A stretch of 64,000 nt of DNA from Patescibacteria group bacterium (lineage in GTDB: Bacteria > Patescibacteriota > Dojkabacteria > J137), in the NCBI GenBank assembly GCA_016861265.1, contig BOLA01000001.1, positions 934,150 to 998,149 of the forward strand. The letters are read 5' to 3'. Position 1 is the stretch's first letter; every line of letters begins with the position of its first letter. The notes under the pieces are model-generated. The model had not been told where the DNA came from, did not search any database, and worked only from the letters and a program-made list of their open reading frames with translations. Shown piece by piece: positions 1 through 64,000 of the stretch. The position numbers and the translations under genes are program-made.

Positions 1-159
1 TTGTGGGCAAAGGAAAATAATAAGCAATATATTTATCTTGGTTCCGTTATTGATAGCAAGGCCAAATATAAACTGCAATTTCAGGGTGTTGAATGGTTTA
101 ATACAGAATCCCAACTATGGAGCAATAATGTAGAGGAACTAAAATCTATAATTAATTAA
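1..159 (+). CDS. 3' end of an upstream CDS of unknown product (partial; N-terminus is outside the window)
   Basis: Open frame from window position 1 to a TAA stop at 157-159 (…WFNTESQLWSNNVEELKSIIN*). It converges on pth. Confidence 0.3.
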   Translation: MWAKENNKQYIYLGSVIDSKAKYKLQFQGVEWFNTESQLWSNNVEELKSIIN

Positions 160-700
160 AGTTCTTAATTTTACTAAATAATTCGTTGAGTTTATTTAAC
201 TCATCTTCGGTGAATCTTCCAAGAACATAATCTGATCCGTTTATATTTTTTCTTAATTCATCTGTTCTATTATCAATTCCAATTCGTAATCGCCAGAATT
301 CAGTGGTAGAAAGTTTGTTTTCAATAGATAAAATTCCATTATGAACTTTGGGACCCTTATTAAACTGTAGTTTATATTCACCTAGTTTAATATCAAGATC
401 ATCGTGAGCGATTAAAATTTGTGAGGGATTAATTTTATAGAATTGAGCAATTGCAACCACTGCATCCCCACTGGAATTCATATATGTATTGGGTTTAGCC
501 AATAACAATTTATTATTGTCTATAACAACAGTAGAAATCTCGGACTTAAACTTAGTTTCGTTTAGAAATTGAATATTCCATGAATCTAAAAACAGAAAGC
601 CTGCGTTGTGTCTAGTTTTAAAGTAGTCCTTCCCTGGATTCCCCAGACCTACTATCAATTTAATATCGTTAATGTCGAATACCTTTTCCTGATTATTCAC
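152..700 (-). CDS. pth: peptidyl-tRNA hydrolase
   Basis: 182 aa; N-terminal LIVGLGNPGKDY…TRHNAGF is the classic Pth signature. Confidence 0.9.
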   Translation of the reverse strand: MNNQEKVFDINDIKLIVGLGNPGKDYFKTRHNAGFLFLDSWNIQFLNETKFKSEISTVVIDNNKLLLAKPNTYMNSSGDAVVAIAQFYKINPSQILIAHDDLDIKLGEYKLQFNKGPKVHNGILSIENKLSTTEFWRLRIGIDNRTDELRKNINGSDYVLGRFTEDELNKLNELFSKIKNFN

Positions 701-1532
701 CTTGAAGCTTTGTAAGATTTATTAAATTTCTTAGTAGACAGGCAATTGTAATTGGTCCAATACCTCCTGGTACTGGTGTATATATTATGTTCAAATCATC
801 TTCATCTTTTATAAAATCTCCAACCACTTTGCCTTCAATTAACTTACTGGTAACATCTATTACTAATGTATTTTCACTTAACTGTGAAAATTTGTATAAA
901 TTTCCCTTTCCAGTTGCGCTTACAACTATATTGTTACTTTTTAATAGATTCTCAATGTTGTCACTGAATTCATTCGCAATTGTTACGGTACAACCTAAAG
1001 TAGATAGAATCATTGCTAATGGTTTACCTATTAAATCTGAGTTGTTAATTATTAAAACATTTGTTCCAGGTAAATCTTTGGAATAGGAGTTTTTTATGAC
1101 TTCAAGACAAGCATCTACAGTTGCTGGAAGTATTCCGTTCATTAGATCCTGTGAGTACAATCCAAAGTTAATTGCGGATAAACCGTCAACATCTTTTAAT
1201 GGATTTATTGAATTCAAGAGTCTGTGTTTGTAGGGGGCTAGTGATTCGTGTAATGGTAATTGAATTAATATTCCATTTACCGAAGAGTCGTTATTCAGAT
1301 TATTAATTTTAGTTAATACGTCTTCTATTTTGGAATTTTCCGAGAACTGAATAAGATCAGTTTTTATACCGAGCTCGATAGCCTTTTGCATTTTTAAAGA
1401 AATATACTTCTTACTGGACGAATCCGAGCCGGCATCTATTATGGCTAGTTTTACACTCTGCATTCTGCTTAGAGAATTTTTTATATCAGTGGTTATATCC
1501 TCAGCTATTTGTTTACATTCTACTTTTGTCAT
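693..1532 (-). CDS. folD: bifunctional methylenetetrahydrofolate dehydrogenase/cyclohydrolase
   Basis: 279 aa; GILIQLPL motif and Rossmann GxGxxG-like segment; 8-nt overlap with pth (operon). Confidence 0.85.
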   Translation of the reverse strand: MTKVECKQIAEDITTDIKNSLSRMQSVKLAIIDAGSDSSSKKYISLKMQKAIELGIKTDLIQFSENSKIEDVLTKINNLNNDSSVNGILIQLPLHESLAPYKHRLLNSINPLKDVDGLSAINFGLYSQDLMNGILPATVDACLEVIKNSYSKDLPGTNVLIINNSDLIGKPLAMILSTLGCTVTIANEFSDNIENLLKSNNIVVSATGKGNLYKFSQLSENTLVIDVTSKLIEGKVVGDFIKDEDDLNIIYTPVPGGIGPITIACLLRNLINLTKLQGE

Positions 1533-1619
1533 ATTTTGATTTTAACACTTGCTAGTTGTAATAGAAATCTTAACCTACAGATATGTGATTAATATTTTGC
1601 TGGAGAAGGAATTAGCTTT

Positions 1620-1647
1620 GAGCGGCGAAGTTAAAACTTCGCCGCTC
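1620..1647 (-). terminator. 11-bp stem hairpin (GAGCGGCGAAG/loop/CTTCGCCGCTC) just downstream of the 1676..2539 gene
   Basis: Perfect inverted repeat seen in sequence; no strong U-tract. Confidence 0.4.
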
Positions 1648-1675
1648 GGCACATTTGCACTAACTATCAGATCGG

Positions 1676-2539
1676 TTATTCACAACCTACAACGGTTAAA
1701 GAGGCATCTCCCGCGTTAATAGATGCATTCGTGACAAAACTTGTGACCGCCGAAGTTGTCATGTATTCAGTCCACCCTGCTTCTATACCGCGTGCAACCA
1801 TTGCAACACTTATCTCCTCAAACCACTTTCCAACTTTTGAATCAACCTGAAGTTGTGTAGAAGTTGAGAAGCTTTGTAATGAGGAAGTAAGCAAAAGTGT
1901 GCCTGCCGTATTAAAGATCGGGAGAATGTAAACATTCCCGAATGTATATATTCCCGGCAGAGTGACCGAATTAATGCGTGGACGGTTCAAGACTGTGCAA
2001 TTGGTATCGACTGCATTTGAAAATGCCTCACCGGTCATTTCACCGTTAAAGGCTTCTACGTCACTTACGCAGTCGAATACCACCATCATCTGCGGTGCAT
2101 TTACTGTATCCACAGAGAACACAAAATCGGTGTCTGCTTCAACAGTATTGACCGAAGATACTGTAAAGGTCTTTGCCACAAAATCAGCTTTGCCCCGATA
2201 CAGTGTAAAACCATAGGTTTCCGAATGTAATGTTACCTGCCCTGTTGCACCACTCAGCGAGAATGCAAGCCACTTACTCAAATATAGGTAGTAGCGAGCA
2301 GAAACTCCTTGACGAGTGGTTGTGAAGAAATTCACCTCGCAACGATTTGGGGTGGGAGTAACATCTCCTTGTGCCTGCAACACGAGCTGTTGCGAAGCAG
2401 CTACTTCTGTTGGCTGAACCTGTTGTGTAAGCGCCGAATCCAGCGTTGGCGATGGTTCGTCCTGTGCACCTACAATAACAAAGGACAACATGAGTGGCAG
2501 AATCGCCAAAAGCACCGATAGCACTACAGCTCTCTTCAT
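1676..2539 (-). CDS. secreted hypothetical protein on a GC-rich islet (~48% GC)
   Basis: 287 aa; N-terminal signal peptide ending …VIVGAQD; composition clearly above the ~30% GC background; overlapping antisense ORFs are typical of GC-rich coding DNA. Confidence 0.6.
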   Translation of the reverse strand: MKRAVVLSVLLAILPLMLSFVIVGAQDEPSPTLDSALTQQVQPTEVAASQQLVLQAQGDVTPTPNRCEVNFFTTTRQGVSARYYLYLSKWLAFSLSGATGQVTLHSETYGFTLYRGKADFVAKTFTVSSVNTVEADTDFVFSVDTVNAPQMMVVFDCVSDVEAFNGEMTGEAFSNAVDTNCTVLNRPRINSVTLPGIYTFGNVYILPIFNTAGTLLLTSSLQSFSTSTQLQVDSKVGKWFEEISVAMVARGIEAGWTEYMTTSAVTSFVTNASINAGDASLTVVGCE

Positions 2540-2576
2540 TTATATAGCTCCGTGATTTCACTGACTCTCGATAGTT

Positions 2577-2619
2577 GTAGTCAGCTGAATAACTTAATAA
2601 AAATCATTCAGCTGACTAC
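2577..2619. promoter_or_regulatory. perfect 14-bp inverted repeat GTAGTCAGCTGAAT-N15-ATTCAGCTGACTAC upstream of the islet gene (candidate operator)
   Basis: Seen directly; located 38-80 nt upstream of the minus-strand start at 2539. Confidence 0.45.
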
Positions 2620-2727
2620 ACGTGTTAATGTGCGTTATCAATTATTAGTAACAATAACTGGTTCTGGGATTATATCGCGATTGAATGATAAAGCATAGTT
2701 TAGGTGAGGATTTACCTCACCTAAAGT

Positions 2728-3909
2728 TTATTCTTGTAATATTACTTTTACTTCTATCTCTTCTGTAGCACGTAAGAGCTTAAGTGTAACTTCGTCTCCT
2801 ACTCTATAACCTTGAATTACCACATTTAATGGTCTATTCTCTGTAAGTTTCTCCCCATCTACTTCAAGTATAATGTCACCTTCCTTTAAACCAGCCTTTT
2901 GTGCAGCACTATCGGGAACAATTGCTGGATCCCCTGCTAGTGAACCTTTGACAATTAGAGCACCAGTATCCACAGTTAGATTATTACTCTTCTTTAGATC
3001 CTCATCTATCATTCTGAATCTCACACCCAGTTTAGGTCTTAAGATCTTTCCGTCAGTATTTAATCTCTGTAGTAGTTCAACAACTACATTGGATGGTATT
3101 GCAAAACCAATTCCGTTTGCATCACTTGCTACAGCAACATTCACCCCGACAACATTACCACTTAAATCCAATAACGGTCCGCCAGAGTTTCCAGAGTTAA
3201 TACTAGCATCTGTTTGAATTACATCGTAGAGTTGTTCAGCTGAACCGCCCAATCTATCGGTTGCAGTTATGTTTCTGCCAAGTCCCGAAACAATTCCTGA
3301 ACTTACTGTATTACTGAATTCACCAAGTGCATTACCTATAGCTACAACAGTTTGCCCAACTTTTATTTGGGATGAGTCCCCAAAATTTAGTGGAATTAAA
3401 TTATTAGCTTCAATTTTTAGAAATGCAATATCCAACAAAGTGTCTTTTGCAAGAACTGTAGCTGCATATTTTTGCCCATCATTTAAAACAACTGTGTACT
3501 CAGCCTTTTCTTCGTCAACTACATGTCTGTTTGTAATAATCATTCCATCTTCACTGATAATAAAACCTGTTCCTGCTGCTACTTCCTGAAGCTTATCGGC
3601 ATCTGTTGAATTGTCAGTATTGTTATCTGGTAAGCCAAAGTATCTTAGAAATGGATCTGATCTTAGATTCTCAATGTCTGATACATGTTGAGATACGACA
3701 ATACTTACAACAGAATTCGATGATTTATTTGCAACATCTATTACTGCTTCTTCTTGATTTGTAACCTGTAATTGATTAACAATGCCGCCCGTTAAGGTAT
3801 TCACGGTTGCATTCGATAATCTTGCCCCGACTATACCTCCAAATAAACCAGCACAGCATGCCAGTAGAACAGTACCGCAACTAAAAACTATAAGACCTAA
3901 TTTACGCAT
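2728..3909 (-). CDS. htrA: HtrA/DegP-family serine protease with C-terminal PDZ domain
   Basis: 393 aa; N-terminal TM/signal; trypsin-like core with GNSGGPLLD catalytic Ser motif; PDZ-like C-terminus. Confidence 0.85.
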   Translation of the reverse strand: MRKLGLIVFSCGTVLLACCAGLFGGIVGARLSNATVNTLTGGIVNQLQVTNQEEAVIDVANKSSNSVVSIVVSQHVSDIENLRSDPFLRYFGLPDNNTDNSTDADKLQEVAAGTGFIISEDGMIITNRHVVDEEKAEYTVVLNDGQKYAATVLAKDTLLDIAFLKIEANNLIPLNFGDSSQIKVGQTVVAIGNALGEFSNTVSSGIVSGLGRNITATDRLGGSAEQLYDVIQTDASINSGNSGGPLLDLSGNVVGVNVAVASDANGIGFAIPSNVVVELLQRLNTDGKILRPKLGVRFRMIDEDLKKSNNLTVDTGALIVKGSLAGDPAIVPDSAAQKAGLKEGDIILEVDGEKLTENRPLNVVIQGYRVGDEVTLKLLRATEEIEVKVILQE

Positions 3910-4006
3910 AATTAAATAGTAATATTTATAAGCAATTAAAATTCTATTCCTGTTTTATGAATTTTTTATGAAAATAAATTCTTGGCAATAACATTAGCAA
4001 ACATTA

Positions 4007-4723
4007 CTATCTTCGTTTTCCGGTTATGCTCAATACTCTTATGAATAGATTTACAAAATCCAGATAAAGTTGAAGAGCACCTATAATGGCATATCTTCCA
4101 TAACCTTGCCCACTTGCCTCTGCCTCGGCAGCCAGTCTTTTTAAAGCATTTGCATCGGAAGCAATTAATACACTGAATATAATTACCACAACATAATTTA
4201 ATATTGCATTAAGACCATTAAACAATGGCGAGTTAAGCAACAACAAAACCAAATTAACAATACTAACCAGAATTACTCCAAACAGTGCAAATAAGGCGAC
4301 TGCTTGCCATCTGCTTAAATCCTTTTTAGTTACTAATCCATATACAGCAAGCACTAAAAACATTAGCGAAGATATACCGAAGGCAACAAATAGTGAACTT
4401 ACTGTGTAATTAATTGCAATTATTCCTACGGTCAAACCACTTATTAATGAATAAACAATGAATAAAATACTTGCCAGCGCAGCATTTAAACGTCTACCAA
4501 GTGCGGATAATACAACCACTAGAATTAGCTGAACTATTAAGACTGGAAAAAATAAAACTGAAAAAAGTACTAATAGTTGTGCTGATTGAGAACTTAAAAT
4601 ATTAATAATAAATGCGATTACACCAGTTAGAAATACTCCGATAGTCATCCAGCCGAATACCTGTGCTGTAAAGGTACCATTGGCAGCTACAACAGATCTG
4701 TTATCTAAATACGAATTTTCCAT
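4007..4723 (-). CDS. Bax-inhibitor-1/YccA-family polytopic membrane protein
   Basis: 238 aa, ~7 predicted TM helices; overall resemblance to BI-1/YccA family. Confidence 0.5.
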   Translation of the reverse strand: MENSYLDNRSVVAANGTFTAQVFGWMTIGVFLTGVIAFIINILSSQSAQLLVLFSVLFFPVLIVQLILVVVLSALGRRLNAALASILFIVYSLISGLTVGIIAINYTVSSLFVAFGISSLMFLVLAVYGLVTKKDLSRWQAVALFALFGVILVSIVNLVLLLLNSPLFNGLNAILNYVVVIIFSVLIASDANALKRLAAEAEASGQGYGRYAIIGALQLYLDFVNLFIRVLSITGKRR

Positions 4724-4784
4724 TGAATTCTAATAACAAATAATTATTAATATTATACATCTACAGTACCTTAATTATGCGCAC

Positions 4785-5858
4785 TTACTTAGTCGGTTTC
4801 TCATCCTCCTGTAATGGGTGAAAGTCATGGTGCGATTTTTCAGCAAACTTATCTGAGGCATGAACATACCTAGAAGTTGTTTGTAAGGAAGAGTGACCTA
4901 ATAATCTTTGAATTGCTACGGGACTTGCGCCTTCTTCGGCAATATATGTGGCAAAGCCATGCCTAAGGCTGTGGGCAGATGTTGGAACAATTATTCCAAG
5001 CCTAGTTCTGTATTCTTTAATCTTCATTTGAATGTAATTTTGAGAAAGTCTTATTAGATAGGGATTATTGGTCGCTTTTCGTGTACCCTTGGTTGGAACG
5101 AACATTGCAGGAAACTCATCAGTTCTATCTTTCAAGTATTCTTCTAAGAATTCCTTAGCTCTATGGGTAAGGTATACGAACCTTTGTTTCTTACCTTTAC
5201 CTAGTATATAAATTCTATCGTCTACTACTCTCCCATCTTGAAATTTAATCTGTTCCCGATTCAAATTTACTACCTCAGAAATTCTCATACCTGTGGAAAA
5301 TATCAATTCCAGTATTGCCCTATTTCTTATTTTTACAATTGGATCTTCTTCAAAGTGAGTTGGGCATTCAATTAAATCTACAAGCTCATTAAATTCAGCA
5401 ACCTGCTTTTCTTTCTTCTCAGCCTTAATTAATTTTATTGCAGACGGAGCAATTGGTGATGGTTTATCGAAATCCACCAAAAAAGTTAAATAAGATCTTA
5501 ATGCTGAAAGCATTCTGTTTACACTATTATCTGATAACTGACCCTTGTACATAGCCTTTTTTACCTCCGAAATATTATTTTGTGACTCTTCAATATCGGC
5601 CTGTGTTAACTCCATATTCTCTTTGTATTTATGAAGAATGGGAATATAATTTTGTTCTCGTAGAAATCCTTTATATTCGCTAATTGTCAGCTTATCAATT
5701 TTGCTAAATGGAGTTTCAATGTAGTATAAAAATGCTGAGAAAATTTCTAGGTCTCGACCGTAGTTATCTAATGTTTCCTTTGAATAGTTATTATTCTTAA
5801 GATTAAGTAAATATTCTCTTAGAAAGTCTAATTTGTAAGGGTTAGAAATATCGGTCAT
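4785..5858 (-). CDS. tyrosine site-specific recombinase (XerC/XerD-like integrase family)
   Basis: 357 aa; C-terminal HSLRHGFATYIAEEG…LLGHSSLQTTSRYVH contains the R…HxxR…Y catalytic signature. Confidence 0.8.
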   Translation of the reverse strand: MTDISNPYKLDFLREYLLNLKNNNYSKETLDNYGRDLEIFSAFLYYIETPFSKIDKLTISEYKGFLREQNYIPILHKYKENMELTQADIEESQNNISEVKKAMYKGQLSDNSVNRMLSALRSYLTFLVDFDKPSPIAPSAIKLIKAEKKEKQVAEFNELVDLIECPTHFEEDPIVKIRNRAILELIFSTGMRISEVVNLNREQIKFQDGRVVDDRIYILGKGKKQRFVYLTHRAKEFLEEYLKDRTDEFPAMFVPTKGTRKATNNPYLIRLSQNYIQMKIKEYRTRLGIIVPTSAHSLRHGFATYIAEEGASPVAIQRLLGHSSLQTTSRYVHASDKFAEKSHHDFHPLQEDEKPTK

Positions 5859-5937
5859 GTTTATATAATACAGTACAAACTTAATATTCTAAATAGTAAG
5901 TCTTGCGTGTATTAACATTAATTGCAATAATCACCAT

Positions 5938-7485
5938 ATGAAATTACCTACAGCAATAAAAATACCCAAATTTGTAAAATTACTTATTTTAGGTCTGATA
6001 ATAGTTGGCTTTTTAAGTAGATTACTAGGAGCTTTTATAGATCCTGATATGTGGTGGCATATTAAACTAGGCGGAGATATTATAAATGGGCAGTGGGTTA
6101 ATACCTTAACATTTACTTGTACTGACTATATATGGATAAACCATTCATGGTTATCCGATGTTCTAATCTATCAGATTAATACTCTGCTGGGTTTTCAAGG
6201 GTTAGCAATTTTCTTCGCATTAATTTTTTCTGGAGGAATTCTATTCAGCTTACTTTCTTTGAAACTTGTTTTAAAGCAGTACAAAATTAAGAATTCCGTA
6301 CTGAGTACTTTACTATACATAGCCTTCTTTACTTTACTCTTAAGTTCATTTATAGCAATAAGACCGCAGGTCTTTACCTTCCTGTTCTTTAATGCCTTAA
6401 TATTTTTCTTACTTAAATTTTACTATGCAAAATCAGTAAGGTTTATTTCTTTAATTCCATTCTCGTTGTTTTTTATATTGTGGGTAAACTTGCATGGAGG
6501 ATTTGTTATAGGCATTGTATTGACTGGTATATTCATTACTGCAATATTTTTTGAATTCCTTTTTAAACTATTTAACAGGCAGCAGGAAGAAGCCAAGCTA
6601 CTCCTAAGTAAAATTAAGTATTTATTTGTATTTATAATCATTTTTCTTATATCAAGTCTTATTAATCCATTCGGATTAGATTTATGGAAGGAAATATTTA
6701 CACTTGTATTGGGCAGCAATAATGCCAACTTTATTACAGAATGGAAGTCCATAAACATTAAAGATTCTTATGGTTTATTCTATTTTATGTTATTTGTAGG
6801 AACGCTACTTCTGCAGATTGTAAATAAAAGTAGCAACCTATTAAGATTACTGATGGTTGTAGGTCTTGGATTGCTCTCACTTTATTCAATTCGTTATATC
6901 CTTCCTGTAAGCGGAATAGTCCTTCTAGTCCTGTTTATAGAAGCCAATATTCTATTCGAATGGCTTTTAAATAAAATCTTAACAAAGGATAAAGATATTT
7001 TAAGACTTTTAGCTATTCTTAAATATGTATTGGTAATTACAATTGCATTGGTTTCGGCCATGAGCGGTTATATAGGAATCGCATTCTTTACCACTTTGAA
7101 TAATACTAACGAGGCTGCGGATTTGCTCTACCCGACAAAAGCCAAGGATTTTCTAGAAGAAAATAAAGATGAATATTCAAATCTAAGATTCTACAACACT
7201 TATGTGTGGGGCGGATATCTTGAATATACCCTCCCGGATTACAAATGGATAATAGATGGAAGAATGCCTGAATGGCACTGCAAGGGTATGGTTAGAAGCA
7301 GTATTATGCTGGATTACATCGAGGTAGAAGATCTAGGCTCAAACTGGAATTTGGTCTTAGAGAAACAGAATATTAGTGGCTTGATTATAAAAACAAATAG
7401 TATTTTGTATAATGTTATTAATACAAGCAGCAACTGGAATAAAGTATACACCGATGAAACTGCAACAATATTTATTAGAAATTAA
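5938..7485 (+). CDS. polytopic membrane protein, possible GT-C-type glycosyltransferase
   Basis: 515 aa, >10 TM helices; acidic DPD in first predicted external loop; family assignment is an inference. Confidence 0.4.
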   Translation: MKLPTAIKIPKFVKLLILGLIIVGFLSRLLGAFIDPDMWWHIKLGGDIINGQWVNTLTFTCTDYIWINHSWLSDVLIYQINTLLGFQGLAIFFALIFSGGILFSLLSLKLVLKQYKIKNSVLSTLLYIAFFTLLLSSFIAIRPQVFTFLFFNALIFFLLKFYYAKSVRFISLIPFSLFFILWVNLHGGFVIGIVLTGIFITAIFFEFLFKLFNRQQEEAKLLLSKIKYLFVFIIIFLISSLINPFGLDLWKEIFTLVLGSNNANFITEWKSINIKDSYGLFYFMLFVGTLLLQIVNKSSNLLRLLMVVGLGLLSLYSIRYILPVSGIVLLVLFIEANILFEWLLNKILTKDKDILRLLAILKYVLVITIALVSAMSGYIGIAFFTTLNNTNEAADLLYPTKAKDFLEENKDEYSNLRFYNTYVWGGYLEYTLPDYKWIIDGRMPEWHCKGMVRSSIMLDYIEVEDLGSNWNLVLEKQNISGLIIKTNSILYNVINTSSNWNKVYTDETATIFIRN

Positions 7486-7495
7486 TGGAGCTCAC

Positions 7496-8839
7496 ATGTT
7501 GAACACACAGTTAAAAACAATATTAGATTTTGAATATAATAGGCAACATAATACGCTAGACTTGATTGCTTCCGAAAACTATACATCCAAAGCGGTAAGG
7601 GAAGCGGTAGGCTCGATATTTATGCACAAATACTCAGAAGGATATCCTGGAGCGCGTTATTACGAAGGTAATGAATATATTGATCAGCTTGAGATATTGG
7701 CAATAAATCTTGTTAAAAAAGTGTTTGAGTTACCACAAGATTGGGGAGCAAATGTACAGCCTCTAGCTGGTTCAAATGCAAATCTAGCTGTTTACAATGC
7801 AATTCTTAACCCTGGAGATAAAATTTTAAGTATGTATTTACCAGATGGAGGGCACTTGAGTCACGGTTGGAGCTACGGAACAAAGGAGGAAAAAGCCAAT
7901 GAGGATGTGAATTCTCCACTATATAGAGGCGGAAGCCGAAAAGTAAATATTGTATCAAAGTTCTTTAATGTTGTTCAGTATAAGACTGATCCCTCAACTT
8001 TTCTAATTGATTACGATAAACTTGAGCAGCTTGCCCTACAGGAGAAACCCAAGTTAATTATTACGGGTGGAACAGCTTATGTAAGGAATATTGATTACAA
8101 AAGGGTTGCTGAGATAGCAAAAAAGGTAGGTGCATATTACTTGGCAGACGTAGCGCATGAGGCAGGTTTAATTGCGGGCAAGGTTTTAGAAAGTCCAATC
8201 GGTATTGCTCATGCAGTTACCTTTACAACACATAAAACACTAAGAGGACCAAAGGGTGCAGTAATTTGTGCTAATCAAGGCATTATTGAGAAAATAAACA
8301 AATCTATTATGCCTGGACTTCAAGGTGGTCCACATAATGGAACGATTGCTGGTATTACGCAATGTTTATTCGAAGCAGATACCGAAGAATTTAGACAATA
8401 CTCGGCTCAAATTTTGGTTAATGCGAAAGTATTAGCTCAGGAGCTGACAGCAAATGGCTTTAATCTTATTACAGGCGGCACCGATAAGCATGCTATCTTA
8501 ATAGATTTAACAAATAAGAGTATTGGGGGAAAATTTGCCTCAATAGCCCTTAATGCAGCCGGGATAGTAACAAATATGAATACTATTCCTTACGAAACTA
8601 AATCCCCAATAAATCCTTCGGGACTTAGACTGGGCACACCATCAGTAACAACAAGAGGCTTTAAAGAAGAACAAATGAAACTAGTTGCAGAGTATATAAA
8701 TAAGGTAATTGATATAGCAAGTGAAGTAGATAATTCAAGTGTAGAGGCCTTTAGGGAATTGGTAAGTTCGAATTCACAAATAAAAGCCATTAAACAAAAG
8801 ATAATGGACTTGTGTACTCAGTTCCCATTGGGTGAATAA
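7496..8839 (+). CDS. glyA: serine hydroxymethyltransferase
   Basis: SENYTS…, THKTLRGPKG PLP-lysine motif; ATG at 7496 with upstream GGAG; the ORF track's earlier start overlaps the previous gene. Confidence 0.9.
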   Translation: MLNTQLKTILDFEYNRQHNTLDLIASENYTSKAVREAVGSIFMHKYSEGYPGARYYEGNEYIDQLEILAINLVKKVFELPQDWGANVQPLAGSNANLAVYNAILNPGDKILSMYLPDGGHLSHGWSYGTKEEKANEDVNSPLYRGGSRKVNIVSKFFNVVQYKTDPSTFLIDYDKLEQLALQEKPKLIITGGTAYVRNIDYKRVAEIAKKVGAYYLADVAHEAGLIAGKVLESPIGIAHAVTFTTHKTLRGPKGAVICANQGIIEKINKSIMPGLQGGPHNGTIAGITQCLFEADTEEFRQYSAQILVNAKVLAQELTANGFNLITGGTDKHAILIDLTNKSIGGKFASIALNAAGIVTNMNTIPYETKSPINPSGLRLGTPSVTTRGFKEEQMKLVAEYINKVIDIASEVDNSSVEAFRELVSSNSQIKAIKQKIMDLCTQFPLGE

Positions 8840-8901
8840 AGCCATTTTTAAGGCTTAAATTAAATGCTATTATATTTTGATTCTATTAGTTAATTATTTT
8901 T

Positions 8902-9609
8902 ATGAAGTTAACATCACTTTCTATAATATTGCCTTGCTACAACGAAGAAGAAAATGTAGAGAAAGTAATCAGGGCAGCTGATGCCGTTTGTCAAAAGGTG
9001 GCCGAAGATTACGAAATCCTAATTATAAACGACGGTAGTAAGGACCGAACTGAAGAAATTGCCAGTGGATTAACAGGTGAATTTCCTAAATTGGTTGTTA
9101 TAACTCAGGCGAATAAAGGATATGGGGGAGCAATTAAGAAAGGGTTTGAAAGCGCTTCAAAAGACTGGGTCTTTTTTACAGATTCAGATTTGCAATTTGA
9201 CTTGAACGAATTAGAATCTTTTATACCCTACTCCAGTGAATATAATTTTATATTTGGTTATAGAATAAAAAGAGCCGATAAATTTCATAGAATTTTAATA
9301 GCTAAAATGCTTAAGGTTTGGAATCGAATTCTACTAGGATTCCCATTGTATATTAAGGACATAGACTGTGCCTTTAAACTAATGAAAAGAGAAGACTTCT
9401 TGAGCATTTTTCCATTAGTTGTAGATGGAGGTCTTATAAACACAGAATTCATTTTGAAGATTCATAGAAAGGGTTATAAGATTAAACAAATCGGGGTTCA
9501 TCATTATCCGAGAGTTGCCGGTAATCCTACTGGATCTAACGTAGGCGTAATTATGAAAGCGGTAAGGGAGACTTTTAAACTTCGAAAAATGCTTGCTTCT
9601 CAAAAATAA
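8902..9609 (+). CDS. GT2-family polyprenol-phosphate glycosyltransferase (DPM-synthase/GtrB/CsbB-like)
   Basis: 235 aa; LSIILPCYNEE…INDGSKD…TDSD motifs of GT-A fold GT2. Confidence 0.8.
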   Translation: MKLTSLSIILPCYNEEENVEKVIRAADAVCQKVAEDYEILIINDGSKDRTEEIASGLTGEFPKLVVITQANKGYGGAIKKGFESASKDWVFFTDSDLQFDLNELESFIPYSSEYNFIFGYRIKRADKFHRILIAKMLKVWNRILLGFPLYIKDIDCAFKLMKREDFLSIFPLVVDGGLINTEFILKIHRKGYKIKQIGVHHYPRVAGNPTGSNVGVIMKAVRETFKLRKMLASQK

Positions 9610-9641
9610 TATATATTCGCTAAATATTCGATAATTGCATA

Positions 9642-9667
9642 AGTGCCTGGACAAGGCACTTTTTTGT
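9642..9667 (+). terminator. Rho-independent terminator (AGTGCCT-GGACA-AGGCACT + TTTTTT)
   Basis: Hairpin plus U-tract seen downstream of the GT2 gene. Confidence 0.7.
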
Positions 9668-9741
9668 TTGTACTGGTTGTAAAAAATAAATTGAACATGT
9701 ATAATGTAGTAGTTATATATAAATTTTAATATATACAACCT

Positions 9742-10356
9742 ATGATAAATATAATCTCAAAACTTAATATTTTTGTTGGTGTACTGTTGATAACAATAAC
9801 TCCGACATACTTCTATGTTTCGGCTCAACTGCAGCCTACTATTATTACGTCTAATTCATTGCCAGTAACTCAAACAGAAAGGGAAAGCAATATTCTAGAC
9901 GGTAATTTAGGTATTAGGGGTAATCTTGGCGGTGCTAATACGCTTAAGGCTATTAAGGTAACTGGAGATGGGCATGTAAAAATTGAATCGATCGGTATCG
10001 ATGCCAAAATTTACGAGGGTGCAGATTCCTCGGCTCTTGAGAAAGGGATTTGGAGAATGCCTGAGCATGGTACTCCAGACAATCAAGTTAGTGATCAACC
10101 TGTGGTATTGGCAGGACATAGATGGGGGCAAAATGACTTTACTTATGAGTACAGATCTAAGAACCTATTCTTAAATCTTCCTAGTTTAAGTAGAGGTGAT
10201 GTAATTGAAGTTACTTGGAATGGAGTTACTTATAAGTATGCAGTTACAGATGTTCAAAAGAACAATTATGTAGAAAAGTTGTCCGACTTGATCCTTATTA
10301 CTTGTGTTGATTACGTGTCAACAACTAGATACTTTGTATACGCTGAAAGAATCTAA
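9742..10356 (+). CDS. sortase-family transpeptidase
   Basis: 204 aa; N-terminal TM anchor; catalytic His in VVLAGHRWG, Cys in LILITCVDY (TLXTC), Arg near the C-terminus. Confidence 0.75.
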   Translation: MINIISKLNIFVGVLLITITPTYFYVSAQLQPTIITSNSLPVTQTERESNILDGNLGIRGNLGGANTLKAIKVTGDGHVKIESIGIDAKIYEGADSSALEKGIWRMPEHGTPDNQVSDQPVVLAGHRWGQNDFTYEYRSKNLFLNLPSLSRGDVIEVTWNGVTYKYAVTDVQKNNYVEKLSDLILITCVDYVSTTRYFVYAERI

Positions 10357-10421
10357 TAGATATTGACTTTTTTATATACTCAAGATATAATAAATATATA
10401 ACTTTTAATATAACTATATAT

Positions 10422-10712
10422 ATGAAGAAATTGCTAAGTGTTTTAACACTAACAGTTATAGCATTTTCAAGTGTTAGTCCTTTAGTATTAAAGGCTGATG
10501 CTGGTGCACAATCTTGTGTTCCTGGAACTGGAGTTAACGGAGTGGCTTGTACACCTTGTTACCCTGGACCTTATAACATTTGTGCACCTCATACCGGAAT
10601 CATTTTCAATGATTCAAATATTAACGAAGGAGCTGTATTTTTAAGTGCAGCAGCAGTAGTTGCTGGAGCAGCATTCGTTATTAACGGTAAGAATTTGAAG
10701 AAGAATGCTTAA
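10422..10712 (+). CDS. small Cys-rich secreted protein with C-terminal hydrophobic segment and basic tail (candidate sortase substrate lacking LPXTG)
   Basis: 96 aa; signal peptide; 6 Cys; C-terminal …NINEGAVFLSAAAVVAGAAFVINGKNLKKNA resembles a sorting-signal architecture. Confidence 0.55.
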   Translation: MKKLLSVLTLTVIAFSSVSPLVLKADAGAQSCVPGTGVNGVACTPCYPGPYNICAPHTGIIFNDSNINEGAVFLSAAAVVAGAAFVINGKNLKKNA

Positions 10713-10785
10713 TTGATTTAGTCCCCTGTTTCCCTGAATTGTTACTATAAATAAAAACATTCAGGGATCAGGAATTTTGAAGAGG

Positions 10786-10822
10786 TTTTTTGACACTGGA
10801 AAATGTTGACAATATAACGAAA
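10786..10822 (+). promoter_or_regulatory. sigma70-like promoter (TTGACA-17nt-TATAAC)
   Basis: Seen in sequence; lies in the AT-rich stretch between the Cys-rich protein gene and the GC-rich islet. Confidence 0.35.
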
Positions 10823-11125
10823 GAGGTATATACTGGATATATATTAATATTGATTGAGTGGGCTAACCCATTAATGAGTATTAATATACTCGATCTTTGA
10901 CAACTGTATTTTACAGTTGTAGAAAATTCTTAATTAATTGTATGGCGCAAGTCTGCAATCTTTAGGAAGATTCTCTCAACTATTGCTTTAATAGTCCAAG
11001 TACTCGCTATGGGTAAATAGTTAATAAGGTTAGCTGTTTACCCGTAGTGGAGTACATCCTTAAGGGTACTCGACGCGGTAGGGCATTTGCCCGACAAATC
11101 TAGTTCGACTCTATGGAGGACAGTC

Positions 11126-12220
11126 ATGTTCAACAACAATCGTACGGCTCGTATCGTGATGCTGCTGGTTCTCGTAATCGGCAGTGTCTTCACCAGTGTG
11201 ATGAGCGTCTTCGCGCAGGATGTTGCTCCGGTTTACCCGGTCAACGACCCCGCGAAGTGCGACTTCACGTTCGCGTACAACGGCAGCGGCGGCTGGAATG
11301 TCCAGCGCTACCTTCAGGACAACGGCGATGGCATCGTTCTCGTTACGACGCAAGAAGGTTGGGGGGAAGTGACTTCGGACACTCCCTTCACCGTCTTCGT
11401 CGGCACGTGGGAAGACGCTTCGCAGTCTGTCGTGAATCAGGGCGCAGGCGTTCTCGCAGTGGCTGAAGAGAACCGTTTCGCGTATCGCTTCGGCGAGGAT
11501 GCCAAGCTGGCAGTCGGTCAGGCGCTCGTTATGGTGGCAAACTGCACGCAAGGCGTGGCAGTCGATGCCCCGGCAGCGTTCCCGCCCAACGACGCGGTTT
11601 GCGATCCCACGTTCTGGCGCGAAGGTTCGGACAATCTCGGACGCAAGTTCGTTGACGGCTCTCGCTTGCTGCATTTCGCGGCGGGCGAAGTTGACGACGC
11701 GGCTGTTGGTTCGAACGTCCCGTTCCTCGTATTTCGCGGCATGATCGATGGCACGGGCAACCTCGGCTCTCCGGTTCTGGAATACAGCTACTCCCCCGAC
11801 GGCACGACCTTCAAGTACGTGATCTCGGCGGCGAATAAGCTGGCGCAGAACGAAGGACTGATGGTCGTCTGGCCCTGCCTCAGCGGCGCTGAACACGACG
11901 GGTTTATGACCCACATCACCACCGTCCCGAATGTGGACTGGTGCGGCGCTCACGTAATGGCGGCGGGTTCGACTGAAACCGTCCCTGCCAACTGCGTGGT
12001 CTCCGGCGATGTCAAGGTCAACGGCACGGCGCTGTACGACAACGTGGAAGACACGGGGTTGGTGGTTGCCATTGGTAGCAACCCGGTTGAAATCTACGCT
12101 GAGTGGGGCGCGAGCATTTGGCCCGCGGGCACTGTCCCGCAGACCGCCCACGATGCGTTGGTTCTGACCGGCTGCGCCGATGCGCTCGGTTGCCGCGTTG
12201 TTACGGTGAGTAACCAGTAG
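11126..12220 (+). CDS. secreted hypothetical protein on a ~60% GC islet
   Basis: Start ATG 11126 preceded by GGAGGACAGTC; signal peptide …SVFAQD; composition ~2x the background GC; full-length antisense ORF (11111..12241) is a GC artefact. Confidence 0.6.
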   Translation: MFNNNRTARIVMLLVLVIGSVFTSVMSVFAQDVAPVYPVNDPAKCDFTFAYNGSGGWNVQRYLQDNGDGIVLVTTQEGWGEVTSDTPFTVFVGTWEDASQSVVNQGAGVLAVAEENRFAYRFGEDAKLAVGQALVMVANCTQGVAVDAPAAFPPNDAVCDPTFWREGSDNLGRKFVDGSRLLHFAAGEVDDAAVGSNVPFLVFRGMIDGTGNLGSPVLEYSYSPDGTTFKYVISAANKLAQNEGLMVVWPCLSGAEHDGFMTHITTVPNVDWCGAHVMAAGSTETVPANCVVSGDVKVNGTALYDNVEDTGLVVAIGSNPVEIYAEWGASIWPAGTVPQTAHDALVLTGCADALGCRVVTVSNQ

Positions 12221-12264
12221 CAGCGATCCGAACCTGACCAAAGCAATAGGCGAGAAAAGAGTAA

Positions 12265-12289
12265 TCCGGACACCCTTGTGGTGTCCGGA
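12265..12289 (+). terminator. hairpin TCCGGACAC-loop-GTGTCCGGA downstream of the islet gene
   Basis: Seen in sequence. Confidence 0.4.
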
Positions 12290-12350
12290 CTCGCTTTAAG
12301 TAGATTTCTAAAAGTCTTTTTAAAGTGAGTTAAATTATTTAAAAAACACT

Positions 12351-12626
12351 ATGGAAACTATCAAGATAAGTCTTAGCGAAACAGGTCTAAGAGTAATTGC
12401 TATAGTAGCTGTTTGTGCATCCATAATAGCTTCCACAGTGCTTTTTGTTAATTCAAGAAGTGCTGATAGAAAAGCGGAAATTATTGCAGATTGTTTTAAT
12501 GTAGCTTCGTATAGAGCAACAAACTCTGAGAATAAATCAGAAGTTAATGAACCTGTACTAAGATTCTTTAAAACATGTATGGATATAAATGGTTACGGAA
12601 GTAACTACACATTCTTAAATGAATAA
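12351..12626 (+). CDS. small membrane protein, hypothetical
   Basis: 91 aa, one TM helix; followed by a strong terminator. Confidence 0.45.
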   Translation: METIKISLSETGLRVIAIVAVCASIIASTVLFVNSRSADRKAEIIADCFNVASYRATNSENKSEVNEPVLRFFKTCMDINGYGSNYTFLNE

Positions 12627-12649
12627 GAGTTGATTTTTGATCAAAGGTT

Positions 12650-12673
12650 ACCCCGCTCCAGCGGGGTTTTTTA
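12650..12673 (+). terminator. Rho-independent terminator (ACCCCGC-TCCA-GCGGGGT + TTTTTT)
   Basis: Seen in sequence. Confidence 0.75.
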
Positions 12674-12730
12674 ATAACTTCAGGTAAGTAGTAAATTTAC
12701 CTGAGCTTATTAGTCTTTGAAAGGACTCAT

Positions 12731-12829
12731 CATGAAAAAGCTCGAGAATGTAATGAGAACCTTGGCAATTGTCAGTTTGGCAGTTGTTTCTGCTGCCATT
12801 GGCATTCTATGGGTGATTGTTACACACTA
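12731..12829 (+). CDS. tiny hydrophobic peptide (32 aa) MKKLENVMRTLAIVSLAVVSAAIGILWVIVTH
   Basis: Short ORF immediately followed by a long perfect palindrome (12834..12863). Confidence 0.2.
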
Positions 12830-12876
12830 AACTTTAGGGCGGAAGCATCTTCTGCTTCCGCCCTAAAAACGCTAGA

Positions 12877-15800
12877 ATGTTAAAGATGAAAAAGAAATCA
12901 CCTTTATTCAAATTGATAAATCCTATTTGGAGTCGTAAATTTATAATTATCCTCTTTGTTCTATGGATTCTTATTTGCATAGCAAATTTTAGCCCGGACA
13001 CATTTTTAACCGGCTGGGATAATCTTCACCCTGAGTTTAACTACTCAATGAATTTAAAGAGGCTACTAACAAGTTCCTGGGCTGAGTATCAAGGTCTAGG
13101 CGCACCCGGTGCCCACTCACATGCTGCAGAAATTCCTAGAATGTTTATAGTGGGTATTTTGAACTTAATTTTTGAAACTAATCTAGTTAGGTACATTTTT
13201 ACCTTTATAACTCTGATTATTGGAGTAATAGGTATTTATTATCTGGTCAACAATATCTTCTTAAAAAGAAAAGAAAAGAAATTAAGAGAGTTTTCGGCAT
13301 TTGCAGCAGCACTTTTTTACATGCTTAATGTGGGTACTGTTCAGCACTTTCAAGCACCCTTTGAAATGTTCAATGTTCAATATGCATTACTGCCCTGGCT
13401 TATAGTACTTGCAATTAAATTTCTAGAGACAAAAAAATACAAATATTTACTATATTTTTCTGTAGTGACTTTTTTTGCTGCACCAATGGCTTATGCAGTT
13501 ATGCTATGGATTGCCTATTTTGGAGGTCTCACAATATTCTTGCTTCTAAACCTTGTATTTCAACGAAAAAAGGATTTAATAAAACCAAGTATTTTTCTTT
13601 TATCCGTCACTATTCTAGTAAATCTATTCTGGTTAGTACCAAACTTATATTTTGTATTCAATCATAGCAATTACGTACCAACTGCAAAAACGAATCTTAT
13701 TTTTTCAGAAGAAGCGTTTTTAACGAATCAGAAATATGGAAACCTGGTAGATATTTTCTTGAACAAGGGGTTCTTGTTTGACTGGCAAATTAGAAATCCA
13801 AATTACACTTTTGAACCTATTATGGGTAAATGGGATAGTCACATTGATAATCCGATTGTATTATCAATAGCCTTACTAAGCTTTGCACTTATTGTTGTGG
13901 GCATACTCTACTCAATTTATAGAAAACAGAAGTATTTAATTCCATTGATTGGTGTACTTGTATTTGCAGTTATCGTGATTATGGGTACTAATCCACCATT
14001 AGGAGGGGTTTGGGAAGTGTTAGTTGCTAAGATATCGGTGCTGCAAGAAGCAATTAGGTTCCCATTTACCAAATTCTCTATTTTATTTATATTTACTCAA
14101 ACGGCCTTTCTAGGCTTGGGTACCTATTCTGCAGCAAGATTAATTACAAAGAGAATTCACTTTCAATATGGTTCAATTTTTGCATTGCTATTTTTACTTC
14201 TAATATCTGTAGTCTATTCTCTTCCTACATTCCAAGGTAACTTTATTAATAAATCCCTTAGAATTGATATACCAAACGATTATTTTGAATTATTTGATTA
14301 TTTTAAAGATCAGAATAAGGCAGAAAGAATTGCTAACTTTCCTGTAAATACTCTTTTCGGGTGGTTTTATACCGATTGGGGGTATCAAGGATCGGGGTTT
14401 CTTTGGTATGGAATAGAACAGCCAATCTTAGATAGAGATTTTGATAGATGGTACACAACATTAGAAGATTATTACGACAGCGTAAGTCAAGCTGTATATA
14501 CAAACGATGCAAATTCATTAAAAGATGTTCTTAAAAAGTATGCAATTGATTGGATAATAATTGATGAACATGTTGTATCTTCCAGCGAAGATAACAACTA
14601 TTCTTTAAATCCTGATCTCGCATCGTCAGAAATGGCCTATAAGGAAACAAAGGCTTTGCTTGAAAAAATTCCTGGAGTCGAGCAAAAAGCGGTGTTTGGA
14701 AAAATTTATGTCTATAAAATATCGGGCCTTGATACAGATAATTCTTATGTAGATGTTCTAAATAACGATGCAGAAGGTCAGCCAATAGAAAGTAAGAATG
14801 CTTTTATCGAGGATAATTTTGGAAGAAAAAGTGAGGAAACCTACTTTGAGAAAATCTCAAACGATAATGTTAATTATATAAATAATGTATATACGCTTAG
14901 CAACGAACCAGGTAACTTACATCTTCCTCAAATTTATGATTCCGAGAAGAGTATTCCAGTAAGAATTGCAGCTCGAAAGAACAGCTCTTCCGTTAATATT
15001 AGACTAACCTATCAGATTCCTACAATATACGTAAATGACCAAAGCACTGTAAATGTAACAAAAGTAAGAAACCTTAATTTCGATATTGCAAATCAGTCTT
15101 CCAATTATTACCTAGATATTAATAATCAACAGTTACTCCTTGAGGATATAGATAATGCGTGGAAGATATACGGTTTTATGGATGTAGCATTAGATAAGGA
15201 TTTAGTAGCAAACTTATATAATATTGATGATGGAGAAAACATTACATCAAGACTAGATCTGGAAAAAGCACAAATTAATAATTGTTCTGGTTCTGCCATA
15301 GCTAAAAGCTCTTCAGTTTCTTTTGTTAATGATGTTCTTAACTTTAGAAGCACTGGTGAAAACATTTGTGTCGAATTTAAAATTAGCACCTTGAATACTG
15401 TTAATAGTTTGTATCGACTTGAGATGGAATATAAAAGTAATCAGGGAGTTATCGGGGACGCATGCATAAAATTTGACGCAGGTTGTGTTAATACAAAAGA
15501 ATTTAGGAGCGATTATCTGCCTACTTTCTGGTATAAATTTAATACTTTTGCAAAAGATGAAGACTCCAATAATTTTAGTACTGCGTTAGTATTCAATAAC
15601 TCATCTCCAGAAAATACTGCATCCATAGGTTATAGAAACGTAAAATTATATAGGTACGAATTGGATGATCAGGTGGTAATAAAGCTAGAAGATATCAAGA
15701 ACGATCTACGTTTTGCTAATACCGATATACCTATAAAACCGATAAATACCAAACTTACCTTCAAATTTATTCTACCGACTAGTAAAATTTATAATTTTGA

Positions 15801-16734
15801 TTACACTGCTCTTCAGCAAATTTTATCTTTAACGGCAAAGGATTGTAAACCATACGTAGATTCAATAGAGCTTGATAGAAGTCTTGATTCTGTAAATAGA
15901 CAAATTGATTTTAAATCTATAGATGGATTTAACTGTGATAATCTAAATTTGTACAATATTAATCTAAAGAATGGTTTCTTAATTAATATTGAAGGGGAAA
16001 ACAAGTCAGGTCCAGGATTAGTGTTAAATGTAAGCGACTTTTACTATAAGAAGGTATATTACACGAATAGACTTCCTCAGAATTCTAATTTTAGCGAATA
16101 TTTAACTATCCCTAATTTAATTGATTCCGCTTCTAATGGTTTGAATATTTTTATTAATAATCAATCAGTTGGTAACAAAGAAACTATAAACTCCATTAAG
16201 AATATAACTGTAAGCCCAATAATTTATAGTTGGCTTTCAGGCATAGAATATCAGTCTGCTCCCCTATTTAGCTCAGATAATAGCGTGATTAGTGTAGATA
16301 AACTTACTACGACAAATTACAAAATTGAGTTGAATCCATCAAGTTCTGATAGAATACTTAAATTCAATCAGAGCTACGAAGCTAACTGGCTAGCCTACGA
16401 CGATAAAGGTAATCTGCTTAATCGGCTAGGAACAGTAAATAGTAATACAGAAAAAGCGGAATGGAACAACTATTGGATTCTTCCGGCTGGAGTGTCGGGA
16501 GTCTTTATTGAATATAGAACTGAGACTTACCAATATTTAGCGTACGTGATAGTCGCATTCTTATTTGTGGTTCTTACCGTTGCATCTGCATGGCAAAGTA
16601 ATAGGTATATTATTTTTGTTACCCAAATTAAAAAAGCATACAAGAAACAAAGAAGAAAACACATGCTTTTTGTCGAAAGAAATATTGAGCCGAAACTAGA
16701 CCGATTCAAGAAGTTTAATAAGAAAGATCTCTAA
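12877..16734 (+). CDS. giant (1285 aa) membrane protein: N-terminal ~12-TM GT-C/YfhO-like domain, large extracytoplasmic domain, C-terminal TM anchor
   Basis: Uninterrupted ORF in an AT-rich genome; topology inferred from hydrophobic segments; family assignment is an inference. Confidence 0.6.
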   Translation: MLKMKKKSPLFKLINPIWSRKFIIILFVLWILICIANFSPDTFLTGWDNLHPEFNYSMNLKRLLTSSWAEYQGLGAPGAHSHAAEIPRMFIVGILNLIFETNLVRYIFTFITLIIGVIGIYYLVNNIFLKRKEKKLREFSAFAAALFYMLNVGTVQHFQAPFEMFNVQYALLPWLIVLAIKFLETKKYKYLLYFSVVTFFAAPMAYAVMLWIAYFGGLTIFLLLNLVFQRKKDLIKPSIFLLSVTILVNLFWLVPNLYFVFNHSNYVPTAKTNLIFSEEAFLTNQKYGNLVDIFLNKGFLFDWQIRNPNYTFEPIMGKWDSHIDNPIVLSIALLSFALIVVGILYSIYRKQKYLIPLIGVLVFAVIVIMGTNPPLGGVWEVLVAKISVLQEAIRFPFTKFSILFIFTQTAFLGLGTYSAARLITKRIHFQYGSIFALLFLLLISVVYSLPTFQGNFINKSLRIDIPNDYFELFDYFKDQNKAERIANFPVNTLFGWFYTDWGYQGSGFLWYGIEQPILDRDFDRWYTTLEDYYDSVSQAVYTNDANSLKDVLKKYAIDWIIIDEHVVSSSEDNNYSLNPDLASSEMAYKETKALLEKIPGVEQKAVFGKIYVYKISGLDTDNSYVDVLNNDAEGQPIESKNAFIEDNFGRKSEETYFEKISNDNVNYINNVYTLSNEPGNLHLPQIYDSEKSIPVRIAARKNSSSVNIRLTYQIPTIYVNDQSTVNVTKVRNLNFDIANQSSNYYLDINNQQLLLEDIDNAWKIYGFMDVALDKDLVANLYNIDDGENITSRLDLEKAQINNCSGSAIAKSSSVSFVNDVLNFRSTGENICVEFKISTLNTVNSLYRLEMEYKSNQGVIGDACIKFDAGCVNTKEFRSDYLPTFWYKFNTFAKDEDSNNFSTALVFNNSSPENTASIGYRNVKLYRYELDDQVVIKLEDIKNDLRFANTDIPIKPINTKLTFKFILPTSKIYNFDYTALQQILSLTAKDCKPYVDSIELDRSLDSVNRQIDFKSIDGFNCDNLNLYNINLKNGFLINIEGENKSGPGLVLNVSDFYYKKVYYTNRLPQNSNFSEYLTIPNLIDSASNGLNIFINNQSVGNKETINSIKNITVSPIIYSWLSGIEYQSAPLFSSDNSVISVDKLTTTNYKIELNPSSSDRILKFNQSYEANWLAYDDKGNLLNRLGTVNSNTEKAEWNNYWILPAGVSGVFIEYRTETYQYLAYVIVAFLFVVLTVASAWQSNRYIIFVTQIKKAYKKQRRKHMLFVERNIEPKLDRFKKFNKKDL

Positions 16735-16804
16735 ATTCTGCATTGCAAGTTCTATATATTAGATATATAATTGGTTCGGCCATTAATACTTGAGGAGGTG
16801 TTAA

Positions 16805-17011
16805 ATGGGAGCTAGTAGAAATACCAGAGAAATCGACTGGAACAAGGTCTGCCTAAAGATAGTGCGTGGCCAAATTATTAATGAGCGCAAAAGAAAAATG
16901 GTTCATTTGGCCGCATTCTTAGGTGGAATTGCTCTTGCTGCGATTATCGGTTTTCTGGCAACTGAGGGTATGAACTTTTTAAGAAATATCCTCGGTTTCA
17001 AGGGTTTTTAA
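16805..17011 (+). CDS. small membrane protein, hypothetical
   Basis: 68 aa; strong SD GAGGAGGTG; followed by a terminator hairpin. Confidence 0.35.
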   Translation: MGASRNTREIDWNKVCLKIVRGQIINERKRKMVHLAAFLGGIALAAIIGFLATEGMNFLRNILGFKGF

Positions 17012-17017
17012 CCCAAA

Positions 17018-17048
17018 ATAGGGGATGGCAAATTTTTCCATCCCCTAT
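17018..17048 (+). terminator. hairpin ATAGGGGATGG-loop-CCATCCCCTAT
   Basis: Seen in sequence. Confidence 0.55.
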
Positions 17049-17152
17049 TGCATTTCTATTGAGAATTAAATAAAAAAAATGTATAATTCAACGCTAGAAA
17101 TCGTTAAGTGCATTAAGGGAAAGGTAGATTAACGATGATGGTAGAAAGTGTC

Positions 17153-17224
17153 GGCCCTATCGTCTAACGGTTAGGACATCAGATTTTCAATCTGGTAATC
17201 GGAGTTCGATTCTCCGTGGGGTCA
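17153..17224 (+). tRNA. tRNA-Glu (anticodon UUC), no encoded CCA
   Basis: Manual fold: acceptor GGCCCTA/TGGGGTC with two G-U pairs, D-arm, anticodon stem TCAGA/TCTGG with loop TTTTCAA, T-arm CGGAG-TTCGATT-CTCCG. Confidence 0.8.
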
Positions 17225-17323
17225 TTAAAAGGGCATCTCGAAAGAGGTGCCTTTTTTATGATTATTTGCGAATTTACTATTTTGTTCATATAATACAGCA
17301 ACTTATTTTCTAAGACTAAATAT

Positions 17324-18076
17324 ATGGCAATTGAAGAAGCAGATAGACTTTTAGAGCACTATCAAAGAGCCTTCGTTGAGCTGGATCCACTTACTTACTT
17401 GGTACAACCAGCAACCTCGACTGGAATAGAAAATGCATTTCAAATTATAGAACACCCCGAAATTGATCCCAATAAGCCCACTGTTTTTATTGTAATCGGA
17501 CCATCGGGTGCGGGTAAGGACACTCTTGTGGATTACTTGGTAGAAAATGGTATGGTTCAGAAACTTACCACTGCAACGTCTAGACCAAGAAGAGTTGCAG
17601 AAAATGAACCAGAGGATTCATATGTATGGATGAGGCAAAGAGGTGATAACGAAACAGAAGATGAATATATTCAAAGTCTTATATCAGAACATGAATTGGT
17701 TGAATATGATGTTCATAATGGAAGATTATATGGTCTGCCTCGAAGCAGTATTAAAACAGATGGTAACATTCCAGCAGTAATTAGAACAGAAAACCAAGGT
17801 CTAAAGACAATAAAAAAGGAGCTAGGAGATGACTTTAATGTTATTTCAATTTTTGTAGTACCCGATTCTTTTACGACACTTGTTAATAGAATTAAAGATA
17901 GAGAAAATCTTAGATTGAGAGTTGTTAAAGCAATTAAAGAAGTTGAGGAAGCAAAAAATATTGCAAATTATGTAATTCTTAATCCAGACGAAGTAAATCA
18001 AGGGACTGCAGCAACAGCCAAGGACGCAATTAGTAGGCTAATTAGTAGAATTCTAAAGAGAGACATAGAAGCCTAA
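17324..18076 (+). CDS. gmk: guanylate kinase-family P-loop kinase with N-terminal extension
   Basis: GPSGAGKDTL P-loop and TTATSRPRR… region resembling the Gmk TTRxxR motif. Confidence 0.55.
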   Translation: MAIEEADRLLEHYQRAFVELDPLTYLVQPATSTGIENAFQIIEHPEIDPNKPTVFIVIGPSGAGKDTLVDYLVENGMVQKLTTATSRPRRVAENEPEDSYVWMRQRGDNETEDEYIQSLISEHELVEYDVHNGRLYGLPRSSIKTDGNIPAVIRTENQGLKTIKKELGDDFNVISIFVVPDSFTTLVNRIKDRENLRLRVVKAIKEVEEAKNIANYVILNPDEVNQGTAATAKDAISRLISRILKRDIEA

Positions 18077-18077
18077 A

Positions 18078-18107
18078 GAAACACCCTACGTACATGCAGG
18101 GTGTTTC
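18078..18107. terminator. bidirectional hairpin GAAACACCCT-N10-AGGGTGTTTC between convergent genes
   Basis: Seen in sequence. Confidence 0.55.
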
Positions 18108-18132
18108 TGATTAAAGCAGTGTTATTTACTTA

Positions 18133-18420
18133 CTAGTTTCTCTGATCCGAACTTCTTCCTCTCTGATTACTTTCACTATCTCTTCCACCTCTGTCGGAAG
18201 AAGATCTTTCCGATCTTTCAGAGTTTGAAGAATGGTTCTCCGACCCGCTTCTTTGATTAGAGTCGGATTCTCTATCTCTAGAAGATGCTGCACTTCGGCT
18301 TGAGCCTTCGTTTGAATCGCTTTCGCTTCCATGTGCTTTCCCACCCGCTGACTGAATCTTTCGCTTGGTTTTTTCATCCATATTAGGGGAACCTAACCCT
18401 CTTTTGCTTGTATCTGACAT
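18133..18420 (-). CDS. KGG-repeat general stress protein (YciG/Con-10-like), Ser/Arg/Asp-rich
   Basis: 95 aa; SAGGKAHGSE resembles the KGG-motif stress proteins; the alternative overlapping frame 18126..18377 is less likely. Confidence 0.5.
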   Translation of the reverse strand: MSDTSKRGLGSPNMDEKTKRKIQSAGGKAHGSESDSNEGSSRSAASSRDRESDSNQRSGSENHSSNSERSERSSSDRGGRDSESNQRGRSSDQRN

Positions 18421-18519
18421 ATTTTGTAAGATAACAAATAATATTATTAATATAATAATCCAGGTAAATAAATTTGTTATTTAGTAATGGTAAATTATCG
18501 GTAAACTAAAATGCTTGCT

Positions 18520-18552
18520 AGACAATAAAAAAGCCGAAGTTGCCTTCGGCTT
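18520..18552 (-). terminator. Rho-independent terminator for the YtxH-like gene (hairpin + U-tract on minus strand)
   Basis: AAGCCGAAG-TTGC-CTTCGGCTT followed by TTTTTTATT on the minus strand. Confidence 0.65.
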
Positions 18553-18573
18553 TAAGTTCAACAATATGTCCTT

Positions 18574-18924
18574 TTACTTATTATTAGATTCTTTTTCTAC
18601 CTCATCTATTTTCTTTTTTACTTCATTTTTTTTCGCATCTACTTTATCGTTAACTTCATTTCTAATATCTTCTGCTCTATCCATTATATTATTTGTAGTC
18701 TTTTCTATATTCTCAACAATATTGTCTTTTGCCTGCTCTACGTTTTCCTTTAACTCCATTCCTTTGGAATTTAAATCTCCGGCGGCTTGATCAATTCTCT
18801 GTTTTATTTCCTTTCGAGTCTCTTCTCCTTTTTTAGGAGCAAATAACACACCTAAGATTCCTCCAATAACAATACCCTGAAGTAATGCCATAAAACCGGT
18901 GTTGCTGTTTGTTCTGTTTTCCAT
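18574..18924 (-). CDS. YtxH-like membrane-anchored stress protein
   Basis: N-terminal GIVIGGILGVLFAPKKGEETRKE matches the YtxH GxxxGxxxG…APxxG…R signature; coiled-coil tail. Confidence 0.65.
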   Translation of the reverse strand: MENRTNSNTGFMALLQGIVIGGILGVLFAPKKGEETRKEIKQRIDQAAGDLNSKGMELKENVEQAKDNIVENIEKTTNNIMDRAEDIRNEVNDKVDAKKNEVKKKIDEVEKESNNK

Positions 18925-18946
18925 TTATAAATATTAATAAATAAAA

Positions 18947-19246
18947 TTATAAAAATTTTTTAATAACGCCAAAAACTTGTTTTCTTGCACTATTAATCAA
19001 GTAAATATTAATAGTTTTTTCCAGTATGTCCTTAAAACTAGCAATAAAGTTCTCTACAGTTACTTCCTGTTTAATATGCTCGCTTGTAGACTGAATGTTT
19101 AGGCTTACCTCATCGGCTTTTTGTTTAATATGCCTAAACATTCTTAATAGACTATATAAACCAAACATAACTCCTAGAGAAATAATTATAAAAAGAATCT
19201 TAACCACAATACCTAGTATTAAATCAATATTCTGAAGCTGTTCCAT
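18947..19246 (-). CDS. DUF948-like small membrane protein
   Basis: 99 aa, N-terminal TM helix; adjacent to YtxH as is often seen. Confidence 0.4.
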   Translation of the reverse strand: MEQLQNIDLILGIVVKILFIIISLGVMFGLYSLLRMFRHIKQKADEVSLNIQSTSEHIKQEVTVENFIASFKDILEKTINIYLINSARKQVFGVIKKFL

Positions 19247-19508
19247 ATAATTATTTAATAATTTAACTTTTTAGGAAAAGTATTTTTCCATTTCTTAATT
19301 TTCATTTTTAGCAACTCCCAACCTTCGATCTTTTTTTTAGTTTCAGTTTGATTGTTGTACTTATTTTCTTTTTTTTTAATTTCCAAAGATATGCCTTTGA
19401 ATGGTTTATTAGTCTGTCTAATAGATTTTCTAGGTTTATCCTTTCTTCTATATGACATACACGACTAATAACTAGTATGGATATTAGCGGTATTAAATAA
19501 AAGTTTTA

Positions 19509-21314
19509 TTAAAGGATTGTAAAAGTTTCGTAATTATCCAGTGGTAGTTTTATTGTGAAGGTGGAACCAACTTCTATCTTACTTTCTACACTAATGGTTC
19601 CTCGGTGTTGTTTTATTATTTCGAAGGAGATATATAGACCTAACCCAAGGCCTTCTCTTAATTCAGTATTTTCTTCTACTTGAAAGAATTTTGTAAATAT
19701 ATCTTTTAATTTACTTTTAGGAATGCCCATACCAGAGTCTTTTACAGAAACAACTGCATTTTCTTTCTCCTTACTCACAGTAACTATAATATCTCCTCCA
19801 TCGGGAGAGTATTTAATTGCATTTGTGAGTAAGTTTATGAGAACTTGTTCGAGTCTTATAGCATCACCGTGAATTTTGAGATTCTCTACTTCTTCTACCA
19901 GTCTAATATTATGACTGTCAATAAACGGACTCACTTCTTTTATAGAACTCTCAACAAGTTGATTCAAATCTAGTTCCTCCATGTGGATTCTAAGTTTTTG
20001 AGATTCTATTTTGCTCATGTCATGAAGTTCATTTACAAGGGTATTCAATTTGTCTAATTGAAAATTGATTATACTTATAAAGTCACCGTAATCTTCTTTG
20101 GATTGTGATAGTTTCTTGGTCAACAGTTGTAAGTAGCCTTTAATTACTGTCATCGGTGTTTTAAGCTCATGACTTGCAATACTTATAAACTCGTCTTTTT
20201 TCTGCTGAAGCGTTTTCTGCGGAGTTAGATCTAACATTAGGCATAGTACATGCTCATCGTTAATCATTACTCCAGAGAGGAATACAGAAACTTTGTGTCC
20301 ATCTTTATGATAGTACTCCTTTTCGAATACAGTCATATAACCCTTCTCCTTTAGTTCATCAACTTTTTGTTGATCTATTTCTTTATATTCTTTTGGAGTT
20401 ATTTCTAACCAGCTCAAACCGTTTTCAACAAATTCTTCGGGGCTATAACCAAGCATCTCAAGAAATTCATCGTTTGTTTCAATAAATTCACCTTGAAGAT
20501 CCGCAAGTGCCATACCAACAACATTGGAGTCAATTAGTCTTGAAAGTATCTCTTGGCTCTTAATTAATTCATCCTCATATTTTTTTCTGTCGGTTCTGTC
20601 CCTAACCGCTAGAACAATTTCTTCGTACTTACCTTCTTTAACAAAATTTATAGCAATCTCTGCATAAAAAACTGTCCTCCCAATAATTAATTTATGCTCA
20701 AACTTTACAGGATTATCAGCATTCACAGATGCTAGGGCTAATCTTAAGCTTTGTTGAAGATCGTAGTTATTGTTCCAAGGGTCAAGATCAAAAATACTCT
20801 TATTTACTAACTCATTAGTTTCAAGATTAAGTGAATCAGCATAGCTCCAATTTGCTTCACGAATTTTTCCGTTTCTATCAAGAATCACTACCATTGTAAA
20901 AATACTATCCATTACTCTACGCAATCTTTTGGTAGTCTTCTTAAGGTCTTCACTGGTTTTTTTTAGCTGCCTTCTATTATTAGAGAAAGCACTAACAAAT
21001 AAGGCTATTAAAAGACTACCAAATACAAAGGCGAGTATTCTACTGAAGTTTGTGTTTGAATTTAAGCCTAGGCTACCTATCGGTTCGATATATAAGTATG
21101 TAGCAAGGATTGTGGAGTATACCAATGCTACTAATCCACTGATTAATCCTCCTATAGTACTATGTATGACTATAAAAAGAGTCAATAAGGAAAAAGCTTG
21201 TAGATTAACCCTGCCATCAAGAAAGTATATTCTTACTAAAAAGAATATACTTAAAGTAATTATTGGCAGTGCATACTGTAATAAAAAAGTATTGAATCTA
21301 CGCTTTTTCCTCAT
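19509..21314 (-). CDS. sensor histidine kinase (TM + PAS domains + HisKA + HATPase_c)
   Basis: 601 aa; H-box ASHELKTPMTVIKGYLQLL; C-terminal N/G1/G2 boxes (NAIKYSPDGG, DSGMGIP, GLGLGL). Confidence 0.85.
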   Translation of the reverse strand: MRKKRRFNTFLLQYALPIITLSIFFLVRIYFLDGRVNLQAFSLLTLFIVIHSTIGGLISGLVALVYSTILATYLYIEPIGSLGLNSNTNFSRILAFVFGSLLIALFVSAFSNNRRQLKKTSEDLKKTTKRLRRVMDSIFTMVVILDRNGKIREANWSYADSLNLETNELVNKSIFDLDPWNNNYDLQQSLRLALASVNADNPVKFEHKLIIGRTVFYAEIAINFVKEGKYEEIVLAVRDRTDRKKYEDELIKSQEILSRLIDSNVVGMALADLQGEFIETNDEFLEMLGYSPEEFVENGLSWLEITPKEYKEIDQQKVDELKEKGYMTVFEKEYYHKDGHKVSVFLSGVMINDEHVLCLMLDLTPQKTLQQKKDEFISIASHELKTPMTVIKGYLQLLTKKLSQSKEDYGDFISIINFQLDKLNTLVNELHDMSKIESQKLRIHMEELDLNQLVESSIKEVSPFIDSHNIRLVEEVENLKIHGDAIRLEQVLINLLTNAIKYSPDGGDIIVTVSKEKENAVVSVKDSGMGIPKSKLKDIFTKFFQVEENTELREGLGLGLYISFEIIKQHRGTISVESKIEVGSTFTIKLPLDNYETFTIL

Positions 21315-21355
21315 TTTTATTCATATCTATTCTATATTCCGGATTATATCAGGCT

Positions 21356-21598
21356 TTAGGCTGTTTTAAATACTTTTGCTATTGCTAGTAATACTACTGC
21401 ACCAACAAACGAAATTAATATTGAACCGACTAGTCCCGAGCTTTCAAGACCTAATAGACCGAATAAAAGTCCACCAATTAATCCACCTACTAAACCTACT
21501 ATAGTGTCCCCCACTAAACCAAACCCTCTGCCTTTTACAAATAATCCCGCTAACCAACCAGCAATCAACCCTACTATTAAGGATACTAATAAACTCAT
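21356..21598 (-). CDS. GlsB/YeaQ/YmgE-family transglycosylase-associated membrane protein
   Basis: 80 aa, Gly-rich TM repeats LIVGLIAGWLAG…IVGLVGGLIGG. Confidence 0.7.
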   Translation of the reverse strand: MSLLVSLIVGLIAGWLAGLFVKGRGFGLVGDTIVGLVGGLIGGLLFGLLGLESSGLVGSILISFVGAVVLLAIAKVFKTA

Positions 21599-21725
21599 AG
21601 TATGTAATTAATAAATTATTAATCGAAGTATAGAAATATTTTGTAAATTAGGAAGTTTGTTTTTGTAAAGATATTGTAAATTAGGTGACATTTGGGTTAT
21701 TTAAACTTTTAATTTATAATTTAGT

Positions 21726-21953
21726 ATGGAAGAAACAAAAACTGTAAAAAGAAAGGATCTTCACAGCCTTAAATCGAGTATTGCAGCAGCATTTGGTTAC
21801 ATTCAACTTGCGCAAAAACAAGCAGATAAGTTAGACCAGGATGAAGCTCAAAAGGTTCAAGAAATGCTTACAAAAGCAATGCAAGTCTTAGAGAGTCTGG
21901 ATGATCAAGTAAGAAAATTGGAAGGAATAAACGAGCCGCTAATGGATATTTAA
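21726..21953 (+). CDS. small helical protein, hypothetical (possible Spo0E-like regulator)
   Basis: 75 aa; sits between the HK and RR genes; weak resemblance to Spo0E-family motif (…LESLDDQV…). Confidence 0.3.
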   Translation: MEETKTVKRKDLHSLKSSIAAAFGYIQLAQKQADKLDQDEAQKVQEMLTKAMQVLESLDDQVRKLEGINEPLMDI

Positions 21954-22639
21954 TCTTCTCCGTAGTCCATTAATCTATAGCCGTATCCTCTAATAGATCT
22001 TATGCAGTCGCCTTTTTCATCATGGAGCTTTTTTCGAAGCTTTCCAATGTGAACATCTACAACTCGGGTATCGACATCGGAAGAATAACCCCACACCGAG
22101 AACAGTATTTTGTCTCTTGTGCATACTCTAAATTTATTAATCATCAAGTAGTGCAGTAGTTCAAATTCTTTAGATGTAAGTTCGACCTTTTTTCCGCCTT
22201 TTCTTACTTCCATAGTCTCTGAATTTATTACCACATCCCTGCTTCTTAATTCCGAGGAGGTAGACTTACCTAAAAGGTTTCTAATTTTTGAATGAATTCT
22301 TGCAATGAGTTCCTCAGAGTTGAAAGGCTTGGTAATGTAGTCATCGGCGCCCGCCTTAAGGCTTGCGATAAGTGATTCCGAAGATTTATCTCCTGTAAGT
22401 ATTATTATCGGAACGTCAGCAAAAGATTTTCTAATGCTTTCTGTAATAGTTTTTCCATGGAGATCTTCAAGCATTAAGTCTACCAATACTAGATTTGGTT
22501 TATTGGCAATAATATATTTTAATCCTTCGATACCAGATGTAAATGTATGCGTATCAGCCTCTAGAGAATTAGTAATTAAGTCCTTAAGAAAATTAAGTAA
22601 TTCAACATTGTCTTCAATTATTACTATTTTGGGTATCAT
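21950..22639 (-). CDS. OmpR/PhoB-family response regulator (REC + winged-helix)
   Basis: Start at MIPKIVIIEDN; D in LVDLML; C-terminal winged helix …VDVHIGKLRKKL. Confidence 0.85.
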   Translation of the reverse strand: MIPKIVIIEDNVELLNFLKDLITNSLEADTHTFTSGIEGLKYIIANKPNLVLVDLMLEDLHGKTITESIRKSFADVPIIILTGDKSSESLIASLKAGADDYITKPFNSEELIARIHSKIRNLLGKSTSSELRSRDVVINSETMEVRKGGKKVELTSKEFELLHYLMINKFRVCTRDKILFSVWGYSSDVDTRVVDVHIGKLRKKLHDEKGDCIRSIRGYGYRLMDYGED

Positions 22640-22982
22640 ATAAATATGTAGTAACTTTTGTCTTAAAAATATCAATATCAAAAGGTTTTTTTAAATAGTC
22701 TGTAACCTTAAGCTTTTCTTTTACCTCAGACAAGTTTGTAATAGCTGACATAAGAATAATGGGTAAATTGGGAAGAGTAGACTGAATTTCTTGAATTACA
22801 TCATCTGCTTTTACTTTCTTAAGCCAATAGTCAATTACTAATAAATCCACATTGTTATTCTTTACAATATTTCTAAGACTAATATCGTCTGAGCATTTTA
22901 TAATACGCACATCTAACTCACTCAATATTAATTCAATTAATTGCAATAGATTTTTATCGTCTTCACACACTACAACCGTCAT
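22614..22982 (-). CDS. single-domain (CheY-like) response regulator
   Basis: 122 aa REC domain: DD in VVCEDD, phospho-acceptor D in LLVIDYWL, conserved K in LKKPF. Confidence 0.75.
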   Translation of the reverse strand: MTVVVCEDDKNLLQLIELILSELDVRIIKCSDDISLRNIVKNNNVDLLVIDYWLKKVKADDVIQEIQSTLPNLPIILMSAITNLSEVKEKLKVTDYLKKPFDIDIFKTKVTTYLYDTQNSNN

Positions 22983-23113
22983 AAATGTAGTCTCATATTA
23001 TTTTAAATGTAAGAACAATATATTATTTTTGTAATAATTATATAGTACAAATGTAAATATATTGTAAATTTAGACAAAAGAAGTTGGGGTCTTATAAGCA
23101 GACCCCCATAATT

Positions 23114-23758
23114 TTATTTCAAATCTACCCCACCAAATACTGCACTTCCTGATATTTCAATAACGTTCTCTGAATCGGTGTTTGTTCTTCTATTATCGCT
23201 TAACCCACCCATCATTCCAAATATATTATTAATCAGTTTTACATTGTCTGGAAGTAATATTTCAAGTCCCGCAAATATCAAATCAACTTCAATTTTTACA
23301 TTACCTTTAATTTCCGCATCTCTTAAATCAAGTTTAACTCCTCCAAAAGTCGCGTGAATTTTCGCACCGGTGAACTCTCCTTTTACATTTTTTTCGTCAC
23401 CCCAGAACAATACATTTGAAGTAATGAATCCATGTTCCGTTGAAGAACTTAGTCTATCTCTTTTGCCTAGTAGAACACTTATACCTGCAAAGATTATAAA
23501 CAATGGCCATAAATTCCAGACAGAGAATGGTAATACATTTAGTGCGTCTAGCTGTAAAAAAATTCCTACAGTCAGCATAAACAATCCCGGAATTATGTTA
23601 ATTGGATTTTTAATTACTAGGTAGATTCCTAAAAACACAACAATTAATGGCCAGATTTTTGCTAGACCATAGCCAATCCCAAACTGATTTAAGAGTAGCA
23701 CAAATCCCATAAGTACTATTAAGCCTCCCCAAAAGAATCTTGAACCTGAATTATTCAT
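23114..23758 (-). CDS. LiaF-like membrane protein (N-terminal TM domain + C-terminal toastrack/DUF4097-like)
   Basis: 214 aa; TM helices then a repetitive beta-rich C-terminus (GGVKLDLRDAEIKGNVKIEVD…). Confidence 0.5.
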   Translation of the reverse strand: MNNSGSRFFWGGLIVLMGFVLLLNQFGIGYGLAKIWPLIVVFLGIYLVIKNPINIIPGLFMLTVGIFLQLDALNVLPFSVWNLWPLFIIFAGISVLLGKRDRLSSSTEHGFITSNVLFWGDEKNVKGEFTGAKIHATFGGVKLDLRDAEIKGNVKIEVDLIFAGLEILLPDNVKLINNIFGMMGGLSDNRRTNTDSENVIEISGSAVFGGVDLK

Positions 23759-23778
23759 AAATAAAATTTAATATATAA

Positions 23779-24144
23779 TTATTTTGATTTAATATCCTCA
23801 AAAATAGGTATATTCCTTTCTAGTTCATGTTTTAAGTCCTGATTGCTAGTATTTAAATACGCCGCAAATAAAAGTACGAAAACAAAAAATAATGAACTAA
23901 AAACTCCTAATAAGGAAGACGCTATTGAGTTTTTTCCGAAAATTACCTGAAATCCTCCAATGATAATAAAGATCGGCCATATTCTAAAAAAAATAATAAA
24001 GATTGTGCCCCACGCACCCCACGGGATAATGCCCATTGTATTGGCTAAAAAGAAGAGTCCCAAGGTGATTAATGTTAGTGCACTGGTTAATCTATGCACG
24101 ATATTATCTCCTGGATACCCGAGATTACCATTTGTATGGCTCAT
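23779..24144 (-). CDS. small polytopic membrane protein (LiaF/PspC transmembrane-domain-like)
   Basis: 121 aa, 3-4 TM segments. Confidence 0.4.
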   Translation of the reverse strand: MSHTNGNLGYPGDNIVHRLTSALTLITLGLFFLANTMGIIPWGAWGTIFIIFFRIWPIFIIIGGFQVIFGKNSIASSLLGVFSSLFFVFVLLFAAYLNTSNQDLKHELERNIPIFEDIKSK

Positions 24145-24208
24145 ATAAAAACGTAATATCTAGTAAATTGATTATTGTTCCAAATCGAACTAAAGTCAAT
24201 GCCAGCAA

Positions 24209-24838
24209 TTACAGTACTCTAAAACCTTTACTTACTATATATCTATAGGCTCTTGCCCTAATTTTGACGTCCTTTATATCTTTAATGGAAGTAACGCCAA
24301 ATTTTTTTACAAGCAAGTTCTCAACTGTAGCCGTATCTTCTGGATAATACTCATTTAACAGTCTTTTTACAATAACACTGTTTACTCCTTTCGCAATTAA
24401 TTCGGAATTAATTCGTGCTTTACCATACTTGCCTTGCGCTACTCTATTTTGAATCCACCAGGCAGCAAATGTTGTATCGTTTATATTATTTTTATCTAAT
24501 TTATCCGCAATATATTTATACAAATCCTCTTTATTTATATTTGCATTAAACGAGGTAGATTTACGATTTGATATTATTTTGTTAATTTTTTCCTTAACCT
24601 CACTAAAAGACCTTGGTCTTGATAAAGCCCAGGATAAAATTTTTCTCGAAATTAAATTATAGGAGTCTATATCTTTTAACTTTTTAAGGTAGGCATTATC
24701 AATTTCTTTTCCTACAAAAAGTAATTCTTGGGTAATTGTATTTTTGTCTAACGCAACTGTAAATTCACCATCTATGAATACATTTACTCTTTCCTTGTCT
24801 TTTATTGCTTGGCTTAATCCCGTAATTTTCATAACCAC
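24209..24838 (-). CDS. recX: RecX-family regulatory protein
   Basis: 209 aa; ALSRPRSFSEVKEKI and FAAWWIQNR…GK..I..EL..KGV match RecX three-helix repeat signatures. Confidence 0.6.
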   Translation of the reverse strand: MVMKITGLSQAIKDKERVNVFIDGEFTVALDKNTITQELLFVGKEIDNAYLKKLKDIDSYNLISRKILSWALSRPRSFSEVKEKINKIISNRKSTSFNANINKEDLYKYIADKLDKNNINDTTFAAWWIQNRVAQGKYGKARINSELIAKGVNSVIVKRLLNEYYPEDTATVENLLVKKFGVTSIKDIKDVKIRARAYRYIVSKGFRVL

Positions 24839-24944
24839 AGAACTTTTTATTGTTCTTTATATAATAAATTCATAATATGATTATATAATGGGTAAGTGAA
24901 ACTATGGTAAAGTTCAATGATTAATATTTTTTTACAAAGTTATA

Positions 24945-25886
24945 ATGTCTCAAATTCCAATAACACTAGTCACAGGATTTTTAGGTGCAGGTAAAACAAG
25001 TCTTATAAATTATATAATCAAGGAAAATAAATATTTAAAGCTTGGAGTAATTTTAAATGAGTTCGGTGATGTTGCACTAGAAAGTAATTTCTTGAAATCC
25101 AATGAAGAAGAGGTAATTGAAATTCCAAATGGTTGCATGTGTTGTGTTGCAAAAAAGGATTTTGTTGGTGCATTAGATAAAGTCATGGAGTTTCAGCCAG
25201 ACACAGATTATATTGTTATAGAAGCATCCGGAATATCTGATCCTTTACAGATTCTTCTTACTTTTTATTCACCACTATTAAGAGAAAGATTTAAACTAGA
25301 TTCTATTTTGTGTGTTGTAGATGCTGTTAACTATGATTACACAATGGATAACTACGACATAGCAAGTGAACAAATTGCAACCAGTGATTTAATACTCTTA
25401 TCAAAAACAAATGGTATTGAACCACAGACCATTAAAAGAATTGAATCTGCAATTTTGGGATTAAATTCTAAGGCCAAAATCTTAAAAATTGATCAAAATT
25501 TAGATTTAAGTTTAATAATGGATACTTCTAAATTCGATTATGAGACCCACGAATCTGCAGGAAATTCTATGGAAGAACCAGAACATATACACGAAAATAT
25601 TAATGATCTTATCTTTAAATCCTCTCAGCCCTTAGATTACCAGAAGCTGACTGAACTTTATAAAAGTTTAGATAGAAACATAATTAGATCAAAGGGTTTT
25701 ATAAACTTTAAGAATTCCCCGAATCAGGATAAAAAATACTTAATGCAGTATGTAGGTAACAGAGTTGAGCTCACTTTTGAAGATTGGAAATCTACAGATA
25801 CAAAGCAAACAGTACTTCTATTCGTAGGTAAAGAATTTGACAGAGAAAAACTTTTGTCGGATTTGAATAATTGTATTGCAAATTAA
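24945..25886 (+). CDS. CobW/YjiA/ZigA-family (COG0523) G3E GTPase metallochaperone
   Basis: GFLGAGKTSL P-loop, GCMCC metal-binding motif, C-terminal CobW_C-like domain. Confidence 0.8.
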   Translation: MSQIPITLVTGFLGAGKTSLINYIIKENKYLKLGVILNEFGDVALESNFLKSNEEEVIEIPNGCMCCVAKKDFVGALDKVMEFQPDTDYIVIEASGISDPLQILLTFYSPLLRERFKLDSILCVVDAVNYDYTMDNYDIASEQIATSDLILLSKTNGIEPQTIKRIESAILGLNSKAKILKIDQNLDLSLIMDTSKFDYETHESAGNSMEEPEHIHENINDLIFKSSQPLDYQKLTELYKSLDRNIIRSKGFINFKNSPNQDKKYLMQYVGNRVELTFEDWKSTDTKQTVLLFVGKEFDREKLLSDLNNCIAN

Positions 25887-25920
25887 GAATTTGTTAGTCA
25901 TTGGGATACTATAGGCTATT

Positions 25921-26934
25921 TTGGTATACGAGTTGTATAATAGAATAATGCTATTGGAATTTACACAAAAAGGAATCTACTGTGAGAAGGGTAATTTTTA
26001 TATTGATCCATCAGCTGCTGTTGATTACGCACTGGTAACTCATGCACATTCGGACCATGCGCGAAGAGGTTCCAAAAACTATCTTGCTCATAAGCACACT
26101 GCTCCAGTTTTAAAATTAAGACTTGGGAAACGCTCTGTAATTCAAGAAGTTGAGTATGGTCAGGAGATTAATATAAAAGGCATCAAAGTTACTTTTTACC
26201 CATCGGGCCATGTAATTGGCTCTGCGCAAATAAAAGTTGACGATGGAAACGAAGTCTGGGTAGTTGCAGGTGATTATAAATTAGAATCTGACAATATTAC
26301 TCAACAGTTTGAACATATAAAATGTACACATTTTGTAACGGAATCAACATTTGCCAAACCTAATTTTTCATGGAAGGCACAAACTGAGATATTCACAGAA
26401 ATGAATGATTGGTGGGCTAGAAATAGTTCAAAAGGAGTCACTAGTGTAATGTCTGCTTATTCTTTGGGTAAATCTCAAAGAATATTAAAAAACATAGATA
26501 GTTCAATTGGTAAAATTGTTGTTCATGATTCAATAGACGAAACAAACGATATTTTTAGAAAACTAGGTTTTAATTTACCCAAAACGTACTTATTCAGCGA
26601 AGTAAGCAGGCAAGATCTAAAGAATGCACTGGTAATAACTCCTTCATTTAGCAATTTAAATAAATTTGAAGACAAACTTGAAGGCTATGTAATGGCCAAC
26701 GCATCGGGGTGGATGCAAGTACCATGGTACGTTTCAAAATCTTTAGATAAGGGTTTTGTTATATCGGACCATGCAGATTGGAATGGTTTAATAAAAGCAG
26801 TAAAAGAAACACAGGCTCAAAATATATTTGTTGTGCATGGTTTTACAACTTACTTTGCAAAACACTTAAATACTCTTGGTCTAAATGCCATGTCTATAAC
26901 AGATAAAAAACTAGATCAGCTTGCACTTTTATAG
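25921..26934 (+). CDS. MBL-fold beta-CASP hydrolase, likely ligase-associated DNA-damage-response exonuclease
   Basis: THAHSDHARRG metallo-beta-lactamase motif near the N-terminus, ~335 aa size and the neighbouring PdeM gene. Confidence 0.55.
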   Translation: MVYELYNRIMLLEFTQKGIYCEKGNFYIDPSAAVDYALVTHAHSDHARRGSKNYLAHKHTAPVLKLRLGKRSVIQEVEYGQEINIKGIKVTFYPSGHVIGSAQIKVDDGNEVWVVAGDYKLESDNITQQFEHIKCTHFVTESTFAKPNFSWKAQTEIFTEMNDWWARNSSKGVTSVMSAYSLGKSQRILKNIDSSIGKIVVHDSIDETNDIFRKLGFNLPKTYLFSEVSRQDLKNALVITPSFSNLNKFEDKLEGYVMANASGWMQVPWYVSKSLDKGFVISDHADWNGLIKAVKETQAQNIFVVHGFTTYFAKHLNTLGLNAMSITDKKLDQLALL

Positions 26935-27016
26935 TAATACTTTTGGCACACTTGCATTTTCTAAAGTTTGGGTAGAATATAAAATTATTCCATCAATAGT
27001 TTATAAGGAGTCTAAG

Positions 27017-27319
27017 ATGACTACCTTTGGTGCTGTAGAATATAAGGGTGATCCTTGGAAAGAAGGTTCTTCACCTTTTGTTAATGCAGCAACACAGGTT
27101 CAAATAACTGAGCAGACTGATCATGCGCTCTATCTGCTCTACTGGAATCTAGACATAGGTGGAACCCCTATCCCACAAGATGTTAAGGATCTTGCTCTAG
27201 TGGAATGGGAAAGAAGATATCCATTTAGATGCTCACAGACAGATAGCTGTGAGTGGTGGGCAGGATGGATGAATGATGTTGTGAACCGCAGGTACGGTGT
27301 TTATACTAAGTCTGCATAG
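27017..27319 (+). CDS. small hypothetical protein (islet gene A), paralogous to gene B
   Basis: Start MTTFGAVEYKG with SD AAGGAG; shared motif EWERRYPF vs gene B EEWRKRYPEG; ~45% GC; own terminator (27329..27353). Confidence 0.5.
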   Translation: MTTFGAVEYKGDPWKEGSSPFVNAATQVQITEQTDHALYLLYWNLDIGGTPIPQDVKDLALVEWERRYPFRCSQTDSCEWWAGWMNDVVNRRYGVYTKSA

Positions 27320-27424
27320 TAGCTACAGAAGCGGAAGACAGAGTCTTCCGCTTAAATTACTGCAATTAATTTCGGAATTCCAACAATTTTTGTTAACATT
27401 ACTTACTTTACCTGAGGAGGTAAT

Positions 27425-27694
27425 ATGTTTCCCTTAATCACTGTCGTAGGCAGGGAAGGCAGTCAAGGTGCAGTGCTGAATGACTTTAGAACTAGAGTCC
27501 CCATTGCACAACAAAATAACTTCGGTCTTTTCGCAATTATGTTTAGCTGCGAAATTGACGGAGTTGCCGTTACATGCGAAGTTCAAAGGGCTGCAGCTGA
27601 GGAATGGAGAAAACGCTACCCAGAAGGTGTATCGAAGGATGCAAAGTCGTGGGAATTTTCTTCAGACCAAAAAGCTAATGAACTGTTGGATTAA
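27425..27694 (+). CDS. small hypothetical protein (islet gene B)
   Basis: 89 aa; SD GAGGAGG; own terminator (27704..27727). Confidence 0.5.
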   Translation: MFPLITVVGREGSQGAVLNDFRTRVPIAQQNNFGLFAIMFSCEIDGVAVTCEVQRAAAEEWRKRYPEGVSKDAKSWEFSSDQKANELLD

Positions 27695-27773
27695 GCATGT
27701 TTTAAAGAGGGCTTCCTCGCCCTCTTTAAGTATATTCTCATGATATAATTATATAGTACTGTGTGGAGGTGAT

Positions 27774-28103
27774 ATGAAGGCCTATCATCCAGATGCAGAA
27801 TTTCCCGTAATAGGGAACTGGCAACAGGCAACTACTCAAGAGTTGCTTGATGCATTGAATCATTCCAGACCGTTCGTAATCGAGGGCGTACTAGAGGACT
27901 TCGATGGAGAGAACACTGGACACGAAACATTCTGGGCTTATAGGAGTGAGGGTTCGAATAAAATCGAGTACATCGAAAGTGCCAGCATTGCTTTTGATCA
28001 GGCGATGATGTCTCCTTACGAGTCGACTCGATACGACTTCGAGAACTACTTCGGTTATGTTACGGAGGAAGGTGTACTTTTTCTCTACTACATAACAGCA
28101 TAA
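27774..28103 (+). CDS. small acidic hypothetical protein (islet gene C)
   Basis: 109 aa; SD GGAGGTG; own terminator (28109..28134). Confidence 0.5.
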   Translation: MKAYHPDAEFPVIGNWQQATTQELLDALNHSRPFVIEGVLEDFDGENTGHETFWAYRSEGSNKIEYIESASIAFDQAMMSPYESTRYDFENYFGYVTEEGVLFLYYITA

Positions 28104-28155
28104 ACAAACCCGAGACATTGCGAAATGTCTCGGGGTAAGTTAATTAGAATGATAA

Positions 28156-28782
28156 AATATATTCAATATTGGTTATTTAGGTTGTATTAATCTTCAAATT
28201 AAGGATCACAATTTTACACTTAGTTCAAATAGAACAATTTTTTGGGAGAATAAGTCAGCCCTATTACTATCAGATATTCATGTAGGTGGTCGAACAGCAA
28301 TTCAAACTGATATCTTAATTTCAAATTTTAAAAAGGCCTTGCAAGAGTTCGAATTTAATAAGTTGATAATTTTAGGAGATTTATTCGATGCATCAGCCAA
28401 TATAAAAGAAAAACAGATTTTTTCAGACTTTCTTAAGACACTTGATACAAATATTGTTTTAGTTCTAGGTAATCATGACAGGCTTTCAGAAGAAGAATAT
28501 AAAGGGTATGGAATAAAAACGGTTAAAGATAGTTTAAAAATGGACATGTTTTACTTGACCCATAAGCCTACAGACTCTAATAATATTAATATTCATGGAC
28601 ACATTCACCCTGGCTACTACAAAAGAAGTCTCTTAGTTAGAAATAAATTGCCTTGCTTTGTAATTGAAGATAATTCAATTTGTTTACCAGCCTTCGGTGG
28701 CGCTACAGGAAAGAATTCTTTTGTCCCGCTTACTCAAAGAAAAGTTTATGTAATTAAGAATAATTCAGTTAAGCTCTTGTAG
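28156..28782 (+). CDS. pdeM: ligase-associated DNA-damage-response endonuclease PdeM (calcineurin-like metallophosphoesterase); start codon unresolved
   Basis: LLLSDIHVGG…ILGDLFDA…VLGNHDR…HGHIHPG phosphoesterase motifs. The frame is open from 28156 but has no ATG/GTG/TTG before the TTG at 28339, which lies after motif I. Confidence 0.6.
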   Translation, partial: NIFNIGYLGCINLQIKDHNFTLSSNRTIFWENKSALLLSDIHVGGRTAIQTDILISNFKKALQEFEFNKLIILGDLFDASANIKEKQIFSDFLKTLDTNIVLVLGNHDRLSEEEYKGYGIKTVKDSLKMDMFYLTHKPTDSNNINIHGHIHPGYYKRSLLVRNKLPCFVIEDNSICLPAFGGATGKNSFVPLTQRKVYVIKNNSVKLL

Positions 28783-29487
28783 TTCAGGATTGTATACCTG
28801 AAGACTATTGAATAAAAGCTCTTCAATAATTTTTGCATTTGCTATATTTAGAGTCCTGATCCCATATGCTTTTTTTAGGCTAGAATCCTTTAAGTCAACG
28901 CTTATTAGGAATCTAAAAAACTTATTAAAGTAGTTACCATCCCACAAATATATTGATAATAGTTCAGCAATGTCTACAATCATAGGATTTTTTGAGTGTT
29001 CAATTGAATCATGGAAACTGCCGTACAACGTATAAAACCTTTTATCTAAATTAAATTGAGTTTCTGCTGTATTTAATAATGATTTAAAACTATTTAAATT
29101 CTTAGTTAACAACTCGTGATAAATGCAAACACATATCTGTTGAAGCAATCTATATTGTTTTAATGTATTATTGTCAAAACTGTTAAAGTCGAATAATTCT
29201 CTATCTATTGTTTTCAGGCTATCGTCTGCTATACCCCAATTAATTTTGTATATTGAACGATTGTTTTCGGTATTAATTGTTAGATTCGATCTATCAGATT
29301 CACTATTTGTATTTATCTCTATTCTCTTTTGTCGTAACAATACAACTATAAACTTGTTTACTATAGGTCTGTCCTTTCTAAGCTGAGAGAAAAGATCATC
29401 TTTAAGGCTTTCTAGTTCCTTATTTATAATTTCGTTTAATGAAATAACCATATTTATACAATATGAAGAAAGAATGTTTGACTCCAC
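28765..29487 (-). CDS. hypothetical protein
   Basis: 240 aa ORF; possible later start at MVISLNE (29451) to avoid overlap with the next gene. Confidence 0.4.
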   Translation of the reverse strand: MESNILSSYCINMVISLNEIINKELESLKDDLFSQLRKDRPIVNKFIVVLLRQKRIEINTNSESDRSNLTINTENNRSIYKINWGIADDSLKTIDRELFDFNSFDNNTLKQYRLLQQICVCIYHELLTKNLNSFKSLLNTAETQFNLDKRFYTLYGSFHDSIEHSKNPMIVDIAELLSIYLWDGNYFNKFFRFLISVDLKDSSLKKAYGIRTLNIANAKIIEELLFNSLQVYNPELQELN

Positions 29488-31283
29488 AGCCAGTTGACTG
29501 TATTCCCATCCCTAGAATATGTATACATATTCCACATATACGTAAACCAGTAACCTCCCATTACTGCAGTATTACCATTTGCAGTTTTAAACCAAACTTT
29601 CTTAACTCTTTTCGAAGGGTCTCTCTCTAATTCAATTTTTGTAACCGCCTCACCAAGATCATTCTGCATATTTCTTGTATAGTTACTAAACTCTTGTCCA
29701 TATGGTCCAAATGAAGAAGGATTATTGATAACAAAGTCTATCATTTCATTCACTTGATGCATCGTGTAGTTTGATGTTTTATAGCTCCAATTCTTATTTC
29801 TGCCACCAGGTAGTGGTACAGCGAACGCAGAGTCATTAACAGACTGTAGATATGGATAATAAGCCCCAGTTCCATCGTATTCTTGGAACATGGTATCCGA
29901 ATTTGCAGTACCCCAACCTTGGTTGTTATCAGCTGAATATAGTGAATTGATTATTTTCTCACTATGAATACTATTAGAGTGTTTAATTACAATACCTCTT
30001 GTTTCCAAAGCTGCCCATGAGGAGTAATTGGAACCATTATATACCTGGCATGATGCCGTAGAACATATGTTTGGATTATAGAGTGCATAAGTTCTGTAAG
30101 CAATTACCTGTGCTTTAATAGCTTCTTCTGGCCAACAATCCCATAGCAAATTTGGATTATCAATGACATATTTATTTGGATTTTCAGAAACTTGTTGTGT
30201 TGAGCCACAGGCTCTTCCGGGTACTTCTCCTTGACCCGCAACATATTCTTCTATATTTCGTGGTCCATATCCGCTAACATTTACTGTTCTATTTTCATAA
30301 CCACCTTCTAGGTATACACCATTATAATAGAACGCTAGTATTTGAGACGCAGACATCCCAGTTTGTGCTGCACCAAACGCACCCCATTGACTTAAGCCTA
30401 CTTGATGTCCTTGACTATTTATATCATCACCAAACCCACAAAAATATATAGAATTATTTAAATTGTTATCGTCATATATTCCGCATCCCCCAACGCTTTG
30501 TCCACCACCACCTGTTTGTTGTGCAATCTCAGCTTGTCTTCTTAACGCCTCGCTCTGTGCTGCACTTAATTCATTTATCGTCCTGTTTATAGCAGAGATT
30601 TCACCTTCCAATTCCCCAATCTGATTCCCCCCAGAGGCTATAACATAATTATAATATGCAATTGCTTCTTCAATCTGCTGTTTCTTTGCTTCTAGTTCGT
30701 TCTTCTTGTTTTCAAGACTACCCACTGCCGATTCACTGGCATTAATTTGATTGTTTAAGTCTTCAATTTGTGTTCCAACCTCTTTAATGCCATCATCGCT
30801 ATATCCTAATATTTTAGATGCTAGAAACGTTCCCATGTTATTCATTCTAGGATCGTCCAAATTAGCAGATGAAACAAAACTATCTTTTTTTATTCTCCAT
30901 TGCTGGTAAGCTGAATCGAGCGCCCCTTGTTGTTCAACAATCAGTTTTTGCTTAATAGACTCTTTTAAATCATTTTCCTGTTTTAATAGCTCAAGTTGCT
31001 TCTTATTTAATTCCAATTCCTTTACATTAGCTTCGAGTTCAGCCTGAAGTTTTGGTAGTCCTTCTTCGGCATTCGCTAGGTTTGCCTGACTATTTTCAAT
31101 TTCCGTTTGAAGGTTCGAAATATCATTTTTAGTAGCCTCCAGTTGGGCTTTCTGATCGTCAATCTCCTTTTGTATTTCTGCCGCTGTTTGTGCTTGAGGC
31201 GTGATATTAATGAAGGGCGTAAAACCTACAGCTGCAATTAAGAGAATTATAAGAAGTTTTTTAAGTGTAAATTTAATAGTCAT
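29454..31283 (-). CDS. secreted coiled-coil protein with C-terminal SpoIID/LytB-like domain (peptidoglycan remodelling)
   Basis: Start MTIKFTLKKLLIILL (signal); ~250 aa heptad-rich coiled coil; C-terminal GHQVGLSQWGAFGAAQTGMSASQILAFYYNG matches SpoIID/LytB. Confidence 0.6.
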   Translation of the reverse strand: MTIKFTLKKLLIILLIAAVGFTPFINITPQAQTAAEIQKEIDDQKAQLEATKNDISNLQTEIENSQANLANAEEGLPKLQAELEANVKELELNKKQLELLKQENDLKESIKQKLIVEQQGALDSAYQQWRIKKDSFVSSANLDDPRMNNMGTFLASKILGYSDDGIKEVGTQIEDLNNQINASESAVGSLENKKNELEAKKQQIEEAIAYYNYVIASGGNQIGELEGEISAINRTINELSAAQSEALRRQAEIAQQTGGGGQSVGGCGIYDDNNLNNSIYFCGFGDDINSQGHQVGLSQWGAFGAAQTGMSASQILAFYYNGVYLEGGYENRTVNVSGYGPRNIEEYVAGQGEVPGRACGSTQQVSENPNKYVIDNPNLLWDCWPEEAIKAQVIAYRTYALYNPNICSTASCQVYNGSNYSSWAALETRGIVIKHSNSIHSEKIINSLYSADNNQGWGTANSDTMFQEYDGTGAYYPYLQSVNDSAFAVPLPGGRNKNWSYKTSNYTMHQVNEMIDFVINNPSSFGPYGQEFSNYTRNMQNDLGEAVTKIELERDPSKRVKKVWFKTANGNTAVMGGYWFTYMWNMYTYSRDGNTVNWLWSQTFFLHIV

Positions 31284-31372
31284 AGTGCTGCTAACAGTAT
31301 AAAGACTATAGAATGGTTTGGCAAATTGCGGAGGAATAGGGCGAAGTTTTACTTCGCCCCTCACTTGGTTGA

Positions 31373-31693
31373 CTATTGTTCAAGGGTGAGTAACACCTCG
31401 TTTAGAAACTGTTCGTCAACTTGTGATTTATGTTGGATGTCCAGACCACTTAATTCAAACGAGAAATCAGCTCTCATCTGATTTAAACGATCCTTAATCC
31501 AGTATAAACCGCTAAACAGGTTAAGTCTTTGCGCGATCAAAATGTCACCGTTGCACTCTTCATAAAGCTTGCTTGCGGTCGCATAAAATGCTGCTGCCAA
31601 GCCTTTCTTTGAAAGTGCAAGTACACGCTGATCTTCGCATTTCAATTGTACCCCTGTTAAAAGTACAATTTCGGCATCTTCTACGGCAATCAT
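31373..31693 (-). CDS. hypothetical protein
   Basis: 106 aa ORF, GC slightly above background. Confidence 0.35.
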   Translation of the reverse strand: MIAVEDAEIVLLTGVQLKCEDQRVLALSKKGLAAAFYATASKLYEECNGDILIAQRLNLFSGLYWIKDRLNQMRADFSFELSGLDIQHKSQVDEQFLNEVLLTLEQ

Positions 31694-31769
31694 GACTGAC
31701 TCCTAATATGCTTTGGACTGGGTATTGTAGCTTTAAATAGTTTAAAAGTCGATAGAACTACTTTGTATA

Positions 31770-32885
31770 CTAGATCTTTATATTAGCGTATTCCTTTTCA
31801 GCATCATTCCAAAATTCATCAAAAGTTCTATACTTATCCATTAGATTTTCGAAAATAAAGGATCTGTACTCTTTCTTGCCCGGCCAATGTTCTGTGGTTG
31901 GGTATTGAATAGATATAATATCTTTACATCTATTTAAATTCTTTAAGTTGCATATTTCTCCGGTATATATTTTTAACTCAGGAATATTTTTTGCTAGCTG
32001 CATTATAAAGTCTATTCTTTTTTTATTCATAGGGTATTTATTAAAGTGACTTGGTTCTAAAACCAATATTCTTTGTGCGTTTTTTGTTGAATGCCAATTC
32101 GGCTTAAGATTCCAAATACTGTAAAGCAGTACCGGAACCTGTGGGTCAACTTCATTAATTTGGGATTGGGGCAAAGTAGTTATAAATTCAAAATCTTTAA
32201 ATGCTTCTTGTAAATGTCTTGGAATGCTCATCCGTTTTATTTCGGATATGGGTTTGTCAATAAACGAATTAATCTGATTCTGCTGATGGTATTTATTTAC
32301 AATGTCTTGATTAAAATAGTACTTATTATTGTTAAAGGTACCGGCCACTGTTTGCCAGCTTAGAATATTAATTGCGATGTCTCCGTCAAGACTATTATAG
32401 TAGAGCCATTTGCTAGGGAGCTTCCAATGTGTTTTAGCAATATTGCATACTAGAGATGCCAGCCATAATCTGGCTTGGTTATGCATATGTCCTATTGAAT
32501 ATAAATTCCTTAGCTCTAAATCTAATGCATCTATTCCTGTTTGAGCATCAACTATACATTTGAGAAGTTTTCTATTAACCACTCCATCTTGCTCACAGTC
32601 AATGTCTTCTTCAATAATATTTTTAAAGTTAAACCATACCATGTGTAGATATTCTCTCCATGCAAGTTCAAATATAAAGGTAAAAGCCTCCCTTTTGTTG
32701 TATCTGCTTAGAACTGTATGTGCAACATCTCTGGTTGACACGACACCATGGGTTAGGTAAGGGGATATTAAAGTTGTGTTACCATTCAGATAATTTCGGG
32801 TTTTGCTGTAATCAACGGGATTTATTCTTAACAATCTACTTTGTATAGCTTTAAAATCTGTAGGAAACAAAGTGGATTTATCCAT
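31770..32885 (-). CDS. photolyase/cryptochrome-family FAD-binding-domain protein (lacks N-terminal alpha/beta domain)
   Basis: GNTTLISPYLTHGVVSTRDV (photolyase TxLSPYLxFGxxSxR motif) and ELAWREY; 371 aa begins directly in the FAD-binding region. Confidence 0.6.
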   Translation of the reverse strand: MDKSTLFPTDFKAIQSRLLRINPVDYSKTRNYLNGNTTLISPYLTHGVVSTRDVAHTVLSRYNKREAFTFIFELAWREYLHMVWFNFKNIIEEDIDCEQDGVVNRKLLKCIVDAQTGIDALDLELRNLYSIGHMHNQARLWLASLVCNIAKTHWKLPSKWLYYNSLDGDIAINILSWQTVAGTFNNNKYYFNQDIVNKYHQQNQINSFIDKPISEIKRMSIPRHLQEAFKDFEFITTLPQSQINEVDPQVPVLLYSIWNLKPNWHSTKNAQRILVLEPSHFNKYPMNKKRIDFIMQLAKNIPELKIYTGEICNLKNLNRCKDIISIQYPTTEHWPGKKEYRSFIFENLMDKYRTFDEFWNDAEKEYANIKI

Positions 32886-33009
32886 TTATTTAAAATCTGA
32901 AAATTTTGATACAGTTTTAAATATACCCTATTTTTATTAAATTTGTGAAAGTTTTTTGACACTGAATGAGTGGCCTTGGTCATTTCCCAAGGCCACTCAT
33001 TGTTAACGG

Positions 33010-33693
33010 TTATCTTTTTTTGAATAAATAATAAACAGTCAAGAATACTGAAGAAACAAAAAAAGCGAAGAAGAATTGTTCAAACGGAATTGAACCTAAA
33101 TAAAAACCCGTTACTGCATTCTTTGTATGAGTTATAAATGGACTCCCGGTTAATATTAATGCAACAACAATAAATGTTATTAACGAAAAAATTGAATATA
33201 TATAAAAATTCTTTGTTAAGAAAACATTCTTTACCTTAAAGAAGCTTATAGCAATCATTAATATTGTCATTAACAAAAATATATTGCTTGTAAGTGCATG
33301 TGCTGAAAATATTAGTGCTAGTGCAGCATATGTAAATGCAAATAGATAAAAGAATGTATTATCAAGTGCAATCCTTTTTTCGGTGAACTTGATATTAATT
33401 AATTCATATAATGCAATTGATGCAAAAGGGGCTGCAAATAAAAATAAACAGAGTTCCATTGGAATATTACCTAACATTAAACCTGTTGTGAACTTAGTGT
33501 TTAGTTGTAAGTCTCCTCTGGATACTAACAGCGATACTAATAGCGTTATTAAAGTTCCCACTACTGAATAGGTCTTTACATAATTGAGTAGAATTCTTTG
33601 TACACTTGGAATTTTAAAATAAAGATTAGCCGCAAACGGGGCTATTAACAAAACAATGCTTAACAGAAGAAAGTAATATTGCTGTGGTTGCAT
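33010..33693 (-). CDS. polytopic membrane protein, hypothetical
   Basis: 227 aa, 6-7 TM helices. Confidence 0.4.
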   Translation of the reverse strand: MQPQQYYFLLLSIVLLIAPFAANLYFKIPSVQRILLNYVKTYSVVGTLITLLVSLLVSRGDLQLNTKFTTGLMLGNIPMELCLFLFAAPFASIALYELINIKFTEKRIALDNTFFYLFAFTYAALALIFSAHALTSNIFLLMTILMIAISFFKVKNVFLTKNFYIYSIFSLITFIVVALILTGSPFITHTKNAVTGFYLGSIPFEQFFFAFFVSSVFLTVYYLFKKR

Positions 33694-33861
33694 AAAACTA
33701 ATAACTAAAATAAATATTTATAAAGTGTAACACTACTCTATTTTTAATTTATAGATATGAATTTTAGGTTAATTCTTTATTTTTAATATAGGAATAATAT
33801 TATAGGTTAGTTATATAGAAATCACATACTACAGGTTTCAAGCCTTGAATTAGTAATCTTG

Positions 33862-34656
33862 TTACAGTGGAAGATCTTTTAATATTTGTTTAAAATTTGG
33901 AAATATCTTGGGTGTTATGCTTTTGTATTCTTGATATTCCAAACTTTCCTTTCTTCTATTTTCTACAAGATTAATTCCGGTAAACTTGAGTAAGAAAAGA
34001 GTAATTACTATTGGTGAAATTATTCCTATATACCAATATCTAGAAGGAATTATTAATATTAGAATGGAAGACCACATAATAATTTCACCTAAATAATTGG
34101 GGTGTCTGGTATATTTCCATAACCCTTTTTTCATTACTTTTTCACTATCTGGTGTAGTTTGTTTAAACTTGTACAACTGCAAATCTGCAATGGATTCTAC
34201 TAAAAATCCAACTAACCATAAAACTGCAGCTATGTAATTTAAGGTAGTAATTGATTCACTTTTAAAGTTAACTGTTGCAATAATTGCTGCAGAGTTTACG
34301 ACAACTAATATTATGGCTTGGATAACGAATACACCTAAATAGCTTCGGTTAAGCCATTTGGTTCCAAATTTATTTTTTAATTTCTCATATCTAAAATCTT
34401 CTTTGTTATAGTTTCTTATTACTAGGTAGGTAGCTAACCGAATGCCCCAGAATAGAAGCATTAGTAAAATTAAATTTTGAACAATGCCTCCGCTTTTGTT
34501 AATTAGATAGGAAATGAAATAAACCACAAAAAAGCCTGTTGACCAGGCTACATCTGCCAGCCATAGTTTCTTTAATTTTGTAGTTATAAACCAAAAGACA
34601 GTAAAATAAACTATACTTGTAAGCAACGCAATTGTGAATGAAGCCAAGTATTGCAT
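33862..34656 (-). CDS. DUF1295-family membrane protein (steroid-5-alpha-reductase/ICMT-like fold)
   Basis: 264 aa; TRHPNYLGE signature. Confidence 0.65.
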   Translation of the reverse strand: MQYLASFTIALLTSIVYFTVFWFITTKLKKLWLADVAWSTGFFVVYFISYLINKSGGIVQNLILLMLLFWGIRLATYLVIRNYNKEDFRYEKLKNKFGTKWLNRSYLGVFVIQAIILVVVNSAAIIATVNFKSESITTLNYIAAVLWLVGFLVESIADLQLYKFKQTTPDSEKVMKKGLWKYTRHPNYLGEIIMWSSILILIIPSRYWYIGIISPIVITLFLLKFTGINLVENRRKESLEYQEYKSITPKIFPNFKQILKDLPL

Positions 34657-34658
34657 GT

Positions 34659-35333
34659 TTAGGCTAAGCCTTGCTGAGCTTTATCAAAAATAAATCCCGG
34701 TACTATCTCTTCCTCATACTCATCTATTCCTTTTCTTTCGAGTACCTTTAAATTCATGTCTGTTGTTGGACAAACTAATCTTCCGCCATTTACTTTTAAT
34801 TGCATTTTTAAACTGTCTGGAATTGTGTCTAAGGCAAATGCAACATGAATTCCGTCGAATGGTGCTTTTTGAGGTAAACCAGTGACTCCATCTCTGTATA
34901 AGAAGTCAATATTCTTAATATCAGGGTATTTTTTTGCGTTCATAGAAGCTTGTTCCCAAATCCATTGGACTCGTTCCATTGTATAAACATGACCTTCTTC
35001 CCCGGCAATGAATGCCAAAAGCATTGCAGAATAGCCTGTACCGGTCCCAATATCTAAGTATCTTCCACCAAATTCAGGCTTTAAAACTGCAATCATTTGA
35101 GCAATTACGGTAGGTTTATTTAGAACTTGGCTATAGCCAATGTCCAATTCGACATCGTTATATGCTTGCTCTTTTAGTGTATCAGGTAAAAAGTCTTTTC
35201 TATCTATTCTATTTAACGCATTTACAATCAATGGATCGGTAACTATTGGATTTCTTGCCATAGTTAATACCTTAATTAAATATTCTTTTGTCCATTTAAA
35301 GACTGCTCCTGCGTCAAAAGTTTTAATTTTCAT
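34659..35333 (-). CDS. pcm: protein-L-isoaspartate O-methyltransferase
   Basis: LDIGTGTGYSAMLLA SAM-binding motif, …GGRLVCP post-II motif; 224 aa. Confidence 0.75.
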   Translation of the reverse strand: MKIKTFDAGAVFKWTKEYLIKVLTMARNPIVTDPLIVNALNRIDRKDFLPDTLKEQAYNDVELDIGYSQVLNKPTVIAQMIAVLKPEFGGRYLDIGTGTGYSAMLLAFIAGEEGHVYTMERVQWIWEQASMNAKKYPDIKNIDFLYRDGVTGLPQKAPFDGIHVAFALDTIPDSLKMQLKVNGGRLVCPTTDMNLKVLERKGIDEYEEEIVPGFIFDKAQQGLA

Positions 35334-35451
35334 AATATAGGAATAAACTTAATAATTATTTATAGCATACTACAAAGTTTATAAAAATTAATAGATGGTA
35401 TAATGGAAATTGCAAATTTTGCGTAACAACAGTATTTTTAGAATTAAACTA

Positions 35452-36801
35452 ATGGCACATAAACTTGACTATAAAAAGGTCATTCTACCTAATGGATTAA
35501 CATGTATTCTTTACAGAAGAGCCGAGGTTCACTCAGTTGATATATCGGTTGATGTGGAAGTCGGAGCTCTAGACGAGACAAACGAAATAAATGGAGTTTC
35601 TCATTTGGTTGAACATCTACCCTTCGATGGTACTGCAGATATGTCCTCTTGGGAAAAAGTAGATGAATTTAACAATAGTATTTCGGGTAGTTCTAACGCC
35701 TATACATCCTCGTCAGAAACCAGCTATTATGGTCATTATCCGTATCAATATTTTGAAGAAGCTCTATTCTATCTATCTCAACTAGTATTTCACCCTTTAC
35801 ACAAAGAAGAAGATATAGATAAAGAAAGGGACATTATTATTGATGAACTAAAAACAAGAGCAGACTCTGTTGATTTTAAAATCTATAGAAATATTATAGA
35901 TAATAGGTATTTACAAACAAATACACCTTATAGCTTCGATGTAATTGGTACCGAAGATAATGTAAAGAGATTTAAAAGAGAGGAAATATTAAAGCATCAT
36001 AGAAAATACTATATTCCAGAAAACATTAAAGTATTTATCGTTGGTAACTTTGAGTACGATCAAGCCGAAAAGCTTCTGAAGAAGTACTTTTACAATAATC
36101 TAAAAAGTATTAGTTTTGATTCAAAATCAAAAAGAGAGTTTCAGTATACATATCCTGAATATTCTAAATTCAAGATTTCTACTGTCCAGAAGCAGGACCT
36201 AGATCAGTATTACCTAACCTTTACTTTCCCAAGACCTGAATTCAAAAAAACAAAACAGGCGCATAGAATTAAACTTCCTTTTCTGTCTGCCCTAACCGCA
36301 TCCGGGCAATATCAGCAAAGCATTTTATGGAAACGACTTCGAGAAGAATTAGGGATTGTATATGGTGTTTCAGCATATGGCTGGGATTATTTTAATAGAG
36401 CCTTTGCAATTGTAGAAACGTCTTTTCAACCTCAGTATTTAGAACAGGTTTTAACCGAAATCTACAACGGCATAAACAAAATCAAAACTAAAGAAATAAG
36501 TGATTCAGTATTTAAGACTCGACAAAAAAGAATAGTTGACACAGAATTAATGATTTACGATAGTCCAAGCAATGTATTAAATTGGATTATGGATCAAGAA
36601 AACGAATATGAATACCATAAAGAATTTATGAATCCTTCTGAGTTTATAGAGCAAATTAAGAGAATGGAATTTGACGAGGTTATAGATATAGCAAACGAAG
36701 TTTATGATTGGAACAATGTAAATATTGGAGTTGTTACCAAGGAGGATGCGAATCAAGTTCAACAACAAGTAGAAAGTATATGGAAGAAGATAACAGCATA
36801 A
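35452..36801 (+). CDS. M16 (pitrilysin/insulinase) family zinc peptidase
   Basis: HLVEHLPF (HxxEH) zinc motif; ATG at 35452 preferred over the TTG at 35410. Confidence 0.75.
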   Translation: MAHKLDYKKVILPNGLTCILYRRAEVHSVDISVDVEVGALDETNEINGVSHLVEHLPFDGTADMSSWEKVDEFNNSISGSSNAYTSSSETSYYGHYPYQYFEEALFYLSQLVFHPLHKEEDIDKERDIIIDELKTRADSVDFKIYRNIIDNRYLQTNTPYSFDVIGTEDNVKRFKREEILKHHRKYYIPENIKVFIVGNFEYDQAEKLLKKYFYNNLKSISFDSKSKREFQYTYPEYSKFKISTVQKQDLDQYYLTFTFPRPEFKKTKQAHRIKLPFLSALTASGQYQQSILWKRLREELGIVYGVSAYGWDYFNRAFAIVETSFQPQYLEQVLTEIYNGINKIKTKEISDSVFKTRQKRIVDTELMIYDSPSNVLNWIMDQENEYEYHKEFMNPSEFIEQIKRMEFDEVIDIANEVYDWNNVNIGVVTKEDANQVQQQVESIWKKITA

Positions 36802-37058
36802 AAAAACGAAAAGATGGAAAACCTTGGATAAGTCTAGATCCAAAAATCAAGATGAGTGATTTAACAATTACTTATCCTGAACTTATAGAGCCGCTTACCT
36901 ACGACTACGGTCTGCACTGTGTAAACTGCATGATTGCTGAATTCGATACATTGGAAGAAGGGGCAGTAATTCACGGAATCGAAGGTGAGGATTTTACTGA
37001 TATGATTAAGGATTTAGAAGATATAATTAATAATCCTGATGAGCAAGAATTAGATTAA
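36780..37058 (+). CDS. DUF1858-domain small protein
   Basis: ITYPELIEPLTYDYGLHCVNCMIAEFDTLEEGAVIHGI matches the DUF1858 signature; start choice (36780 vs 36852) uncertain. Confidence 0.55.
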   Translation: MEEDNSIKKRKDGKPWISLDPKIKMSDLTITYPELIEPLTYDYGLHCVNCMIAEFDTLEEGAVIHGIEGEDFTDMIKDLEDIINNPDEQELD

Positions 37059-37430
37059 TCATTGTTCTGTCTCCATAACTTGGGATTCACTTCTTCTTAT
37101 CATCGACAAGTATGTAGTCTTAAGTCCTTCCGCTTCTTTGTCTCCTTGTTCCATTCGAACATTGTAACTATTTACAATCTGAATAGTTAAGTAATTGCTA
37201 CTAAGTATCTCGTCTTCAGGGAATTCGGCCCGAATCCTTTCGCATAATAAAGGAGCAGCGAGTGGGAACTCAATTACAACAGAATCAATAAATTTCTTCA
37301 CGTCGTCTTTGGATTTTTTTCTTGCCTTTACCTCAATCAGTAGTGCTTCAAGCTCTCGCTCTACTGTAACTATTTGACTGTCAATTTGGTGTCTTGCTTG
37401 TTTACCAGATTCAATTAGTATTGTTGTCAT
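37059..37430 (-). CDS. hypothetical protein
   Basis: 123 aa ORF immediately downstream of miaA (20-nt overlap). Confidence 0.4.
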   Translation of the reverse strand: MTTILIESGKQARHQIDSQIVTVERELEALLIEVKARKKSKDDVKKFIDSVVIEFPLAAPLLCERIRAEFPEDEILSSNYLTIQIVNSYNVRMEQGDKEAEGLKTTYLSMIRRSESQVMETEQ

Positions 37431-38328
37431 AAAATTTGTTTACAATTTCTTCCGCTTGTTTTGCGCTTTCAATTTTTATTAAGTTATATCCTCGACCCTT
37501 TCCTTCGAACCATGTTCTTTGTCTTTTGGCGTATTGTCGGTGAGAAATTTTAACAAGTTCAATACATTCCTGTAAACTAATGTCTTCATTTAGCATGTCA
37601 ATAACTTCTTTGTATCCGGTACCAGTCAGTGCTACGGAATCCTTTTTAAAACCTAAATTCAATACTGTCTTAACTTCTTCTACTAATCCTTCCTTAAACA
37701 TTTGCTCTACTCTGTCGCTAATTTTTTCAATTAGTTCTTCCCAGTTATTTTTGGGATATAAAAATACATAATCATAATGATTATCGCTAGTTTCTACTTT
37801 TGGTTTAGCCGATAACTTCTCAATTAATCTGACTATTCTTTGAGGATTTGATTTATCACTGGAATTTAAGTTTTCATAATTTTCGGGATGCTTGTTCTTT
37901 AATATTTCTTGAAGATCAGCCAGACTCTTAGTCTCTAGCTCCTTCCGTAATTCCAAATCTTGGGCTCCGCTTAGTTGGTAATTTTTTATGATTGAGTCAA
38001 TGTAAAGTCCTGTACCCCCAACAATAATTGGTAACTTCTCTTTCTCGATTATTGAATCAATTAGTTTTATAGCTGCATCTTTAAACTCAAACACACTAAA
38101 TCTTTTATCCGGATTTAGAAAACTAATCAGGTGAATGGGAATATTCTTTATATAGTATTGATTATCTTTTAATTCGATATCGCCTTTGTTTGTACCAATA
38201 TTCAAGTACTTATAAACTTGCCTAGAATCAGCATTAATTAACTCCCCATTAAATTTTTGAGCAAGATTAACTGCTAAATTTGTTTTACCGGAAGCCGTTG
38301 GTCCGCCTATAAATACTATCTTTTTCAT
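37411..38328 (-). CDS. miaA: tRNA dimethylallyltransferase
   Basis: IVFIGGPTASGKTNLAVNLA…ELINADSRQVYKYLNIGTNK. Confidence 0.9.
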   Translation of the reverse strand: MKKIVFIGGPTASGKTNLAVNLAQKFNGELINADSRQVYKYLNIGTNKGDIELKDNQYYIKNIPIHLISFLNPDKRFSVFEFKDAAIKLIDSIIEKEKLPIIVGGTGLYIDSIIKNYQLSGAQDLELRKELETKSLADLQEILKNKHPENYENLNSSDKSNPQRIVRLIEKLSAKPKVETSDNHYDYVFLYPKNNWEELIEKISDRVEQMFKEGLVEEVKTVLNLGFKKDSVALTGTGYKEVIDMLNEDISLQECIELVKISHRQYAKRQRTWFEGKGRGYNLIKIESAKQAEEIVNKFYDNNTN

Positions 38329-38376
38329 ATAAGTTTAATTATACTAAATTGAGTCATTATTTATTCAGTTATTATT

Positions 38377-39738
38377 ATGTTCGGCCAATTTGAAGTCTTT
38401 ATAGAGATCCTTTTAACAATTCTATTTGGAGCAATTCTAGGACTCGAAACCGAAACTAGAGAGATTGAACAAAAGGGTAAAATTAAGGCAACTAGAAACG
38501 AACGGGAAAGAATTGGTGGCGTAAGAACCTATACAGTAATTTCTTTATTTGGCGGAATTGCAGGACTATTTTTTTCGCTTCAGGAATACACTTTGGTCTA
38601 TATTCTCTTTATTGCAATAATCGGACTAATTCTATCTGCTTACGTATTAAATGTTCAGATTAAACATGCATTTGGGCTAACTACCGAAATTGCTGTATTA
38701 ATAGCCTTTATACTTGGTTTTCTTACGACTTCAAGATTAGTTGAAATTTGGGTTGTACTAGTAATTTTAGTTATGCTTGCGTTCTTTTTATCCCAGAAAC
38801 GTGGAATCGGATTATTAATAAATAAAATTCAGCACAAGGAAGTTATAGACGTGGTTAAGTTCTCGCTAGTTGCATTAGTTATTTTGCCAATTTTACCGAA
38901 TACAAGTATAAAAATAATTGATATAGCAAGACTTGCGGAACTCACAGTTGAAAACCAGCAAGTGGGCAATATCACTTTACTTAATCCATTTAATACATGG
39001 CTAATAGTAGTGCTGGTTTCAGGAATTAATTTATTTGGGTATTTTCTTTCCAGAATAGTTGGAACAAAAAGAGGTCTATTACTAACGGCTGCAATAAGCG
39101 GATTTATTTCCTCTACCTCGGCCATAATTTCTTTTGCTGCAAAATCAAAGACAAAAGAGAATAAAAATAACGCACTTTCATTTGCTGGGGCTGCAATGAT
39201 TTCAAACTCTTTTAGTTTCTTTACAATTTCCTTGTTAATGTTTGTAAATTCAAAACAGTTTTTTATAAAGGGTATTTGGCCATTCGTCATAATGTTTGTA
39301 GTAGGTATTATTATAGGTTTAGTATTCCTATACAGAAATAAAGGCGGTCCAAAAAATAGTTTTGAAATTAAATATGAACCATTTTCGGTATTTCCTGCAA
39401 TAAAATTTGTCTTAATAATTGTTGGACTAACTTTACTAATTCAGTTTCTTCAATTATTTCAGGTAAATCAAATATTGGTTTTAGGTATAACGGCCTTATC
39501 TGGTTTCACTGGAATGGATGCTGCAACAATAGCCTTCTCAAATTTATCAAAAGATGGGCTTATCACAGTTGAAATTGGAATAATATCTTTAATACTTGCA
39601 AACGCTATTAATTTTCTTGCAAAAATTCTTTATTCGTTAATAGGTGGGAGCAAACAATTCTTTAGAAAAGTTACACTGGGATTGGGGCTGTCTGCTATAA
39701 TCGGCTTACTGGGCTTACTTTTAATGAATTTGTTTTGA
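38377..39738 (+). CDS. MgtC-family N-terminal domain + DUF4010-like polytopic membrane protein
   Basis: N-terminal LFGAILGLETETRE resembles the MgtC GxxxGLERE motif; ~12 TM helices. Confidence 0.5.
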   Translation: MFGQFEVFIEILLTILFGAILGLETETREIEQKGKIKATRNERERIGGVRTYTVISLFGGIAGLFFSLQEYTLVYILFIAIIGLILSAYVLNVQIKHAFGLTTEIAVLIAFILGFLTTSRLVEIWVVLVILVMLAFFLSQKRGIGLLINKIQHKEVIDVVKFSLVALVILPILPNTSIKIIDIARLAELTVENQQVGNITLLNPFNTWLIVVLVSGINLFGYFLSRIVGTKRGLLLTAAISGFISSTSAIISFAAKSKTKENKNNALSFAGAAMISNSFSFFTISLLMFVNSKQFFIKGIWPFVIMFVVGIIIGLVFLYRNKGGPKNSFEIKYEPFSVFPAIKFVLIIVGLTLLIQFLQLFQVNQILVLGITALSGFTGMDAATIAFSNLSKDGLITVEIGIISLILANAINFLAKILYSLIGGSKQFFRKVTLGLGLSAIIGLLGLLLMNLF

Positions 39739-40043
39739 AGCATTTTATAAAGAATAACCAAACATTTATTTGTGATTACTGCAATAAATTAGTTCCTCAG
39801 CACCCTACATCGAGTCGTGACCATTGTTGCTTTTGCTTATATAGCAAGCACGTTGATGTTAATCCCGGTGACAGACAGAACGGTTGCAAGGGTTTATTAA
39901 TGCCGATTGGAATAAGAACTGCTAATGGTAAGACTCAAATTGTCTATAATTGTACAAAATGTTCGGAAAGAGTTTTTAATATTACTGCTGAAGACGACAA
40001 TAAACCTGCTCTACAAGAATTATATTCAAAAGTTTGGAATTAG
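39735..40043 (+). CDS. RNHCP-domain-like Cys-rich small protein
   Basis: CDYC…SSRDHCCFCLYSKH…CTKC: zinc-ribbon pattern with an RDHCC variant of RNHCP. Confidence 0.45.
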   Translation: MKHFIKNNQTFICDYCNKLVPQHPTSSRDHCCFCLYSKHVDVNPGDRQNGCKGLLMPIGIRTANGKTQIVYNCTKCSERVFNITAEDDNKPALQELYSKVWN

Positions 40044-40798
40044 TTTAAAAATTTTAGTCTTCTAATACCGTTATCTTGAACATCTCTTTTGTATCCTTCA
40101 AGTGTTTGGCATATTCCACCTTCATCTACTTCCATCCATTGTTGATCTTCGAGTGGTTTATTTATATCTATTATCTTTATTATTCCTGTTTTAACACCAT
40201 TTAGATTTGAATAATGAGGTGTTGAGTGTGTATATTCAATTTCTTCAACATTGCCATTTTCATTTCGAGTTACCTTACTTACCAACATAATATGGTGTCC
40301 ATTTAGTTTTATAGACTTACTCCTAATTAAATCCATTACTCTTACTTCATTTAAATCTACTTCAAAACAGTTATCTGCATTGGTAATGGTTCCTGCACCC
40401 AATTGCTCCACAGGCCTAAGCATATATCTTATTTTAGAATTAAATCCGGAATCGGATATCTTAAGGTATTTCCAAATGTGTCTGTTAAATCTAGATTTTG
40501 TATATGCATCCAAAATATGAACAATAAATCCAGAACAATCTATTCCAAGTCCTCTGCCGGTTAGAAATTCTTTAATTTGATTCTGATTCATTTGTTCAAA
40601 GTGAACGCCTTTTAATTTTTCCCATATTCTTGCTTCCATAACTATTTCTTCTGGTGTGCCCTTACCTACCATGGCTCTTAGATCTTTCCTTCTTTTATCA
40701 TTTATAAAGTATGGAGTTACAACTTCACATGTACCCAATCTTAGGTGGGTGTAGTCCGTGATCTTCTGTTTTATTATTGGGTCTAATTCTTCTGTCAT
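40040..40798 (-). CDS. NlpC/P60 (C40)-like papain-fold cysteine hydrolase, cytoplasmic
   Basis: GLGIDCSGFIVHIL (catalytic Cys context) and downstream NGHHIM His; no signal peptide. Confidence 0.5.
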   Translation of the reverse strand: MTEELDPIIKQKITDYTHLRLGTCEVVTPYFINDKRRKDLRAMVGKGTPEEIVMEARIWEKLKGVHFEQMNQNQIKEFLTGRGLGIDCSGFIVHILDAYTKSRFNRHIWKYLKISDSGFNSKIRYMLRPVEQLGAGTITNADNCFEVDLNEVRVMDLIRSKSIKLNGHHIMLVSKVTRNENGNVEEIEYTHSTPHYSNLNGVKTGIIKIIDINKPLEDQQWMEVDEGGICQTLEGYKRDVQDNGIRRLKFLN

Positions 40799-42225
40799 TT
40801 TATTATGTTTTCTATTGAACTAAAGGCTTCTATAATCCATGGACTAAGGCCGGCAGAACTTACTACTCTATTATTGAACTGCATTCTTGCCACTTCATCT
40901 GTTCTGTTTCTTATACTGTTGTATGCCTGAAACAATAATATTAAACCACCGGTGTTCGGTTCAATATCTGCTAAATTATAACCGTCATTTTGCCAGACCA
41001 AAGGTTTATCACCTTCTTCGTCAATTAATATTACACCATCTTTTAGCTGCAACGAATTCCAATCTATCGCGGCATTATCGCTTTGTAATCTATACACTCC
41101 GGACTTTAGAGCATGATTAATTCTAAAATTGTCGTACTTGGCTCTTAAAAACACCTGAGCACCCTCAAGTGGCATTATTTGTTGAGGAGGATCCTCCTCA
41201 ATTTGAATATTCAAAAATTCTGCTAAATTAATTAGTGCTAGTGGTGTTAGCCCCGCCTTTAATTCTAATCTTGTCTGTAGCGAAATATTTGCTGTTTGTC
41301 TTGCGTTTATTTCTATTAGTATAGGATTTAAATTATTCTCTAGAATTAAATCGATTCCGAATAACCCCCTAAAACCATCATTTTGCATTAGTTCGCCTAC
41401 ATATCTAACTAAGTTAAATATTTGTGACTTAATTTCCGGCTGCAATTCATTGGCGAAAGAAAAATCATTGCCTACTGTGCTACCGGCACCATCTGTCAAT
41501 TCAGGAACCCCAGTAATTTGGTACTGTAGTCCGGCTACAAATATGCCTCTTCTTGTAACACATCCGTTTATTGTATAAGGTGTTCCTTTTATTACTCTCG
41601 AAAGTTTGACTATGTTGCCTGCTAAAGCCTTTTGTGTTTTTACCCATTCGCCTTCGTTTTTAATAAAGAAAGTTCCTAAGCCAGTGTGTGCTCGATCTAG
41701 CTGTACTACAAACTCTGCGCCTAATTCATCATTTAAATCATGATATGAATAATCAGATATATTACCTACTATTGTCTGTGGTATTGGAATCTTATTTTCT
41801 AATAGAAATTTATATTGACTTAATTTATCTTCGAATTTTCTGTTTAAGTTAACATCGTTATTTAATATTGTTCCTTTTAGGTTTACTAGTTTAATTGCTG
41901 AAGGATTATTAAACTGAAAAAACTGTCCATAAAATTCTTGTTCGTGGGTAACGTTTTTTAACCAATTAATTAGGTTTGGGCTACTTAGCAATTCAAGGGT
42001 CGAAGTAATTTTTGAATCTTTGTTAACAAACTGTTCACAAAATACATCGGTTTTTTTGCTCAAACATCTAGTTAGGTAATTATCATCGGCACATGCAACA
42101 TGGTAGTTGGTAAGAAGACTTTCTAAGCCTGTTGATCTTTCAGAATCCTTACAAAAATATACTAAAGGTTTTTCCTTTAGCTTTAAATTTACTTGATTTA
42201 ATAAATTCTGAGTAAGTTGATTCAT
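40795..42225 (-). CDS. ATP-grasp-fold ligase
   Basis: 476 aa; GLFGIDLILENNLNPILIEINAR matches the ATP-grasp C-terminal Mg/ATP site; 4-nt overlap with the C40 gene. Confidence 0.6.
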   Translation of the reverse strand: MNQLTQNLLNQVNLKLKEKPLVYFCKDSERSTGLESLLTNYHVACADDNYLTRCLSKKTDVFCEQFVNKDSKITSTLELLSSPNLINWLKNVTHEQEFYGQFFQFNNPSAIKLVNLKGTILNNDVNLNRKFEDKLSQYKFLLENKIPIPQTIVGNISDYSYHDLNDELGAEFVVQLDRAHTGLGTFFIKNEGEWVKTQKALAGNIVKLSRVIKGTPYTINGCVTRRGIFVAGLQYQITGVPELTDGAGSTVGNDFSFANELQPEIKSQIFNLVRYVGELMQNDGFRGLFGIDLILENNLNPILIEINARQTANISLQTRLELKAGLTPLALINLAEFLNIQIEEDPPQQIMPLEGAQVFLRAKYDNFRINHALKSGVYRLQSDNAAIDWNSLQLKDGVILIDEEGDKPLVWQNDGYNLADIEPNTGGLILLFQAYNSIRNRTDEVARMQFNNRVVSSAGLSPWIIEAFSSIENIIK

Positions 42226-42257
42226 TTATTTATTATAGTTTATACCAAAAGCAATTT

Positions 42258-42806
42258 CTATTTTACGTAGTAAATATAATATTTCCCAAAGATTCTATCT
42301 GGCGTCAGTTTTGTGAATTTGAATGTATTTGTTACAACAACACTGCCTTTCTTCATTTCGGAAAATAGTTTGTTTGATACGCTATCCATATGTTCCGGGA
42401 AAATATACAGGTAAGCAAAATCGTATTTAGAAAAGTCATGATTTCTAAAGTCTTTATTAAATATCTTCGCCCTATTACGTAATCCTTTTAGTGTAATTAC
42501 TGATCTGCTGTATAGTGTTAAAAAAGGGTTGAATTCAATTCCATCCGCATTAAAACCCTGTTTTGCTGCCCAGCGTACAATTCTGCCATCTCCTGATCCT
42601 ATATCAATAAAGTTAATGTTTCCGGTAATATTAAGTTCCTTTAGTAAGTCGTTTAGAGGTTTCGTTTTTGAAGGATAGAACGGTGTTTGATTTATCCAAG
42701 ACCATATTAAATAAAATCCAAAAATAATAAGTATTCCTTCACACAAAAATACTGCGATTAACCCAATTTCCATTTTAGTTCTATAAAATTTAAGTTCCCG
42801 AAGCAA
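42258..42806 (-). CDS. class I SAM-dependent methyltransferase with N-terminal TM helix
   Basis: IDIGSGDGRIV motif I. Confidence 0.6.
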   Translation of the reverse strand: MLRELKFYRTKMEIGLIAVFLCEGILIIFGFYLIWSWINQTPFYPSKTKPLNDLLKELNITGNINFIDIGSGDGRIVRWAAKQGFNADGIEFNPFLTLYSRSVITLKGLRNRAKIFNKDFRNHDFSKYDFAYLYIFPEHMDSVSNKLFSEMKKGSVVVTNTFKFTKLTPDRIFGKYYIYYVK

Positions 42807-43875
42807 TCAAAATTACCCTATCTAATTTAACATTTTGTTTCGATAATCTTAAGTATGCAGCTACCGAAAGTAAAGAAGTATAGGACAATTCAATATTAAT
42901 CTTGTTTTTTATAAACTGTTTGGCTTCATCTAGCTCCTGATCAGTAACAGCTACCGCACCTCCGTTTGTTTCTTTAATTACCTTTAAAATTTGAGGAGCT
43001 CTTAGTGCGGTTTTATCAATAATTGCATCGGCTTTTGATTCTTGTTCGTGAACATCAATGTTTAAGAGTGATACTATGGGATATGTAGCCGTCGTTTGTA
43101 CAGCGTACATTCTAGGTAACTGCCAGTCGTGATCTAATTTTAAATGCAAACCCTGTACTAAACCTACAAAAGCAGTTCCCGAAGAAACTGGAGCGAAAAT
43201 TCCAATTTGTCTGTCGGGTAGAATATACTTTTTTAATTCAAACCCTAAAGACCAGTAACCCTTTACAATTGATTCGTCTATGGAAGATCTTAAATTAACG
43301 CAGTTAAATTTTGCTGCTATTTCTACACTTTCCTTTCTAGAATTTTCACTTATATACAAAATGTTATTAGTACCGTTAATTAATTCCTTTATTTTCTGGA
43401 GTTTGTACTCATTCACATTTTTAGAAACAGCAACATGCAACTTAAAATCCGGAATTTGCTTTAGGTAAGTTAAAAAACTTATAGCTGCATTCCCCGATGT
43501 AGCAATTACAGCTTCTTTAATATTCTTTTCTAATAGCTCTGTAACCTTGAATGCAGTTCCTCTGTCCTTCCAGGAGCCTGTAGGGTTTAGGTCTTCTCTC
43601 TTTAGAATGATTTCTGTTGTACCGTTATTAAATTTTACTTCTTGAGTGTTGCCTTCGTTGAGTGAAATTAAATTCGATGTTAGCACTAAATTTTTAATCT
43701 CTTTAAAATCCCAAATCACAGAATTATTACAGTTTTGTAAATATGATAAAATGAATTCAATGTAATTATTATATCGTAACTTATGAATATTGCGAGTTTG
43801 TTTAAGAAAAAGAATACCCAACCAACCGATGAAACAAAGAGTTTGGAAACTCCATCTGAAGCAAATAGCATTCAT
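42790..43875 (-). CDS. fold-type II PLP-dependent enzyme (threonine synthase/cysteine synthase-like)
   Basis: LNEGNT…KREDLNPTGSWKDRG (PLP-lysine), ATSGNAA. Confidence 0.65.
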   Translation of the reverse strand: MNAICFRWSFQTLCFIGWLGILFLKQTRNIHKLRYNNYIEFILSYLQNCNNSVIWDFKEIKNLVLTSNLISLNEGNTQEVKFNNGTTEIILKREDLNPTGSWKDRGTAFKVTELLEKNIKEAVIATSGNAAISFLTYLKQIPDFKLHVAVSKNVNEYKLQKIKELINGTNNILYISENSRKESVEIAAKFNCVNLRSSIDESIVKGYWSLGFELKKYILPDRQIGIFAPVSSGTAFVGLVQGLHLKLDHDWQLPRMYAVQTTATYPIVSLLNIDVHEQESKADAIIDKTALRAPQILKVIKETNGGAVAVTDQELDEAKQFIKNKINIELSYTSLLSVAAYLRLSKQNVKLDRVILIASGT

Positions 43876-44190
43876 AATGTTAATGAACCTGCGACTTCAA
43901 ACAATACCGTTCAAAATAACGATACAACGTTAGGTAGTGCAAAACCTGCAAACTGGATTGAAATTTCGGATGATGGTGAATTTATCTGCAGTGAATGTGG
44001 TAATAAATCTGCTCCAGAAACAAATACAGAAAATGGAACTGTTACAGCCGATCTTCAAAGCGTTAAAAAAGATTTAGAACAATACCCTACTAAAATTATC
44101 TACGGAATTTGTCCGGTGTGCGGAATGGAATTCACCTTTAAGCATAGTGAAGGAAAGTTATTCCTTGAACCAAGCGAAATGATGAAGTAA
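43783..44190 (+). CDS. zinc-ribbon (CxxC…CxxC) small protein with N/T-rich linker
   Basis: 135 aa; CSECG…CPVCG; start overlaps the divergent PLP gene, so the true start is uncertain. Confidence 0.4.
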   Translation: MNIASLFKKKNTQPTDETKSLETPSEANSIHNVNEPATSNNTVQNNDTTLGSAKPANWIEISDDGEFICSECGNKSAPETNTENGTVTADLQSVKKDLEQYPTKIIYGICPVCGMEFTFKHSEGKLFLEPSEMMK

Positions 44191-44251
44191 CCCCCATCTA
44201 GATAACTGATGTTATAATTTGGCGTCCAAAATTCATTGAAAGGAATTTGCA

Positions 44252-44440
44252 ATGGACAATAGATTGCACGTACTTACCCAGAAGCAACTCGAAGAATTTG
44301 GTACATTGTGTGTTGCGGCAGCCGGATTTGGATTAGAATCCACAGCCCTTAAACAACAATGGGAAGCCTCTGAAAAAGAGGCTAAAGAGGCTTTTGAGTC
44401 AGTACGCCACATTTACGTAAAGTCGGTAGAAAAAATTTAA
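44252..44440 (+). CDS. small hypothetical protein on a GC-rich islet next to tRNA-Gly
   Basis: 62 aa; ~50% GC; followed by hairpin 44459..44482. Confidence 0.4.
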   Translation: MDNRLHVLTQKQLEEFGTLCVAAAGFGLESTALKQQWEASEKEAKEAFESVRHIYVKSVEKI

Positions 44441-44458
44441 AATCTACTGCTTTGCTCG

Positions 44459-44482
44459 AAGGCGGTCGTTCGACCGCCTTCT
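44459..44482 (+). terminator. GC-rich hairpin GAAGGCGGT-CGTTCG-ACCGCCTTC
   Basis: Seen in sequence. Confidence 0.5.
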
Positions 44483-44710
44483 GAAATTCTATTATTCTAT
44501 AACGCTAATCGGGTTAAATCACAGTTTATAATTCCCAAAAAAGCAATTGAACGATATAATATTAATGGCTCTGTAGGGTATACAAAAAACTCTAACAATT
44601 CAAATTTTTAGGTCCAACGATTCTTCTAATCCGTGGGTTAGATGTAAGTTGGCAATAGTGGTAACCGAGAGGTTTCCTTACATACTCTACAGGCCGTGTT
44701 TCTCTTTCAG

Positions 44711-44783
44711 GCGGATGTAGTTCAATTGGTAGAATGTTTCCTTCCCAAGGAAAAGGTCGCGAGTTCGAGCCCCGTCATCCGCT
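44711..44783 (+). tRNA. tRNA-Gly (anticodon CCC)
   Basis: Manual fold: acceptor GCGGATG/CATCCGC perfect, D-arm GTTC/GAAT, anticodon stem TTTCC/GGAAA with loop TTCCCAA, T-loop TTCGAGC (one T-stem mismatch). Confidence 0.7.
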
Positions 44784-44810
44784 TTATATATTCTTTTTTT
44801 CAAAAGCCAG

Positions 44811-45107
44811 TTACATTAGGTTAACCTTAATTTTCAACAAAACCTTAACAGTATCTCCTTTATCCAAAAATTCTGCTTCTCTAACCGTCTTTTTTATAGG
44901 TACAAGATACTGTTCATCTTTGGGGAATATAGCGGTAGTAAATTCAGTGTCTTCTATTGTTACCGTAACAGGAATGGTTCCCCAGCCATAGGTAACAAGA
45001 TGAGAAATTGATTTTATGTCCTTACTCTGCTCTTTAGGAACTGCTACAAAGTAGAATGGTGCGGGGCCACGCCAGTAAATTATGGTTCCTGAGAATTCAA
45101 TATTCAT
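44811..45107 (-). CDS. DUF1905-family small protein
   Basis: 98 aa; …WRGPAPFYFVAVP… matches DUF1905. Confidence 0.5.
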   Translation of the reverse strand: MNIEFSGTIIYWRGPAPFYFVAVPKEQSKDIKSISHLVTYGWGTIPVTVTIEDTEFTTAIFPKDEQYLVPIKKTVREAEFLDKGDTVKVLLKIKVNLM

Positions 45108-45284
45108 ACATTAAATTATTTATATTTAATTATTATAGTTCTTATTGTGTAATATTATTTACTGTAAAGTTTACTTAAATTAACAATATATTATTATTAC
45201 ATAGTAATCTATTTACATATTCAAATTAACTGGTATAATCATTGTTGGTTTTAATTAACCAGTCCGTTGCTTGCAGGAACATCG

Positions 45285-45455
45285 ATGTAAGGTAAAAAAT
45301 CTTACACCGGTGTTTCTGAGGCATGTCCCTGATGAGCTAGAGTTGACACCTCCTTAGGTCGCACGACCCCAAATGGATGTGTCTTAGGGACACCGGACCT
45401 TGTAGAGAGATCGCACTTGTTGCGGTCTCTCGAACCACTTTATGTCCATGATAAA
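45285..45455 (+). ncRNA. candidate structured RNA / cis-regulatory leader (multi-hairpin, ~50% GC) upstream of CDS 45461
   Basis: Nested helices seen: TGTAAG/CTTACA; TGTCCCT…AGGGACA enclosing GACACCTCC/GGATGTGTC and GGTC-GCAC-GACC; 11-bp hairpin GAGAGATCGCA-CTTGT-TGCGGTCTCTC at 45405..45431. No match to a known family could be established. Confidence 0.3.
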
Positions 45456-45460
45456 AAGAG

Positions 45461-46723
45461 ATGTCACTTGAACTAAGACAAGAGGATATTCAAACTCAGA
45501 ATTTATCACTTCCATCGGAACCTTCAGCCTTTCACGCCATTAATGGTGTCGCAATACGCTTATTAAGAGAAAAGTATCAATTTTTAATTCAGGAGTTAGT
45601 AACTATCTTATTGGATCAAAATGATTTAAGAAGTTACGATGCACTTGCACAGGAGCTTATACCTCAGGAATACGATCAGAATTCTGTGGTTGCTAAGAAA
45701 ATAATACACCTGGCTGCTCAAACAGCCGCTCAACAATATAACGAATCTGCAGAGGAACCGACTATAGATTTATACGCAAGATCGTGCAGGGTAAAGTCCT
45801 TTACGAATATAAATCGACGAAGTGGTCACACCATGCTTGAGGCATTAGGTAGAAAGCCATTTTCACTTGAGGAGATTGGTTTTATTCTAAACCTTATAGC
45901 CAATCCAGATTTTCAATGGCACACTGGCAGTCATGCTGGTCAACCAGATTGGTGCAAGATTACAATTGCGTTTAATAATAAGTTTGCTGATCAAAGAACA
46001 GCGAAGTCGTTATCTGATCAGATTAAGACAATGCGTTATAACGGTGATTCAAGGTTACAAACTGCACAGGAACTCGAACTTGAAGAACAAGAAGAAGAAT
46101 CCTCAATTTTTTATATAGACAGGTTTCTTCAAAAGGTAATTATTGAAAAGGAGCTTTACGAAAGATTTGCAAATCAAATTGCATTTATTCTTAACGATTT
46201 ATCAGATTACAGAAGCTATCATGAAATTGTGAGAGACTTAATGCCAGAAGAATATTCCTATGGTTATAATGCAGCAAATCAGCTGATATCTATGATTGTA
46301 GACCTTATAAGATTTGACTCCTCAATTGATTTTAATGATGATTTGTTTCAACAACGAAAAATAGTTATAAATGTTCATAGAAAGCGACTTCTAGATCAGG
46401 CAGGCGCTATGCTCGAAAGACAAGGCATAATTAGATTTTCCGAAGCTGAGTTTAGAAGATTCATGGAATTAAGAAGGCTTTGTGTTCGAGAAGACGGTCC
46501 TCAAGTTGGTAGAACCGATTATATACAAGTAGCTAGGCAGCTTAATATGGAATTCCATAACGGTGACGAAGTAAGGACTGCAGAAAAGCTTTCCGGACTT
46601 GTGAGAGCCTATAGGCAAAATTTTAAGAAAAAACCCTACATGTACCCAAATATAGACGATTTCAATATTCCTGTAGAAGAAATAGTAAATGCTTACTACT
46701 TGCCCCAAGTAACTGAACAATAG
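45461..46723 (+). CDS. hypothetical protein with internal tandem duplication
   Basis: 420 aa; two ~65-aa repeats (…LVTILLDQNDLRSYDALAQELIPQEYDQN… / …IAFILNDLSDYRSYHEIVRDLMPEEYSYG…). Confidence 0.5.
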   Translation: MSLELRQEDIQTQNLSLPSEPSAFHAINGVAIRLLREKYQFLIQELVTILLDQNDLRSYDALAQELIPQEYDQNSVVAKKIIHLAAQTAAQQYNESAEEPTIDLYARSCRVKSFTNINRRSGHTMLEALGRKPFSLEEIGFILNLIANPDFQWHTGSHAGQPDWCKITIAFNNKFADQRTAKSLSDQIKTMRYNGDSRLQTAQELELEEQEEESSIFYIDRFLQKVIIEKELYERFANQIAFILNDLSDYRSYHEIVRDLMPEEYSYGYNAANQLISMIVDLIRFDSSIDFNDDLFQQRKIVINVHRKRLLDQAGAMLERQGIIRFSEAEFRRFMELRRLCVREDGPQVGRTDYIQVARQLNMEFHNGDEVRTAEKLSGLVRAYRQNFKKKPYMYPNIDDFNIPVEEIVNAYYLPQVTEQ

Positions 46724-46813
46724 AAGCCTTATAGTAAAAATATCCACAAAGTTTTTGATAATTATCCACTGTTTAACTATAATGAATTATCAATTAGTTA
46801 TTAACAAATAAAT

Positions 46814-47245
46814 ATGTTTGGCGATATTAATAGAGTTACATTAATGGGAAACGTTGTTAGGGACCCAGATTTAAGATATACACCTAATGGAGCTGCTGTG
46901 TTAAGTTTCAGCATTGCAACAAATAGAAGATACAAGAAAGGTGAGGAATGGACCGATGAAGTTTCTTATCATAATATTGTTGTATGGAATAATGCTGAAA
47001 GCCTTTCCCAGAGAATCAAAAAAGGTACAAGAGTTTATGTCGAAGGTAGAATTCAAACAAGAAGCTGGGACGATAAAGACGGTAAGAAAAATTATAAGAC
47101 CGAAATAAACTCAGAAAGAGTAATTCTAATCTCAAGATTTGAAGGAGATAATTCTTCCGGAAACGAAGGTTCACCTTCTGGTAATGTGCAATCGGACTCA
47201 AATGAGGAAGATCAAGCAATCGATCCTAACGATTTGCCTTTTTAA
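46814..47245 (+). CDS. ssb: single-stranded DNA-binding protein
   Basis: OB-fold N-terminus (RVTLMGNVVRDPDLRYTPNG…), Gly/Ser-rich linker, acidic C-terminal tail …DPNDLPF. Confidence 0.85.
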   Translation: MFGDINRVTLMGNVVRDPDLRYTPNGAAVLSFSIATNRRYKKGEEWTDEVSYHNIVVWNNAESLSQRIKKGTRVYVEGRIQTRSWDDKDGKKNYKTEINSERVILISRFEGDNSSGNEGSPSGNVQSDSNEEDQAIDPNDLPF

Positions 47246-47265
47246 ATAAATTTAAATAATACAGA

Positions 47266-48267
47266 ATGAAGAAAGACTACTTTAAAGTAGTTAAGAATTT
47301 TGTACTATCTAATAAAATTAGTGTCTTCTTCACACTTATTTTTACTCTGCAATTCTTGTTCGCAGGCAGGATTTGGTTTTGGAGTGTATTTTCAGTAATA
47401 CCTCCAATTTTTTTTACAGTTTTATACTTAACTTGGCTGTTATGGATTACTGTAAAGAAAAACTTTTATGGACTTTCTTTATTACTGTTGTGCTTGCCGT
47501 TTGCCATTTATTCATCCGATGTTACTATAAAACACTTTACCGACCAGCCAAGCCAAGACTCAACTACAGTTAAGGTGTTTAATTGGAATACCGAGTTCTG
47601 GGAATTCAACGAGAAGGCAAAGTTTTTCCAATTTTTAGTTGAGCAGCAAGCAGATGTTTACCATTTACAGGAGCATATTTTACTCAATAAAAACGGCTAC
47701 TTTATTGAACTAGACGATCAAGAAGAACTTAAATCTATATTTAAGGGTTATACGATTGTAAAGAAAACAGAATTCTTGACTATAACAAAATTACCTGTAG
47801 TTAAATCTTACTTAGAAGAAGAATCCTATTACTTAAGGGTAGATGTGCAAGTAGGAAAGAATGTTTTGAGCTTATATAATGTACACATGCCTGTTCATAT
47901 TAATACTGCAATACTACCTGATGTCTATAAATTTGCCGTAGATCTTAAACATAGATTTGATTTTAGAAATCAGGAATTTAATAAACTTATAAAAGATATA
48001 AAATCAAATACTAATGTTTTTTATATATCAGGAGATTTTAATACAACAAGATCTATGGGCAAAATCCATGAAATTCTTGATTTAGGCAAGGATGCTGCCT
48101 ATGCTGGAGATAACTTTTTTAATGCAACTTGGTCTGTAAACGATATAAGAGTTTGGAGAATAGACTTTAATATAGTCCATAATGGTTTAAAAGTACTTCA
48201 TTACAAGGAATTGAATCCGGGGAGTCTATCTGACCATTGGGCGCAATTAGTTACAATTCAACTCTAA
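47266..48267 (+). CDS. endonuclease/exonuclease/phosphatase (EEP)-family protein with N-terminal TM helices
   Basis: VFNWNTEFW…, C-terminal SDHWAQLV (EEP SDH motif). Confidence 0.65.
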   Translation: MKKDYFKVVKNFVLSNKISVFFTLIFTLQFLFAGRIWFWSVFSVIPPIFFTVLYLTWLLWITVKKNFYGLSLLLLCLPFAIYSSDVTIKHFTDQPSQDSTTVKVFNWNTEFWEFNEKAKFFQFLVEQQADVYHLQEHILLNKNGYFIELDDQEELKSIFKGYTIVKKTEFLTITKLPVVKSYLEEESYYLRVDVQVGKNVLSLYNVHMPVHINTAILPDVYKFAVDLKHRFDFRNQEFNKLIKDIKSNTNVFYISGDFNTTRSMGKIHEILDLGKDAAYAGDNFFNATWSVNDIRVWRIDFNIVHNGLKVLHYKELNPGSLSDHWAQLVTIQL

Positions 48268-48779
48268 AAGCTGAATAATACAATTCCCACAGAAACCGAA
48301 ACATTTAAACTAGACATCTTACCGAACATTGGAATTTCAACTCCCATGTCACAATTTTCCAGGGTTGATTTCTTCATTCCAAATACTTCGCTTCCGGCTA
48401 TAAATGCAACCTTATTCTTGCCTATAAGTGCTTTATTAAGATTGGCTAAGGTAACAGATGTATCTGTTAATTCAATAGCGCATACATAGAATCCTTTTTT
48501 CTTAAGCTTTTGTATTACTGTTCCGGTATTGTCTGTATATTCCCACTCAAGACTTGTTTCTTTGTTTCTAGATACTTGTCTCATTTCTTTTCCAAATGGT
48601 GGAGTCTTGGTTATTCCTGTTAAGAAAAGCTTTCTTACTCCTGCAGCTTCGGCAGTTCTAAAAATACTGGCTACGTTTCTTGCATATTCAATATTCTCTA
48701 GAACTACAACAATCTCCTTCGATCGTTTAGGAAATTCCTTGTACTTCTTCTTTACTTCTTTTTTATTTAGCTGTCTCAT
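48264..48779 (-). CDS. SpoU/TrmH-family RNA 2'-O-methyltransferase
   Basis: SPOUT C-terminal motifs IAGSEVFGM…VEIPMFGKMSSLNVSVSVGIVLF. Confidence 0.7.
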   Translation of the reverse strand: MRQLNKKEVKKKYKEFPKRSKEIVVVLENIEYARNVASIFRTAEAAGVRKLFLTGITKTPPFGKEMRQVSRNKETSLEWEYTDNTGTVIQKLKKKGFYVCAIELTDTSVTLANLNKALIGKNKVAFIAGSEVFGMKKSTLENCDMGVEIPMFGKMSSLNVSVSVGIVLFSF

Positions 48780-48840
48780 AGAATTAAAAAACCTCTCCTA
48801 CATAACTGTAGAAGAGGTCTAAAATCAAATTTAATTGATA

Positions 48841-49251
48841 TTATTCACCTTGATTAAAGTCGTTGTTATCGTACTCTCTTCTTGGTCTAAAGTCTCTTCT
48901 TGGACCTCTGTTGTATCCACCTCTTGAATCTCTAGGTCGATCTTCTTTTGGTCTAGCTTCATTTACTACAAGATTTCTTGGTCCTCTTCCGTCATCTGCG
49001 TCGAATTCCATTTCATTCATTGCTTCAATTACTTTGTCTGCAACAGTATCTTCAGAAATTGTTACAATAGCGAATCTAGCATTTCCTCTTTCGTCAACTT
49101 TGAAAAAGTTGTCTTCGATTCTTGCTTCTACTTCTTGTCCTTCTTCCTTTAATGCGTTAACTGCTGTCTCGATTTGAGCGTTAATTACGCTTTCTAGAGC
49201 TTCTCTTTTAGTGCCCCAAGGTAAGTTACCTACATATAGCTTCTTAGCCAT
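48841..49251 (-). CDS. RRM-domain RNA-binding protein with Arg/Gly/Asp-rich tail
   Basis: Start MAKKLYVGNLPW (RNP2-like); C-terminal RGG/RD-rich low complexity; upstream in-frame Met at 49368 would add an implausible hydrophobic leader. Confidence 0.6.
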   Translation of the reverse strand: MAKKLYVGNLPWGTKREALESVINAQIETAVNALKEEGQEVEARIEDNFFKVDERGNARFAIVTISEDTVADKVIEAMNEMEFDADDGRGPRNLVVNEARPKEDRPRDSRGGYNRGPRRDFRPRREYDNNDFNQGE

Positions 49252-49438
49252 ATAAATATATAAAAAAATATAAAATACTATTACCTTCCTGCCTCTCTTA
49301 CCTATCGGAATCGAGCATGCAATAAAGCAACTAACAATAATAACATATATATACAAGTAAATATACAATATTGGCTTGTTGAACTCCCTGGGTGTGTTTT
49401 ATATAATCCTATTGCAACCACCATTAAGGAGATTTCGT

Positions 49439-49543
49439 ATGAAAAAGCCCAAGAAGGTTACACGCAGGAAGACACGTCTTAAGGAGAAGGGTAAACAAAA
49501 ACCGACAGCAAAACATGGGCAGAATGTGTGTAACGGGCATTAA
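49439..49543 (+). CDS. highly basic micropeptide (34 aa) MKKPKKVTRRKTRLKEKGKQKPTAKHGQNVCNGH
   Basis: SD AAGGAGA 7 nt upstream; followed by hairpin GCGGGTTATG…CATAACCCGC (49567..49590); no family assigned. Confidence 0.25.
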   Translation: MKKPKKVTRRKTRLKEKGKQKPTAKHGQNVCNGH

Positions 49544-49623
49544 ATAGTAGTATTGGTGGTATTATGCGGGTTATGTTTACATAACCCGCATAATCAACTA
49601 CAGATTAAGACTAGATTGTTTAG

Positions 49624-50490
49624 TTACTCTGATAAAAAGCGAATAACTTCTTCAACTATATTTTGTCCAAAGCCTGCAAAATCGTGTTCGGCATTTTTTA
49701 ATACAATTGTTTTTATTCTAGGTGAATTTTTAAGTTCCTTTTCTAACACCTGCATCGCCATGTATGGATCCATACATGGTACGATTCCATCGTCTTGTGT
49801 TCCGGTAAAAGCCAGTACTGGCAGGTTTATATTATTTACTGCTTCAAAACCTAATTCCGGCATTAAAAAGTTAAATATTGCATCCTTTGCATTTTCTCCA
49901 AAAAAGGAAATATAAGTTTTTGCGGAAAGAAGCGTTTCTCCCCATAGTTGATCACTGAGTAGCTGATCCGATTTTCCTAACTCTACTAGCTTTTGTGCTT
50001 CTGCTAATAATTTTTTGTGCCTTTCAATTTCTTCGGGATAATTTACTAATCCCACCATATCCGATGGGCTTAGGAAAATAAGACCATTTATGTCGGTACT
50101 ATTAGTTTGGCTAATATAGTAAGCAACCTTTGAAGGGCCTAAACTATGAGATTGTAACCAAATATTCTTAAAACCCATTGATTTTGCGGTATCTATCCAC
50201 CCCTGAATATCAAATACGCAGTCTTCAAAAGTCTCGTATGCATTTCCAAGGTTAACACTACTTCCATTCTTGTCGAATTGGGTAACACTATGAGTACCTC
50301 TATGTTCAACAGCTAGAAAGGACCATCCATTTTTAGGATAGTATTCATGCATAAAGGGATAAAATGAATTGAAATATATATCCCCACTCATGCCGTGAAT
50401 GTGTAGAATTAGGTTCTCCTTATTAGCAGCTCTACTTAATAAACCTGTATAAGTAATTCCATCGGTTGATTTACCTTTTATTATTTCCAT
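49624..50490 (-). CDS. alpha/beta-hydrolase fold protein
   Basis: 288 aa; nucleophile elbow QSHSLGP (GxSxG variant). Confidence 0.65.
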   Translation of the reverse strand: MEIIKGKSTDGITYTGLLSRAANKENLILHIHGMSGDIYFNSFYPFMHEYYPKNGWSFLAVEHRGTHSVTQFDKNGSSVNLGNAYETFEDCVFDIQGWIDTAKSMGFKNIWLQSHSLGPSKVAYYISQTNSTDINGLIFLSPSDMVGLVNYPEEIERHKKLLAEAQKLVELGKSDQLLSDQLWGETLLSAKTYISFFGENAKDAIFNFLMPELGFEAVNNINLPVLAFTGTQDDGIVPCMDPYMAMQVLEKELKNSPRIKTIVLKNAEHDFAGFGQNIVEEVIRFLSE

Positions 50491-50492
50491 AT

Positions 50493-51401
50493 TTAAAAAC
50501 TTAAATCTAAGTTATTTAAAGTAAAATCCAGACCTTTAATCGCTACAGATCTGGTAGCGATTTGCTGAGCATGTACTATGGACTTCTGTAGATCCTTAGT
50601 GTTTAGAATCTCGGAAATAAATACAGCCTTAAAAATATCTCCTGCACCCACCGAATCAACAGCTTGAACGGGAGTTGTTTGAAAGTATATGGGGTCTTTA
50701 GCACCTTTTTCTAATACTGCGCAGCCATCAATATCTAATGTAAGTATTATTGTCCCATTACAGAATTTCCTGAATAAGGTAAGTACCCTAAAGGCATCTT
50801 CAACACTCCTAATTTGTTCATTAAATAGAGCCTCGGCTTCTTCCCTGTTAGGCGAAATATATTCAACATCTTTTAGCTTACTCAATTCCACAGTCTTTTG
50901 GGGGTTAGGAAAGTCCAAGAACAATTGTACATTCTTTTTTCTACAGATTTCTACAAGTTTATATAAACAGTCAACAGGTAAGTGAGTTGCACCGTAAATC
51001 ATTTGATAGTTACTCAAACTACCTTCTAAGTCCTGTATATCTTGCGTTGTTACCTTGCTGTTGGCTCCAAAGAATATATTTACGGCACTTCTTTCTCTTT
51101 CATCTGTTATTACGGATATTTGACCGGTTTTAGTATCCTCACTTTGGGAAATTAGATCGATATTTATATTATATCTTTTTAAGTCAGATAAGATTTTTAG
51201 GTAAAGATCGTCGGTTCCTGCCTTTGCAAAAAAGTCTACACTATTGTTTAATCGACTCATTACCCTTGCCGAATTTATAGTTTTACTGCCTGTAAAGGTA
51301 TGTACTTCGCTTGCGACACTAAATTCGTTTTCTACGGGAATAGTTTGTACCAAAAAATCATTTTCAAGGTATATGTCTCCGACTACAAGTAATTTTGCCA
51401 T
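50493..51401 (-). CDS. PfkB/ribokinase-family carbohydrate kinase
   Basis: C-terminal DSVGAGDIF motif; N-terminal GG-like region. Confidence 0.75.
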   Translation of the reverse strand: MAKLLVVGDIYLENDFLVQTIPVENEFSVASEVHTFTGSKTINSARVMSRLNNSVDFFAKAGTDDLYLKILSDLKRYNINIDLISQSEDTKTGQISVITDERERSAVNIFFGANSKVTTQDIQDLEGSLSNYQMIYGATHLPVDCLYKLVEICRKKNVQLFLDFPNPQKTVELSKLKDVEYISPNREEAEALFNEQIRSVEDAFRVLTLFRKFCNGTIILTLDIDGCAVLEKGAKDPIYFQTTPVQAVDSVGAGDIFKAVFISEILNTKDLQKSIVHAQQIATRSVAIKGLDFTLNNLDLSF

Positions 51402-51415
51402 AGGTTTTTATGTAA

Positions 51416-52159
51416 CTAATTGCCTAGATTATAACCAGCATCGATTAATATATTTTGGCCGGTAATATTAATATTTGTAGCAAGTAGTAAAGCGACATTG
51501 GCAATTTCTTGGGGTTCTATTAATTTTTTTGTAGGAATCTGTTCAAGTGCCTGGTCTAATTCATCTTTTGGAGCCTTTAGCCAATAGCCTGCATTTACTG
51601 CACCTGGTGAAATTGCGTTAGAGCTTCCGTAAGGACTTAGTAGTTTTGCTTGTCCCTGAGTAATATTTACTATTGCTGCTTTTGCTGCTGAGTAAGCAGG
51701 CGAGTCAAATTGTCCCGACACACTGTATCTGGTTGCAATATTAATAATGGTTCCTTTTTTGTTGCTGGTAAAATGTCTTAATGCGTATTTAGATACGCCT
51801 AATACATTCAAGGTATTTAGTTCAAATGTCTTTAACCAAGACTCATATTCCCCATTCCAGTCATCGCCATCTATATATCCTCCAGCGTTATTAACGAGAA
51901 TATCTAAATTCCCAAGTTCTTCTATTACTGTTGATATAACCCTATCGCAATCCTGTTCGTTTGTAAGATCACCTGATAATGTAATTGCTTTTACATTAAA
52001 TTTTAAAGTTTCTGATAAAACATTTTGGGCGCCTTGGTAATCAGAATGGTAATGGATTGCTACATTAGCTCCTTCGGAGGCTAGTTTAAGGGCAATTGCT
52101 TTACCAATTCCTTTTGAGGCTCCGGTTATTAGTGCAGTTTTTCCTTCTAATTTTTTCAT
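51416..52159 (-). CDS. SDR-family oxidoreductase (3-oxoacyl-ACP reductase-like)
   Basis: TGASKGIGKAIA cofactor motif, NNAG, YSAAKAA catalytic motif. Confidence 0.85.
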   Translation of the reverse strand: MKKLEGKTALITGASKGIGKAIALKLASEGANVAIHYHSDYQGAQNVLSETLKFNVKAITLSGDLTNEQDCDRVISTVIEELGNLDILVNNAGGYIDGDDWNGEYESWLKTFELNTLNVLGVSKYALRHFTSNKKGTIINIATRYSVSGQFDSPAYSAAKAAIVNITQGQAKLLSPYGSSNAISPGAVNAGYWLKAPKDELDQALEQIPTKKLIEPQEIANVALLLATNINITGQNILIDAGYNLGN

Positions 52160-52710
52160 TATATTAACCCTTGGAATTTTAGTAACACCGAAAGCAAGTC
52201 TACTTTAGCAGGTGTATTGTTCTGCAATTTTTCGATTAGTTCGGATTTATCCAGCCATTCACCGTTAGAGTAGTCATTATTATTGTATTTTATTTCGGTA
52301 TCAATATTAAGCTTATATACTTCCATAAAGGATTTTATCTGATCGATTATAGGATTTAACTTGCCTAAAAATACTAGATTTTCGACTTCTGTATTTATAT
52401 TTACTTCTTTTTTGAGACCGCCTAGTAAGGCCTGTTGATAGGTTTCTCCTGAATGTACATATCCGCCGCAGCTAAAATCCAGGCAATTAGGCCAAAATTT
52501 TTGATGTTCGGAACGAGTTGGAGTCCAGATTTTATTATTTTTGTTAATCAGAAAGCAGTTTACAGTTCTTACATACATGTTTTTCTGTCTTAACTCATCT
52601 TCGTTTAAGGTATTTCTATCTATTTGAATACCTGTGGCGTTATCGTTCCCGTCAACTATATCTAGGGTTGGTTTTAGTCGTTTATCACTAACTCTGTAAG
52701 ACAAGATCAT
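52159..52710 (-). CDS. Nudix-fold hydrolase with degenerate Nudix box (IDI-like)
   Basis: GGYVHSGETYQQALLGGLKKEV: Gx5Ex7 present but REuxEE not canonical. Confidence 0.45.
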   Translation of the reverse strand: MILSYRVSDKRLKPTLDIVDGNDNATGIQIDRNTLNEDELRQKNMYVRTVNCFLINKNNKIWTPTRSEHQKFWPNCLDFSCGGYVHSGETYQQALLGGLKKEVNINTEVENLVFLGKLNPIIDQIKSFMEVYKLNIDTEIKYNNNDYSNGEWLDKSELIEKLQNNTPAKVDLLSVLLKFQGLI

Positions 52711-52838
52711 AGGTAACTGTAAATGTCACTATTATAGCAGTAAAAAAGAAAAAGAGAAGATTAATTGGTTATATACCCACTCTTCTCTTTTTCTTATGTG
52801 TGAATGTAATACTACAGACTATTACTAACAATCTATTG

Positions 52839-53459
52839 TTAGAAACCAAGGCTCTCTTTTACAATAATAACTGTTGTTCGGTCTGGCATGAATTCCTTTT
52901 CCATAATAAGCCATTTGTTAAGACTGCTGCCGGCTTGTTCCCCGTATTCAGACTTCATTCTTTTGTCTTCTAATGGAAAAACATACTCCTTAATTCTTTT
53001 AAAGGCAGCATCTAAATCTTTTACTATTTTAGTTGCACTTACAACAACAACAACTTTTTCTGCTGCAAATGGTAGTGTTCCTATTCTGCTACCAGTTGCA
53101 TCTACAGCAATTAATTGTCCGTTTTCAGTTACGGCGTTTACACTGCTTACAAAATATTCAACTGCAATCGACTTTCGTCTTAAGTCTGCTCTCTTTTGTG
53201 CATCGTCTTCCGCCACAATTTGTTTACCAACATAGTTATATTTAGAAGTATCACCTTTTAGCAAATCCATAAAACCAATTTGTTTTAGACTTGTAGATGA
53301 CCCAGTGTTTACATCTTTACCTTCAGGAATTAGTTCTAAAAGCTTTTCTAATGCCTGTTCTTTATTATCTACAATAAAAGTCTTCATGTTATGGGCATTA
53401 AGATTTTCTGCAGTCTTGTTTATTACTTCATCAGTAGGGATTGTTGTCCATTCGTTCAT
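52839..53459 (-). CDS. LUD-domain (LutC/DUF162-like) protein
   Basis: 206 aa with overall LUD-domain pattern (…VNTGSSTSL…, …SATKIV…). Confidence 0.5.
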   Translation of the reverse strand: MNEWTTIPTDEVINKTAENLNAHNMKTFIVDNKEQALEKLLELIPEGKDVNTGSSTSLKQIGFMDLLKGDTSKYNYVGKQIVAEDDAQKRADLRRKSIAVEYFVSSVNAVTENGQLIAVDATGSRIGTLPFAAEKVVVVVSATKIVKDLDAAFKRIKEYVFPLEDKRMKSEYGEQAGSSLNKWLIMEKEFMPDRTTVIIVKESLGF

Positions 53460-53593
53460 ATTAATTATTTAATAAGTATTATAAGCAATTAATTGCGCAT
53501 ATTATTTGCTTTTTTAATATTTGAATTCTATAATTCATTGTGTAAGTTTGTAAAGTACGCACTTTTTAATTATATAGTGTTAAAAAAGATACT

Positions 53594-53923
53594 ATGGCGA
53601 AGGAATGTGAGAGTAAAAATCCTGTGAATGTAACTCTTAAGGTTATTGGAGGTAAGTGGAAACCATTATTAATGTGGCTAATTGCTCAAGAAACAATGCG
53701 TTTTAATGAGCTTCAAAAATCTATGCCTGGAGTAACTCAAAAAATGCTTACTCAGCAGTTACGGGAACTAGAGTCAGATGGATTAGTTCAAAGAACTGTT
53801 TATCCGGTTGTACCACCTAAGGTTGAATATTCCTTAACAGAATACGGAAAAACACTTGAGCCCGTATTAAAAGCTATGGCAACGTGGGGTAATTCACACA
53901 AGTCTCGTTTAAACGCTGAATAA
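53594..53923 (+). CDS. HxlR-family winged-helix transcriptional regulator
   Basis: CPVNVTLKVIGGKWKPLLMW…RFNELQKSMPGVTQKMLTQQLRELESDGLVQRTVYP. Confidence 0.85.
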   Translation: MAKECESKNPVNVTLKVIGGKWKPLLMWLIAQETMRFNELQKSMPGVTQKMLTQQLRELESDGLVQRTVYPVVPPKVEYSLTEYGKTLEPVLKAMATWGNSHKSRLNAE

Positions 53924-54156
53924 TTAACACTATATTGATTATATACATCGAATAATATACGTGTTATAATTTAAGGTTACTTTTCTTCTAGCCTATTTTA
54001 GGTTTTGTAGTGACTGATAAAAGAAGGAAGGTTAAAGTTTTGATTCTAATATCAGTGTAAACAAAATTTAATAGGGTTTTAATGGGATTTCCCCCTGCCT
54101 ATATTATATTTACAATAGTCTAGATTCAGACGTGTATAATTTTTTATTCTATTATT

Positions 54157-55656
54157 TTGAATAATAAGAGAAATTTTAAGAGATCCAGATTCGATAGAAC
54201 ATATAAGGACTCTTCTGCTCCTAGAAACTCGAGCAGTAACAAAAGAGATTCAACAAATTATTTAGGAGATGTAACTTACTCATCTTCACGAAGAGCTAAG
54301 CCTGCTTTTGATAAAAAGAGCCGAGGTTCTGATTCCAGGCCTTATAGAGGAGGAACTTCAAGTTATGCTGTAAACAGATCAGAAAATACTCAAAAGGAGA
54401 GTTTTAACTCTAATCCTTCGAGAATTGATAGATCTTTAAACAGAGATAGATACCCTAGATCTAACGGTAGATTCGGTGAATCGAGAGGAAGATTTGGAGG
54501 TAACAGACCTGTAAGACCATACGGAAGAGGTAGAATGGATAATAAGAACTTAGATGAGATTATTAGATTTATTAAGTCTTCAGTAAACAAGCCAAAAGCT
54601 ATAGAAGTTAAAGAGGAAGAAAAATTTGTAGGTGAAATTCAAGATGTAGTTACAGAGAAAGCTTTATTAAAGAACTTATTAAATAAGGGCTTTACAAAGA
54701 CTACACCTATTCAAGCAAAGGCTATTCCTGTAATTAGAGAAGGAAAAGATATTCTAGGTTTAGCAAATACTGGAACTGGTAAAACAGCAGCATACTTAAT
54801 TCCATTAATAGAAGAAACTCTTAAAAAGAGAACTAAGACTCTAATTTTGGTTCCAACAAGAGAATTAGCTATTCAGATTAAGAATGAAATTTATCTATTT
54901 ACAAAGGATATGCCAATAAGATCAGAGATTATTATTGGTGGAGCCGACATGTATAGGCAAATTCAAAATCTAAGAAGAAATCCTGACTTTGTTGTAGGTA
55001 CACCAGGTAGAATTAAGGACCAGAAGCAAAGAGGCAACATTGTAATAAGTAATTACGACAATATTGTTTTAGATGAAGCAGATAGAATGCTTGATATGGG
55101 TTTTATTACAGAAATTAAAGATTTACTAAAAGAAAGAAAGGCAGATGTTCAAAGTTTATTCTTTAGTGCAACTATGGATAAAAAGGTTGCTCTATTAATT
55201 AATGAATTCTGTAAAGCATATTCTACAATTGAAATTAGCCAACAGAAAGTTACTGATTTAATTGATCAGAAGATTGTTACTTTTAAAGATGACGAAGCAA
55301 AAATGGAGAAAGTTGAAGAACTTTTAGGTAATTTTGACAAGTCAATTATCTTTGTAAATACAAAACATAGAGCTGATAAGTTAATGAAACATTTAAACGA
55401 AAAAGGCTTTAGAACAGACGCTTTACACGGAGATAAAAGTCAGAATTTAAGACAGAGAATCATGAGAAATTATAAAGACAATAGATTTGACCACCTAATT
55501 GCAACAGATGTTGCAGCAAGAGGAATAGATGTAAAAGATGTTTCTCACGTTTTGAATTACGATGTCCCAGCTACTGTAGAAGATTATATTCACAGAGTAG
55601 GTAGAACCGGAAGAGCCGGAAAAGTCGGAATAGCAGTAACGCTAATTAGAGAATAA
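54157..55656 (+). CDS. DEAD-box ATP-dependent RNA helicase with ~125-aa N-terminal Arg/Ser/Gly-rich extension
   Basis: Q-motif GFTKTTPIQ, motif I ANTGTGKT, DEAD (LDEADRML), SAT, HRVGRTGRAG. No ATG before 54535; the open frame from the TTG at 54157 is far longer than expected by chance in AT-rich DNA. Confidence 0.8.
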   Translation: MNNKRNFKRSRFDRTYKDSSAPRNSSSNKRDSTNYLGDVTYSSSRRAKPAFDKKSRGSDSRPYRGGTSSYAVNRSENTQKESFNSNPSRIDRSLNRDRYPRSNGRFGESRGRFGGNRPVRPYGRGRMDNKNLDEIIRFIKSSVNKPKAIEVKEEEKFVGEIQDVVTEKALLKNLLNKGFTKTTPIQAKAIPVIREGKDILGLANTGTGKTAAYLIPLIEETLKKRTKTLILVPTRELAIQIKNEIYLFTKDMPIRSEIIIGGADMYRQIQNLRRNPDFVVGTPGRIKDQKQRGNIVISNYDNIVLDEADRMLDMGFITEIKDLLKERKADVQSLFFSATMDKKVALLINEFCKAYSTIEISQQKVTDLIDQKIVTFKDDEAKMEKVEELLGNFDKSIIFVNTKHRADKLMKHLNEKGFRTDALHGDKSQNLRQRIMRNYKDNRFDHLIATDVAARGIDVKDVSHVLNYDVPATVEDYIHRVGRTGRAGKVGIAVTLIRE

Positions 55657-55660
55657 ATTA

Positions 55661-55686
55661 AAACCCGCGAAAGCGGGTTTTTTTGT
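55661..55686 (+). terminator. Rho-independent terminator AACCCGC-GAAA-GCGGGTT + TTTTTTG
   Basis: Seen in sequence. Confidence 0.8.
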
Positions 55687-55730
55687 GCCTGTTATAATTA
55701 GTTAAGCCAAGTTAAGGAGGAATAGAACAA

Positions 55731-56141
55731 ATGAGTCTGCTGACAGTTAATTACAGCGGTTCTGCTATGGCTCAAGCGCTTCCCAAGCCAGTGGGTCATG
55801 GCAATCCTCGGATAATGCTTTCCGAGTTTGGTAGTGAGGTGGAAACCGAGCTGATCAAGGCGCTGGGAAATCAGACCATTCTTCCTGTGGGCATTATAGG
55901 TACTAGTGGCGCACAGCCGTTTGGTGTAAATGCCCGCAATCGTGGAAGTGTTGAATTGCTTTTGGAACTGATTTCCCCTGTGGAGCTAGATTCCGAGGGT
56001 GTTCATGAACTTGCCGTTATCATGAGGCGTGCTGTATTGGACCTATTCAATACGCCACGTTATCAGGGCGGCAGTTATGAGCAGCTCGAGGTTCTGTCTA
56101 TGGTGGTTGTTCACAGGGGTGTATTAGTTTCTAAAGGCTGA
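55731..56141 (+). CDS. hypothetical protein on a GC-rich islet (~50% GC)
   Basis: 136 aa; extended -10 TGTTATAAT and SD AAGGAGG upstream; hairpin GCGGGAACTGC-AAGC-AGTTCCCGC at 56157..56182. Confidence 0.45.
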   Translation: MSLLTVNYSGSAMAQALPKPVGHGNPRIMLSEFGSEVETELIKALGNQTILPVGIIGTSGAQPFGVNARNRGSVELLLELISPVELDSEGVHELAVIMRRAVLDLFNTPRYQGGSYEQLEVLSMVVVHRGVLVSKG

Positions 56142-56182
56142 CAACCAACGAGCTTGGTGCGGGAACTGCAAGCAGTTCCCGC

Positions 56183-56700
56183 ATAAGTAACTACATATAG
56201 TTTTAATTGATTCCTGAAATTGTTTTTGTTGAAATTTGTATAGAAAGTTCGTGGAGTACTTTCTGTCAGGTGCATGGGTAATGCACTTTGAAATTCGGCT
56301 ACCGGCCTTATTCGACATAAGTACTCCATAGGTATAAAGCTGTATCTTCCCCTCTTCGGAGGAAAGGCAAATCAATTAAGGCATCAGGGGGCTTTCCCTT
56401 ACATCCAGATTCGCCGAGCGCAGACTCTTTTGCTTTATACATCAGCATAGTGACCGAAGTCATTCTATGCAAGGCAGCATCGGGCTTACACAAAGTATTC
56501 ACCCAGTAAGAGGCTTTGTCCTGCCTTCTTCCGGTAAGTTGTGTATGAGGTGTATTGTTAGCCACACATTTATCTCAAGCGCCGCACAATGCTCCGTTTT
56601 AAAGTTGCTCCCCAAACCTGTGGGGACCGTACTCTAGTCCTTATCTCCAGAATTTAATCATTGGAGCCCTTAAAGGGGTCTGCAACTTCGCGACTAAAGT
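56183..56700. other. ~520-nt GC-enriched non-coding region with multiple hairpins (candidate large structured RNA or decayed gene)
   Basis: Only short overlapping ORFs on the minus strand; UUCG-capped stem CCTCTTCGGAGG and other local helices; no family identified. Confidence 0.25.
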
Positions 56701-56902
56701 AGACGATTAAGATATTAACATATACTTTTAATATTCCAAACATAAATTCTATAATATTTATAGACCATGAAAGTTTCTTAAAAATGCAAACTATGTATTA
56801 AAAAATATGAGCCGGTATGTAAGTTAATTGTAAATTCTAGGTCAAATATATAACCCTCGTCTCAATTAAATAGTAGAATAAATTATTATTACATTTTTTA
56901 AT

Positions 56903-57412
56903 ATGAATAAAATTAAAAACATATTACTTAGTGCGGGAATTATTGCATTTACCGGGCTATTCTTTACGTTAAATATTAGTGCCCAATCAAGTGCAAGTGA
57001 ACAAATTCAACAGGCTCGTTGTAGTCGAATTACTGCAAGAATTGATGCTCAAATAGAATCATATAATTTAACTAAAGATAAGTACATTAATATTTATACG
57101 AGTGTGGGTGATGCCGTAAGTATTAGATTAGACAATCTAGAAAACAAAGGAGTTGATGTTGCACTATTAAGAACAGATCTGCAGGCGTTAAGTAGTTTAA
57201 ACGCAGAACTGGGAAGTTCATACGATCAATTTATAGCGGAATTAACTAAAGCTAAAGAATTTGGTTGCGGTACAAGTGAGAGTGAATTTACCCAACAATT
57301 GCAATTAGCAAGGCAACAGCTTTTAGTTGTAAAGCAAAAGGCACTTGATGTTAAAGAATATATATTCAATACTCTAAGACCGGATCTTAAGAATTTAAAA
57401 ACTACTATTTAA
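56903..57412 (+). CDS. secreted hypothetical protein
   Basis: 169 aa; signal peptide MNKIKNILLSAGIIAFTGLFFTLNISAQ. Confidence 0.5.
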   Translation: MNKIKNILLSAGIIAFTGLFFTLNISAQSSASEQIQQARCSRITARIDAQIESYNLTKDKYINIYTSVGDAVSIRLDNLENKGVDVALLRTDLQALSSLNAELGSSYDQFIAELTKAKEFGCGTSESEFTQQLQLARQQLLVVKQKALDVKEYIFNTLRPDLKNLKTTI

Positions 57413-57421
57413 ATTAATAAT

Positions 57422-57727
57422 ATGAATAAAAATAATTTACTAATAATTGTTGTAGGTGTTTTATTAATAATAGTTGTGGCAGCAGGTGCAATTTTATTAA
57501 ATAGACAAAATACAGTTATCAATAACTCAACAGATAACAATAATACTGCTCAGTTACAGACAACTACTCCAGATCCAGATATTTCAAATGATCCTGAAAA
57601 AATAAGAGGTAAATTCGAAAGTGAGATTAATTTTGAAGTAGATTCTGCTGTATCAAATATTGATTACTTGCTTACACAGGTTAATCCTGATTCAGATTTC
57701 TCAGATTTAGAAAATATTGATTATTGA
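57422..57727 (+). CDS. membrane-anchored hypothetical protein
   Basis: 101 aa; N-terminal TM; Asn/Thr/Asp-rich tail. Confidence 0.45.
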   Translation: MNKNNLLIIVVGVLLIIVVAAGAILLNRQNTVINNSTDNNNTAQLQTTTPDPDISNDPEKIRGKFESEINFEVDSAVSNIDYLLTQVNPDSDFSDLENIDY

Positions 57728-58386
57728 TAGTGAGATAAATATTCTATTACATCATCAAAGCTATTAGCAATAAAATCAGCTTTATCGCATACACTTTTTC
57801 GACATACGTTTTCGGTAAATGCTACAAATCTATGTGCAGCCCCTTGTTCTTTTATTTGGTAATCGGTAAATCCATCTCCCACAATTATTATTTCTCCGAA
57901 TAAGTTTAGGTTATTAACAACTTTAACCTTTCCCAGCTCCTGGGCAAGCAGGTTTTCTTCTACAATTCCTGCACATGTTCTATTTTGGTCAAACACGAAT
58001 TCATTTGCGTAAATATTGTGAGAGTTTAGTTTAAATTGCTCTAATGCCGGAATAATAAAATCCTTAAATCCCCCACTAATAATTATCACTTGATTAGATA
58101 TCTCTTCAAAATACTTTATGTTTTTGATAAAGGATTCTGTAAAATTCTGCTTTAAGACTTCTACAAGTTGCATTAATTCGTCTCTATTGAATTTTAGAAG
58201 TTCCATTCTCATTTTTAATGATTCGGGAAATGTTATTTGTCCCTGCATCCCTAGCTCGGTAATTGCCTTAATTTTTTGAGAAGTTTCGGAAGAGTTATTT
58301 CGAACGTCTACAATCCTAGCCAGTTCATCTAAGGCTTCCAATTTATTAATTGTAGAATCAAAATCTATAATTATGTAAGGAGTCAT
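57721..58386 (-). CDS. HAD-superfamily phosphatase (phosphoserine phosphatase SerB-like)
   Basis: Start MTPYIIIDFDSTI (HAD motif I DxD), C-terminal …IVGDGFTDY… (motif IV). Confidence 0.7.
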   Translation of the reverse strand: MTPYIIIDFDSTINKLEALDELARIVDVRNNSSETSQKIKAITELGMQGQITFPESLKMRMELLKFNRDELMQLVEVLKQNFTESFIKNIKYFEEISNQVIIISGGFKDFIIPALEQFKLNSHNIYANEFVFDQNRTCAGIVEENLLAQELGKVKVVNNLNLFGEIIIVGDGFTDYQIKEQGAAHRFVAFTENVCRKSVCDKADFIANSFDDVIEYLSHYQ

Positions 58387-58495
58387 TAGTATTGATAAAA
58401 ACAACTCTTTCAGAATACCATATACTTTTAGAGTTATACAATAGATATATATTGTTGTGATATAATCATTCCATCGCACATTAAGGAGGTTCTAA

Positions 58496-58927
58496 ATGCC
58501 AGTAGTAAGTGGTTTGTGGGATCAAGGACGAGTGTTCGCAGCACTCACTTGTAATCCCGAAGAGCAGCATACACAAGCCGAGGCACTAATGCTTGAGTTG
58601 TTTGAGGCAGCGCAAGCTGTTCTAGTCAAGCAACTTGAGGTTGTGCCGACGGGTATTGTGTTCTTCTGCGAGAAGCAGCCGATGCTCACCATAAATTCGT
58701 TCCCGCTGGAATTCGCCATTCGCAGCACTAAAAGCAAGGAATGGGGAAACAGGGATGATCAGCAAGAGATTATCCGAAAAGTCCTCAAGCGAATGCGGAA
58801 GGTGCTTAGGGCGTGGACTGAAGCCAAAAGGGCTAACTTTAGCGGTTGGCAGATTGGCATGGAGCTCAGCTTTATCGAGCTGTTCGCTACCAGCGAGGCG
58901 GTGGAAGAAGAAGCTGCTACGGAATAA
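58496..58927 (+). CDS. hypothetical protein on a GC-rich islet (~52% GC)
   Basis: 143 aa; upstream TGTGATATAAT extended -10 and SD AAGGAGG. Confidence 0.45.
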   Translation: MPVVSGLWDQGRVFAALTCNPEEQHTQAEALMLELFEAAQAVLVKQLEVVPTGIVFFCEKQPMLTINSFPLEFAIRSTKSKEWGNRDDQQEIIRKVLKRMRKVLRAWTEAKRANFSGWQIGMELSFIELFATSEAVEEEAATE

Positions 58928-58971
58928 CCGTGCGACCGAGGGGAGCGGAAAGCAAACGTTCCTCTCCAAAT

Positions 58972-59475
58972 TTATGCTTCTAGAGTTTCTTCTAGCATGT
59001 AGCTGCCTAAATTCATTTGTATCGAATAGTTATTAAGAACTTCGAGTGCTGTAAAATATGGCTGTGAATAATCGATTCCATTGCGTCTGCTGTCTTTTAT
59101 AAGAAATTGAAAGAATATTCTAGATAGTTGGTACATTGATTGTTGTGTTACTACAATCCTGTATTCCTCCGCTTTAAGATCGTCACTTGTGTAATAGGGG
59201 CCATTATAGTTAGGAATTTCTGCGTAAATATTGTTTTCTTCTATGCATTCTAATAGAAATCGAATGTGTTCCATAATTTCTGCAATTAAATCAATTGCCC
59301 TACTCTGAGGATTAGATTCGGAAAATTGTGTATTTAAGTGGTTTGGTCCAAAGATACCGGCAACAATTCCTATTAATTCGGCTTCCATTCTTACAATTGT
59401 AGCAGTGTTTAATGAATATTCCGGCGATGAAGGGGTACGTTTAAACCCAAGAAGATTGAGTACACTCATTAGCAA
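58972..59475 (-). CDS. hypothetical protein
   Basis: 167 aa ORF. Confidence 0.4.
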   Translation of the reverse strand: MLMSVLNLLGFKRTPSSPEYSLNTATIVRMEAELIGIVAGIFGPNHLNTQFSESNPQSRAIDLIAEIMEHIRFLLECIEENNIYAEIPNYNGPYYTSDDLKAEEYRIVVTQQSMYQLSRIFFQFLIKDSRRNGIDYSQPYFTALEVLNNYSIQMNLGSYMLEETLEA

Positions 59476-59539
59476 AATTTAACAAACAGGTTCAAAGGCA
59501 CTGTAGCAGAATATGTTTTGTTATGGAACCCTAAAAATA

Positions 59540-60145
59540 TTACTGACTAATGGGAAGATTGGTGGTAGTCAGGTATTTGTGTAGCTGTTCTTCTAAGTTC
59601 CAGAGTGCTTTTCGTGGTGATTCAATATCGTATAAGTAATAATATTCATAATCTACAATATCTATTATTGTGCTGATTAAATCTGTAAATTCATAAACAA
59701 CAATTTTGGTATAGTTATTACTAAAAGAAATTGTATTTACTAACTCAATAAGATAATGTTCACTCATTCCATCTTTTAAATATTCTTTTATAAGAAAATT
59801 TAATGTTTGTGTATATTCTTGTTTGAATGTATTCTGATTTTCAAATCTCATATTTTTGATTTCTTGATAAAGAAATTTTGTAGATCTTTCTTGTGTTGGC
59901 TCGACTTTTATATTTTCTAAGTAAGGCCAAATTTTTAATCTAATTTCTTCTATTTTTTTATAATCATGGTTATTAACCACGCTGGATTGTGTTAATAGTT
60001 CAAGAATATTCTTTAAATTCTTATCTGCAATATTTTGATTTAAATGACCATGAGCAATAGTAATAATATCGGATCTGCTTAGCTGTCCAATATAATATTT
60101 TTTTAGGTTTTGTTGAATTTCTTTAGTATTCTTCATCATTTTCAC
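59540..60145 (-). CDS. hypothetical protein
   Basis: 201 aa ORF. Confidence 0.4.
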   Translation of the reverse strand: MKMMKNTKEIQQNLKKYYIGQLSRSDIITIAHGHLNQNIADKNLKNILELLTQSSVVNNHDYKKIEEIRLKIWPYLENIKVEPTQERSTKFLYQEIKNMRFENQNTFKQEYTQTLNFLIKEYLKDGMSEHYLIELVNTISFSNNYTKIVVYEFTDLISTIIDIVDYEYYYLYDIESPRKALWNLEEQLHKYLTTTNLPISQ

Positions 60146-60437
60146 CGTGAATATATGTTGGAATACTTAAAGTTTGGGAAAATTCTTTTAACAATTCTAA
60201 AATATATGTGTCGTAGTGGGTAATAACCAAGTTTTGGGAATATATTAGCTTAATTGAAACTTCTTTCCTCTTTGCAATCAATACCCCACCTTTTATTACT
60301 TGGCTATTAGTTGAATCTAAATAATTAGTTTCTTTCAAGATTTTAAAGTCTTTCTGACGAAAGAAATTTTCAAATTCTTCAGGTGATAATTGGTTATCCT
60401 CAAACTCTGGTTTTAAAAAGATTAAGTATTTGTCCAT
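60123..60437 (-). CDS. hypothetical protein
   Basis: 104 aa ORF overlapping the downstream gene by 23 nt (operon). Confidence 0.4.
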   Translation of the reverse strand: MDKYLIFLKPEFEDNQLSPEEFENFFRQKDFKILKETNYLDSTNSQVIKGGVLIAKRKEVSIKLIYSQNLVITHYDTYILELLKEFSQTLSIPTYIHGENDEEY

Positions 60438-60493
60438 AACTGATTATATTACAGATATTAGTTGCGAAGGAGTTTCTCCGCAACTAATTTTGG

Positions 60494-60763
60494 CTATTGA
60501 CCGGTCAGGCGGGTGAAAAGATCCCCGTATTCCGCAGGGTTGGGTTCGTTGGTGGACTTTTCGGTGGACGAAGTTGCAGGGCGATCAGTGAGTTCGCCAC
60601 TTGCCCTAGCATCCTCACGTGCCTGATGCCACGCTTCCGAAACTTCCTTCCCGGATGAGTTTGTCCCCTTCATTGCATCGACTTTGTCGTACTTATTACC
60701 GGGGACATATCCTGCATCACGCAGTACCTTTTCGTCCGAATCTTTACCTTTCGGGTCTGCCAT
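60494..60763 (-). CDS. small hydrophilic hypothetical protein on a GC-rich islet (~52% GC)
   Basis: 89 aa; SD GGAGGTG on the minus strand; composition contrasts with flanks. Confidence 0.45.
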   Translation of the reverse strand: MADPKGKDSDEKVLRDAGYVPGNKYDKVDAMKGTNSSGKEVSEAWHQAREDARASGELTDRPATSSTEKSTNEPNPAEYGDLFTRLTGQ

Positions 60764-60906
60764 CTTGCACCTCCGTGCAACTTTTAAGAACCTCCTAGCA
60801 TTGGCATAGGATTAGTAGGAGTTTATCTTCTTAAAGTATTACAGGCATTGTAATGGGATACAAAAACCTAAGGATATTTTTTAATAATTGGGTAGTGGTG
60901 TCCATT

Positions 60907-61587
60907 TCATTGAGTGAAATACAATAAGATCTTTTGCATTGCACCAATACAATCCTCAATAGGTATAGGGACTCTTGTATTCTTCTTATTATGAACGTAA
61001 ATACTTCCAATAGAAATTTTAAAATCATTTAGTTCGTCTTTTGTTAAAATTTTATTTTCTATAATTCGATCTTTTAATTGATTTTCATTTTCTAGGCCTA
61101 GTTCCATTTGCAATGCTTCCCAAGATAGTCTTAGCCATATTGCTATTGTCCTGGGATTCTTTTCTGAAGTTTCGTTATGCTGAAGTGCTGTGTTAAAACA
61201 CGTAAGCGATTGAACATGGGTAAGTTCATTAGTACTATTTATTTTTATAGGAGCTGCACCACTTATACTAAATCCTATGTCTATTGCTGCTTTTCCAGTG
61301 ATTGTTTTTCTATTTAAATCCTCCCAAACATACGTATTATTATATATGTATGTTGAACTAACCCTTGCTTTAAGCGTATTTGTAAATGCGATAGACTCTG
61401 TTATTCTTCGAGAGTAGTCTAATGCTTCACCAAGATTGAAATTTGTATTATCAAATACGCATTCAACTTCAATTTGATTCTTAGTAATTTGCTTTACACA
61501 CACAACTATCCCATTATGTATATATCGATTAGGAACAGATTTAATTAATCCATATTTGAAAGTAATTGTAGAAGTTGTCTTTTTCAT
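60907..61587 (-). CDS. hypothetical protein (last gene of the candidate defence operon)
   Basis: 226 aa ORF; 15-nt gap to the upstream Nudix gene. Confidence 0.45.
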   Translation of the reverse strand: MKKTTSTITFKYGLIKSVPNRYIHNGIVVCVKQITKNQIEVECVFDNTNFNLGEALDYSRRITESIAFTNTLKARVSSTYIYNNTYVWEDLNRKTITGKAAIDIGFSISGAAPIKINSTNELTHVQSLTCFNTALQHNETSEKNPRTIAIWLRLSWEALQMELGLENENQLKDRIIENKILTKDELNDFKISIGSIYVHNKKNTRVPIPIEDCIGAMQKILLYFTQ

Positions 61588-61602
61588 TACTGGGAGATAT
61601 TT

Positions 61603-62088
61603 TTATATATTACTTATAATACTCTTGACCTCCTCGGCTCCATCTGTTTTTAACCAGGATATTACATTAAAAAATTCTTCCATTGTAAAGAAGTTGACGT
61701 ACTTAATTTTATCGTCTTCTTTTTCGGTATCTCTTTCGTGAGGAGCTAAATTGTATTCGCTACTATTCTTATTTAGTTTTAGTAAAAATCTTAATTGAAG
61801 GTAAGTTTGATTATCTTCAATTACAGTATAGTAACCTACAAATTGAATATCTTTTATGTCTGATTCTGTTAATTCAATTCCTGTTTCTTCGTACATTTCT
61901 CGAATTATTGTTTGATTAATACTCTCCCCTTTTTCTGGATGACCACCTGGTTGATGATACTTTTGATTACCTTTAGCTACTAATACATACTTGTTGTCTA
62001 AAGATAAAGCCCAGATGTATACTTGGCGGATTTCTACGTTTAGTTGAAGGTCTAATATGTTGTGGGAGATGGTGTAGGTTGAGGACAT
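61603..62088 (-). CDS. Nudix hydrolase (canonical Nudix box)
   Basis: GGHPEKGESINQTIIREMYEETGIEL = Gx5Ex7REUxEExGU. Confidence 0.8.
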   Translation of the reverse strand: MSSTYTISHNILDLQLNVEIRQVYIWALSLDNKYVLVAKGNQKYHQPGGHPEKGESINQTIIREMYEETGIELTESDIKDIQFVGYYTVIEDNQTYLQLRFLLKLNKNSSEYNLAPHERDTEKEDDKIKYVNFFTMEEFFNVISWLKTDGAEEVKSIISNI

Positions 62089-62099
62089 TTAAGCTTTAA

Positions 62100-62513
62100 T
62101 TAAAAAAAGTTAGTTGAAGTTATTACAGTTACATTGTAATCCTTAAAAGTAGTATTCAGAAATATTGTCAAATTCCTATCATCTGATATTACCACAATAG
62201 GATCGATACCTAAGCTTAACTGCTCATTATTAATAAGAGTTTTTACTAATGCTAGAAGCGAAACATCTCCAAGTCCACGTTGTTTAGACAAAGAGAAGTG
62301 TGGATATGTATTTAGAAAAAATTTAAAACTCTCAAGATAGTTTTTAAGATCAAAATCCTCCTTTGAGGTCGCGTCAATGAAATTCGAACTCAAATTCATT
62401 AATGCTTTTACTTCAAATTCTTCTCTAACCTCTGGAGTTATAAAGCAATCTTCAGAGTAATTAATTTTATTACTTTCTAAATATATTAAACCAGTATTAT
62501 CTATTATTGTCAT
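62100..62513 (-). CDS. hypothetical protein, possibly PIN-like nuclease
   Basis: 137 aa; N-terminal MTIIDNTGLIYL resembles the PIN first-strand acidic motif; more acidic residues later (…ISDDRNL…); weak. Confidence 0.3.
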   Translation of the reverse strand: MTIIDNTGLIYLESNKINYSEDCFITPEVREEFEVKALMNLSSNFIDATSKEDFDLKNYLESFKFFLNTYPHFSLSKQRGLGDVSLLALVKTLINNEQLSLGIDPIVVISDDRNLTIFLNTTFKDYNVTVITSTNFF

Positions 62514-63709
62514 AAGTTATTACTGCTTATATACTCTTTAAAGCCTTTTTTATTTATTCGACCAAACAGTAGGTATTGAGCTTGAATATTACTGAGTGAT
62601 TTATTCTTAAGAGCATCATTAATACCTTCAACTGTTTTACTTCCATTAAATTTTCTAATCGAATAGTTAATTGGTTGGGACCGACCGTTTTGGGGAGTAA
62701 GTATTTTGGCAATCTCTGGTTGCAGATTTAAAAATTCTTCTTGAGTTATTACTCCCCTTTTTCTTAGAATCACTATTACAGCAGTGGCTGTTAATTTATA
62801 AGACTTTGCTAATTCATCTCTTATGTCTTTAGTTATAGAAATTCCAATAAATTTATTTGTAATCTCTATTGGTAAAAGAAATTCACCTACTATATCATGT
62901 ATGAAGTTTTCTTCCTTTGTTGAGGATAATGCTTCAGCTGTTAAATCTCTTTTGATTAAGTAGTCATAACTGTCTAAGCCTATTAATACTAATAGATAGA
63001 TAAGTGTATAAATTTGCCTACCTTCTCGTTCGTTAGGATTTAATTCACTAGGTAAAAAAATAAAAGGTATAATTTCATCTTTTAATACAAACCCACTAGT
63101 ATTTCTATAAATTTCTTTACAGCTATTTATAATAGGTAAGATTTTATTGTTATCAAAAACTCCTTGGCATACATTGATGTTTTTATTTTCGATTAATCTT
63201 ATTAAGTAATATAAGGCATTCTTCTTATTTAGGCGCTTAAATTCACTTGTCGAAAATTCAAAATATTTTTTTATTTCATCAGCTGCTTTTAGCTCAGTTT
63301 TATTTTTAAGTAAACCTATAAACCTATTTTTGAGTTCATCTGAGTTTTCTGATAGAAAGTTTTGACAACGTATTAACCTATCTATAATTCTTTTTGAAGT
63401 TATTTCTCCTTCGCCAAGTCTCTTTGAAAAAAAAGTTGGTGTTAGTTTAACCTTTCTTAATTCTTCTATTCTCAATAATTCCTTTTCAAGTAAAGAAGGT
63501 GTTAATAAAAAATAATACCATGGAATTAATATTTTATTACATTCATTTATTAAATCATTATAATCGATTCTATTTTCTTGCAATGCACTTGCCAAAATGG
63601 GTCTTTGCTCTAAATTTTCTTCCGGATATAGATTTAATATTTTATGAAAAACATCTAGATCAATATTCGTAGCTTTAGTTCGTTTTACTTGTAACTCAAT
63701 TGTACTCAT
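62510..63709 (-). CDS. hypothetical 399-aa protein, translationally coupled to the DUF2075 gene
   Basis: 14-nt overlap upstream, 4-nt overlap downstream; no motif recognised. Confidence 0.45.
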   Translation of the reverse strand: MSTIELQVKRTKATNIDLDVFHKILNLYPEENLEQRPILASALQENRIDYNDLINECNKILIPWYYFLLTPSLLEKELLRIEELRKVKLTPTFFSKRLGEGEITSKRIIDRLIRCQNFLSENSDELKNRFIGLLKNKTELKAADEIKKYFEFSTSEFKRLNKKNALYYLIRLIENKNINVCQGVFDNNKILPIINSCKEIYRNTSGFVLKDEIIPFIFLPSELNPNEREGRQIYTLIYLLVLIGLDSYDYLIKRDLTAEALSSTKEENFIHDIVGEFLLPIEITNKFIGISITKDIRDELAKSYKLTATAVIVILRKRGVITQEEFLNLQPEIAKILTPQNGRSQPINYSIRKFNGSKTVEGINDALKNKSLSNIQAQYLLFGRINKKGFKEYISSNNL

Positions 63710-64000
63710 TGAAATATATATAACAACCTTTCACCCCTCTAGTCATAAGCGTCCTATAGGTGTTTTTTATAATTGCATCTGCCTTTTGTTTTGCAAGTTC
63801 AGGATTTTCTTTTAACAATTTTTTATAACCTTTAATTGAAGCATCCATTTTTGACCTTTTAATAGGGTCTGTAATGACTTCTCCATTTTCTATTCTTAGA
63901 TCAGGTCCAATAATTACTCCTATATAATCTAATTCAAGCCCTTGGCAAGTATGTATACAACCTACTTCGTTAACTGATGTAGGGTACACGCTCCACAGTC
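63696..64000 (-). CDS. C-terminal part of a DUF2075-like (Schlafen-group-3-like helicase-domain) protein; N-terminus is beyond the window
   Basis: …IHTCQGLELDYIGVIIGPDLR… resembles the DUF2075 C-terminal region; the frame is open to the window edge. Confidence 0.45.
   Translation of the reverse strand, partial: LWSVYPTSVNEVGCIHTCQGLELDYIGVIIGPDLRIENGEVITDPIKRSKMDASIKGYKKLLKENPELAKQKADAIIKNTYRTLMTRGVKGCYIYFNEYN

Follow-up and report, generated by a model that had tools for sequence, protein, structure and literature searches.

A GC-rich gene for a secreted protein keeps its atypical composition at a fixed locus in a small clade of AT-rich bacteria

The gene analyzed here lies in a stretch of AT-rich DNA of 64,000 nt (referred to as the window) and encodes a secreted protein at roughly twice the GC content of its surroundings. 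It resides at a syntenic locus in its relatives, where its synonymous sites are saturated, its third-position GC (GC3) is constant, its untranslated regions are structured and conserved, and recombination has affected its flanks. We think it probable, if by no means certain, that the gene is an old resident, possibly of foreign origin, and that selection holds its synonymous sites GC-rich, probably at the level of the mRNA or of translation. The preliminary description had taken the gene for a very recent arrival from a high-GC donor or for an assembly artifact. The features of the locus are listed in Table 1.

Table 1. Features of the GC-rich gene and its surroundings (positions within the window)
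Feature	Position	Strand	Properties
800-nt block	10325..11125	+	p96 promoter, p96, intergenic promoter and leader; 92-100% identical to L001
p96 gene	10422..10712	+	small secreted Cys-rich protein, C-terminally anchored; GC3 0.19
Predicted sigma-70-type promoter	10806..10834	+	TTGACA-17 nt-TATACT, 11/12 consensus positions
Structured 5' UTR	10841..11125	+	~285 nt, conserved; GGAGG at 11115..11119
GC-rich CDS	11126..12220	+	364 aa; 8 Cys; acidic mature protein, 39 D+E vs 14 K+R
Signal peptide (by inspection)	11126..11215	+	aa 1-30, ends SVFA/QD (cleavage at the slash)
D1 and D2 domains	11228..11893	+	~110 aa each, homologous to each other; found in the clade only
C-terminal domain	11909..12217	+	~95 aa, four Cys; unnamed extracellular family
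3' UTR block	12241..12305	+	near-invariant in five aligned lineages, one G/C difference
1285-aa multi-pass membrane protein	12877..16734	+	likely functional partner by conserved neighbourhood

Base composition and codon usage

The GC content of the ORF was 0.608 (0.627, 0.452 and 0.745 at the three codon positions), while ten neighbouring genes ranged from 0.31 to 0.38 in GC and from 0.19 to 0.31 in GC3. The remaining 1095-nt segments of the 64 kb had a mean GC of 0.338 (sd 0.032, maximum 0.458), which places the ORF at z = 8.5. The originally described contrast of a gene with about 60% GC in AT-rich DNA was thus kept when computed precisely. The composition boundary had been called sharp on both sides. 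This holds for the 3' end, where the GC content drops from 0.52 to 0.18 at position 12301, but at the 5' end the GC content climbs gradually, over about 150 nt (0.36, 0.40, 0.52, 0.46, 0.52 and 0.60 in consecutive 50-nt steps).

Comparison with the host genes (GC3 about 0.25) revealed inverted codon preferences. Arginine is encoded by CGC and CGT and never by AGA, whereas the host genes carried 89 AGA and 0 CGC; isoleucine is encoded by ATC without ATA and leucine by CTG and CTC without TTA. Glutamate is an exception, as GAA was preferred over GAG across the orthologues (12:3, 10:3 and 7:2; host genes 150:59). Since GAA was kept and GTT is still frequent, the GC pressure on the gene is not uniform across codon families. 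The amino-acid make-up is of the high-GC type as well (GARP 0.29, FYMINK 0.20). Both base composition and codon usage are therefore atypical for the genome.

An antisense ORF of 376 aa (11111..12241) was rejected as a candidate gene. It is codon-aligned with the sense frame, is open only because the sense gene has no TTA, CTA and TCA codons, and is interrupted in L001, in which no antisense ORF exceeded 100 aa.

Conservation of the locus in relatives

The order of the ten upstream neighbours was compared in L001, L004, L010 and L024 and found to be conserved: folD, a secreted-protein gene, htrA, Bax1-I, a xerC-like gene, a membrane protein, SHMT, GT2, sortase and p96. The GC-rich gene occupied the corresponding place, in synteny, in L004, L010-L014, L024 and L001.

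Orthologues were found at three depths. At the shallowest (L024) the gene had a dS of 0.181 against the window, compared with 0.135, 0.140 and 0.188 for its neighbours. By this match, the gene has been resident and has diverged together with the chromosome. Strong-to-weak and weak-to-strong differences between both sequences were balanced (17:14). At the other two depths dS was saturated, with amino acid identities of 58% and 55%; the pairwise dS between deep lineages was about 1.4. In total, three deep lineages are known, one of which is represented solely by 1.5-kb contigs.

In spite of this divergence GC3 was nearly the same in all orthologues (window 0.745, L024 0.736, L001 0.736, L006 0.735), even though the background GC3 of L001 is only 0.15-0.21. 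Identical codons at conserved residues numbered 101, 94 and 100, where codon bias alone would give 92, 88 and 92, and GC3 still reached 0.66 in the synonymously variable columns. Hypermutation was rejected, as dS was not raised over the neighbours in the L024 comparison. The same applies to a diversity-generating retroelement target; dS was not elevated and no part of the gene recurred elsewhere in the 64 kb.

Recombination around p96

The p96 gene was always located immediately upstream of the GC-rich gene. In an exact look-up with p96, every complete contig carried the GC-rich gene downstream, and two contigs stopped at or inside it. For p96 itself no family match was found. Outside the 800-nt block around p96, sliding identity between L001 and the window was merely 50-80%; likewise, dS between both was 0.044 for p96 and ranged from 1.6 to saturated for its neighbours. 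The leader of the third lineage (L006/L007) was only about 80% identical, so the near-identity of window and L001 reflects recent recombination and not constraint alone. Furthermore, the segment encoding the signal peptide was 79% identical to L004, whereas the remainder of the CDS was 100% identical, and this segment is a recombination patch. As recombination occurs here, alleles of the GC-rich gene may differ in history from their flanks.

Promoter, leader and 3' element

Both hexamers of the predicted promoter were unchanged in all five aligned lineages (5/5). The leader downstream had been described as GC-rich and structured, spanning 10990..11090. Its structure could be confirmed; however, it extends over about 10841..11125 and is mostly AT-rich, with only the last ~90 nt reaching about 50% GC. 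Its minimum free energy was -102.5 kcal/mol (z = -7.8 vs 200 shuffles), and the first hairpin is located almost at the predicted 5' end. In an alignment of only four sequences the consensus fold comprised 96 pairs, with 97.7% of the cells paired, and seven compensatory pairs were found, compared with 0-2 in slid controls and none in 500 shuffles. No Rfam covariance model matched the leader at gathering score or at E <= 10 except for a miRNA model by chance. The leader is single-copy within the window, and such a structured 5' leader RNA has previously been undescribed.

The strong Shine-Dalgarno sequence noted earlier was found 6 nt ahead of the ATG. A conserved leader peptide was considered and set aside; nothing longer than an ORF of eight codons (ATGAGTATT..., 10875..10901) has been retained, and no ribosome-binding site is apparent in front of it.

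The downstream hairpin proposed earlier is real and spans 12250..12294. It consists of a GC-rich stem of 10 bp (12265..12289) inside an outer stem of 5 bp (12250..12254 with 12290..12294) and is probably a terminator and/or a 3' stabiliser. Pairing between the 5' and the 3' UTR (CTATTGCTT with AAGCAATAG) was rejected, as 194 of 300 shuffled 3' UTRs gave an equal or better duplex energy. Judged by these predicted elements, the gene would fit a self-contained expression unit of promoter, structured leader, GGAGG, CDS and 3' hairpin.

The gene product and its domains

With a dN/dS of about 0.25 and all eight cysteines conserved, the ORF codes for a real protein, the sequence of which is under purifying selection. 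D1 (aa 35-145, Cys45/Cys140) and D2 (aa 146-256, Cys159/Cys251) align with 30% identity (E = 2e-7), and a profile search with residues 1-260 gave zero matches beyond the clade.

The C-terminal 95 aa matched a family profile with E-values down to 4e-27 and carry the motif C..GE..VPAGC.V.GDV.VNG..LYDN...TGLVV...APWGA.V...GCG..GC, while this domain alone as a word-index query yielded zero candidates. The extracellular family has previously been undescribed and is without a solved structural relative. Sequence and fold searches of the PDB with the protein gave no significant match, and an AlphaFold2 model of the full-length protein was poor (pLDDT 52). Additionally, no homology to known S-layer or cell-wall-anchoring domains was found. 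The product may thus be pictured as a Sec-secreted acidic protein of three disulfide-bonded, beta-rich domains, which would probably work at the cell surface alongside the downstream 1285-aa membrane protein.

The native gene pair

A gene of 91 aa (12351..12626) separates the GC-rich gene from that of the 1285-aa membrane protein. The latter shared 40% identity over 638 aa (E = 5e-145) with a 909-aa protein of L025 whose gene directly follows a gene of the C-terminal-domain family; the same arrangement was present in L028 and L029. The family genes in these three have an ordinary GC3 of 0.23-0.32. The pair is therefore regarded as native and the GC-richness as peculiar to the clade studied here. 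A family-wide elevation of GC, for which the homologues in L003, L008 and L009 were considered as being GC-richer than their flanks, was rejected on the same grounds.

The window protein has in common with this family the C-terminal match, the homologous partner protein and a nearby GT2 glycosyltransferase gene. The relatives in synteny are single-domain, lipoprotein-like proteins of 182-194 aa, and the window protein differs from them by two added clade-specific domains, the long leader and GC-rich coding. For the family, this conserved association with a large membrane protein, as seen in AT-rich genomes of small size, has previously been undescribed. The genomes are probably those of Patescibacteria, whose surface biology is largely unknown.

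Origin of the gene

Among 1.84 billion representative proteins the full-length family formed one cluster at 50% identity, and no full-length homologue was found beyond the small clade; the same was true among 5.8 billion clusters. Viral contigs contained neither relatives of the protein nor the 3' element, and scans of metagenomes with the 3' hairpin and with the protein gave zero matches. A phage origin was rejected, since there were no viral relatives and a single 19-mer match of the leader in a viral contig was due to chance. We found no flanking direct repeats, no island bounded by an integrase and no adjacent tRNA around the gene. The window holds two tRNAs, the nearer of which is 5 kb away (at 17153), and the xerC-like gene (4785..5858) has a syntenic counterpart in L001 with 90% conservation.

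The closest relatives of the C-terminal domain are GARP-rich proteins. For two of them the contig has about 50% GC and the gene itself a GC3 of 0.78. Of the proposed transfer from a high-GC donor, the recency has to be given up, while an ultimately foreign source of higher GC is plausible in view of the GARP-type composition and the GC-richer relatives. No donor lineage was identified.

A gene at 1676..2539 had been described as a second GC-rich gene, possibly from the same donor, on the basis of a shared AQD triplet at the cleavage site. It is encoded on the minus strand, and its GC content is merely 0.457 (GC3 0.41). The triplet does occur in both genes, but cleavage between A and Q is generic in this organism, as it also closes the signal peptides of genes with ordinary GC (AGAQS in p96 at 10422..10712 and ISAQS at 56903..57412). 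Alignment of both proteins showed no similarity (E = 0.3), and a shared donor is contradicted by this as well as by the GC3 values of 0.41 vs 0.745. Homology or a common leader was likewise rejected, and the 5' region of 1676..2539 is not conserved.

Maintenance of the GC-rich composition

With a GC-to-AT rate about three times the reverse rate and at least 0.7 substitutions per site and lineage, we estimate that GC3 should by now have fallen to 0.42 or below. A stationary GC3 of about 0.74 lies beyond what neutral AT-biased mutation allows and points to a non-neutral force specific to the coding region. Most likely this would be selection at the mRNA or translation level and we infer that its target is mRNA stability or codon-specific translation; the argument for the mRNA proceeds by elimination of the alternatives. 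Possibly the gene was acquired in the distant past from a lineage of higher GC and either replaced or enlarged a native gene of the C-terminal-domain family beside the large membrane protein. It has long been resident at a fixed locus in a small clade of AT-rich bacteria with small genomes, and the organism probably belongs to the Patescibacteria/CPR. The near-consensus promoter, the 285-nt leader with its 5'-proximal hairpin, the GGAGG, a body poor in A/U runs and the 3' hairpin would together yield a long-lived, heavily or specially translated mRNA. The predicted fold of the CDS was more stable than that of synonymous shuffles (z = -2.6, -2.6 and -0.6), and 11 A/U runs of at least 4 were counted in the three lineages vs 14-15 expected (P = 0.13, 0.16 and 0.06), both signals being weak and unlikely to withstand strict multiple-testing correction.

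We put forward only tentatively, and with more doubt than belief, that the GC-rich synonymous composition is adaptive in itself and is actively upheld in one gene, which would form a codon island. An mRNA opposite in composition to the AT-rich genome of a ribosome-poor symbiont would be unusually stable. Alternatively, its translation may be independent of the bulk tRNA pool and continue, for instance, while the heavily used tRNAs lack their charge in host-free starvation. The matching control element would be the conserved 285-nt leader. If true, this would be a natural demonstration, at the scale of a gene, of strong selection on synonymous GC in bacteria.

Repeated replacement of the CDS from an unsampled GC-rich pool, such as a host or a mobile element, appears unlikely. 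Here, the leader and the 3' hairpin would act as homology arms, and the alleles would always be fresh. This is suggested by the mosaic nature of the locus, with an 800-nt block near-identical across distant lineages, a signal-peptide patch and a near-invariant 3' block, and by the many assemblies that break exactly at the flanks of the CDS. However, the proposed arms are AT-rich and clade-specific, which would not be expected in a foreign donor, the searches of representatives, clusters, viral contigs and metagenomes contained no full-length homologue, and at the sole unsaturated depth (L024) the gene has diverged to the same degree as its neighbours. A pool of high-GC donors that has escaped sampling, or a hitherto unknown process of GC-biased repair or mutation specific to the gene, is conceivable.

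GC-biased gene conversion, which Lassalle et al. reportedly proposed for bacteria in 2015, or another neutral local bias could lift the equilibrium GC of a segment at a recombination hotspot without any selection. Recombination is demonstrably frequent at the locus, but the recombined block next to the gene has the lowest GC3 of the region (p96, 0.19). Additionally, the rise in GC matches the transcribed and coding unit in extent, the response differs between codon families, and a shift from 0.25 to 0.75 far exceeds reported effects. We therefore give this explanation little credit.

Still less probable is the very recent acquisition from a high-GC donor, by which the gene would not yet have ameliorated. 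The extreme contrast in GC and codon usage, the amino acids of the high-GC type and the domain relatives in GC-richer contexts are what such an event would leave behind. Yet no relative found lacked the gene at this locus, and the orthologues with saturated dS all hold a GC3 of about 0.74. The dS of the gene in L024 equals that of the neighbours, neither a donor homologue nor an integrase-bounded island, an adjacent tRNA or flanking direct repeats were found, and in all lineages the gene is joined precisely to a conserved AT-rich promoter and leader of native appearance.

A GC-rich fragment of another organism joined into an AT-rich contig, for which the sharp 3' step and many 1.2-kb contigs consisting of the CDS only might speak, can be dismissed, since at least seven independent assemblies made from different samples and with different assemblers span both junctions with the same flanks (L002, L004, L010-L014 and L024), short contigs end within the same leader and 3' UTR, and the diverged L001 orthologue shares these junctions.

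Comparison with known systems

In the literature we found no described precedent for such a gene. Horizontally acquired genes and islands are said to be detected by their atypical composition within the amelioration framework of Lawrence and Ochman. The gene shares with these the atypical GC and codons, the foreign-type amino acids and the domain relatives in GC-richer contexts. Unlike an acquired island, it is not patchy among relatives, bears no signatures of mobility and has no identified donor; unlike an ameliorating import, it has not drifted to the composition of the host despite saturated dS in at least three lineages. Compositional outliers are routinely taken as recent transfers, and a gene with a GC3 of 0.74 in a background of 0.2-0.3, stable across a divergence that randomised synonymous sites, shows that such a reading can fail.

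Genes for abundant surface and S-layer proteins have long, stabilising, structured 5' UTRs, and mRNAs stabilised by a 5' hairpin include those of E. coli ompA and B. subtilis aprE. The predicted strong promoter, the structured 5' UTR with a 5'-proximal hairpin, the strong Shine-Dalgarno sequence and the stable 3' hairpin follow the same design. At the protein level the likeness lies in a Sec signal peptide (by inspection) and an acidic product predicted to be secreted. Neither in sequence nor in fold is the protein related to a known S-layer or outer-membrane protein, and it is Cys-rich, which is unusual among S-layer proteins. To our knowledge, a wholesale shift in codon composition has not been described for genes of this type.

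Selection on genic G+C and on codon choice that does not depend on mutation bias was reportedly argued for in 2010 by Hildebrand and by Hershberg and Petrov, and in 2012 by Raghavan, Kelkar and Ochman; selective charging of tRNAs is said to have been treated by Elf et al. in 2003. A synonymous composition far from mutational equilibrium and non-uniform codon families are in agreement with these systems. The known effects are genome-wide and small, whereas here a single gene persists at a distance of about 50 GC3 points from all its neighbours. Whether, and why, GC and codons are selected irrespective of mutation bias is a long-standing question. Should selection be the cause here, the gene would provide a rare natural test case for it, and the contrast is so large that it should be measurable in metagenomic population data.

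Composition and features of the GC-rich gene

The ORF 11126..12220 (+) encodes a secreted protein of 364 aa. Its GC content is 0.608 (GC1/2/3 = 0.627/0.452/0.745), while the ten neighbour genes range from 0.31 to 0.38 with GC3 values of 0.19-0.31. Across all remaining windows of 1095 nt in the 64 kb, GC content averaged 0.338 (sd 0.032, maximum 0.458), giving the ORF a z-score of 8.5. This confirms the contrast claimed in the preliminary description as real and well outside what chance would give. The sharp boundaries reported there hold for the 3' side, where the GC step is abrupt, but on the 5' side the step is a ramp of ~150 nt across the leader.

A comparison of codon usage showed a preference opposite to that of the host. 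Arginine is encoded only by CGC/CGT (host genes: 89 AGA, 0 CGC), isoleucine by ATC with no ATA, and leucine by CTG/CTC with no TTA. An antisense ORF of 376 aa was rejected, since it owes its open frame entirely to the absence of TTA, CTA and TCA codons from the gene and is unconserved.

Features of the GC-rich gene and its product
Feature	Position	Strand	Remarks
Near-consensus promoter TTGACA-17-TATACT	10806..10834	+	Invariant across lineages
Predicted 5' UTR, ~285 nt	10841..11125	+	Inferred from promoter position
GGAGG	6 nt upstream of ATG	+	Sequence
3' block, 65 nt, with 10-bp GC stem	12241..12305	+	Aligned lineages
Signal peptide	aa 1-30		
D1 and D2, homologous, ~110 aa each	aa 35-145, aa 146-256		Each bracketed by a Cys pair; 30% identity, E = 2e-7
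C-terminal domain, 95 aa, four Cys			

Both the Shine-Dalgarno sequence and the strong hairpin after the stop codon were present as described. The 3' block was the same in all five aligned lineages besides one G/C difference in the distant lineage L001. The predicted 5' UTR folds with -102.5 kcal/mol (z = -7.8), and the leader consensus structure comprised 96 pairs, in which 97.7% of the cells were paired. Seven compensatory pairs were found, as compared to 0-2 with the partners slid, and none of 500 shuffles attained seven; with four sequences, the covariation is supportive of a conserved leader structure, not conclusive. No Rfam family matched the leader.

The leader also contains an 8-codon ORF (10875-10901, ATG AGT ATT AAT ATA CTC GAT CTT TGA) that is open in all lineages. 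It varies in the stop and in one sense codon, and no obvious ribosome-binding site precedes it. Downstream, the ribosomal S15 leader model gave a weak hit inside a 91-aa ORF (12401-12506, +; 25.9 bits against a gathering score of 39.5, E = 0.068), which was judged to be due to chance.

Orthologues and divergence

The distant relative L001, obtained from another sample, carried an orthologue of 58% identity in exactly the same position. The gene order was that of the window: folD, a secreted-protein gene, htrA, Bax1-I, xerC-like, a membrane protein, SHMT, GT2, sortase, the small secreted Cys-rich protein gene p96 and the GC-rich gene. The L001 copy had a GC content of 0.596 and a GC3 of 0.736 against a background GC3 of 0.15-0.21. 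In a third lineage (L006/L007) the orthologue was 55% identical, with a GC3 of 0.735 and the same AT-rich leader in front, and in the close relative L024 (~97% flank identity) GC3 was 0.736. The four gene copies thus agree within 0.01.

Pairwise, the three deep lineages showed a dS of ~1.4 and a dN/dS of ~0.25. Identical codons at conserved residues (101, 94 and 100) barely exceeded the numbers predicted from codon bias alone (92, 88 and 92), hence the synonymous sites have been randomised. Synonymously varying columns still had a GC3 of 0.66. By our own estimate, taking the GC-to-AT mutation rate as ~3x the reverse, neutral decay over the observed divergence should bring GC3 to ~0.4 or below. 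The unsaturated comparison with L024 gave a dS of 0.181 for the gene and of 0.135, 0.140 and 0.188 for its neighbours, with balanced strong-to-weak and weak-to-strong differences (17:14). Gene and chromosome have diverged together, with no hypermutation of the gene. A very recent acquisition, as initially proposed, is contradicted by these same-locus orthologues, which retain a GC3 of ~0.74 at saturated dS.

Assemblies spanning the locus

The identical protein was found on a 1,114,243-bp NCBI contig as well as in Logan and ENA assemblies of many samples. Both junctions were crossed, with the same flanking genes, in L002, L004 (126-kb contig), L010-L014 and L024, which contradicts a chimeric assembly.

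Contigs below 2 kb carried the gene in 14 assemblies; those fetched (L015-L019) were ~1.2 kb in size and comprised just the GC-rich CDS, terminating within the same leader and 3' UTR. Several of them start within 1 nt of one another, 72-73 nt 5' of the ATG, beside a leader position at which strains differ (A/C SNP). In L015 a different sequence was joined 55 nt upstream. Assembly-graph branching or GC-dependent coverage is the likely cause of these short contigs; alternatively, they may be of transcript origin.

Search for a donor

Neither a word-indexed search (5.8 billion clusters) nor a full HMMER profile search (1.84 billion representatives) recovered full-length relatives outside the clade, so that no donor lineage emerged at the protein level. 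Viral relatives were absent, metagenome scans gave no match, and the gene had no flanking direct repeats, adjacent tRNA or second copy within the window.

A donor shared with the secreted-protein gene 1676..2539 (-; 287 aa) had been suggested as well. That gene, on the opposite strand, is only moderately raised in GC (0.457, GC3 0.41), and similarity between the two proteins was undetectable (E = 0.3). The AQD triplet common to both signal peptides is not a sign of a donor: the A|Q cleavage context also occurs in the ordinary-GC genes p96 (10422..10712, +; 'AGAQS') and 56903..57412 ('ISAQS') and is therefore the normal signal-peptidase site of the organism. A shared donor is thereby contradicted. 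The 1676..2539 protein matched no family and evolves very fast: the orthologue in L001, likewise of raised GC content (0.437), shares only 28% aa identity with it. The 5' region of the gene is unconserved and contains a 20-nt near-perfect hairpin (2576-2620). The initial interpretation is thus supported in part: a foreign origin is possible, but its great recency, the shared donor and the chimera are contradicted.

The protein and its genomic partner

The mature protein is acidic (D+E 39 vs K+R 14), and its C-terminal domain belongs to an unnamed extracellular family. On three other AT-rich contigs (L025, L028 and L029; 37-39% GC) a short lipoprotein-like gene of this family lies directly upstream of a gene for a membrane protein of 909-949 aa, which shares 40% identity over 638 aa with the 1285-aa protein of the window (12877..16734). 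The gene pairs span 6001-9364 in L025, 968-4377 in L028, 136-3517 in L029 and 11126-16734 in the window. The membrane partner is a multi-pass protein of 900-1285 aa, and no Pfam family was found for the core proteins of the pair. In L025 a GT2 glycosyltransferase gene follows the membrane-protein gene, and a CLIPPER-repeat protein is located upstream of the pair in L025 and L028.

Since the pairing recurs in AT-rich contigs it belongs natively to genomes of this kind, and it points to a role at the cell envelope. The family genes of these three contigs have an ordinary GC3 (0.23-0.32), so the GC-richness is peculiar to the clade of the window and not to the family. The nearest relatives of the C-terminal domain are copies within GARP-rich proteins, two of them on contigs of ~50% GC with a gene GC3 of 0.78. 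On these sequence relationships it is plausible, but unproven, that a native gene was displaced or extended long ago by a higher-GC homologue.

Other patches of raised GC content

Further patches of 0.42-0.55 GC at 27000-28100, 55700-56150, 58496-58927 and 18133-18420 (-) contained small ORFs of 109, 136, 143 and 95 aa with GC3 values of 0.33-0.56; none of them had a Pfam or Rfam match. A segment of ~470 nt (56230-56700, ~47% GC) is rich in stem-forming stretches and has no convincing ORF. It includes GGAGGAAAGGC, which we take to resemble the P4 region of RNase P. Rfam gave no match even at E <= 0.1, and the segment may be a divergent structured RNA.

Recombination at the locus

Window and L001 are generally 50-80% identical, but 92-100% over 10325..11125 (L001 9200-10000), which covers the p96 promoter, p96 and the leader. 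Here p96 has a dS of 0.044, whereas the neighbour genes are saturated. As the leader of the third lineage is only ~80% identical, this near-identity reflects a recent exchange and not constraint alone. The exchanged block is 800 nt long and reaches just to the ATG of the GC-rich gene.

Against L004, identity is 100% along most of a 12-kb stretch, falling to 79% in a signal-peptide patch (11126-11225) and to 81-96% in the region of the SHMT end and the GT2 gene (8425-9725). In the alignment, these stretches have the appearance of minor patches of recombination inside a single population. Beyond its large membrane-protein gene, L004 has genes for a serine recombinase, a DNA methylase and an NgoPII-type restriction enzyme (16054-20998), probably a strain-specific mobile restriction-modification island; the matching place in the window (16735-17320) holds tRNA-Glu (17153-17224) and guanylate kinase.

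Maintenance of the high GC content

Repeated import, with foreign alleles replacing the coding region, needs foreign donors that bear the AT-rich homology arms of the clade itself, and no donor was seen. An origin of the GC in biased gene conversion is contradicted by the recombined block, which has the lowest GC3 of the region (0.19), and by the unequal response of codon families: in every lineage the gene, like those of the host, prefers GAA to GAG, and GTT is still common. Recent transfer is ruled out by saturated same-locus orthologues, constant GC3 and missing donor or mobility signs, and hypermutation or a DGR by a gene dS like that of the neighbours and the lack of a second copy in the window.

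With these alternatives eliminated, a non-neutral, gene-specific force remains. Selection on synonymous composition is the best-supported overall picture and, in our judgement, a fairly probable one. Selection acting on the mRNA or on its translation would hold synonymous GC, and it fits the build of the unit, in which a strong promoter is followed by a long structured leader with a 5'-proximal hairpin and the 3' hairpin is invariant. The direct signals are weak and point in the same direction: in two out of the three lineages the fold of the CDS was more stable than that of synonymously shuffled sequences (z = -2.6, -2.6 and -0.6), and A/U runs of >=4 fell below expectation in every lineage (11 vs 14-15). 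Only tentatively would we name mRNA stability or codon-specific translation as the specific target.

In the open-access literature we came across no account of one gene holding a 50-point GC3 excess through saturating divergence, an absence that is weak evidence. The gene is a compositional outlier that does not ameliorate. It resembles a horizontally acquired island in composition only, lacking four of the five defining features tested. In its architecture it is similar to abundant surface-protein genes with stabilising leaders, a likeness without homology.

Follow-up and report, generated by a model that had tools for sequence, protein, structure and literature searches.

The window, by which we mean the whole 64-kb stretch of DNA analysed here, carries two genes from the ligase-associated Exo-Lig-Lhr-MPE cluster: an exonuclease gene (exo) and pdeM, with three small GC-rich genes (s1, s2 and s3) in between. 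[quoted passage not shown] We consider this combined reading to be about evenly balanced between right and wrong. The features of the exo-to-pdeM region described below are all located on the + strand.

The exonuclease and the reduced cluster

The exo gene (25948..26934) encodes a 328-aa ligase-associated DNA damage response exonuclease of the MBL/beta-CASP fold. Its product matches the TIGR04122 profile with 378.2 bits (cutoff 325), covering profile positions 1-320 of 326. An assignment to another beta-CASP family (aCPSF1, RNase J) was rejected as these score at most 40 bits. The open reading frame extends over 25921..26934, with a TTG at 25921 and an ATG at 25948; since the orthologues start with MLLEFT, the ATG is the likelier start. 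Comparison with the related locus L084 gives an omega of 0.04 for exo. A TATAAT box (25936..25941) is found 6 nt upstream of the ATG, and the same TATAAT-N6-ATG spacing occurs in L084, L086, L092 and L100. This box is a candidate and could be the -10 element of a leaderless exo mRNA.

The NCBIfam models of the cluster are TIGR04122, TIGR04120 (ATP-dependent DNA ligase), TIGR04121 (Lhr-Core) and TIGR04123 (PdeM/MPE). The first-pass annotation had assigned exo and PdeM to the ligase-associated cluster, and the TIGR04122 and TIGR04123 matches bear this assignment out. It had also described ligase and Lhr as missing at the locus, which holds within the 64-kb window: phmmer and tblastn searches returned zero matches for the ligase, and zero matches and no remnant for Lhr. 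The sole helicase match in the window is a DEAD-box RNA helicase at 54157-55656.

The canonical exo-lig-Lhr-PdeM order was verified in L025. Outside Saccharibacteria, the ligase is present in 71 of the 79 exo loci, and it is missing in none of those with PdeM (0/38). The related Candidatus Saccharibacteria contigs form a series (L003, L096-L100, L083-L095 and L101) whose fuller form is exo-lhr-s3-s1-s2-pdeM, without ligase. As the ligase was in none of the related Saccharibacteria loci seen, its loss appears to be old. L003 and L099 have an intact lhr gene, L096-98 carry one with fresh frameshifts, and the window clade has none. The Lhr of L003 scores 893.9 bits against TIGR04121 (cutoff 850); those of L096 and L098 are 97-98% identical to it, and the frameshifts are common to three samples. 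The exonuclease gene is split in L098, and in L101 it is gone as well. One clade thus offers a natural reduction series, in which the order of loss is ligase, then helicase, then exonuclease, and through which an MPE-type nuclease and two small proteins persist. Such a pattern suggests that MPE has a role for which neither ligase nor helicase is needed, and it puts forward new candidates for its partners.

The PdeM protein

The LLLSDIHVGG motif is encoded in the pdeM frame, which stays open over 28156-28782. TIGR04123 is the best family for the window PdeM, with full-length coverage and 132.2 bits, which is below the cutoff of 150; the L083 protein scores 127 and the sister-clade orthologue L099 scores 176.9. 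The window PdeM also matches the Pseudomonas putida MPE (6NVO/6NVP) with an E-value of 4e-19. In the alignment to 6NVO, the seven metal ligands and the general acid His113 are kept: SDIH, GD, GNH(D), THKP and GHIHP align with MPE D33, H35, D78, N112, H113 and later histidines.

Two substitutions, K38G and H81D (P. putida MPE numbering), are present in the window PdeM and conserved within the window clade, including relatives with a normal ATG (L083, L086, L092). Among 38 other PdeMs, position 38 is a lysine in all 38 and position 81 a histidine in 36. In the P. putida enzyme, His81 is essential for DNA cleavage, which is abolished by H81A, while Lys38 is located on the DNA-binding surface (PMC7826289). 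Judged from these positions, the substrate handling of PdeM is probably shifted.

Putative transcription and translation signals

The small genes encode orphan proteins. The s1 product (27017..27319; 100 aa) defines a QxDxxL...EWxRRYP family, s2 (27425..27694; 89 aa) is its paralogue, and s3 (27774..28103; 109 aa) is highly acidic, with a net charge of -14 and a pI of 4.2. Their SD sequences are AAGGAG for s1, GAGGAGG (27414-27420) for s2 and GGAGG for s3. A hairpin follows each gene. The one after s1 (27329..27353; -17.3 kcal/mol, z -5.9) is GC-rich, with an 11-bp stem and no U-tract. The one after s2 (27701..27730; -18.0 kcal/mol, z -5.6) alone received a terminator-like score. The one after s3 (28109..28134; -19.7 kcal/mol, z -6.7) holds in its 3' arm the ATG at 28125, from which the pdeM frame starts in L083 but which is out of frame in the window. 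The small genes had been described as self-contained cassettes, and their SDs and following hairpins agree with this. Of the further claim that each has its own SD and a GC-rich terminator, the SDs and the strong hairpins stand; the terminator role is unsupported, as a T-rich tail is found in one of three and the terminator scan was not above chance.

Extended -10-like elements precede s2, s3 and pdeM. The first, TGTTAACAT (27391..27399), lies 25 nt upstream of the s2 start and is identical in L084. The second, TGATATAAT (27741..27749), matches the extended -10 consensus and precedes the s3 start by 24 nt; every lineage has a TGnTATAAT 24-29 nt before s3. The third, TGATAAAAT (28150..28158), is upstream of pdeM and conserved in every lineage: a TGnTAnAAT precedes the pdeM start position by 24-29 nt, whatever the reading frame, in the window and in L083, L084, L086, L089, L092, L003, L096, L099, L100 and L101. 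Window-wide, ATGnTAnAAT is not enriched (5 found, 7.9 expected). The genes probably form separate transcription units rather than one operon, given the TGnTAnnnT extended -10 at 24-29 nt before the s2, s3 and pdeM starts, the strong SD and following hairpin of each small gene, and the leaderless appearance of exo.

The proposed pdeM start codon

The first in-frame canonical start of pdeM is a TTG (28339..28341) downstream of metal motif I (SDIHVGG, 28270-28290). The first-pass annotation had pointed out that no canonical start precedes LLLSDIHVGG, and the same state recurs in independent assemblies. In a DNA alignment with L083, an intact orthologue of 90% identity, two 1-nt gaps (after 28147 and after 28161) bound the segment 28147..28162. 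Because of these two indels, neither ATG 28125 nor ATG 28149 is in the pdeM frame. Window/L001 share this gap state with L084 and L085, which come from other samples; since independent assemblies share the two indel states, a sequencing error as the source of the missing start was rejected.

We propose that pdeM starts at ATT 28186 (28186..28782, 198 codons). This codon is invariant in six clade sequences and lies 27 nt after the TGnTAnAAT element. An AGG (28179-28181) is found 4 nt upstream of it, at the spacing of the s2 and s3 SDs; it is confined to the window and L084 and missing from L083, L086 and L092. The GTG, TTG or CTG which sister lineages have at the same distance from the -10-like element, together with this AGG, makes a near-cognate ATT the most likely start. 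In the mechanism which we favour, pdeM would have lost frame continuity with both nearby ATGs via the 1-nt indels and would still be expressed, with translation most likely starting, weakly, at AUU 28186. A nuclease that may be toxic would then be made at a low level. In E. coli, initiation at AUU, AUA, AUC and CUG reaches 1-2% of that at AUG, and infC and pcnB start at AUU (bioRxiv 10.1101/063800). Among the start options raised earlier, comparison favours ATT 28186 and does not favour ATA 28159; a frameshift history at the 5' end is confirmed, and pseudogenisation is less probable, being disfavoured by selection tests.

This last option is the main rival. According to it, pdeM is a young pseudogene whose 5' indels took the start too recently for the remaining frame to have decayed, as the latest step in an ongoing loss of the whole cluster. 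We judge it doubtful, yet it accounts for several observations. There is no in-frame ATG, GTG or TTG before metal motif I, and L083, the intact orthologue, has its ATG in frame only thanks to two additional bases. Decay is visible across the clade: none of the loci has a ligase, the Lhr of L096-98 has frameshifts, and exo is split in L098 and missing from L101; the window PdeM itself falls under the TIGR04123 cutoff and is without His81 and Lys38. Counting against initiation at the ATT, three of the four window-clade lineages (L083, L086/89, L092) have an in-frame upstream ATG, which is unlikely by chance (about 0.02, a rough estimate); this hints at a preference for an ATG start in these lineages and at a possible defect in the window allele.

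Selection on the body of the gene argues in the other direction. The start-less state is common to at least five distinct variants carrying the 147-aa call, which are 93-99% identical to each other and thus up to 7% divergent; all are intact, free of stops and frameshifts, and invariant in the catalytic motifs. Between the start-less alleles of the window and L084, omega is 0.13 (6 synonymous and 3 non-synonymous changes, only 9 substitutions; P=0.004), and between two CTG alleles it is 0.16 (P=1e-4). Neither relaxed selection nor disrupting mutations were found in the pdeM body, with few substitutions in the omega comparison and five variants. K38G and H81D, being common to the ATG-bearing L083, L086 and L092, are older than the start loss and are therefore not signs of decay.

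Translation of pdeM from ATG 28125 or 28149, via ribosomal frameshifting or termination-reinitiation, appears improbable. Both ATGs are conserved, and ATG 28125 opens an upstream frame of 21 codons whose TAA (28188-28190) overlaps ATT 28186; in the window and L084 the stop of this frame coincides exactly with the ATT (AUUAA). However, ATG 28125 is buried in the -19.7 kcal/mol hairpin, and ATG 28149 belongs to the TGnTAnAAT element, whose conservation across all lineages does not depend on the reading frame. At the equivalent of 28149, L100 shows an immediate stop and L101 an A -> T change. Between ATG 28149 and the conserved IKDH codons there are 49 nt in the window, compared with 50 nt (L083) and 51 nt (L086), which leaves no shared frameshift site.

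That the real product is an N-terminally truncated 147-aa protein with a non-catalytic role is very unlikely: every automatic annotation begins at TTG 28339, the first canonical start, but this protein would be without the motif I metal ligands Asp33 and His35, and the 59 codons before the TTG have an omega of 0.03 versus L083 (12 synonymous, 2 non-synonymous; window and L083 branches pooled), which indicates that they evolved as coding sequence.

With initiation at AUU as the preferred reading, the AUU here and the CUG in a sister lineage would be two independent cases of a selected gene without a canonical start, in an ultra-small genome. The shortening of pdeM to 147 aa by automatic annotation is a warning for such calls. 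The bearer of the locus is a tiny symbiotic bacterium.

The three small genes

A 1.2-kb GC-rich stretch with three small genes had been reported between exo and pdeM, and the base composition agrees: GC is 0.39-0.44 across 26950-28150 versus about 0.28-0.36 in the flanks. In all lineages the small genes have a GC of 0.38-0.52, compared with 0.27-0.35 in neighbouring genes. The proposal that two of them are paralogues sharing EW(E/R)(R/K)RYP is likewise correct; s1 and s2 match in BLASTP (3e-09, 32% over 57 aa), with the motifs EWERRYP and EWRKRYP respectively, and s3 is unrelated to either. The s1 gene was found in seven of seven related arrangements. Omega is 0.12-0.33 for s1, 0.06-0.12 for s2 and 0.06-0.33 for the small genes overall.

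Comparison across the lineages shows s1, s2 and s3 to be old protein genes, vertically kept and under purifying selection, rather than a recent insertion. The idea that they recently split a two-gene remnant did not survive, as all three already lie between lhr and pdeM in L003 and L099. Among the related arrangements examined, there is no empty site in which exo directly abuts pdeM. A recent foreign island was also considered and rejected, the identity profile between the window and L084 being that of ordinary mosaic recombination. In this profile, conservation is higher in the s2-pdeM block than on either side of it.

The AF2 model of s1 (pLDDT 84) has no fold match in PDB or BFVD. None of the three proteins has a match in Pfam, NCBIfam, PHROGs or PADLOC; tblastn against GenBank phages gave no match for s1 or s3, a pattern scan of IMG/VR with the s1/s2 family gave none either, and metagenome scans found nothing. 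No phage genes flank the locus, and the flanks are housekeeping genes which are syntenic in all relatives. The suggested phage or anti-defence link thus found no counterpart in PHROGs, PADLOC, GenBank phages, IMG/VR or BFVD.

Other GC-rich orphan cassettes of a similar kind occur elsewhere in the window; s1-s3 show no similarity to these genes. Overlapping ORFs at 11087-12241 have no Pfam match.

It is hard to believe that s1, s2 and s3 are recently acquired phage-type morons or anti-defence genes, inserted into and splitting an exo-pdeM remnant: each does have its own promoter-like element, SD and hairpin, their GC is 10-15 points above that of neighbouring genes, similar cassettes exist elsewhere in the window and a distant s1 relative (L105) is part of a phage-like array of co-directional orphan genes, but the three families lie between lhr and pdeM in Lhr-containing lineages and diverge in step with exo and pdeM, and both the phage and defence searches and the flanks are empty of phage genes.

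A possible nuclease module

The weakest step in our interpretation is functional. Tentatively, the small proteins may work with or restrain PdeM, and the strongly acidic s3 is possibly a DNA-mimicking protein. Simple inherited synteny could also explain their association with pdeM, and distant members of the s1 family (L103, L105, L106) occur without PdeM.

A more far-reaching scenario, which we regard as speculative and rather unlikely, would make s1/s2 and s3 dedicated partners or inhibitors of a re-specialised K38G/H81D PdeM. They would form a stand-alone nuclease module that does without ligase, helicase and even exo, and whose dose is held very low via AUU/CUG initiation. Rather than in classical repair, such a module might serve in conflicts, either with phages or with the host bacterium.

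Comparison with known systems

[quoted passage not shown] 2020, PMC7826289). The window shares with it an exonuclease which is a full-length TIGR04122 equivalog and a PdeM homologous to the crystallised MPE, with the metal ligands and general acid kept; in sister Saccharibacteria lineages, a TIGR04121 Lhr-Core is located between exo and pdeM. In contrast to the P. putida cluster, the ligase is in no related locus and Lhr is gone in the window, three orphan genes lie inside the cluster, and the genes look individually promoted instead of forming an operon. The window PdeM also differs in being below the curated cutoff, in carrying K38G and H81D and in having no canonical start.

Two-gene Lhr-Core-MPE clusters are found in many bacteria and archaea (PMC7826289). 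They resemble the window locus in placing MPE with repair partners without a ligase. However, the helicase is the constant partner of MPE there, whereas here the helicase is lost and the exonuclease and small proteins stay.

With infC and pcnB, pdeM would share a near-cognate AUU at the expected start and a product plausibly needed at a low level. The variation between GTG, TTG, CTG and ATT among sister lineages is similar to that reported for pcnB across phyla. Unlike infC, the AUU of pdeM is a predicted start, and no autoregulatory logic like that of IF3 on infC is known for it.

Prophage morons are accessory cassettes which are independently transcribed. The small genes are similar to them in having a promoter-like element, SD and hairpin each, and in their atypical base composition. 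They differ in lying outside a prophage and in having no phage homologues and, rather than being patchy among close relatives, they are conserved and selected clade-wide.

Locus organisation and the exonuclease

The ORF coordinates bear out the arrangement proposed in the first-pass annotation: an exonuclease gene (exo), three small genes (s1, s2 and s3) and an open pdeM frame without an early start. All are located on the plus strand of the AT-rich window (GC ~34%). The exo ORF spans 25921..26934, s1 (100 aa) 27017-27319, s2 (89 aa) 27425-27694 and s3 (109 aa) 27774-28103; the pdeM frame is open from 28156 to 28782, and its first ATG, GTG or TTG is TTG 28339. The higher GC reported around the small genes is also found (0.39-0.44 at ~26950-28150, against 0.28-0.36 in both flanks). 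Each small gene had further been credited with its own SD and GC-rich terminator. A strong SD does precede each of them, and stable hairpins follow s1, s2 and s3 (-17.3, -18.0 and -19.7 kcal/mol; z <= -5.6). The terminator part is not supported: the terminator scan is no better than chance, and only one of the three hairpins has a T-rich tail. On the minus strand, an orphan gene (28765-29487, 228-240 aa, no Pfam match) runs towards pdeM, the two overlapping by 18 nt at the pdeM 3′ end; this convergent orphan is also present in the window-clade relatives L083-L095.

The exo product is a full-length TIGR04122 equivalog, the ligase-associated DNA damage response exonuclease (378.2 bits, cutoff 325). 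Other beta-CASP families, the alternative raised for this MBL protein, score <= 40 bits and are ruled out. Since orthologues begin MLLEFT, ATG 25948 is the likelier start, correcting the ORF start at 25921. A TATAAT lies exactly 6 nt ahead of this ATG (25936-25950), and the identical geometry in four related loci (L084, L086, L092, L100) suggests a leaderless mRNA. A VTT/DedA-family gene of ~650 bp separates cobW from exo in L084, L086, L003, L099 and L101. It is missing from the window, where the cobW-exo distance is only ~60 nt (25887-25947).

The parent cluster and the order of loss

One Flavobacterium locus confirmed exo-ligase (TIGR04120)-Lhr (TIGR04121)-PdeM as the canonical order. The exonuclease search retrieved 79 non-Saccharibacteria loci, of which 71 contain the ligase, as do all 38 of those that carry PdeM. 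The reported lack of ligase and Lhr beside exo and pdeM extends to the whole 64-kb window, in which neither gene nor a remnant was found; its sole helicase is a DEAD-box RNA helicase (54157-55656).

The nearest genomic relative of exo belongs to an uncultured Candidatus Saccharibacteria MAG (L003, 67% identity). In L003 and L099 the order is cobW-VTT-exo-Lhr-s3-s1-s2-PdeM, with an Lhr of 800 aa (TIGR04121 893.9 > 850). L096-L098 share this order, and their Lhr (positions ~5160-7560), 97-98% identical to the intact L003 Lhr, carries 2-3 frameshifts common to three independent samples; in L098 exo is split too. These loci represent a population caught losing the cluster, an intermediate that documents the helicase loss. 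The order is exo-s1-s3-PdeM in L100, exo-s1-s2-s3-PdeM in the window, L084, L085 and L089, exo-s1-(s3 remnant)-PdeM in L092-95, and cobW-VTT-s1-s2-PdeM, with neither exo nor Lhr, in L101/L102. As none of the related Saccharibacteria loci compared contains a ligase, the ligase-less state is old. The small genes had been taken to split a two-gene exo-PdeM remnant; they already lie within the cluster while Lhr is still present (L003, L099), and no such splitting took place.

PdeM and its altered active site

The best family for PdeM is TIGR04123, with profile positions 2-205 of 207 covered at 132.2 bits, under the cutoff of 150. The protein also has a match in MPE, the crystallised nuclease of Pseudomonas putida (6NVO/6NVP, E 4e-19), whose seven metal ligands and general acid His113 are all conserved. 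Two positions differ (MPE numbering): Lys38 is replaced by Gly and His81 by Asp. In P. putida MPE the H81A mutation abolishes DNA cleavage (PMC7826289). Among 38 other PdeMs, position 38 is K in all and position 81 is H in 36. The window clade in turn conserves G and D (L083, L084, L086, L092), L100 combines K with D, and K and H are retained in L003, L099 and L101. The K38G/H81D change is older than the start loss and maintained, and it looks like a specificity change rather than decay. SbcD-type nucleases carry GDxFD at the His81 motif.

Translation start and selection on pdeM

The missing canonical start is real. The L083 orthologue (P0001, 90% identical) starts at a normal ATG and is 219 codons long. 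In the DNA alignment with L083, the window shows two 1-nt gaps, after 28147 and after 28161, and neither ATG 28125 (in the s3 hairpin) nor ATG 28149 therefore shares the reading frame of the pdeM body. The gaps recur in L084 and L085, which come from other samples and have their own substitutions, ruling out a sequencing error; the Logan copy L001 is identical to the window over the 301 nt aligned at the 5′ end of pdeM.

An extended -10-like element, TGnTAnAAT, lies 5′ of pdeM in all lineages (28150-28158 in the window), whatever the frame of its embedded ATG, which is directly followed by a stop in L100 and has A changed to T in L101. Every lineage has a similar element 24-29 nt 5′ of s3; ahead of s2 the distance is 25-43 nt where one is present, with none found in L089. 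The pattern ATGnTAnAAT is not enriched across the window. The codon 24-29 nt 3′ of the pdeM element is GTG in L100 and L101, TTG in L099 and CTG in L003 and L096, where a stop lies three codons upstream. In the window clade this position holds an invariant ATT (28186 in the window). The element-to-ATT spacer is 27, 28 or 29 nt by lineage, and such lengths, not being multiples of three, are as expected for non-coding sequence. AGG stands 4 nt ahead of ATT in the window and L084, at the spacing of the s2 and s3 GGAGG. It is absent from L083, L086 and L092, which have an in-frame upstream ATG (chance probability ~0.02, a rough estimate). Initiation in E. coli also takes place at AUU, AUA, AUC and CUG, at 1-2% of the AUG level, and AUU is the natural start codon of infC and pcnB (bioRxiv 10.1101/063800). 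Given the conserved position, the AGG spacing and this near-cognate initiation, we favour low-level initiation at AUU 28186. The 198-residue protein so predicted aligns from its first residue with residue 5 of MPE.

Of the options first offered (an ATA or ATT start, a frameshift or pseudogenisation), the last is the strongest competitor: the two gaps would mark pdeM as a young pseudogene, which we regard as unlikely but worth keeping in view. The 147-aa gene call exists as five distinct variants (93-99% identical), all intact with invariant catalytic motifs. Between the window and L084, both start-less, there are 6 synonymous and 3 non-synonymous differences (omega 0.13, P 0.004 against neutrality). 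The start problem arises independently in the Lhr-containing clade with pdeM still selected, L003 and L096 (both CTG) differing by 12 synonymous and 8 non-synonymous changes (omega 0.16, P 1e-4). Use of an upstream ATG through frameshifting or termination-reinitiation is improbable: the frame from ATG 28125 does stop at TAA 28188-28190, overlapping the ATT, but this ATG is buried in a hairpin and the other lies inside the -10-like box. It is very improbable that the real product is the 147-aa truncated protein; the 59 codons 5′ of TTG 28339 show 12 synonymous and 2 non-synonymous differences from L083 (omega 0.03).

The small genes

As first noted, s1 and s2 are paralogous (BLASTP 3e-09; motifs EWERRYP and EWRKRYP); s3 shows no relation to either. 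None of the three matched Pfam, NCBIfam, PHROGs or PADLOC, and there were no matches to s1 or s3 in GenBank phages or to the s1/s2 family in IMG/VR. A word-indexed profile search of 5.8 billion protein clusters, formed at 90% identity, recovered 10 clusters for the s1/s2 family and 6 for s3. Exhaustive profile search gave 46 s1/s2 representatives, some tandem or fused, with the signature QxD[YFW]xL ... AAxEWxRRYP. The s3 proteins are very acidic throughout (net charge -6 to -16, <= -11 in five of six members; pI 4.05-5.1). In every lineage the small genes exceed their neighbours by 10-20 GC points (GC3 0.29-0.60 against 0.14-0.25), even across lineages whose PdeMs are only ~43% identical. A GC excess over the surrounding DNA is likewise seen for distant s1-family members of unrelated genomes (L103 8001-8303, 0.47 against 0.40; L106 7001-7630, 0.66 against 0.51). 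The small genes are real, old orphans. The original proposal was of moron-like genes. One distant s1/s2 member does sit within a phage-like series of orphan genes that all point the same way; with the phage and defence searches empty, we consider it highly implausible that the three are recent phage morons.

Other features of the window

Three further orphan genes are GC-rich (55731-56141, 58496-58927 and 1676-2539; GC 0.46-0.51, gene mean GC3 0.27), with no Pfam match and no similarity to s1-s3; the first two have the same cassette design (TGnTATAAT, AAGGAGG, GC-rich hairpin). At 11087-12241, a 1.1-kb island of ~61% GC (genome 34%) has ORFs of ~377 codons open on both strands. Its plus-strand product bears a signal or TM segment at the N-terminus, lacks a Pfam match and could be a secreted protein of recent acquisition. 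The large ORFs 12877-16734 (1285 aa) and 5938-7485 (515 aa) contain no Pfam domain at E <= 1e-5. L084 is ~92-95% identical to the window overall and 90-99.7% in the 20 kb around 29400-30600. That segment, at 59-75%, is a hypervariable part of the SpoIID-like protein encoded on the minus strand at 29454-31364.

Comparison with known systems

Our preferred reading, about evenly poised between right and wrong, is that the cluster would be an ancient ligase-less Saccharibacteria variant from which lhr was lost in the window lineage. The small genes would be long-resident cassettes, each with its own promoter, and pdeM would be alive and weakly translated from AUU 28186. A model in which the small proteins cooperate with PdeM or hold it in check is a doubtful proposition, offered as a lead only. 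Their co-occurrence could be inherited synteny, and distant relatives exist without PdeM: the three distant s1/s2-family members with readable context all lie away from any PdeM. Both enzymes and the parent cluster are already known. What is new is the clade-specific ligase-less architecture with a documented order of loss, three orphan families, a PdeM with K38G and H81D, and two near-cognate start states, independent of each other and both under selection.

Follow-up and report, generated by a model that had tools for sequence, protein, structure and literature searches.

The leader RNA and the gene behind it

The locus lies in a 64-kb stretch of DNA that was analysed as a whole (the window). 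Its plus strand carries a sigma-70-type promoter (45212-45239), a GC-rich, strongly structured RNA (45246-45431), and an ORF encoding a 420-aa protein (45461-46723). The promoter, which matches 11 of 12 consensus positions, has a -35 element TTTACA (45212-45217), a 16-nt spacer containing a TG, and an extended -10 element TATAAT (45234-45239). Across the orthologous loci TATAAT is invariant, and TTTACA or TTGACT is found 16-18 nt upstream of it in L004, L007, L026, and L025. Transcription is predicted to start at about 45246. There the base composition changes abruptly, from a GC content of 0.11-0.17 at 45100-45249 to 0.43-0.54 at 45250-45449. The minimum free energy (MFE) of the plus strand of 45245-45465 is -86.3 kcal/mol, against -56.2 ± 4.4 kcal/mol for dinucleotide shuffles (z = -6.84), none of 200 shuffles being as stable. 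When both strands of the whole window were scanned in 220-nt segments with correction for GC content, the leader ranked fifth among 2320 segments. These values confirm an earlier sequence-only reading that had placed a GC-rich, structured leader before the 420-aa gene. Its starting point for the leader, 45285, was wrong, falling within the first long hairpin; the structured RNA begins near 45246. The structure spans about 185-190 nt, and the whole leader measures 212-253 nt among the leaders we collected.

The leader opens with a small 5'-terminal hairpin, P0 (UGGUU/AACCA, 45246-45261), which is seen in the MFE structure. Other leaders have a 5'-proximal hairpin of unrelated sequence at the same place, and P0 may serve to stabilise the 5' end of the mRNA. 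It is followed by the 5' strand of helix P1 (GUCCG, 45262-45266), the upstream competitor strand S1 (GGAACAUCG, 45276-45284), and the hairpin Pa (UGUAAGGU/AUCUUACA, loop AAAAA, 45286-45306). A shared strand at 45308-45328 is composed of S2 (CGGUGUUUC, 45308-45316) and X (45317-45328), and the downstream competitor strand at 45375-45395 of X' (45375-45386) and S3 (GGGACACCG, 45387-45395). Between the two lie the string CUGAUGAG (45329-45336) and the nine bases CACCUCCUU (45347-45355). The last element is hairpin T (45405-45431), with an 11-bp stem (GAGAGAUCGCA/UGCGGUCUCUC, 45405-45415/45421-45431), a CUUGU loop, and the sequence CUUUAU further on at 45438-45443. T ends 29 nt before the ATG at 45461, just as the sequence-only reading had described it (an 11-bp hairpin about 30 nt before the start codon).

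The 420-aa protein consists of two tandem copies of a unit of about 200 aa, which align with 25% identity over 169 residues (E 2e-8). The internal duplication proposed earlier is thus real, but the repeated unit is about 190-200 aa long and not about 65 aa. Each unit consists of a helical sub-domain and, at its end, a three-helix domain with a remote likeness to Myb/SANT domains (at about residues 131-194, 45851-46042, and 323-387, 46427-46621). The protein had been described as belonging to no recognisable family. It indeed gave no Pfam match at E≤0.1, but the remote Myb/SANT-like domains qualify that description. Its nearest likeness is to the Myb/SANT-like proteins (Pfam Myb_DNA-bind_6 and Myb_DNA-binding; the Zeste, Sap1, Reb1, and TRF1 folds), whose domains usually bind duplex DNA. 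Unlike in the known Myb/SANT proteins, the domain is fused to a helical N-sub-domain (about 110 aa) for which no relatives were detected outside the family, and the whole unit is duplicated.

We found nine distinct leaders in about seven lineages of Candidatus Saccharibacteria. The element was seen only upstream of syntenic orthologues of the 420-aa gene (encoding 420, 424, 372, and 215 aa), a gene located upstream of ssb in one clade of this group; the next gene upstream varies (DUF1905, UDG, CorA, DUF1801, and others). Upstream of two non-syntenic relatives the leader is absent (z = -0.65 and +1.67; no covariance model match). With the covariance model R1, each locus gave a single match, and the window contained no second one. 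Outgroup loci L025 and L026 came from additional homologues in an exhaustive HMMER search, while a related-locus search using the protein gave no match and a profile protein search no further full-length homologues. Degenerate-pattern scans of GTDB species genomes, JGI metagenomes, and IMG/VR returned only known loci (L014 is the same as L004, and L023 as L009) and chance matches in high-GC coding DNA, and blastn against phages and plasmids gave no match. One further contig (L033, for P0008), 1.3 kb long, did not include the leader and was set aside. Related loci also carry a second promoter-to-terminator RNA-like unit directly after the same gene. The complementarity of this unit to S1 was not above that of shuffled controls, and whole-length duplexfold with the unit as a trans partner was uninformative.

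Two mutually exclusive folds

The central strand S2 pairs with S1 upstream (fold A) or with S3 downstream (fold B), never with both. Fold A is a three-way junction of P1, a 24-bp helix P2, and P3, which holds CACCUCCUU in a hairpin. The junction is closed by GUCCG pairing with CGGAC at 45394-45398, and Pa, which fits both folds, stacks on S1:S2. The X'+S3 strand is engaged in fold A by CACCUCC, UGUCCC (45324-45329), and P1, so that positions 45347-45355 are paired with 45375-45383 as CAC-CU-CCUU/AUGG-AU-GUG. In fold B, S2 and X pair with X' and S3 in a 21-bp rod that leaves S1, the 5' strand of P1, and CACCUCCUU unpaired, the last in the apical loop.

Both pairings are kept by compensatory changes in all nine leaders. 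For S1:S2, all 81 cells over the nine leaders are paired, against 27-44% in slid controls. Four of the nine pairs are double-changed, a count drawn from only about seven independent lineages, with two deep splits providing most of the S1:S2 double changes. The longer S2X:X'S3 helix has 95.2% of its cells paired over nine leaders, with double changes at 11 of 21 pairs; in a MAFFT alignment of seven leaders the value for the fold-B helix is 97.4%, and RNAalifold proposed a 22-bp fold-B helix de novo. For most measures, none of 500 shuffles equalled the observed pairing. At three columns of alignment A2 (62, 107, and 197) the bases co-vary (A/U/G versus U/A/U) such that both alternatives stay paired. 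In L025 the sequences of S1, S2, and S3 all differ, and both pairings are nonetheless retained, the fold-B helix reaching 25 bp. Positions with two partners (CGGUGU, GG..GUG, CAC, CC) are invariant, whereas those paired in a single fold covary.

The remaining helices behave in the same manner. Pa, 8-18 bp long among the orthologues, has 91% of its cells paired and double changes at five of eight pairs. In all eight folded leaders a closing helix of 5-14 bp is predicted, with differing sequences; column-wise covariation was left uncounted for P1, since this helix is in different registers in different clades. A hairpin of 10-17 bp stands at the position of T in every leader, and four of its eight counted pairs are double-changed. 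In the fold-B helix 46 of 189 cells are G·U pairs. On the opposite strand these would become A·C mismatches, so the structure is specific to the plus strand and a minus-strand RNA is disfavoured (the folding z of the minus strand in the leader region is -4.45).

The sequence-only reading had staked its leader on covariation or conservation in orthologous loci. The element clearly shows both, and this supports a functional structured RNA on the plus strand. The two exclusive, co-conserved folds are the main feature of the locus, and that reading had missed them. Two exclusive helices, each with covariation support, are what is expected of a bistable or alternative-helix riboregulator. Judging from these comparisons, the leader is probably an RNA switch that had not been described before.

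In each of the eight leaders that were folded, the MFE structure is fold A. The energy model gives it an advantage of 3-18 kcal/mol over fold B, which is never the predicted ground state among them. A hybrid fold combining S1:S2 with X:X' was rejected. It costs 5-15 kcal/mol relative to the MFE structure, and when truncated transcripts were folded, X:X' was missing from the MFE structures of seven of eight leaders and partly present in the eighth, L026. An RNA thermometer was likewise rejected, by the energy model only: between 4 and 60 °C the folds do not cross over, and in each of the eight leaders fold A remains the more stable by 1-18 kcal/mol.

The string at 45347-45355 is identical over nine bases to the 3' end of 16S rRNA (...CACCUCCUUA), that is, to its 3'-terminal anti-Shine-Dalgarno (anti-SD) sequence, and is the sole CACCTCCTT within the window. 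CACCUCCUU is invariant in the seven main-clade leaders; L026 has CGCCUCCGU in its place, and L025 lacks the string as such. Much of this invariance arises because its partner, GG..GUG, itself has two alternative partners. Within the main clade, the CU internal loop and the UU of CACCUCCUU are also invariant, and pairing does not explain them. In contrast to the rRNA, the leader copy is held in an mRNA-leader hairpin without the context of helix 45, it is lost in L025, and the gene downstream has no conserved SD to mask.

The search for a read-out

T is terminator-like only, to judge from its sequence, and in the window its U-run does not directly follow the stem. The gap is 3-7 nt in the window and in four other leaders; in L007, L008, L012, and L025 the U-run begins 1-2 nt past an extended stem, a near-canonical arrangement. 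The segment from S3 to the ATG, which contains T, folds at -17.6 to -24.6 kcal/mol, and a consensus terminator scan called none at T. An antiterminator was rejected, because T has no conserved pairing with any upstream segment: the best duplexes that either of its strands forms with the leader upstream reach only -6 to -13 kcal/mol and differ in position from one sequence to the next. Neither fold makes a conserved pairing with T, the start codon region, or a downstream partner, and the freed 5' strand and CACCUCCUU find no conserved partner in the downstream 190 nt.

SD sequestration was rejected as well, there being no conserved SD before the ATG of the 420-aa ORF. An SD is missing from 37 of the 41 long ORFs of the window, and strong SDs (AAGGAGG(U)) occur in a subset of mostly short genes. 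Near-leaderless mRNAs look common in this genome. A leader peptide was also considered and rejected: the AUG at A2 columns 116-118, invariant in the main clade because it pairs with GUG, opens only 2-5 unrelated codons there and an ORF of 14 codons in L026, and it is missing in L025.

Rfam 15 searched at the gathering threshold found two tRNAs and nothing else in the whole window. Searches of 45100-45550 and of four orthologous loci in E-value mode gave only noise (snoRNA, miRNA, viral CRE) far below threshold, and the leader matched no family even at E≤10. The Rfam search that the sequence-only reading had proposed thus leaves the leader without a family. The same reading had suggested a riboswitch-like or attenuator element, or an independent small RNA. 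A functional structured RNA is upheld, but the hallmarks of riboswitches and attenuators were not found: across all members there are no invariant unpaired nucleotides that could form a ligand pocket, and there is no expression platform (terminator or SD-sequestering helix) competing with an aptamer. The invariant blocks of the main clade sit in helices with two alternative partners; L025, the most divergent orthologue, has compensating sequences instead and retains no conserved unpaired core. Between a riboswitch-like or attenuator element and an independent small RNA, the data do not choose.

Several known systems resemble the leader in part. The PyrR-dependent pyr leaders of Bacillus subtilis are three-tier attenuators with an anti-antiterminator, an antiterminator, and a terminator. 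They share with our leader a central strand with two partners (1:2 versus 2:3) and a hairpin with a U-run after the leader; their switch is set by a protein of the regulated operon, whereas autoregulation is only proposed here. Our leader, however, has no third tier, with S3 and T not overlapping; its competing helices are near-perfect duplexes of 9-25 bp, and there is neither a PyrR-type binding loop nor an Rfam PyrR match. Riboswitch platforms, in which an aptamer P1 competes with antiterminator and terminator, resemble the leader in the three-way junction, the exclusive covarying helices, and the location in a 5' UTR. They differ from it in that the leader has no family-wide ligand pocket, no overlap of a platform with the terminator-like hairpin, no metabolic gene downstream, and no Rfam class. 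The E. coli rnc and pnp leaders are autoregulatory and processed by RNase III, and the cspA 5' UTR and the hok mRNA are bistable. All are long, structured 5' UTRs with extended duplexes, as in our leader, and their alternative conformers decide the fate of the mRNA, which is only proposed here. Our leader, in contrast, has no sequence or Rfam similarity to them and no crossover at 4-60 °C, and it contains neither a small toxin ORF nor an SD that could be sequestered.

Possible mechanisms and significance

The reading we favour, at roughly even odds, is that the element is a lineage-specific, cis-acting bistable 5' leader, a three-strand toggle, of the Myb/SANT-like gene upstream of ssb. Fold A would form first during transcription and represent the ground state. 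Because fold A is the more stable in the energy model, fold B would need an input, either a bound factor or the occlusion or removal of S1. The likeliest factor might be the nucleic-acid-binding protein encoded immediately downstream, which would amount to autoregulation; S1 and S3 are near-identical and could be the two sites at which it binds. The switch would make itself felt in read-through of T, or in the stability or processing of the mRNA. Against this reading, no conserved link leads from either fold to T or to the start codon.

Instead of a leader, the element could be an independent sRNA of about 185-200 nt that extends from the conserved promoter to T, while the ORF would depend on a weak promoter close to it or on occasional read-through. 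The toggle would then control whether S1 and the anti-SD-like CACCUCCUU are exposed to act in trans. The strong promoter of its own and the stable 3' hairpin followed by a U-run, near-canonical in the four leaders named above, suit such an RNA, and the second RNA-like unit in related loci implies that sRNA genes occur here. The window genes with AAGGAGG(U) sites are possible partners for CACCUCCUU. Most loci have an AT-rich -10-like hexamer between T and the ATG, in a genome in which very short leaders seem usual, and a proximal promoter there may give rise to a near-leaderless ORF mRNA. A separate promoter for the ORF is disfavoured, however, since T is only 21-45 nt from the ATG. That spacing and the linkage to one gene persist despite the changing upstream neighbour, the stable fold A exposes no conserved single-stranded seed, CACCUCCUU is not retained in L025, and the U-run is displaced in five leaders. 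On balance we think an sRNA unlikely.

The conserved three-way junction, the downstream hairpin, and the two alternative folds could also belong to a new class of metabolite or ion riboswitch, in which a ligand at the junction or apical region shifts the balance between folds A and B. The invariant nucleotides beyond pairing in the main clade (the CU internal loop and the UU of CACCUCCUU) and the lack of a match to any known class are consistent with this. But in L025 the apical sequences differ along with S1, S2, and S3, and only the pairings survive, which leaves no candidate for a family-wide ligand pocket. In addition, T does not compete with the putative aptamer, the downstream gene encodes a DNA-binding-type protein, neither enzyme nor transporter, and helices of 21-27 bp are hard to switch with the energy of ligand binding. 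We consider a riboswitch distinctly unlikely.

Quite improbable, too, is a constitutive structural or processing element. Its long perfect duplexes would offer cleavage sites to RNase III or stabilise the 5' end, and fold B would be the structure of the processed mRNA after cleavage of P2 removes S1. The lengths suffice for RNase III: P2 measures 24 bp in the window and reaches 27 bp in L008, and the fold-B helix has 21-25 bp. Processing would explain why fold B is conserved although it is never the ground state of the full leader. RNase III, however, normally cuts both strands, here those of P2, S2 included. Processing would still imply regulation of mRNA fate and so overlaps with the bistable leader.

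A more elaborate proposal joins action in cis and in trans. In it, the leader would represent a new class of factor-responsive switch, specific to the Saccharibacteria (CPR), whose rod exposes the perfect anti-SD copy; it would act in cis on a Myb-like regulator of an ssb/nuclease locus of the DNA-uptake type, and in trans it would decoy the few mRNAs with strong SDs in a largely SD-independent genome. We regard this combination as a long shot.

It is highly improbable that S1, the inverted S2, and S3 are instead three 9-bp sites of a DNA operator array, bound by the Myb-like protein downstream of its own promoter. The three 9-mers are near-identical (two direct, one inverted) and the product has DNA-binding-type domains, but where the copies differ, the change is almost always of the G·U type on the plus strand, complementarity extends to 21-25 bp, and Pa, P1, and T also covary. 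Sites for a DNA-bound protein would not be expected to show any of these features. A self-cleaving ribozyme, hammerhead or other, or a functionless chance GC-rich fold can practically be dismissed: CUGAUGAG is present, but no Rfam ribozyme, hammerhead included, matches at E≤10, the hammerhead core is incomplete, as had been noted from the sequence, and CUGAUGAG is a chance match, kept only in the near-identical L001 and replaced by unrelated sequence in L004, L007, L008, L009, and L012, while the z-score and covariation exclude a chance fold.

To our knowledge, almost nothing is known of RNA-based regulation in the Patescibacteria/CPR, whose reduced genomes have few recognisable regulators and lack most known riboswitch and leader families. 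The narrow distribution (nine leaders in one clade) limits the general importance of the element. It is nevertheless a clean natural case of an RNA with two incompatible folds kept by evolution, and it bears the textbook signature, with two-partner nucleotides frozen and one-partner nucleotides covarying, in a toggle that has none of the usual connections to a terminator or an SD. If the bistable leader is driven by the adjacent Myb/SANT-like protein, this would provide a function for an uncharacterised bacterial protein family, and would place a regulatory module beside ssb and the gene of a membrane nuclease, two genes that bear on the DNA scavenging on which these epibionts depend.

A structured leader with two incompatible folds

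The leader of the 420-aa gene (45461-46723) is preceded by an AT-rich spacer (GC 0.11-0.17 at 45100-45249), after which GC content rises to 0.43-0.54 (45250-45449). The + strand of 45245-45465 has a folding energy of -86.3 kcal/mol, compared to -56.2 ± 4.4 kcal/mol for dinucleotide shuffles (z -6.84; 0/200 shuffles as low), and the minus strand of the region folds more weakly (z -4.45). These values bear out the GC-rich structured leader described in the sequence-only reading, and the 11-bp hairpin placed there shortly before the start codon is likewise present (T, 45405-45415/45421-45431, +, 29 nt upstream of the ATG at 45461). The CUGAUGAG string lies at 45329-45336 (+). A near-consensus promoter directly upstream (TTTACA, 16 nt, TG, TATAAT; 45212-45239, +) puts the probable transcription start near 45246. 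In a GC-corrected structure scan of the 64 kb (220-nt windows, both strands) the leader ranks 5th of 2320, and is thus unusual, yet not unique, in the genome.

The top outlier of that scan is an AT-rich, very strongly structured region at 10800-11090 (+; -94.4 kcal/mol, z -6.70), which lies behind a TTGACA motif and has no Rfam match. Directly 3' of it is a 377-aa ORF with a TTG start (11087-12220), mirrored on the opposite strand by a 376-aa ORF (11111-12241); neither has a Pfam match. Five other regions, 12266-12485 (both strands), 12651-12870 (+), 16831-17105 (+), 55936-56155 (+) and 21121-21340 (-), have GC-corrected folding energies 3.3-4.6 sd under the window mean; one is upstream of a 1285-aa ORF at 12877 and one between this ORF and tRNA-Glu at 17153. 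Long non-coding structured stretches seem to be recurrent in this genome.

In every leader the minimum-energy fold is a three-way junction, fold A, composed of P0 (45246-45261), P1 (45262-45266 with 45394-45398), the 24-bp hairpin P2 (45268-45293/45299-45323) and P3 (45324-45332/45384-45392), in whose apical part CACCUCC (45347-45353) pairs with GGAUGUG (45375-45381), all on the + strand. Within P2, below a hairpin compatible with both folds (Pa, 45286-45306), strand S1 (GGAACAUCG, 45276-45284, +) pairs with S2 (CGGUGUUUC, 45308-45316, +). From an unsupervised MAFFT alignment of the seven main-clade leaders, RNAalifold proposed fold B, in which S2 and the next 12 nt (X, to 45328) pair with X' and S3 (45375-45395, ending in GGGACACCG) to form a helix of 21-22 bp. 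Fold B excludes S1:S2, P1 and the CACCUCC hairpin.

On the seven-leader alignment all cells of S1:S2 are paired, as are 97.4% of those of the fold-B helix, with two-sided changes in 5 pairs and one-sided changes in 8. Columns 62, 107 and 197 covary, reading A/U/G in the window's clade and U/A/U in the other, and because they change jointly both alternative pairings are preserved. In a nine-leader alignment, with two outgroups added and the segments joined by spacers, S1:S2 is paired in 81/81 cells with both sides changed in 4/9 pairs, and S2X:X'S3 is paired in 95.2% of cells with both sides changed in 11/21, covariation counts that rest on few lineages and on segments picked by eye, which biases them toward the tested structure, whereas the MAFFT alignment with RNAalifold is free of that bias. 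Slid controls for these helices gave 27-44% of cells paired, and for most measures none of 500 shuffles came up to the observed value. In the outgroup leader L025, S1, S2 and S3 (AGUGUACCG, CGGUACAUU and GUGUAAUCG) are far from the main-clade sequences; S1:S2 is paired at 9/9 positions and the fold-B helix has 25 bp with one bulge. In the fold-B helix, 46 of 189 cells hold G.U pairs; these would be A.C mismatches in minus-strand RNA and meaningless for a DNA-binding site, which argues for a + strand RNA.

Within the main clade, nucleotides paired in both folds are invariant (CGGUGU in S2, GG and GUG in X', CAC and CC in CACCUCC), and nucleotides paired in one fold covary, for example the two nucleotides that separate GG from GUG: in fold A they lie opposite a CU internal loop, and in fold B they pair with X. 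At the sequence level this is the pattern predicted by selection on both folds. We conclude that both incompatible folds are under selection. This dual constraint accounts for much of the leader's sequence conservation, including part of a nine-base identity between 45347-45355 and the 3' end of 16S rRNA. Since the anti-SD-like motif is changed to CGCCUCCGU in L026, the second outgroup, and missing in L025, we treat the resemblance as unexplained and not as a mechanism.

The downstream gene and the distribution of the leader

The halves of the 420-aa protein are 25% identical over 169 residues (E 2e-8), and in the L026 lineage the syntenic position holds just one module, of 215 aa, so the gene consists of a ~200-aa unit duplicated in tandem; the internal duplication noted earlier therefore stands, but not its ~65-aa unit. 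No match was found in Pfam, PHROG or PADLOC, in keeping with the earlier statement that the protein has no recognisable family, a statement now qualified by signs of remote Myb/SANT-like domains. HMMER returned 74 relatives, most of them 200-260 aa long with one module; several give weak Myb profile matches and one (P0017) a significant match. The AlphaFold model of the 420-aa protein, usable at the domain level only, is all-helical (pLDDT 71, pTM 0.30). Together these data point to a ~60-aa three-helix domain of a remote Myb/SANT-like nucleic-acid-binding family at the end of each unit. The gene also occurs as a 215-aa single module (L026-L029; L026:3001-3648), as a 372-aa form (L025:1746-2864) and, apparently, as two neighbouring ORFs (148+ and 226 aa; L033:1-1202). 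Module number thus varies between close lineages, with the leader kept wherever checkable.

Among 5.8 billion proteins the 420-aa product has only six homologous clusters (95-57% identity); an exhaustive HMMER search with a family profile added two syntenic orthologues, the 372-aa (L025) and 215-aa single-module (L026-L029) forms. At loci L001-L012 the Myb-like gene is followed by ssb, an Exo_endo_phos membrane protein and a SpoU methylase, and the upstream neighbour is variable; L014, the same locus as L004, comes from a MAG labelled Candidatus Saccharibacteria, and the window itself most probably derives from a related Saccharibacterium. A homologous leader is present at all syntenic orthologous loci, including L025 and L026-L029. 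The covariance model R1, built from main-clade leaders, finds exactly one copy per locus (106-118 bits at main-clade loci, 39.8-40.6 bits at L026-L029, 25.4 bits at L025) and no second copy in the 64-kb window. Upstream of two non-syntenic distant protein relatives (L030, L032) the sequence is unstructured (z -0.65, +1.67) and has no R1 match, and pattern scans of GTDB genomes, JGI metagenomes and IMG/VR, with blastn against phages and plasmids, gave no additional leaders. Within the reach of these searches, we regard the leader as confined to the Myb-like gene, with nine distinct versions in about seven lineages. The sequence-only reading had suggested comparing orthologous loci; across these nine the leader is conserved and covarying.

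On the upstream side, tRNA-Gly(CCC) (44710-44784, +) and a DUF1905 gene (44811-45107, -) adjoin the leader promoter. The DUF1905 position is occupied by a 204-aa ORF, UDG, CorA or DUF1801 in different orthologous lineages and, because the upstream neighbour differs in every one of them, the interval from tRNA-Gly to the leader looks like a rearrangement hot spot. Five related loci carry a ~300-nt insert between the Myb-like gene and ssb (L007:5264-5669; L008:2347-2755; L009:5264-5654; L012:1881-2284; L025:2865-3234). This insert has a separate TTTACA-N17-TATAAT promoter, a canonical terminator (GAGGGGGG...CCUCCCUC, then U5-6) and several hairpins that are conserved. The insert (fold z -4.64, mean column identity 81%) has no Rfam match and looks like a second small RNA gene, unrelated to the leader; the window lacks it and retains the ssb promoter part alone (46731-46813).

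Energetics and candidate read-outs

Computed energies place fold A 3-14 kcal/mol below fold B at 37°C; over 4-60°C the gap is 1-18 kcal/mol and the order never reverses. The minimum-energy structures of truncated transcripts lack X:X', L026 being a partial exception, and a hybrid of S1:S2 with X:X' lies 5-15 kcal/mol above the minimum. Fold B would therefore require an input, or S1 would have to be lost or occluded.

The T hairpin recurs at every locus and covaries. A U-run lies near its stem in four leaders and is displaced by 3-7 nt in five, and a terminator scan did not call it. We found no conserved upstream partner for either strand of T, and no conserved partner within the next 190 nt for the freed 5' strand or the freed CACCUCCUU. 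There is no conserved leader peptide: the ORFs that begin at the invariant AUG in X have 2-14 unrelated codons, and L025 has no such AUG. The 420-aa ORF has no conserved SD; among the 41 long ORFs (at least 200 aa) of the window the SD is missing in 37, and an SD-like motif is upstream of 4. Many of these long ORFs have TATAAT within 7-20 nt of the start codon, as for mRNAs with a short leader or none, and a subset of mostly short genes has strong sites, near-perfect AAGGAGG(U) at canonical spacing (examples from this survey are at 16793, 27415, 55715 and 58484 (+) and 60774 (-)).

Possible function of the leader

The leader is a promoter-proximal structured + strand RNA strictly associated with the Myb-like gene. 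Its linkage to this one gene is invariant although the upstream neighbours change, which favours a role in cis over an independent small RNA ending at T. The latter is an unlikely reading, but one in line with the AT-rich -10-like hexamer found 3' of T in most loci and with very short leaders, which look common in this genome; the 21-45 nt between T and the ATG leave no space for a normal promoter.

Rfam, searched over the whole window at the gathering threshold, matched only tRNA-Glu and tRNA-Gly and nothing at the leader; relaxing the cut-off to E<=10 gave only noise, both for the leader and for four orthologous loci, so the scan proposed in the sequence-only reading places the leader in no family. 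It likewise fell outside the hammerheads, riboswitches (aptamer and platform), leader-peptide attenuators and thermometers. Attenuators and riboswitch expression platforms are alternative-helix leaders that work on the same principle, and the 1:2 / 2:3 strand competition of PyrR-type attenuators is the closest formal analogue. The toggle is not, however, coupled to a terminator or SD as canonical switches are. That the leader is a new riboswitch seems doubtful, and an RNase III or stability element that acts constitutively, with fold B as the processed form, slightly more so. An array of DNA operators, in which the G.U pairs would have no meaning, is very improbable, and a ribozyme or chance is the least likely reading of all.

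In the cis-acting reading, fold A would arise co-transcriptionally as the default state. The shift to the rod-like fold B would follow from a factor acting in trans, or from S1 being removed, and would result in read-through of T or in changed mRNA stability or processing. On indirect grounds we favour the encoded, putatively nucleic-acid-binding protein as an autoregulator of its own leader, because the leader travels with the Myb-like gene only, because the near-identical repeats S1 and S3 could serve a duplicated or dimeric protein as a pair of sites, and because nucleic-acid-binding proteins often bind their own leaders.

We rate the leader as a new RNA family whose toggle lacks the canonical coupling to a terminator or SD. 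Its weight is limited by its narrow distribution; as a bistable RNA it is well supported, and the RNA regulation of its phylum is essentially uncharted.
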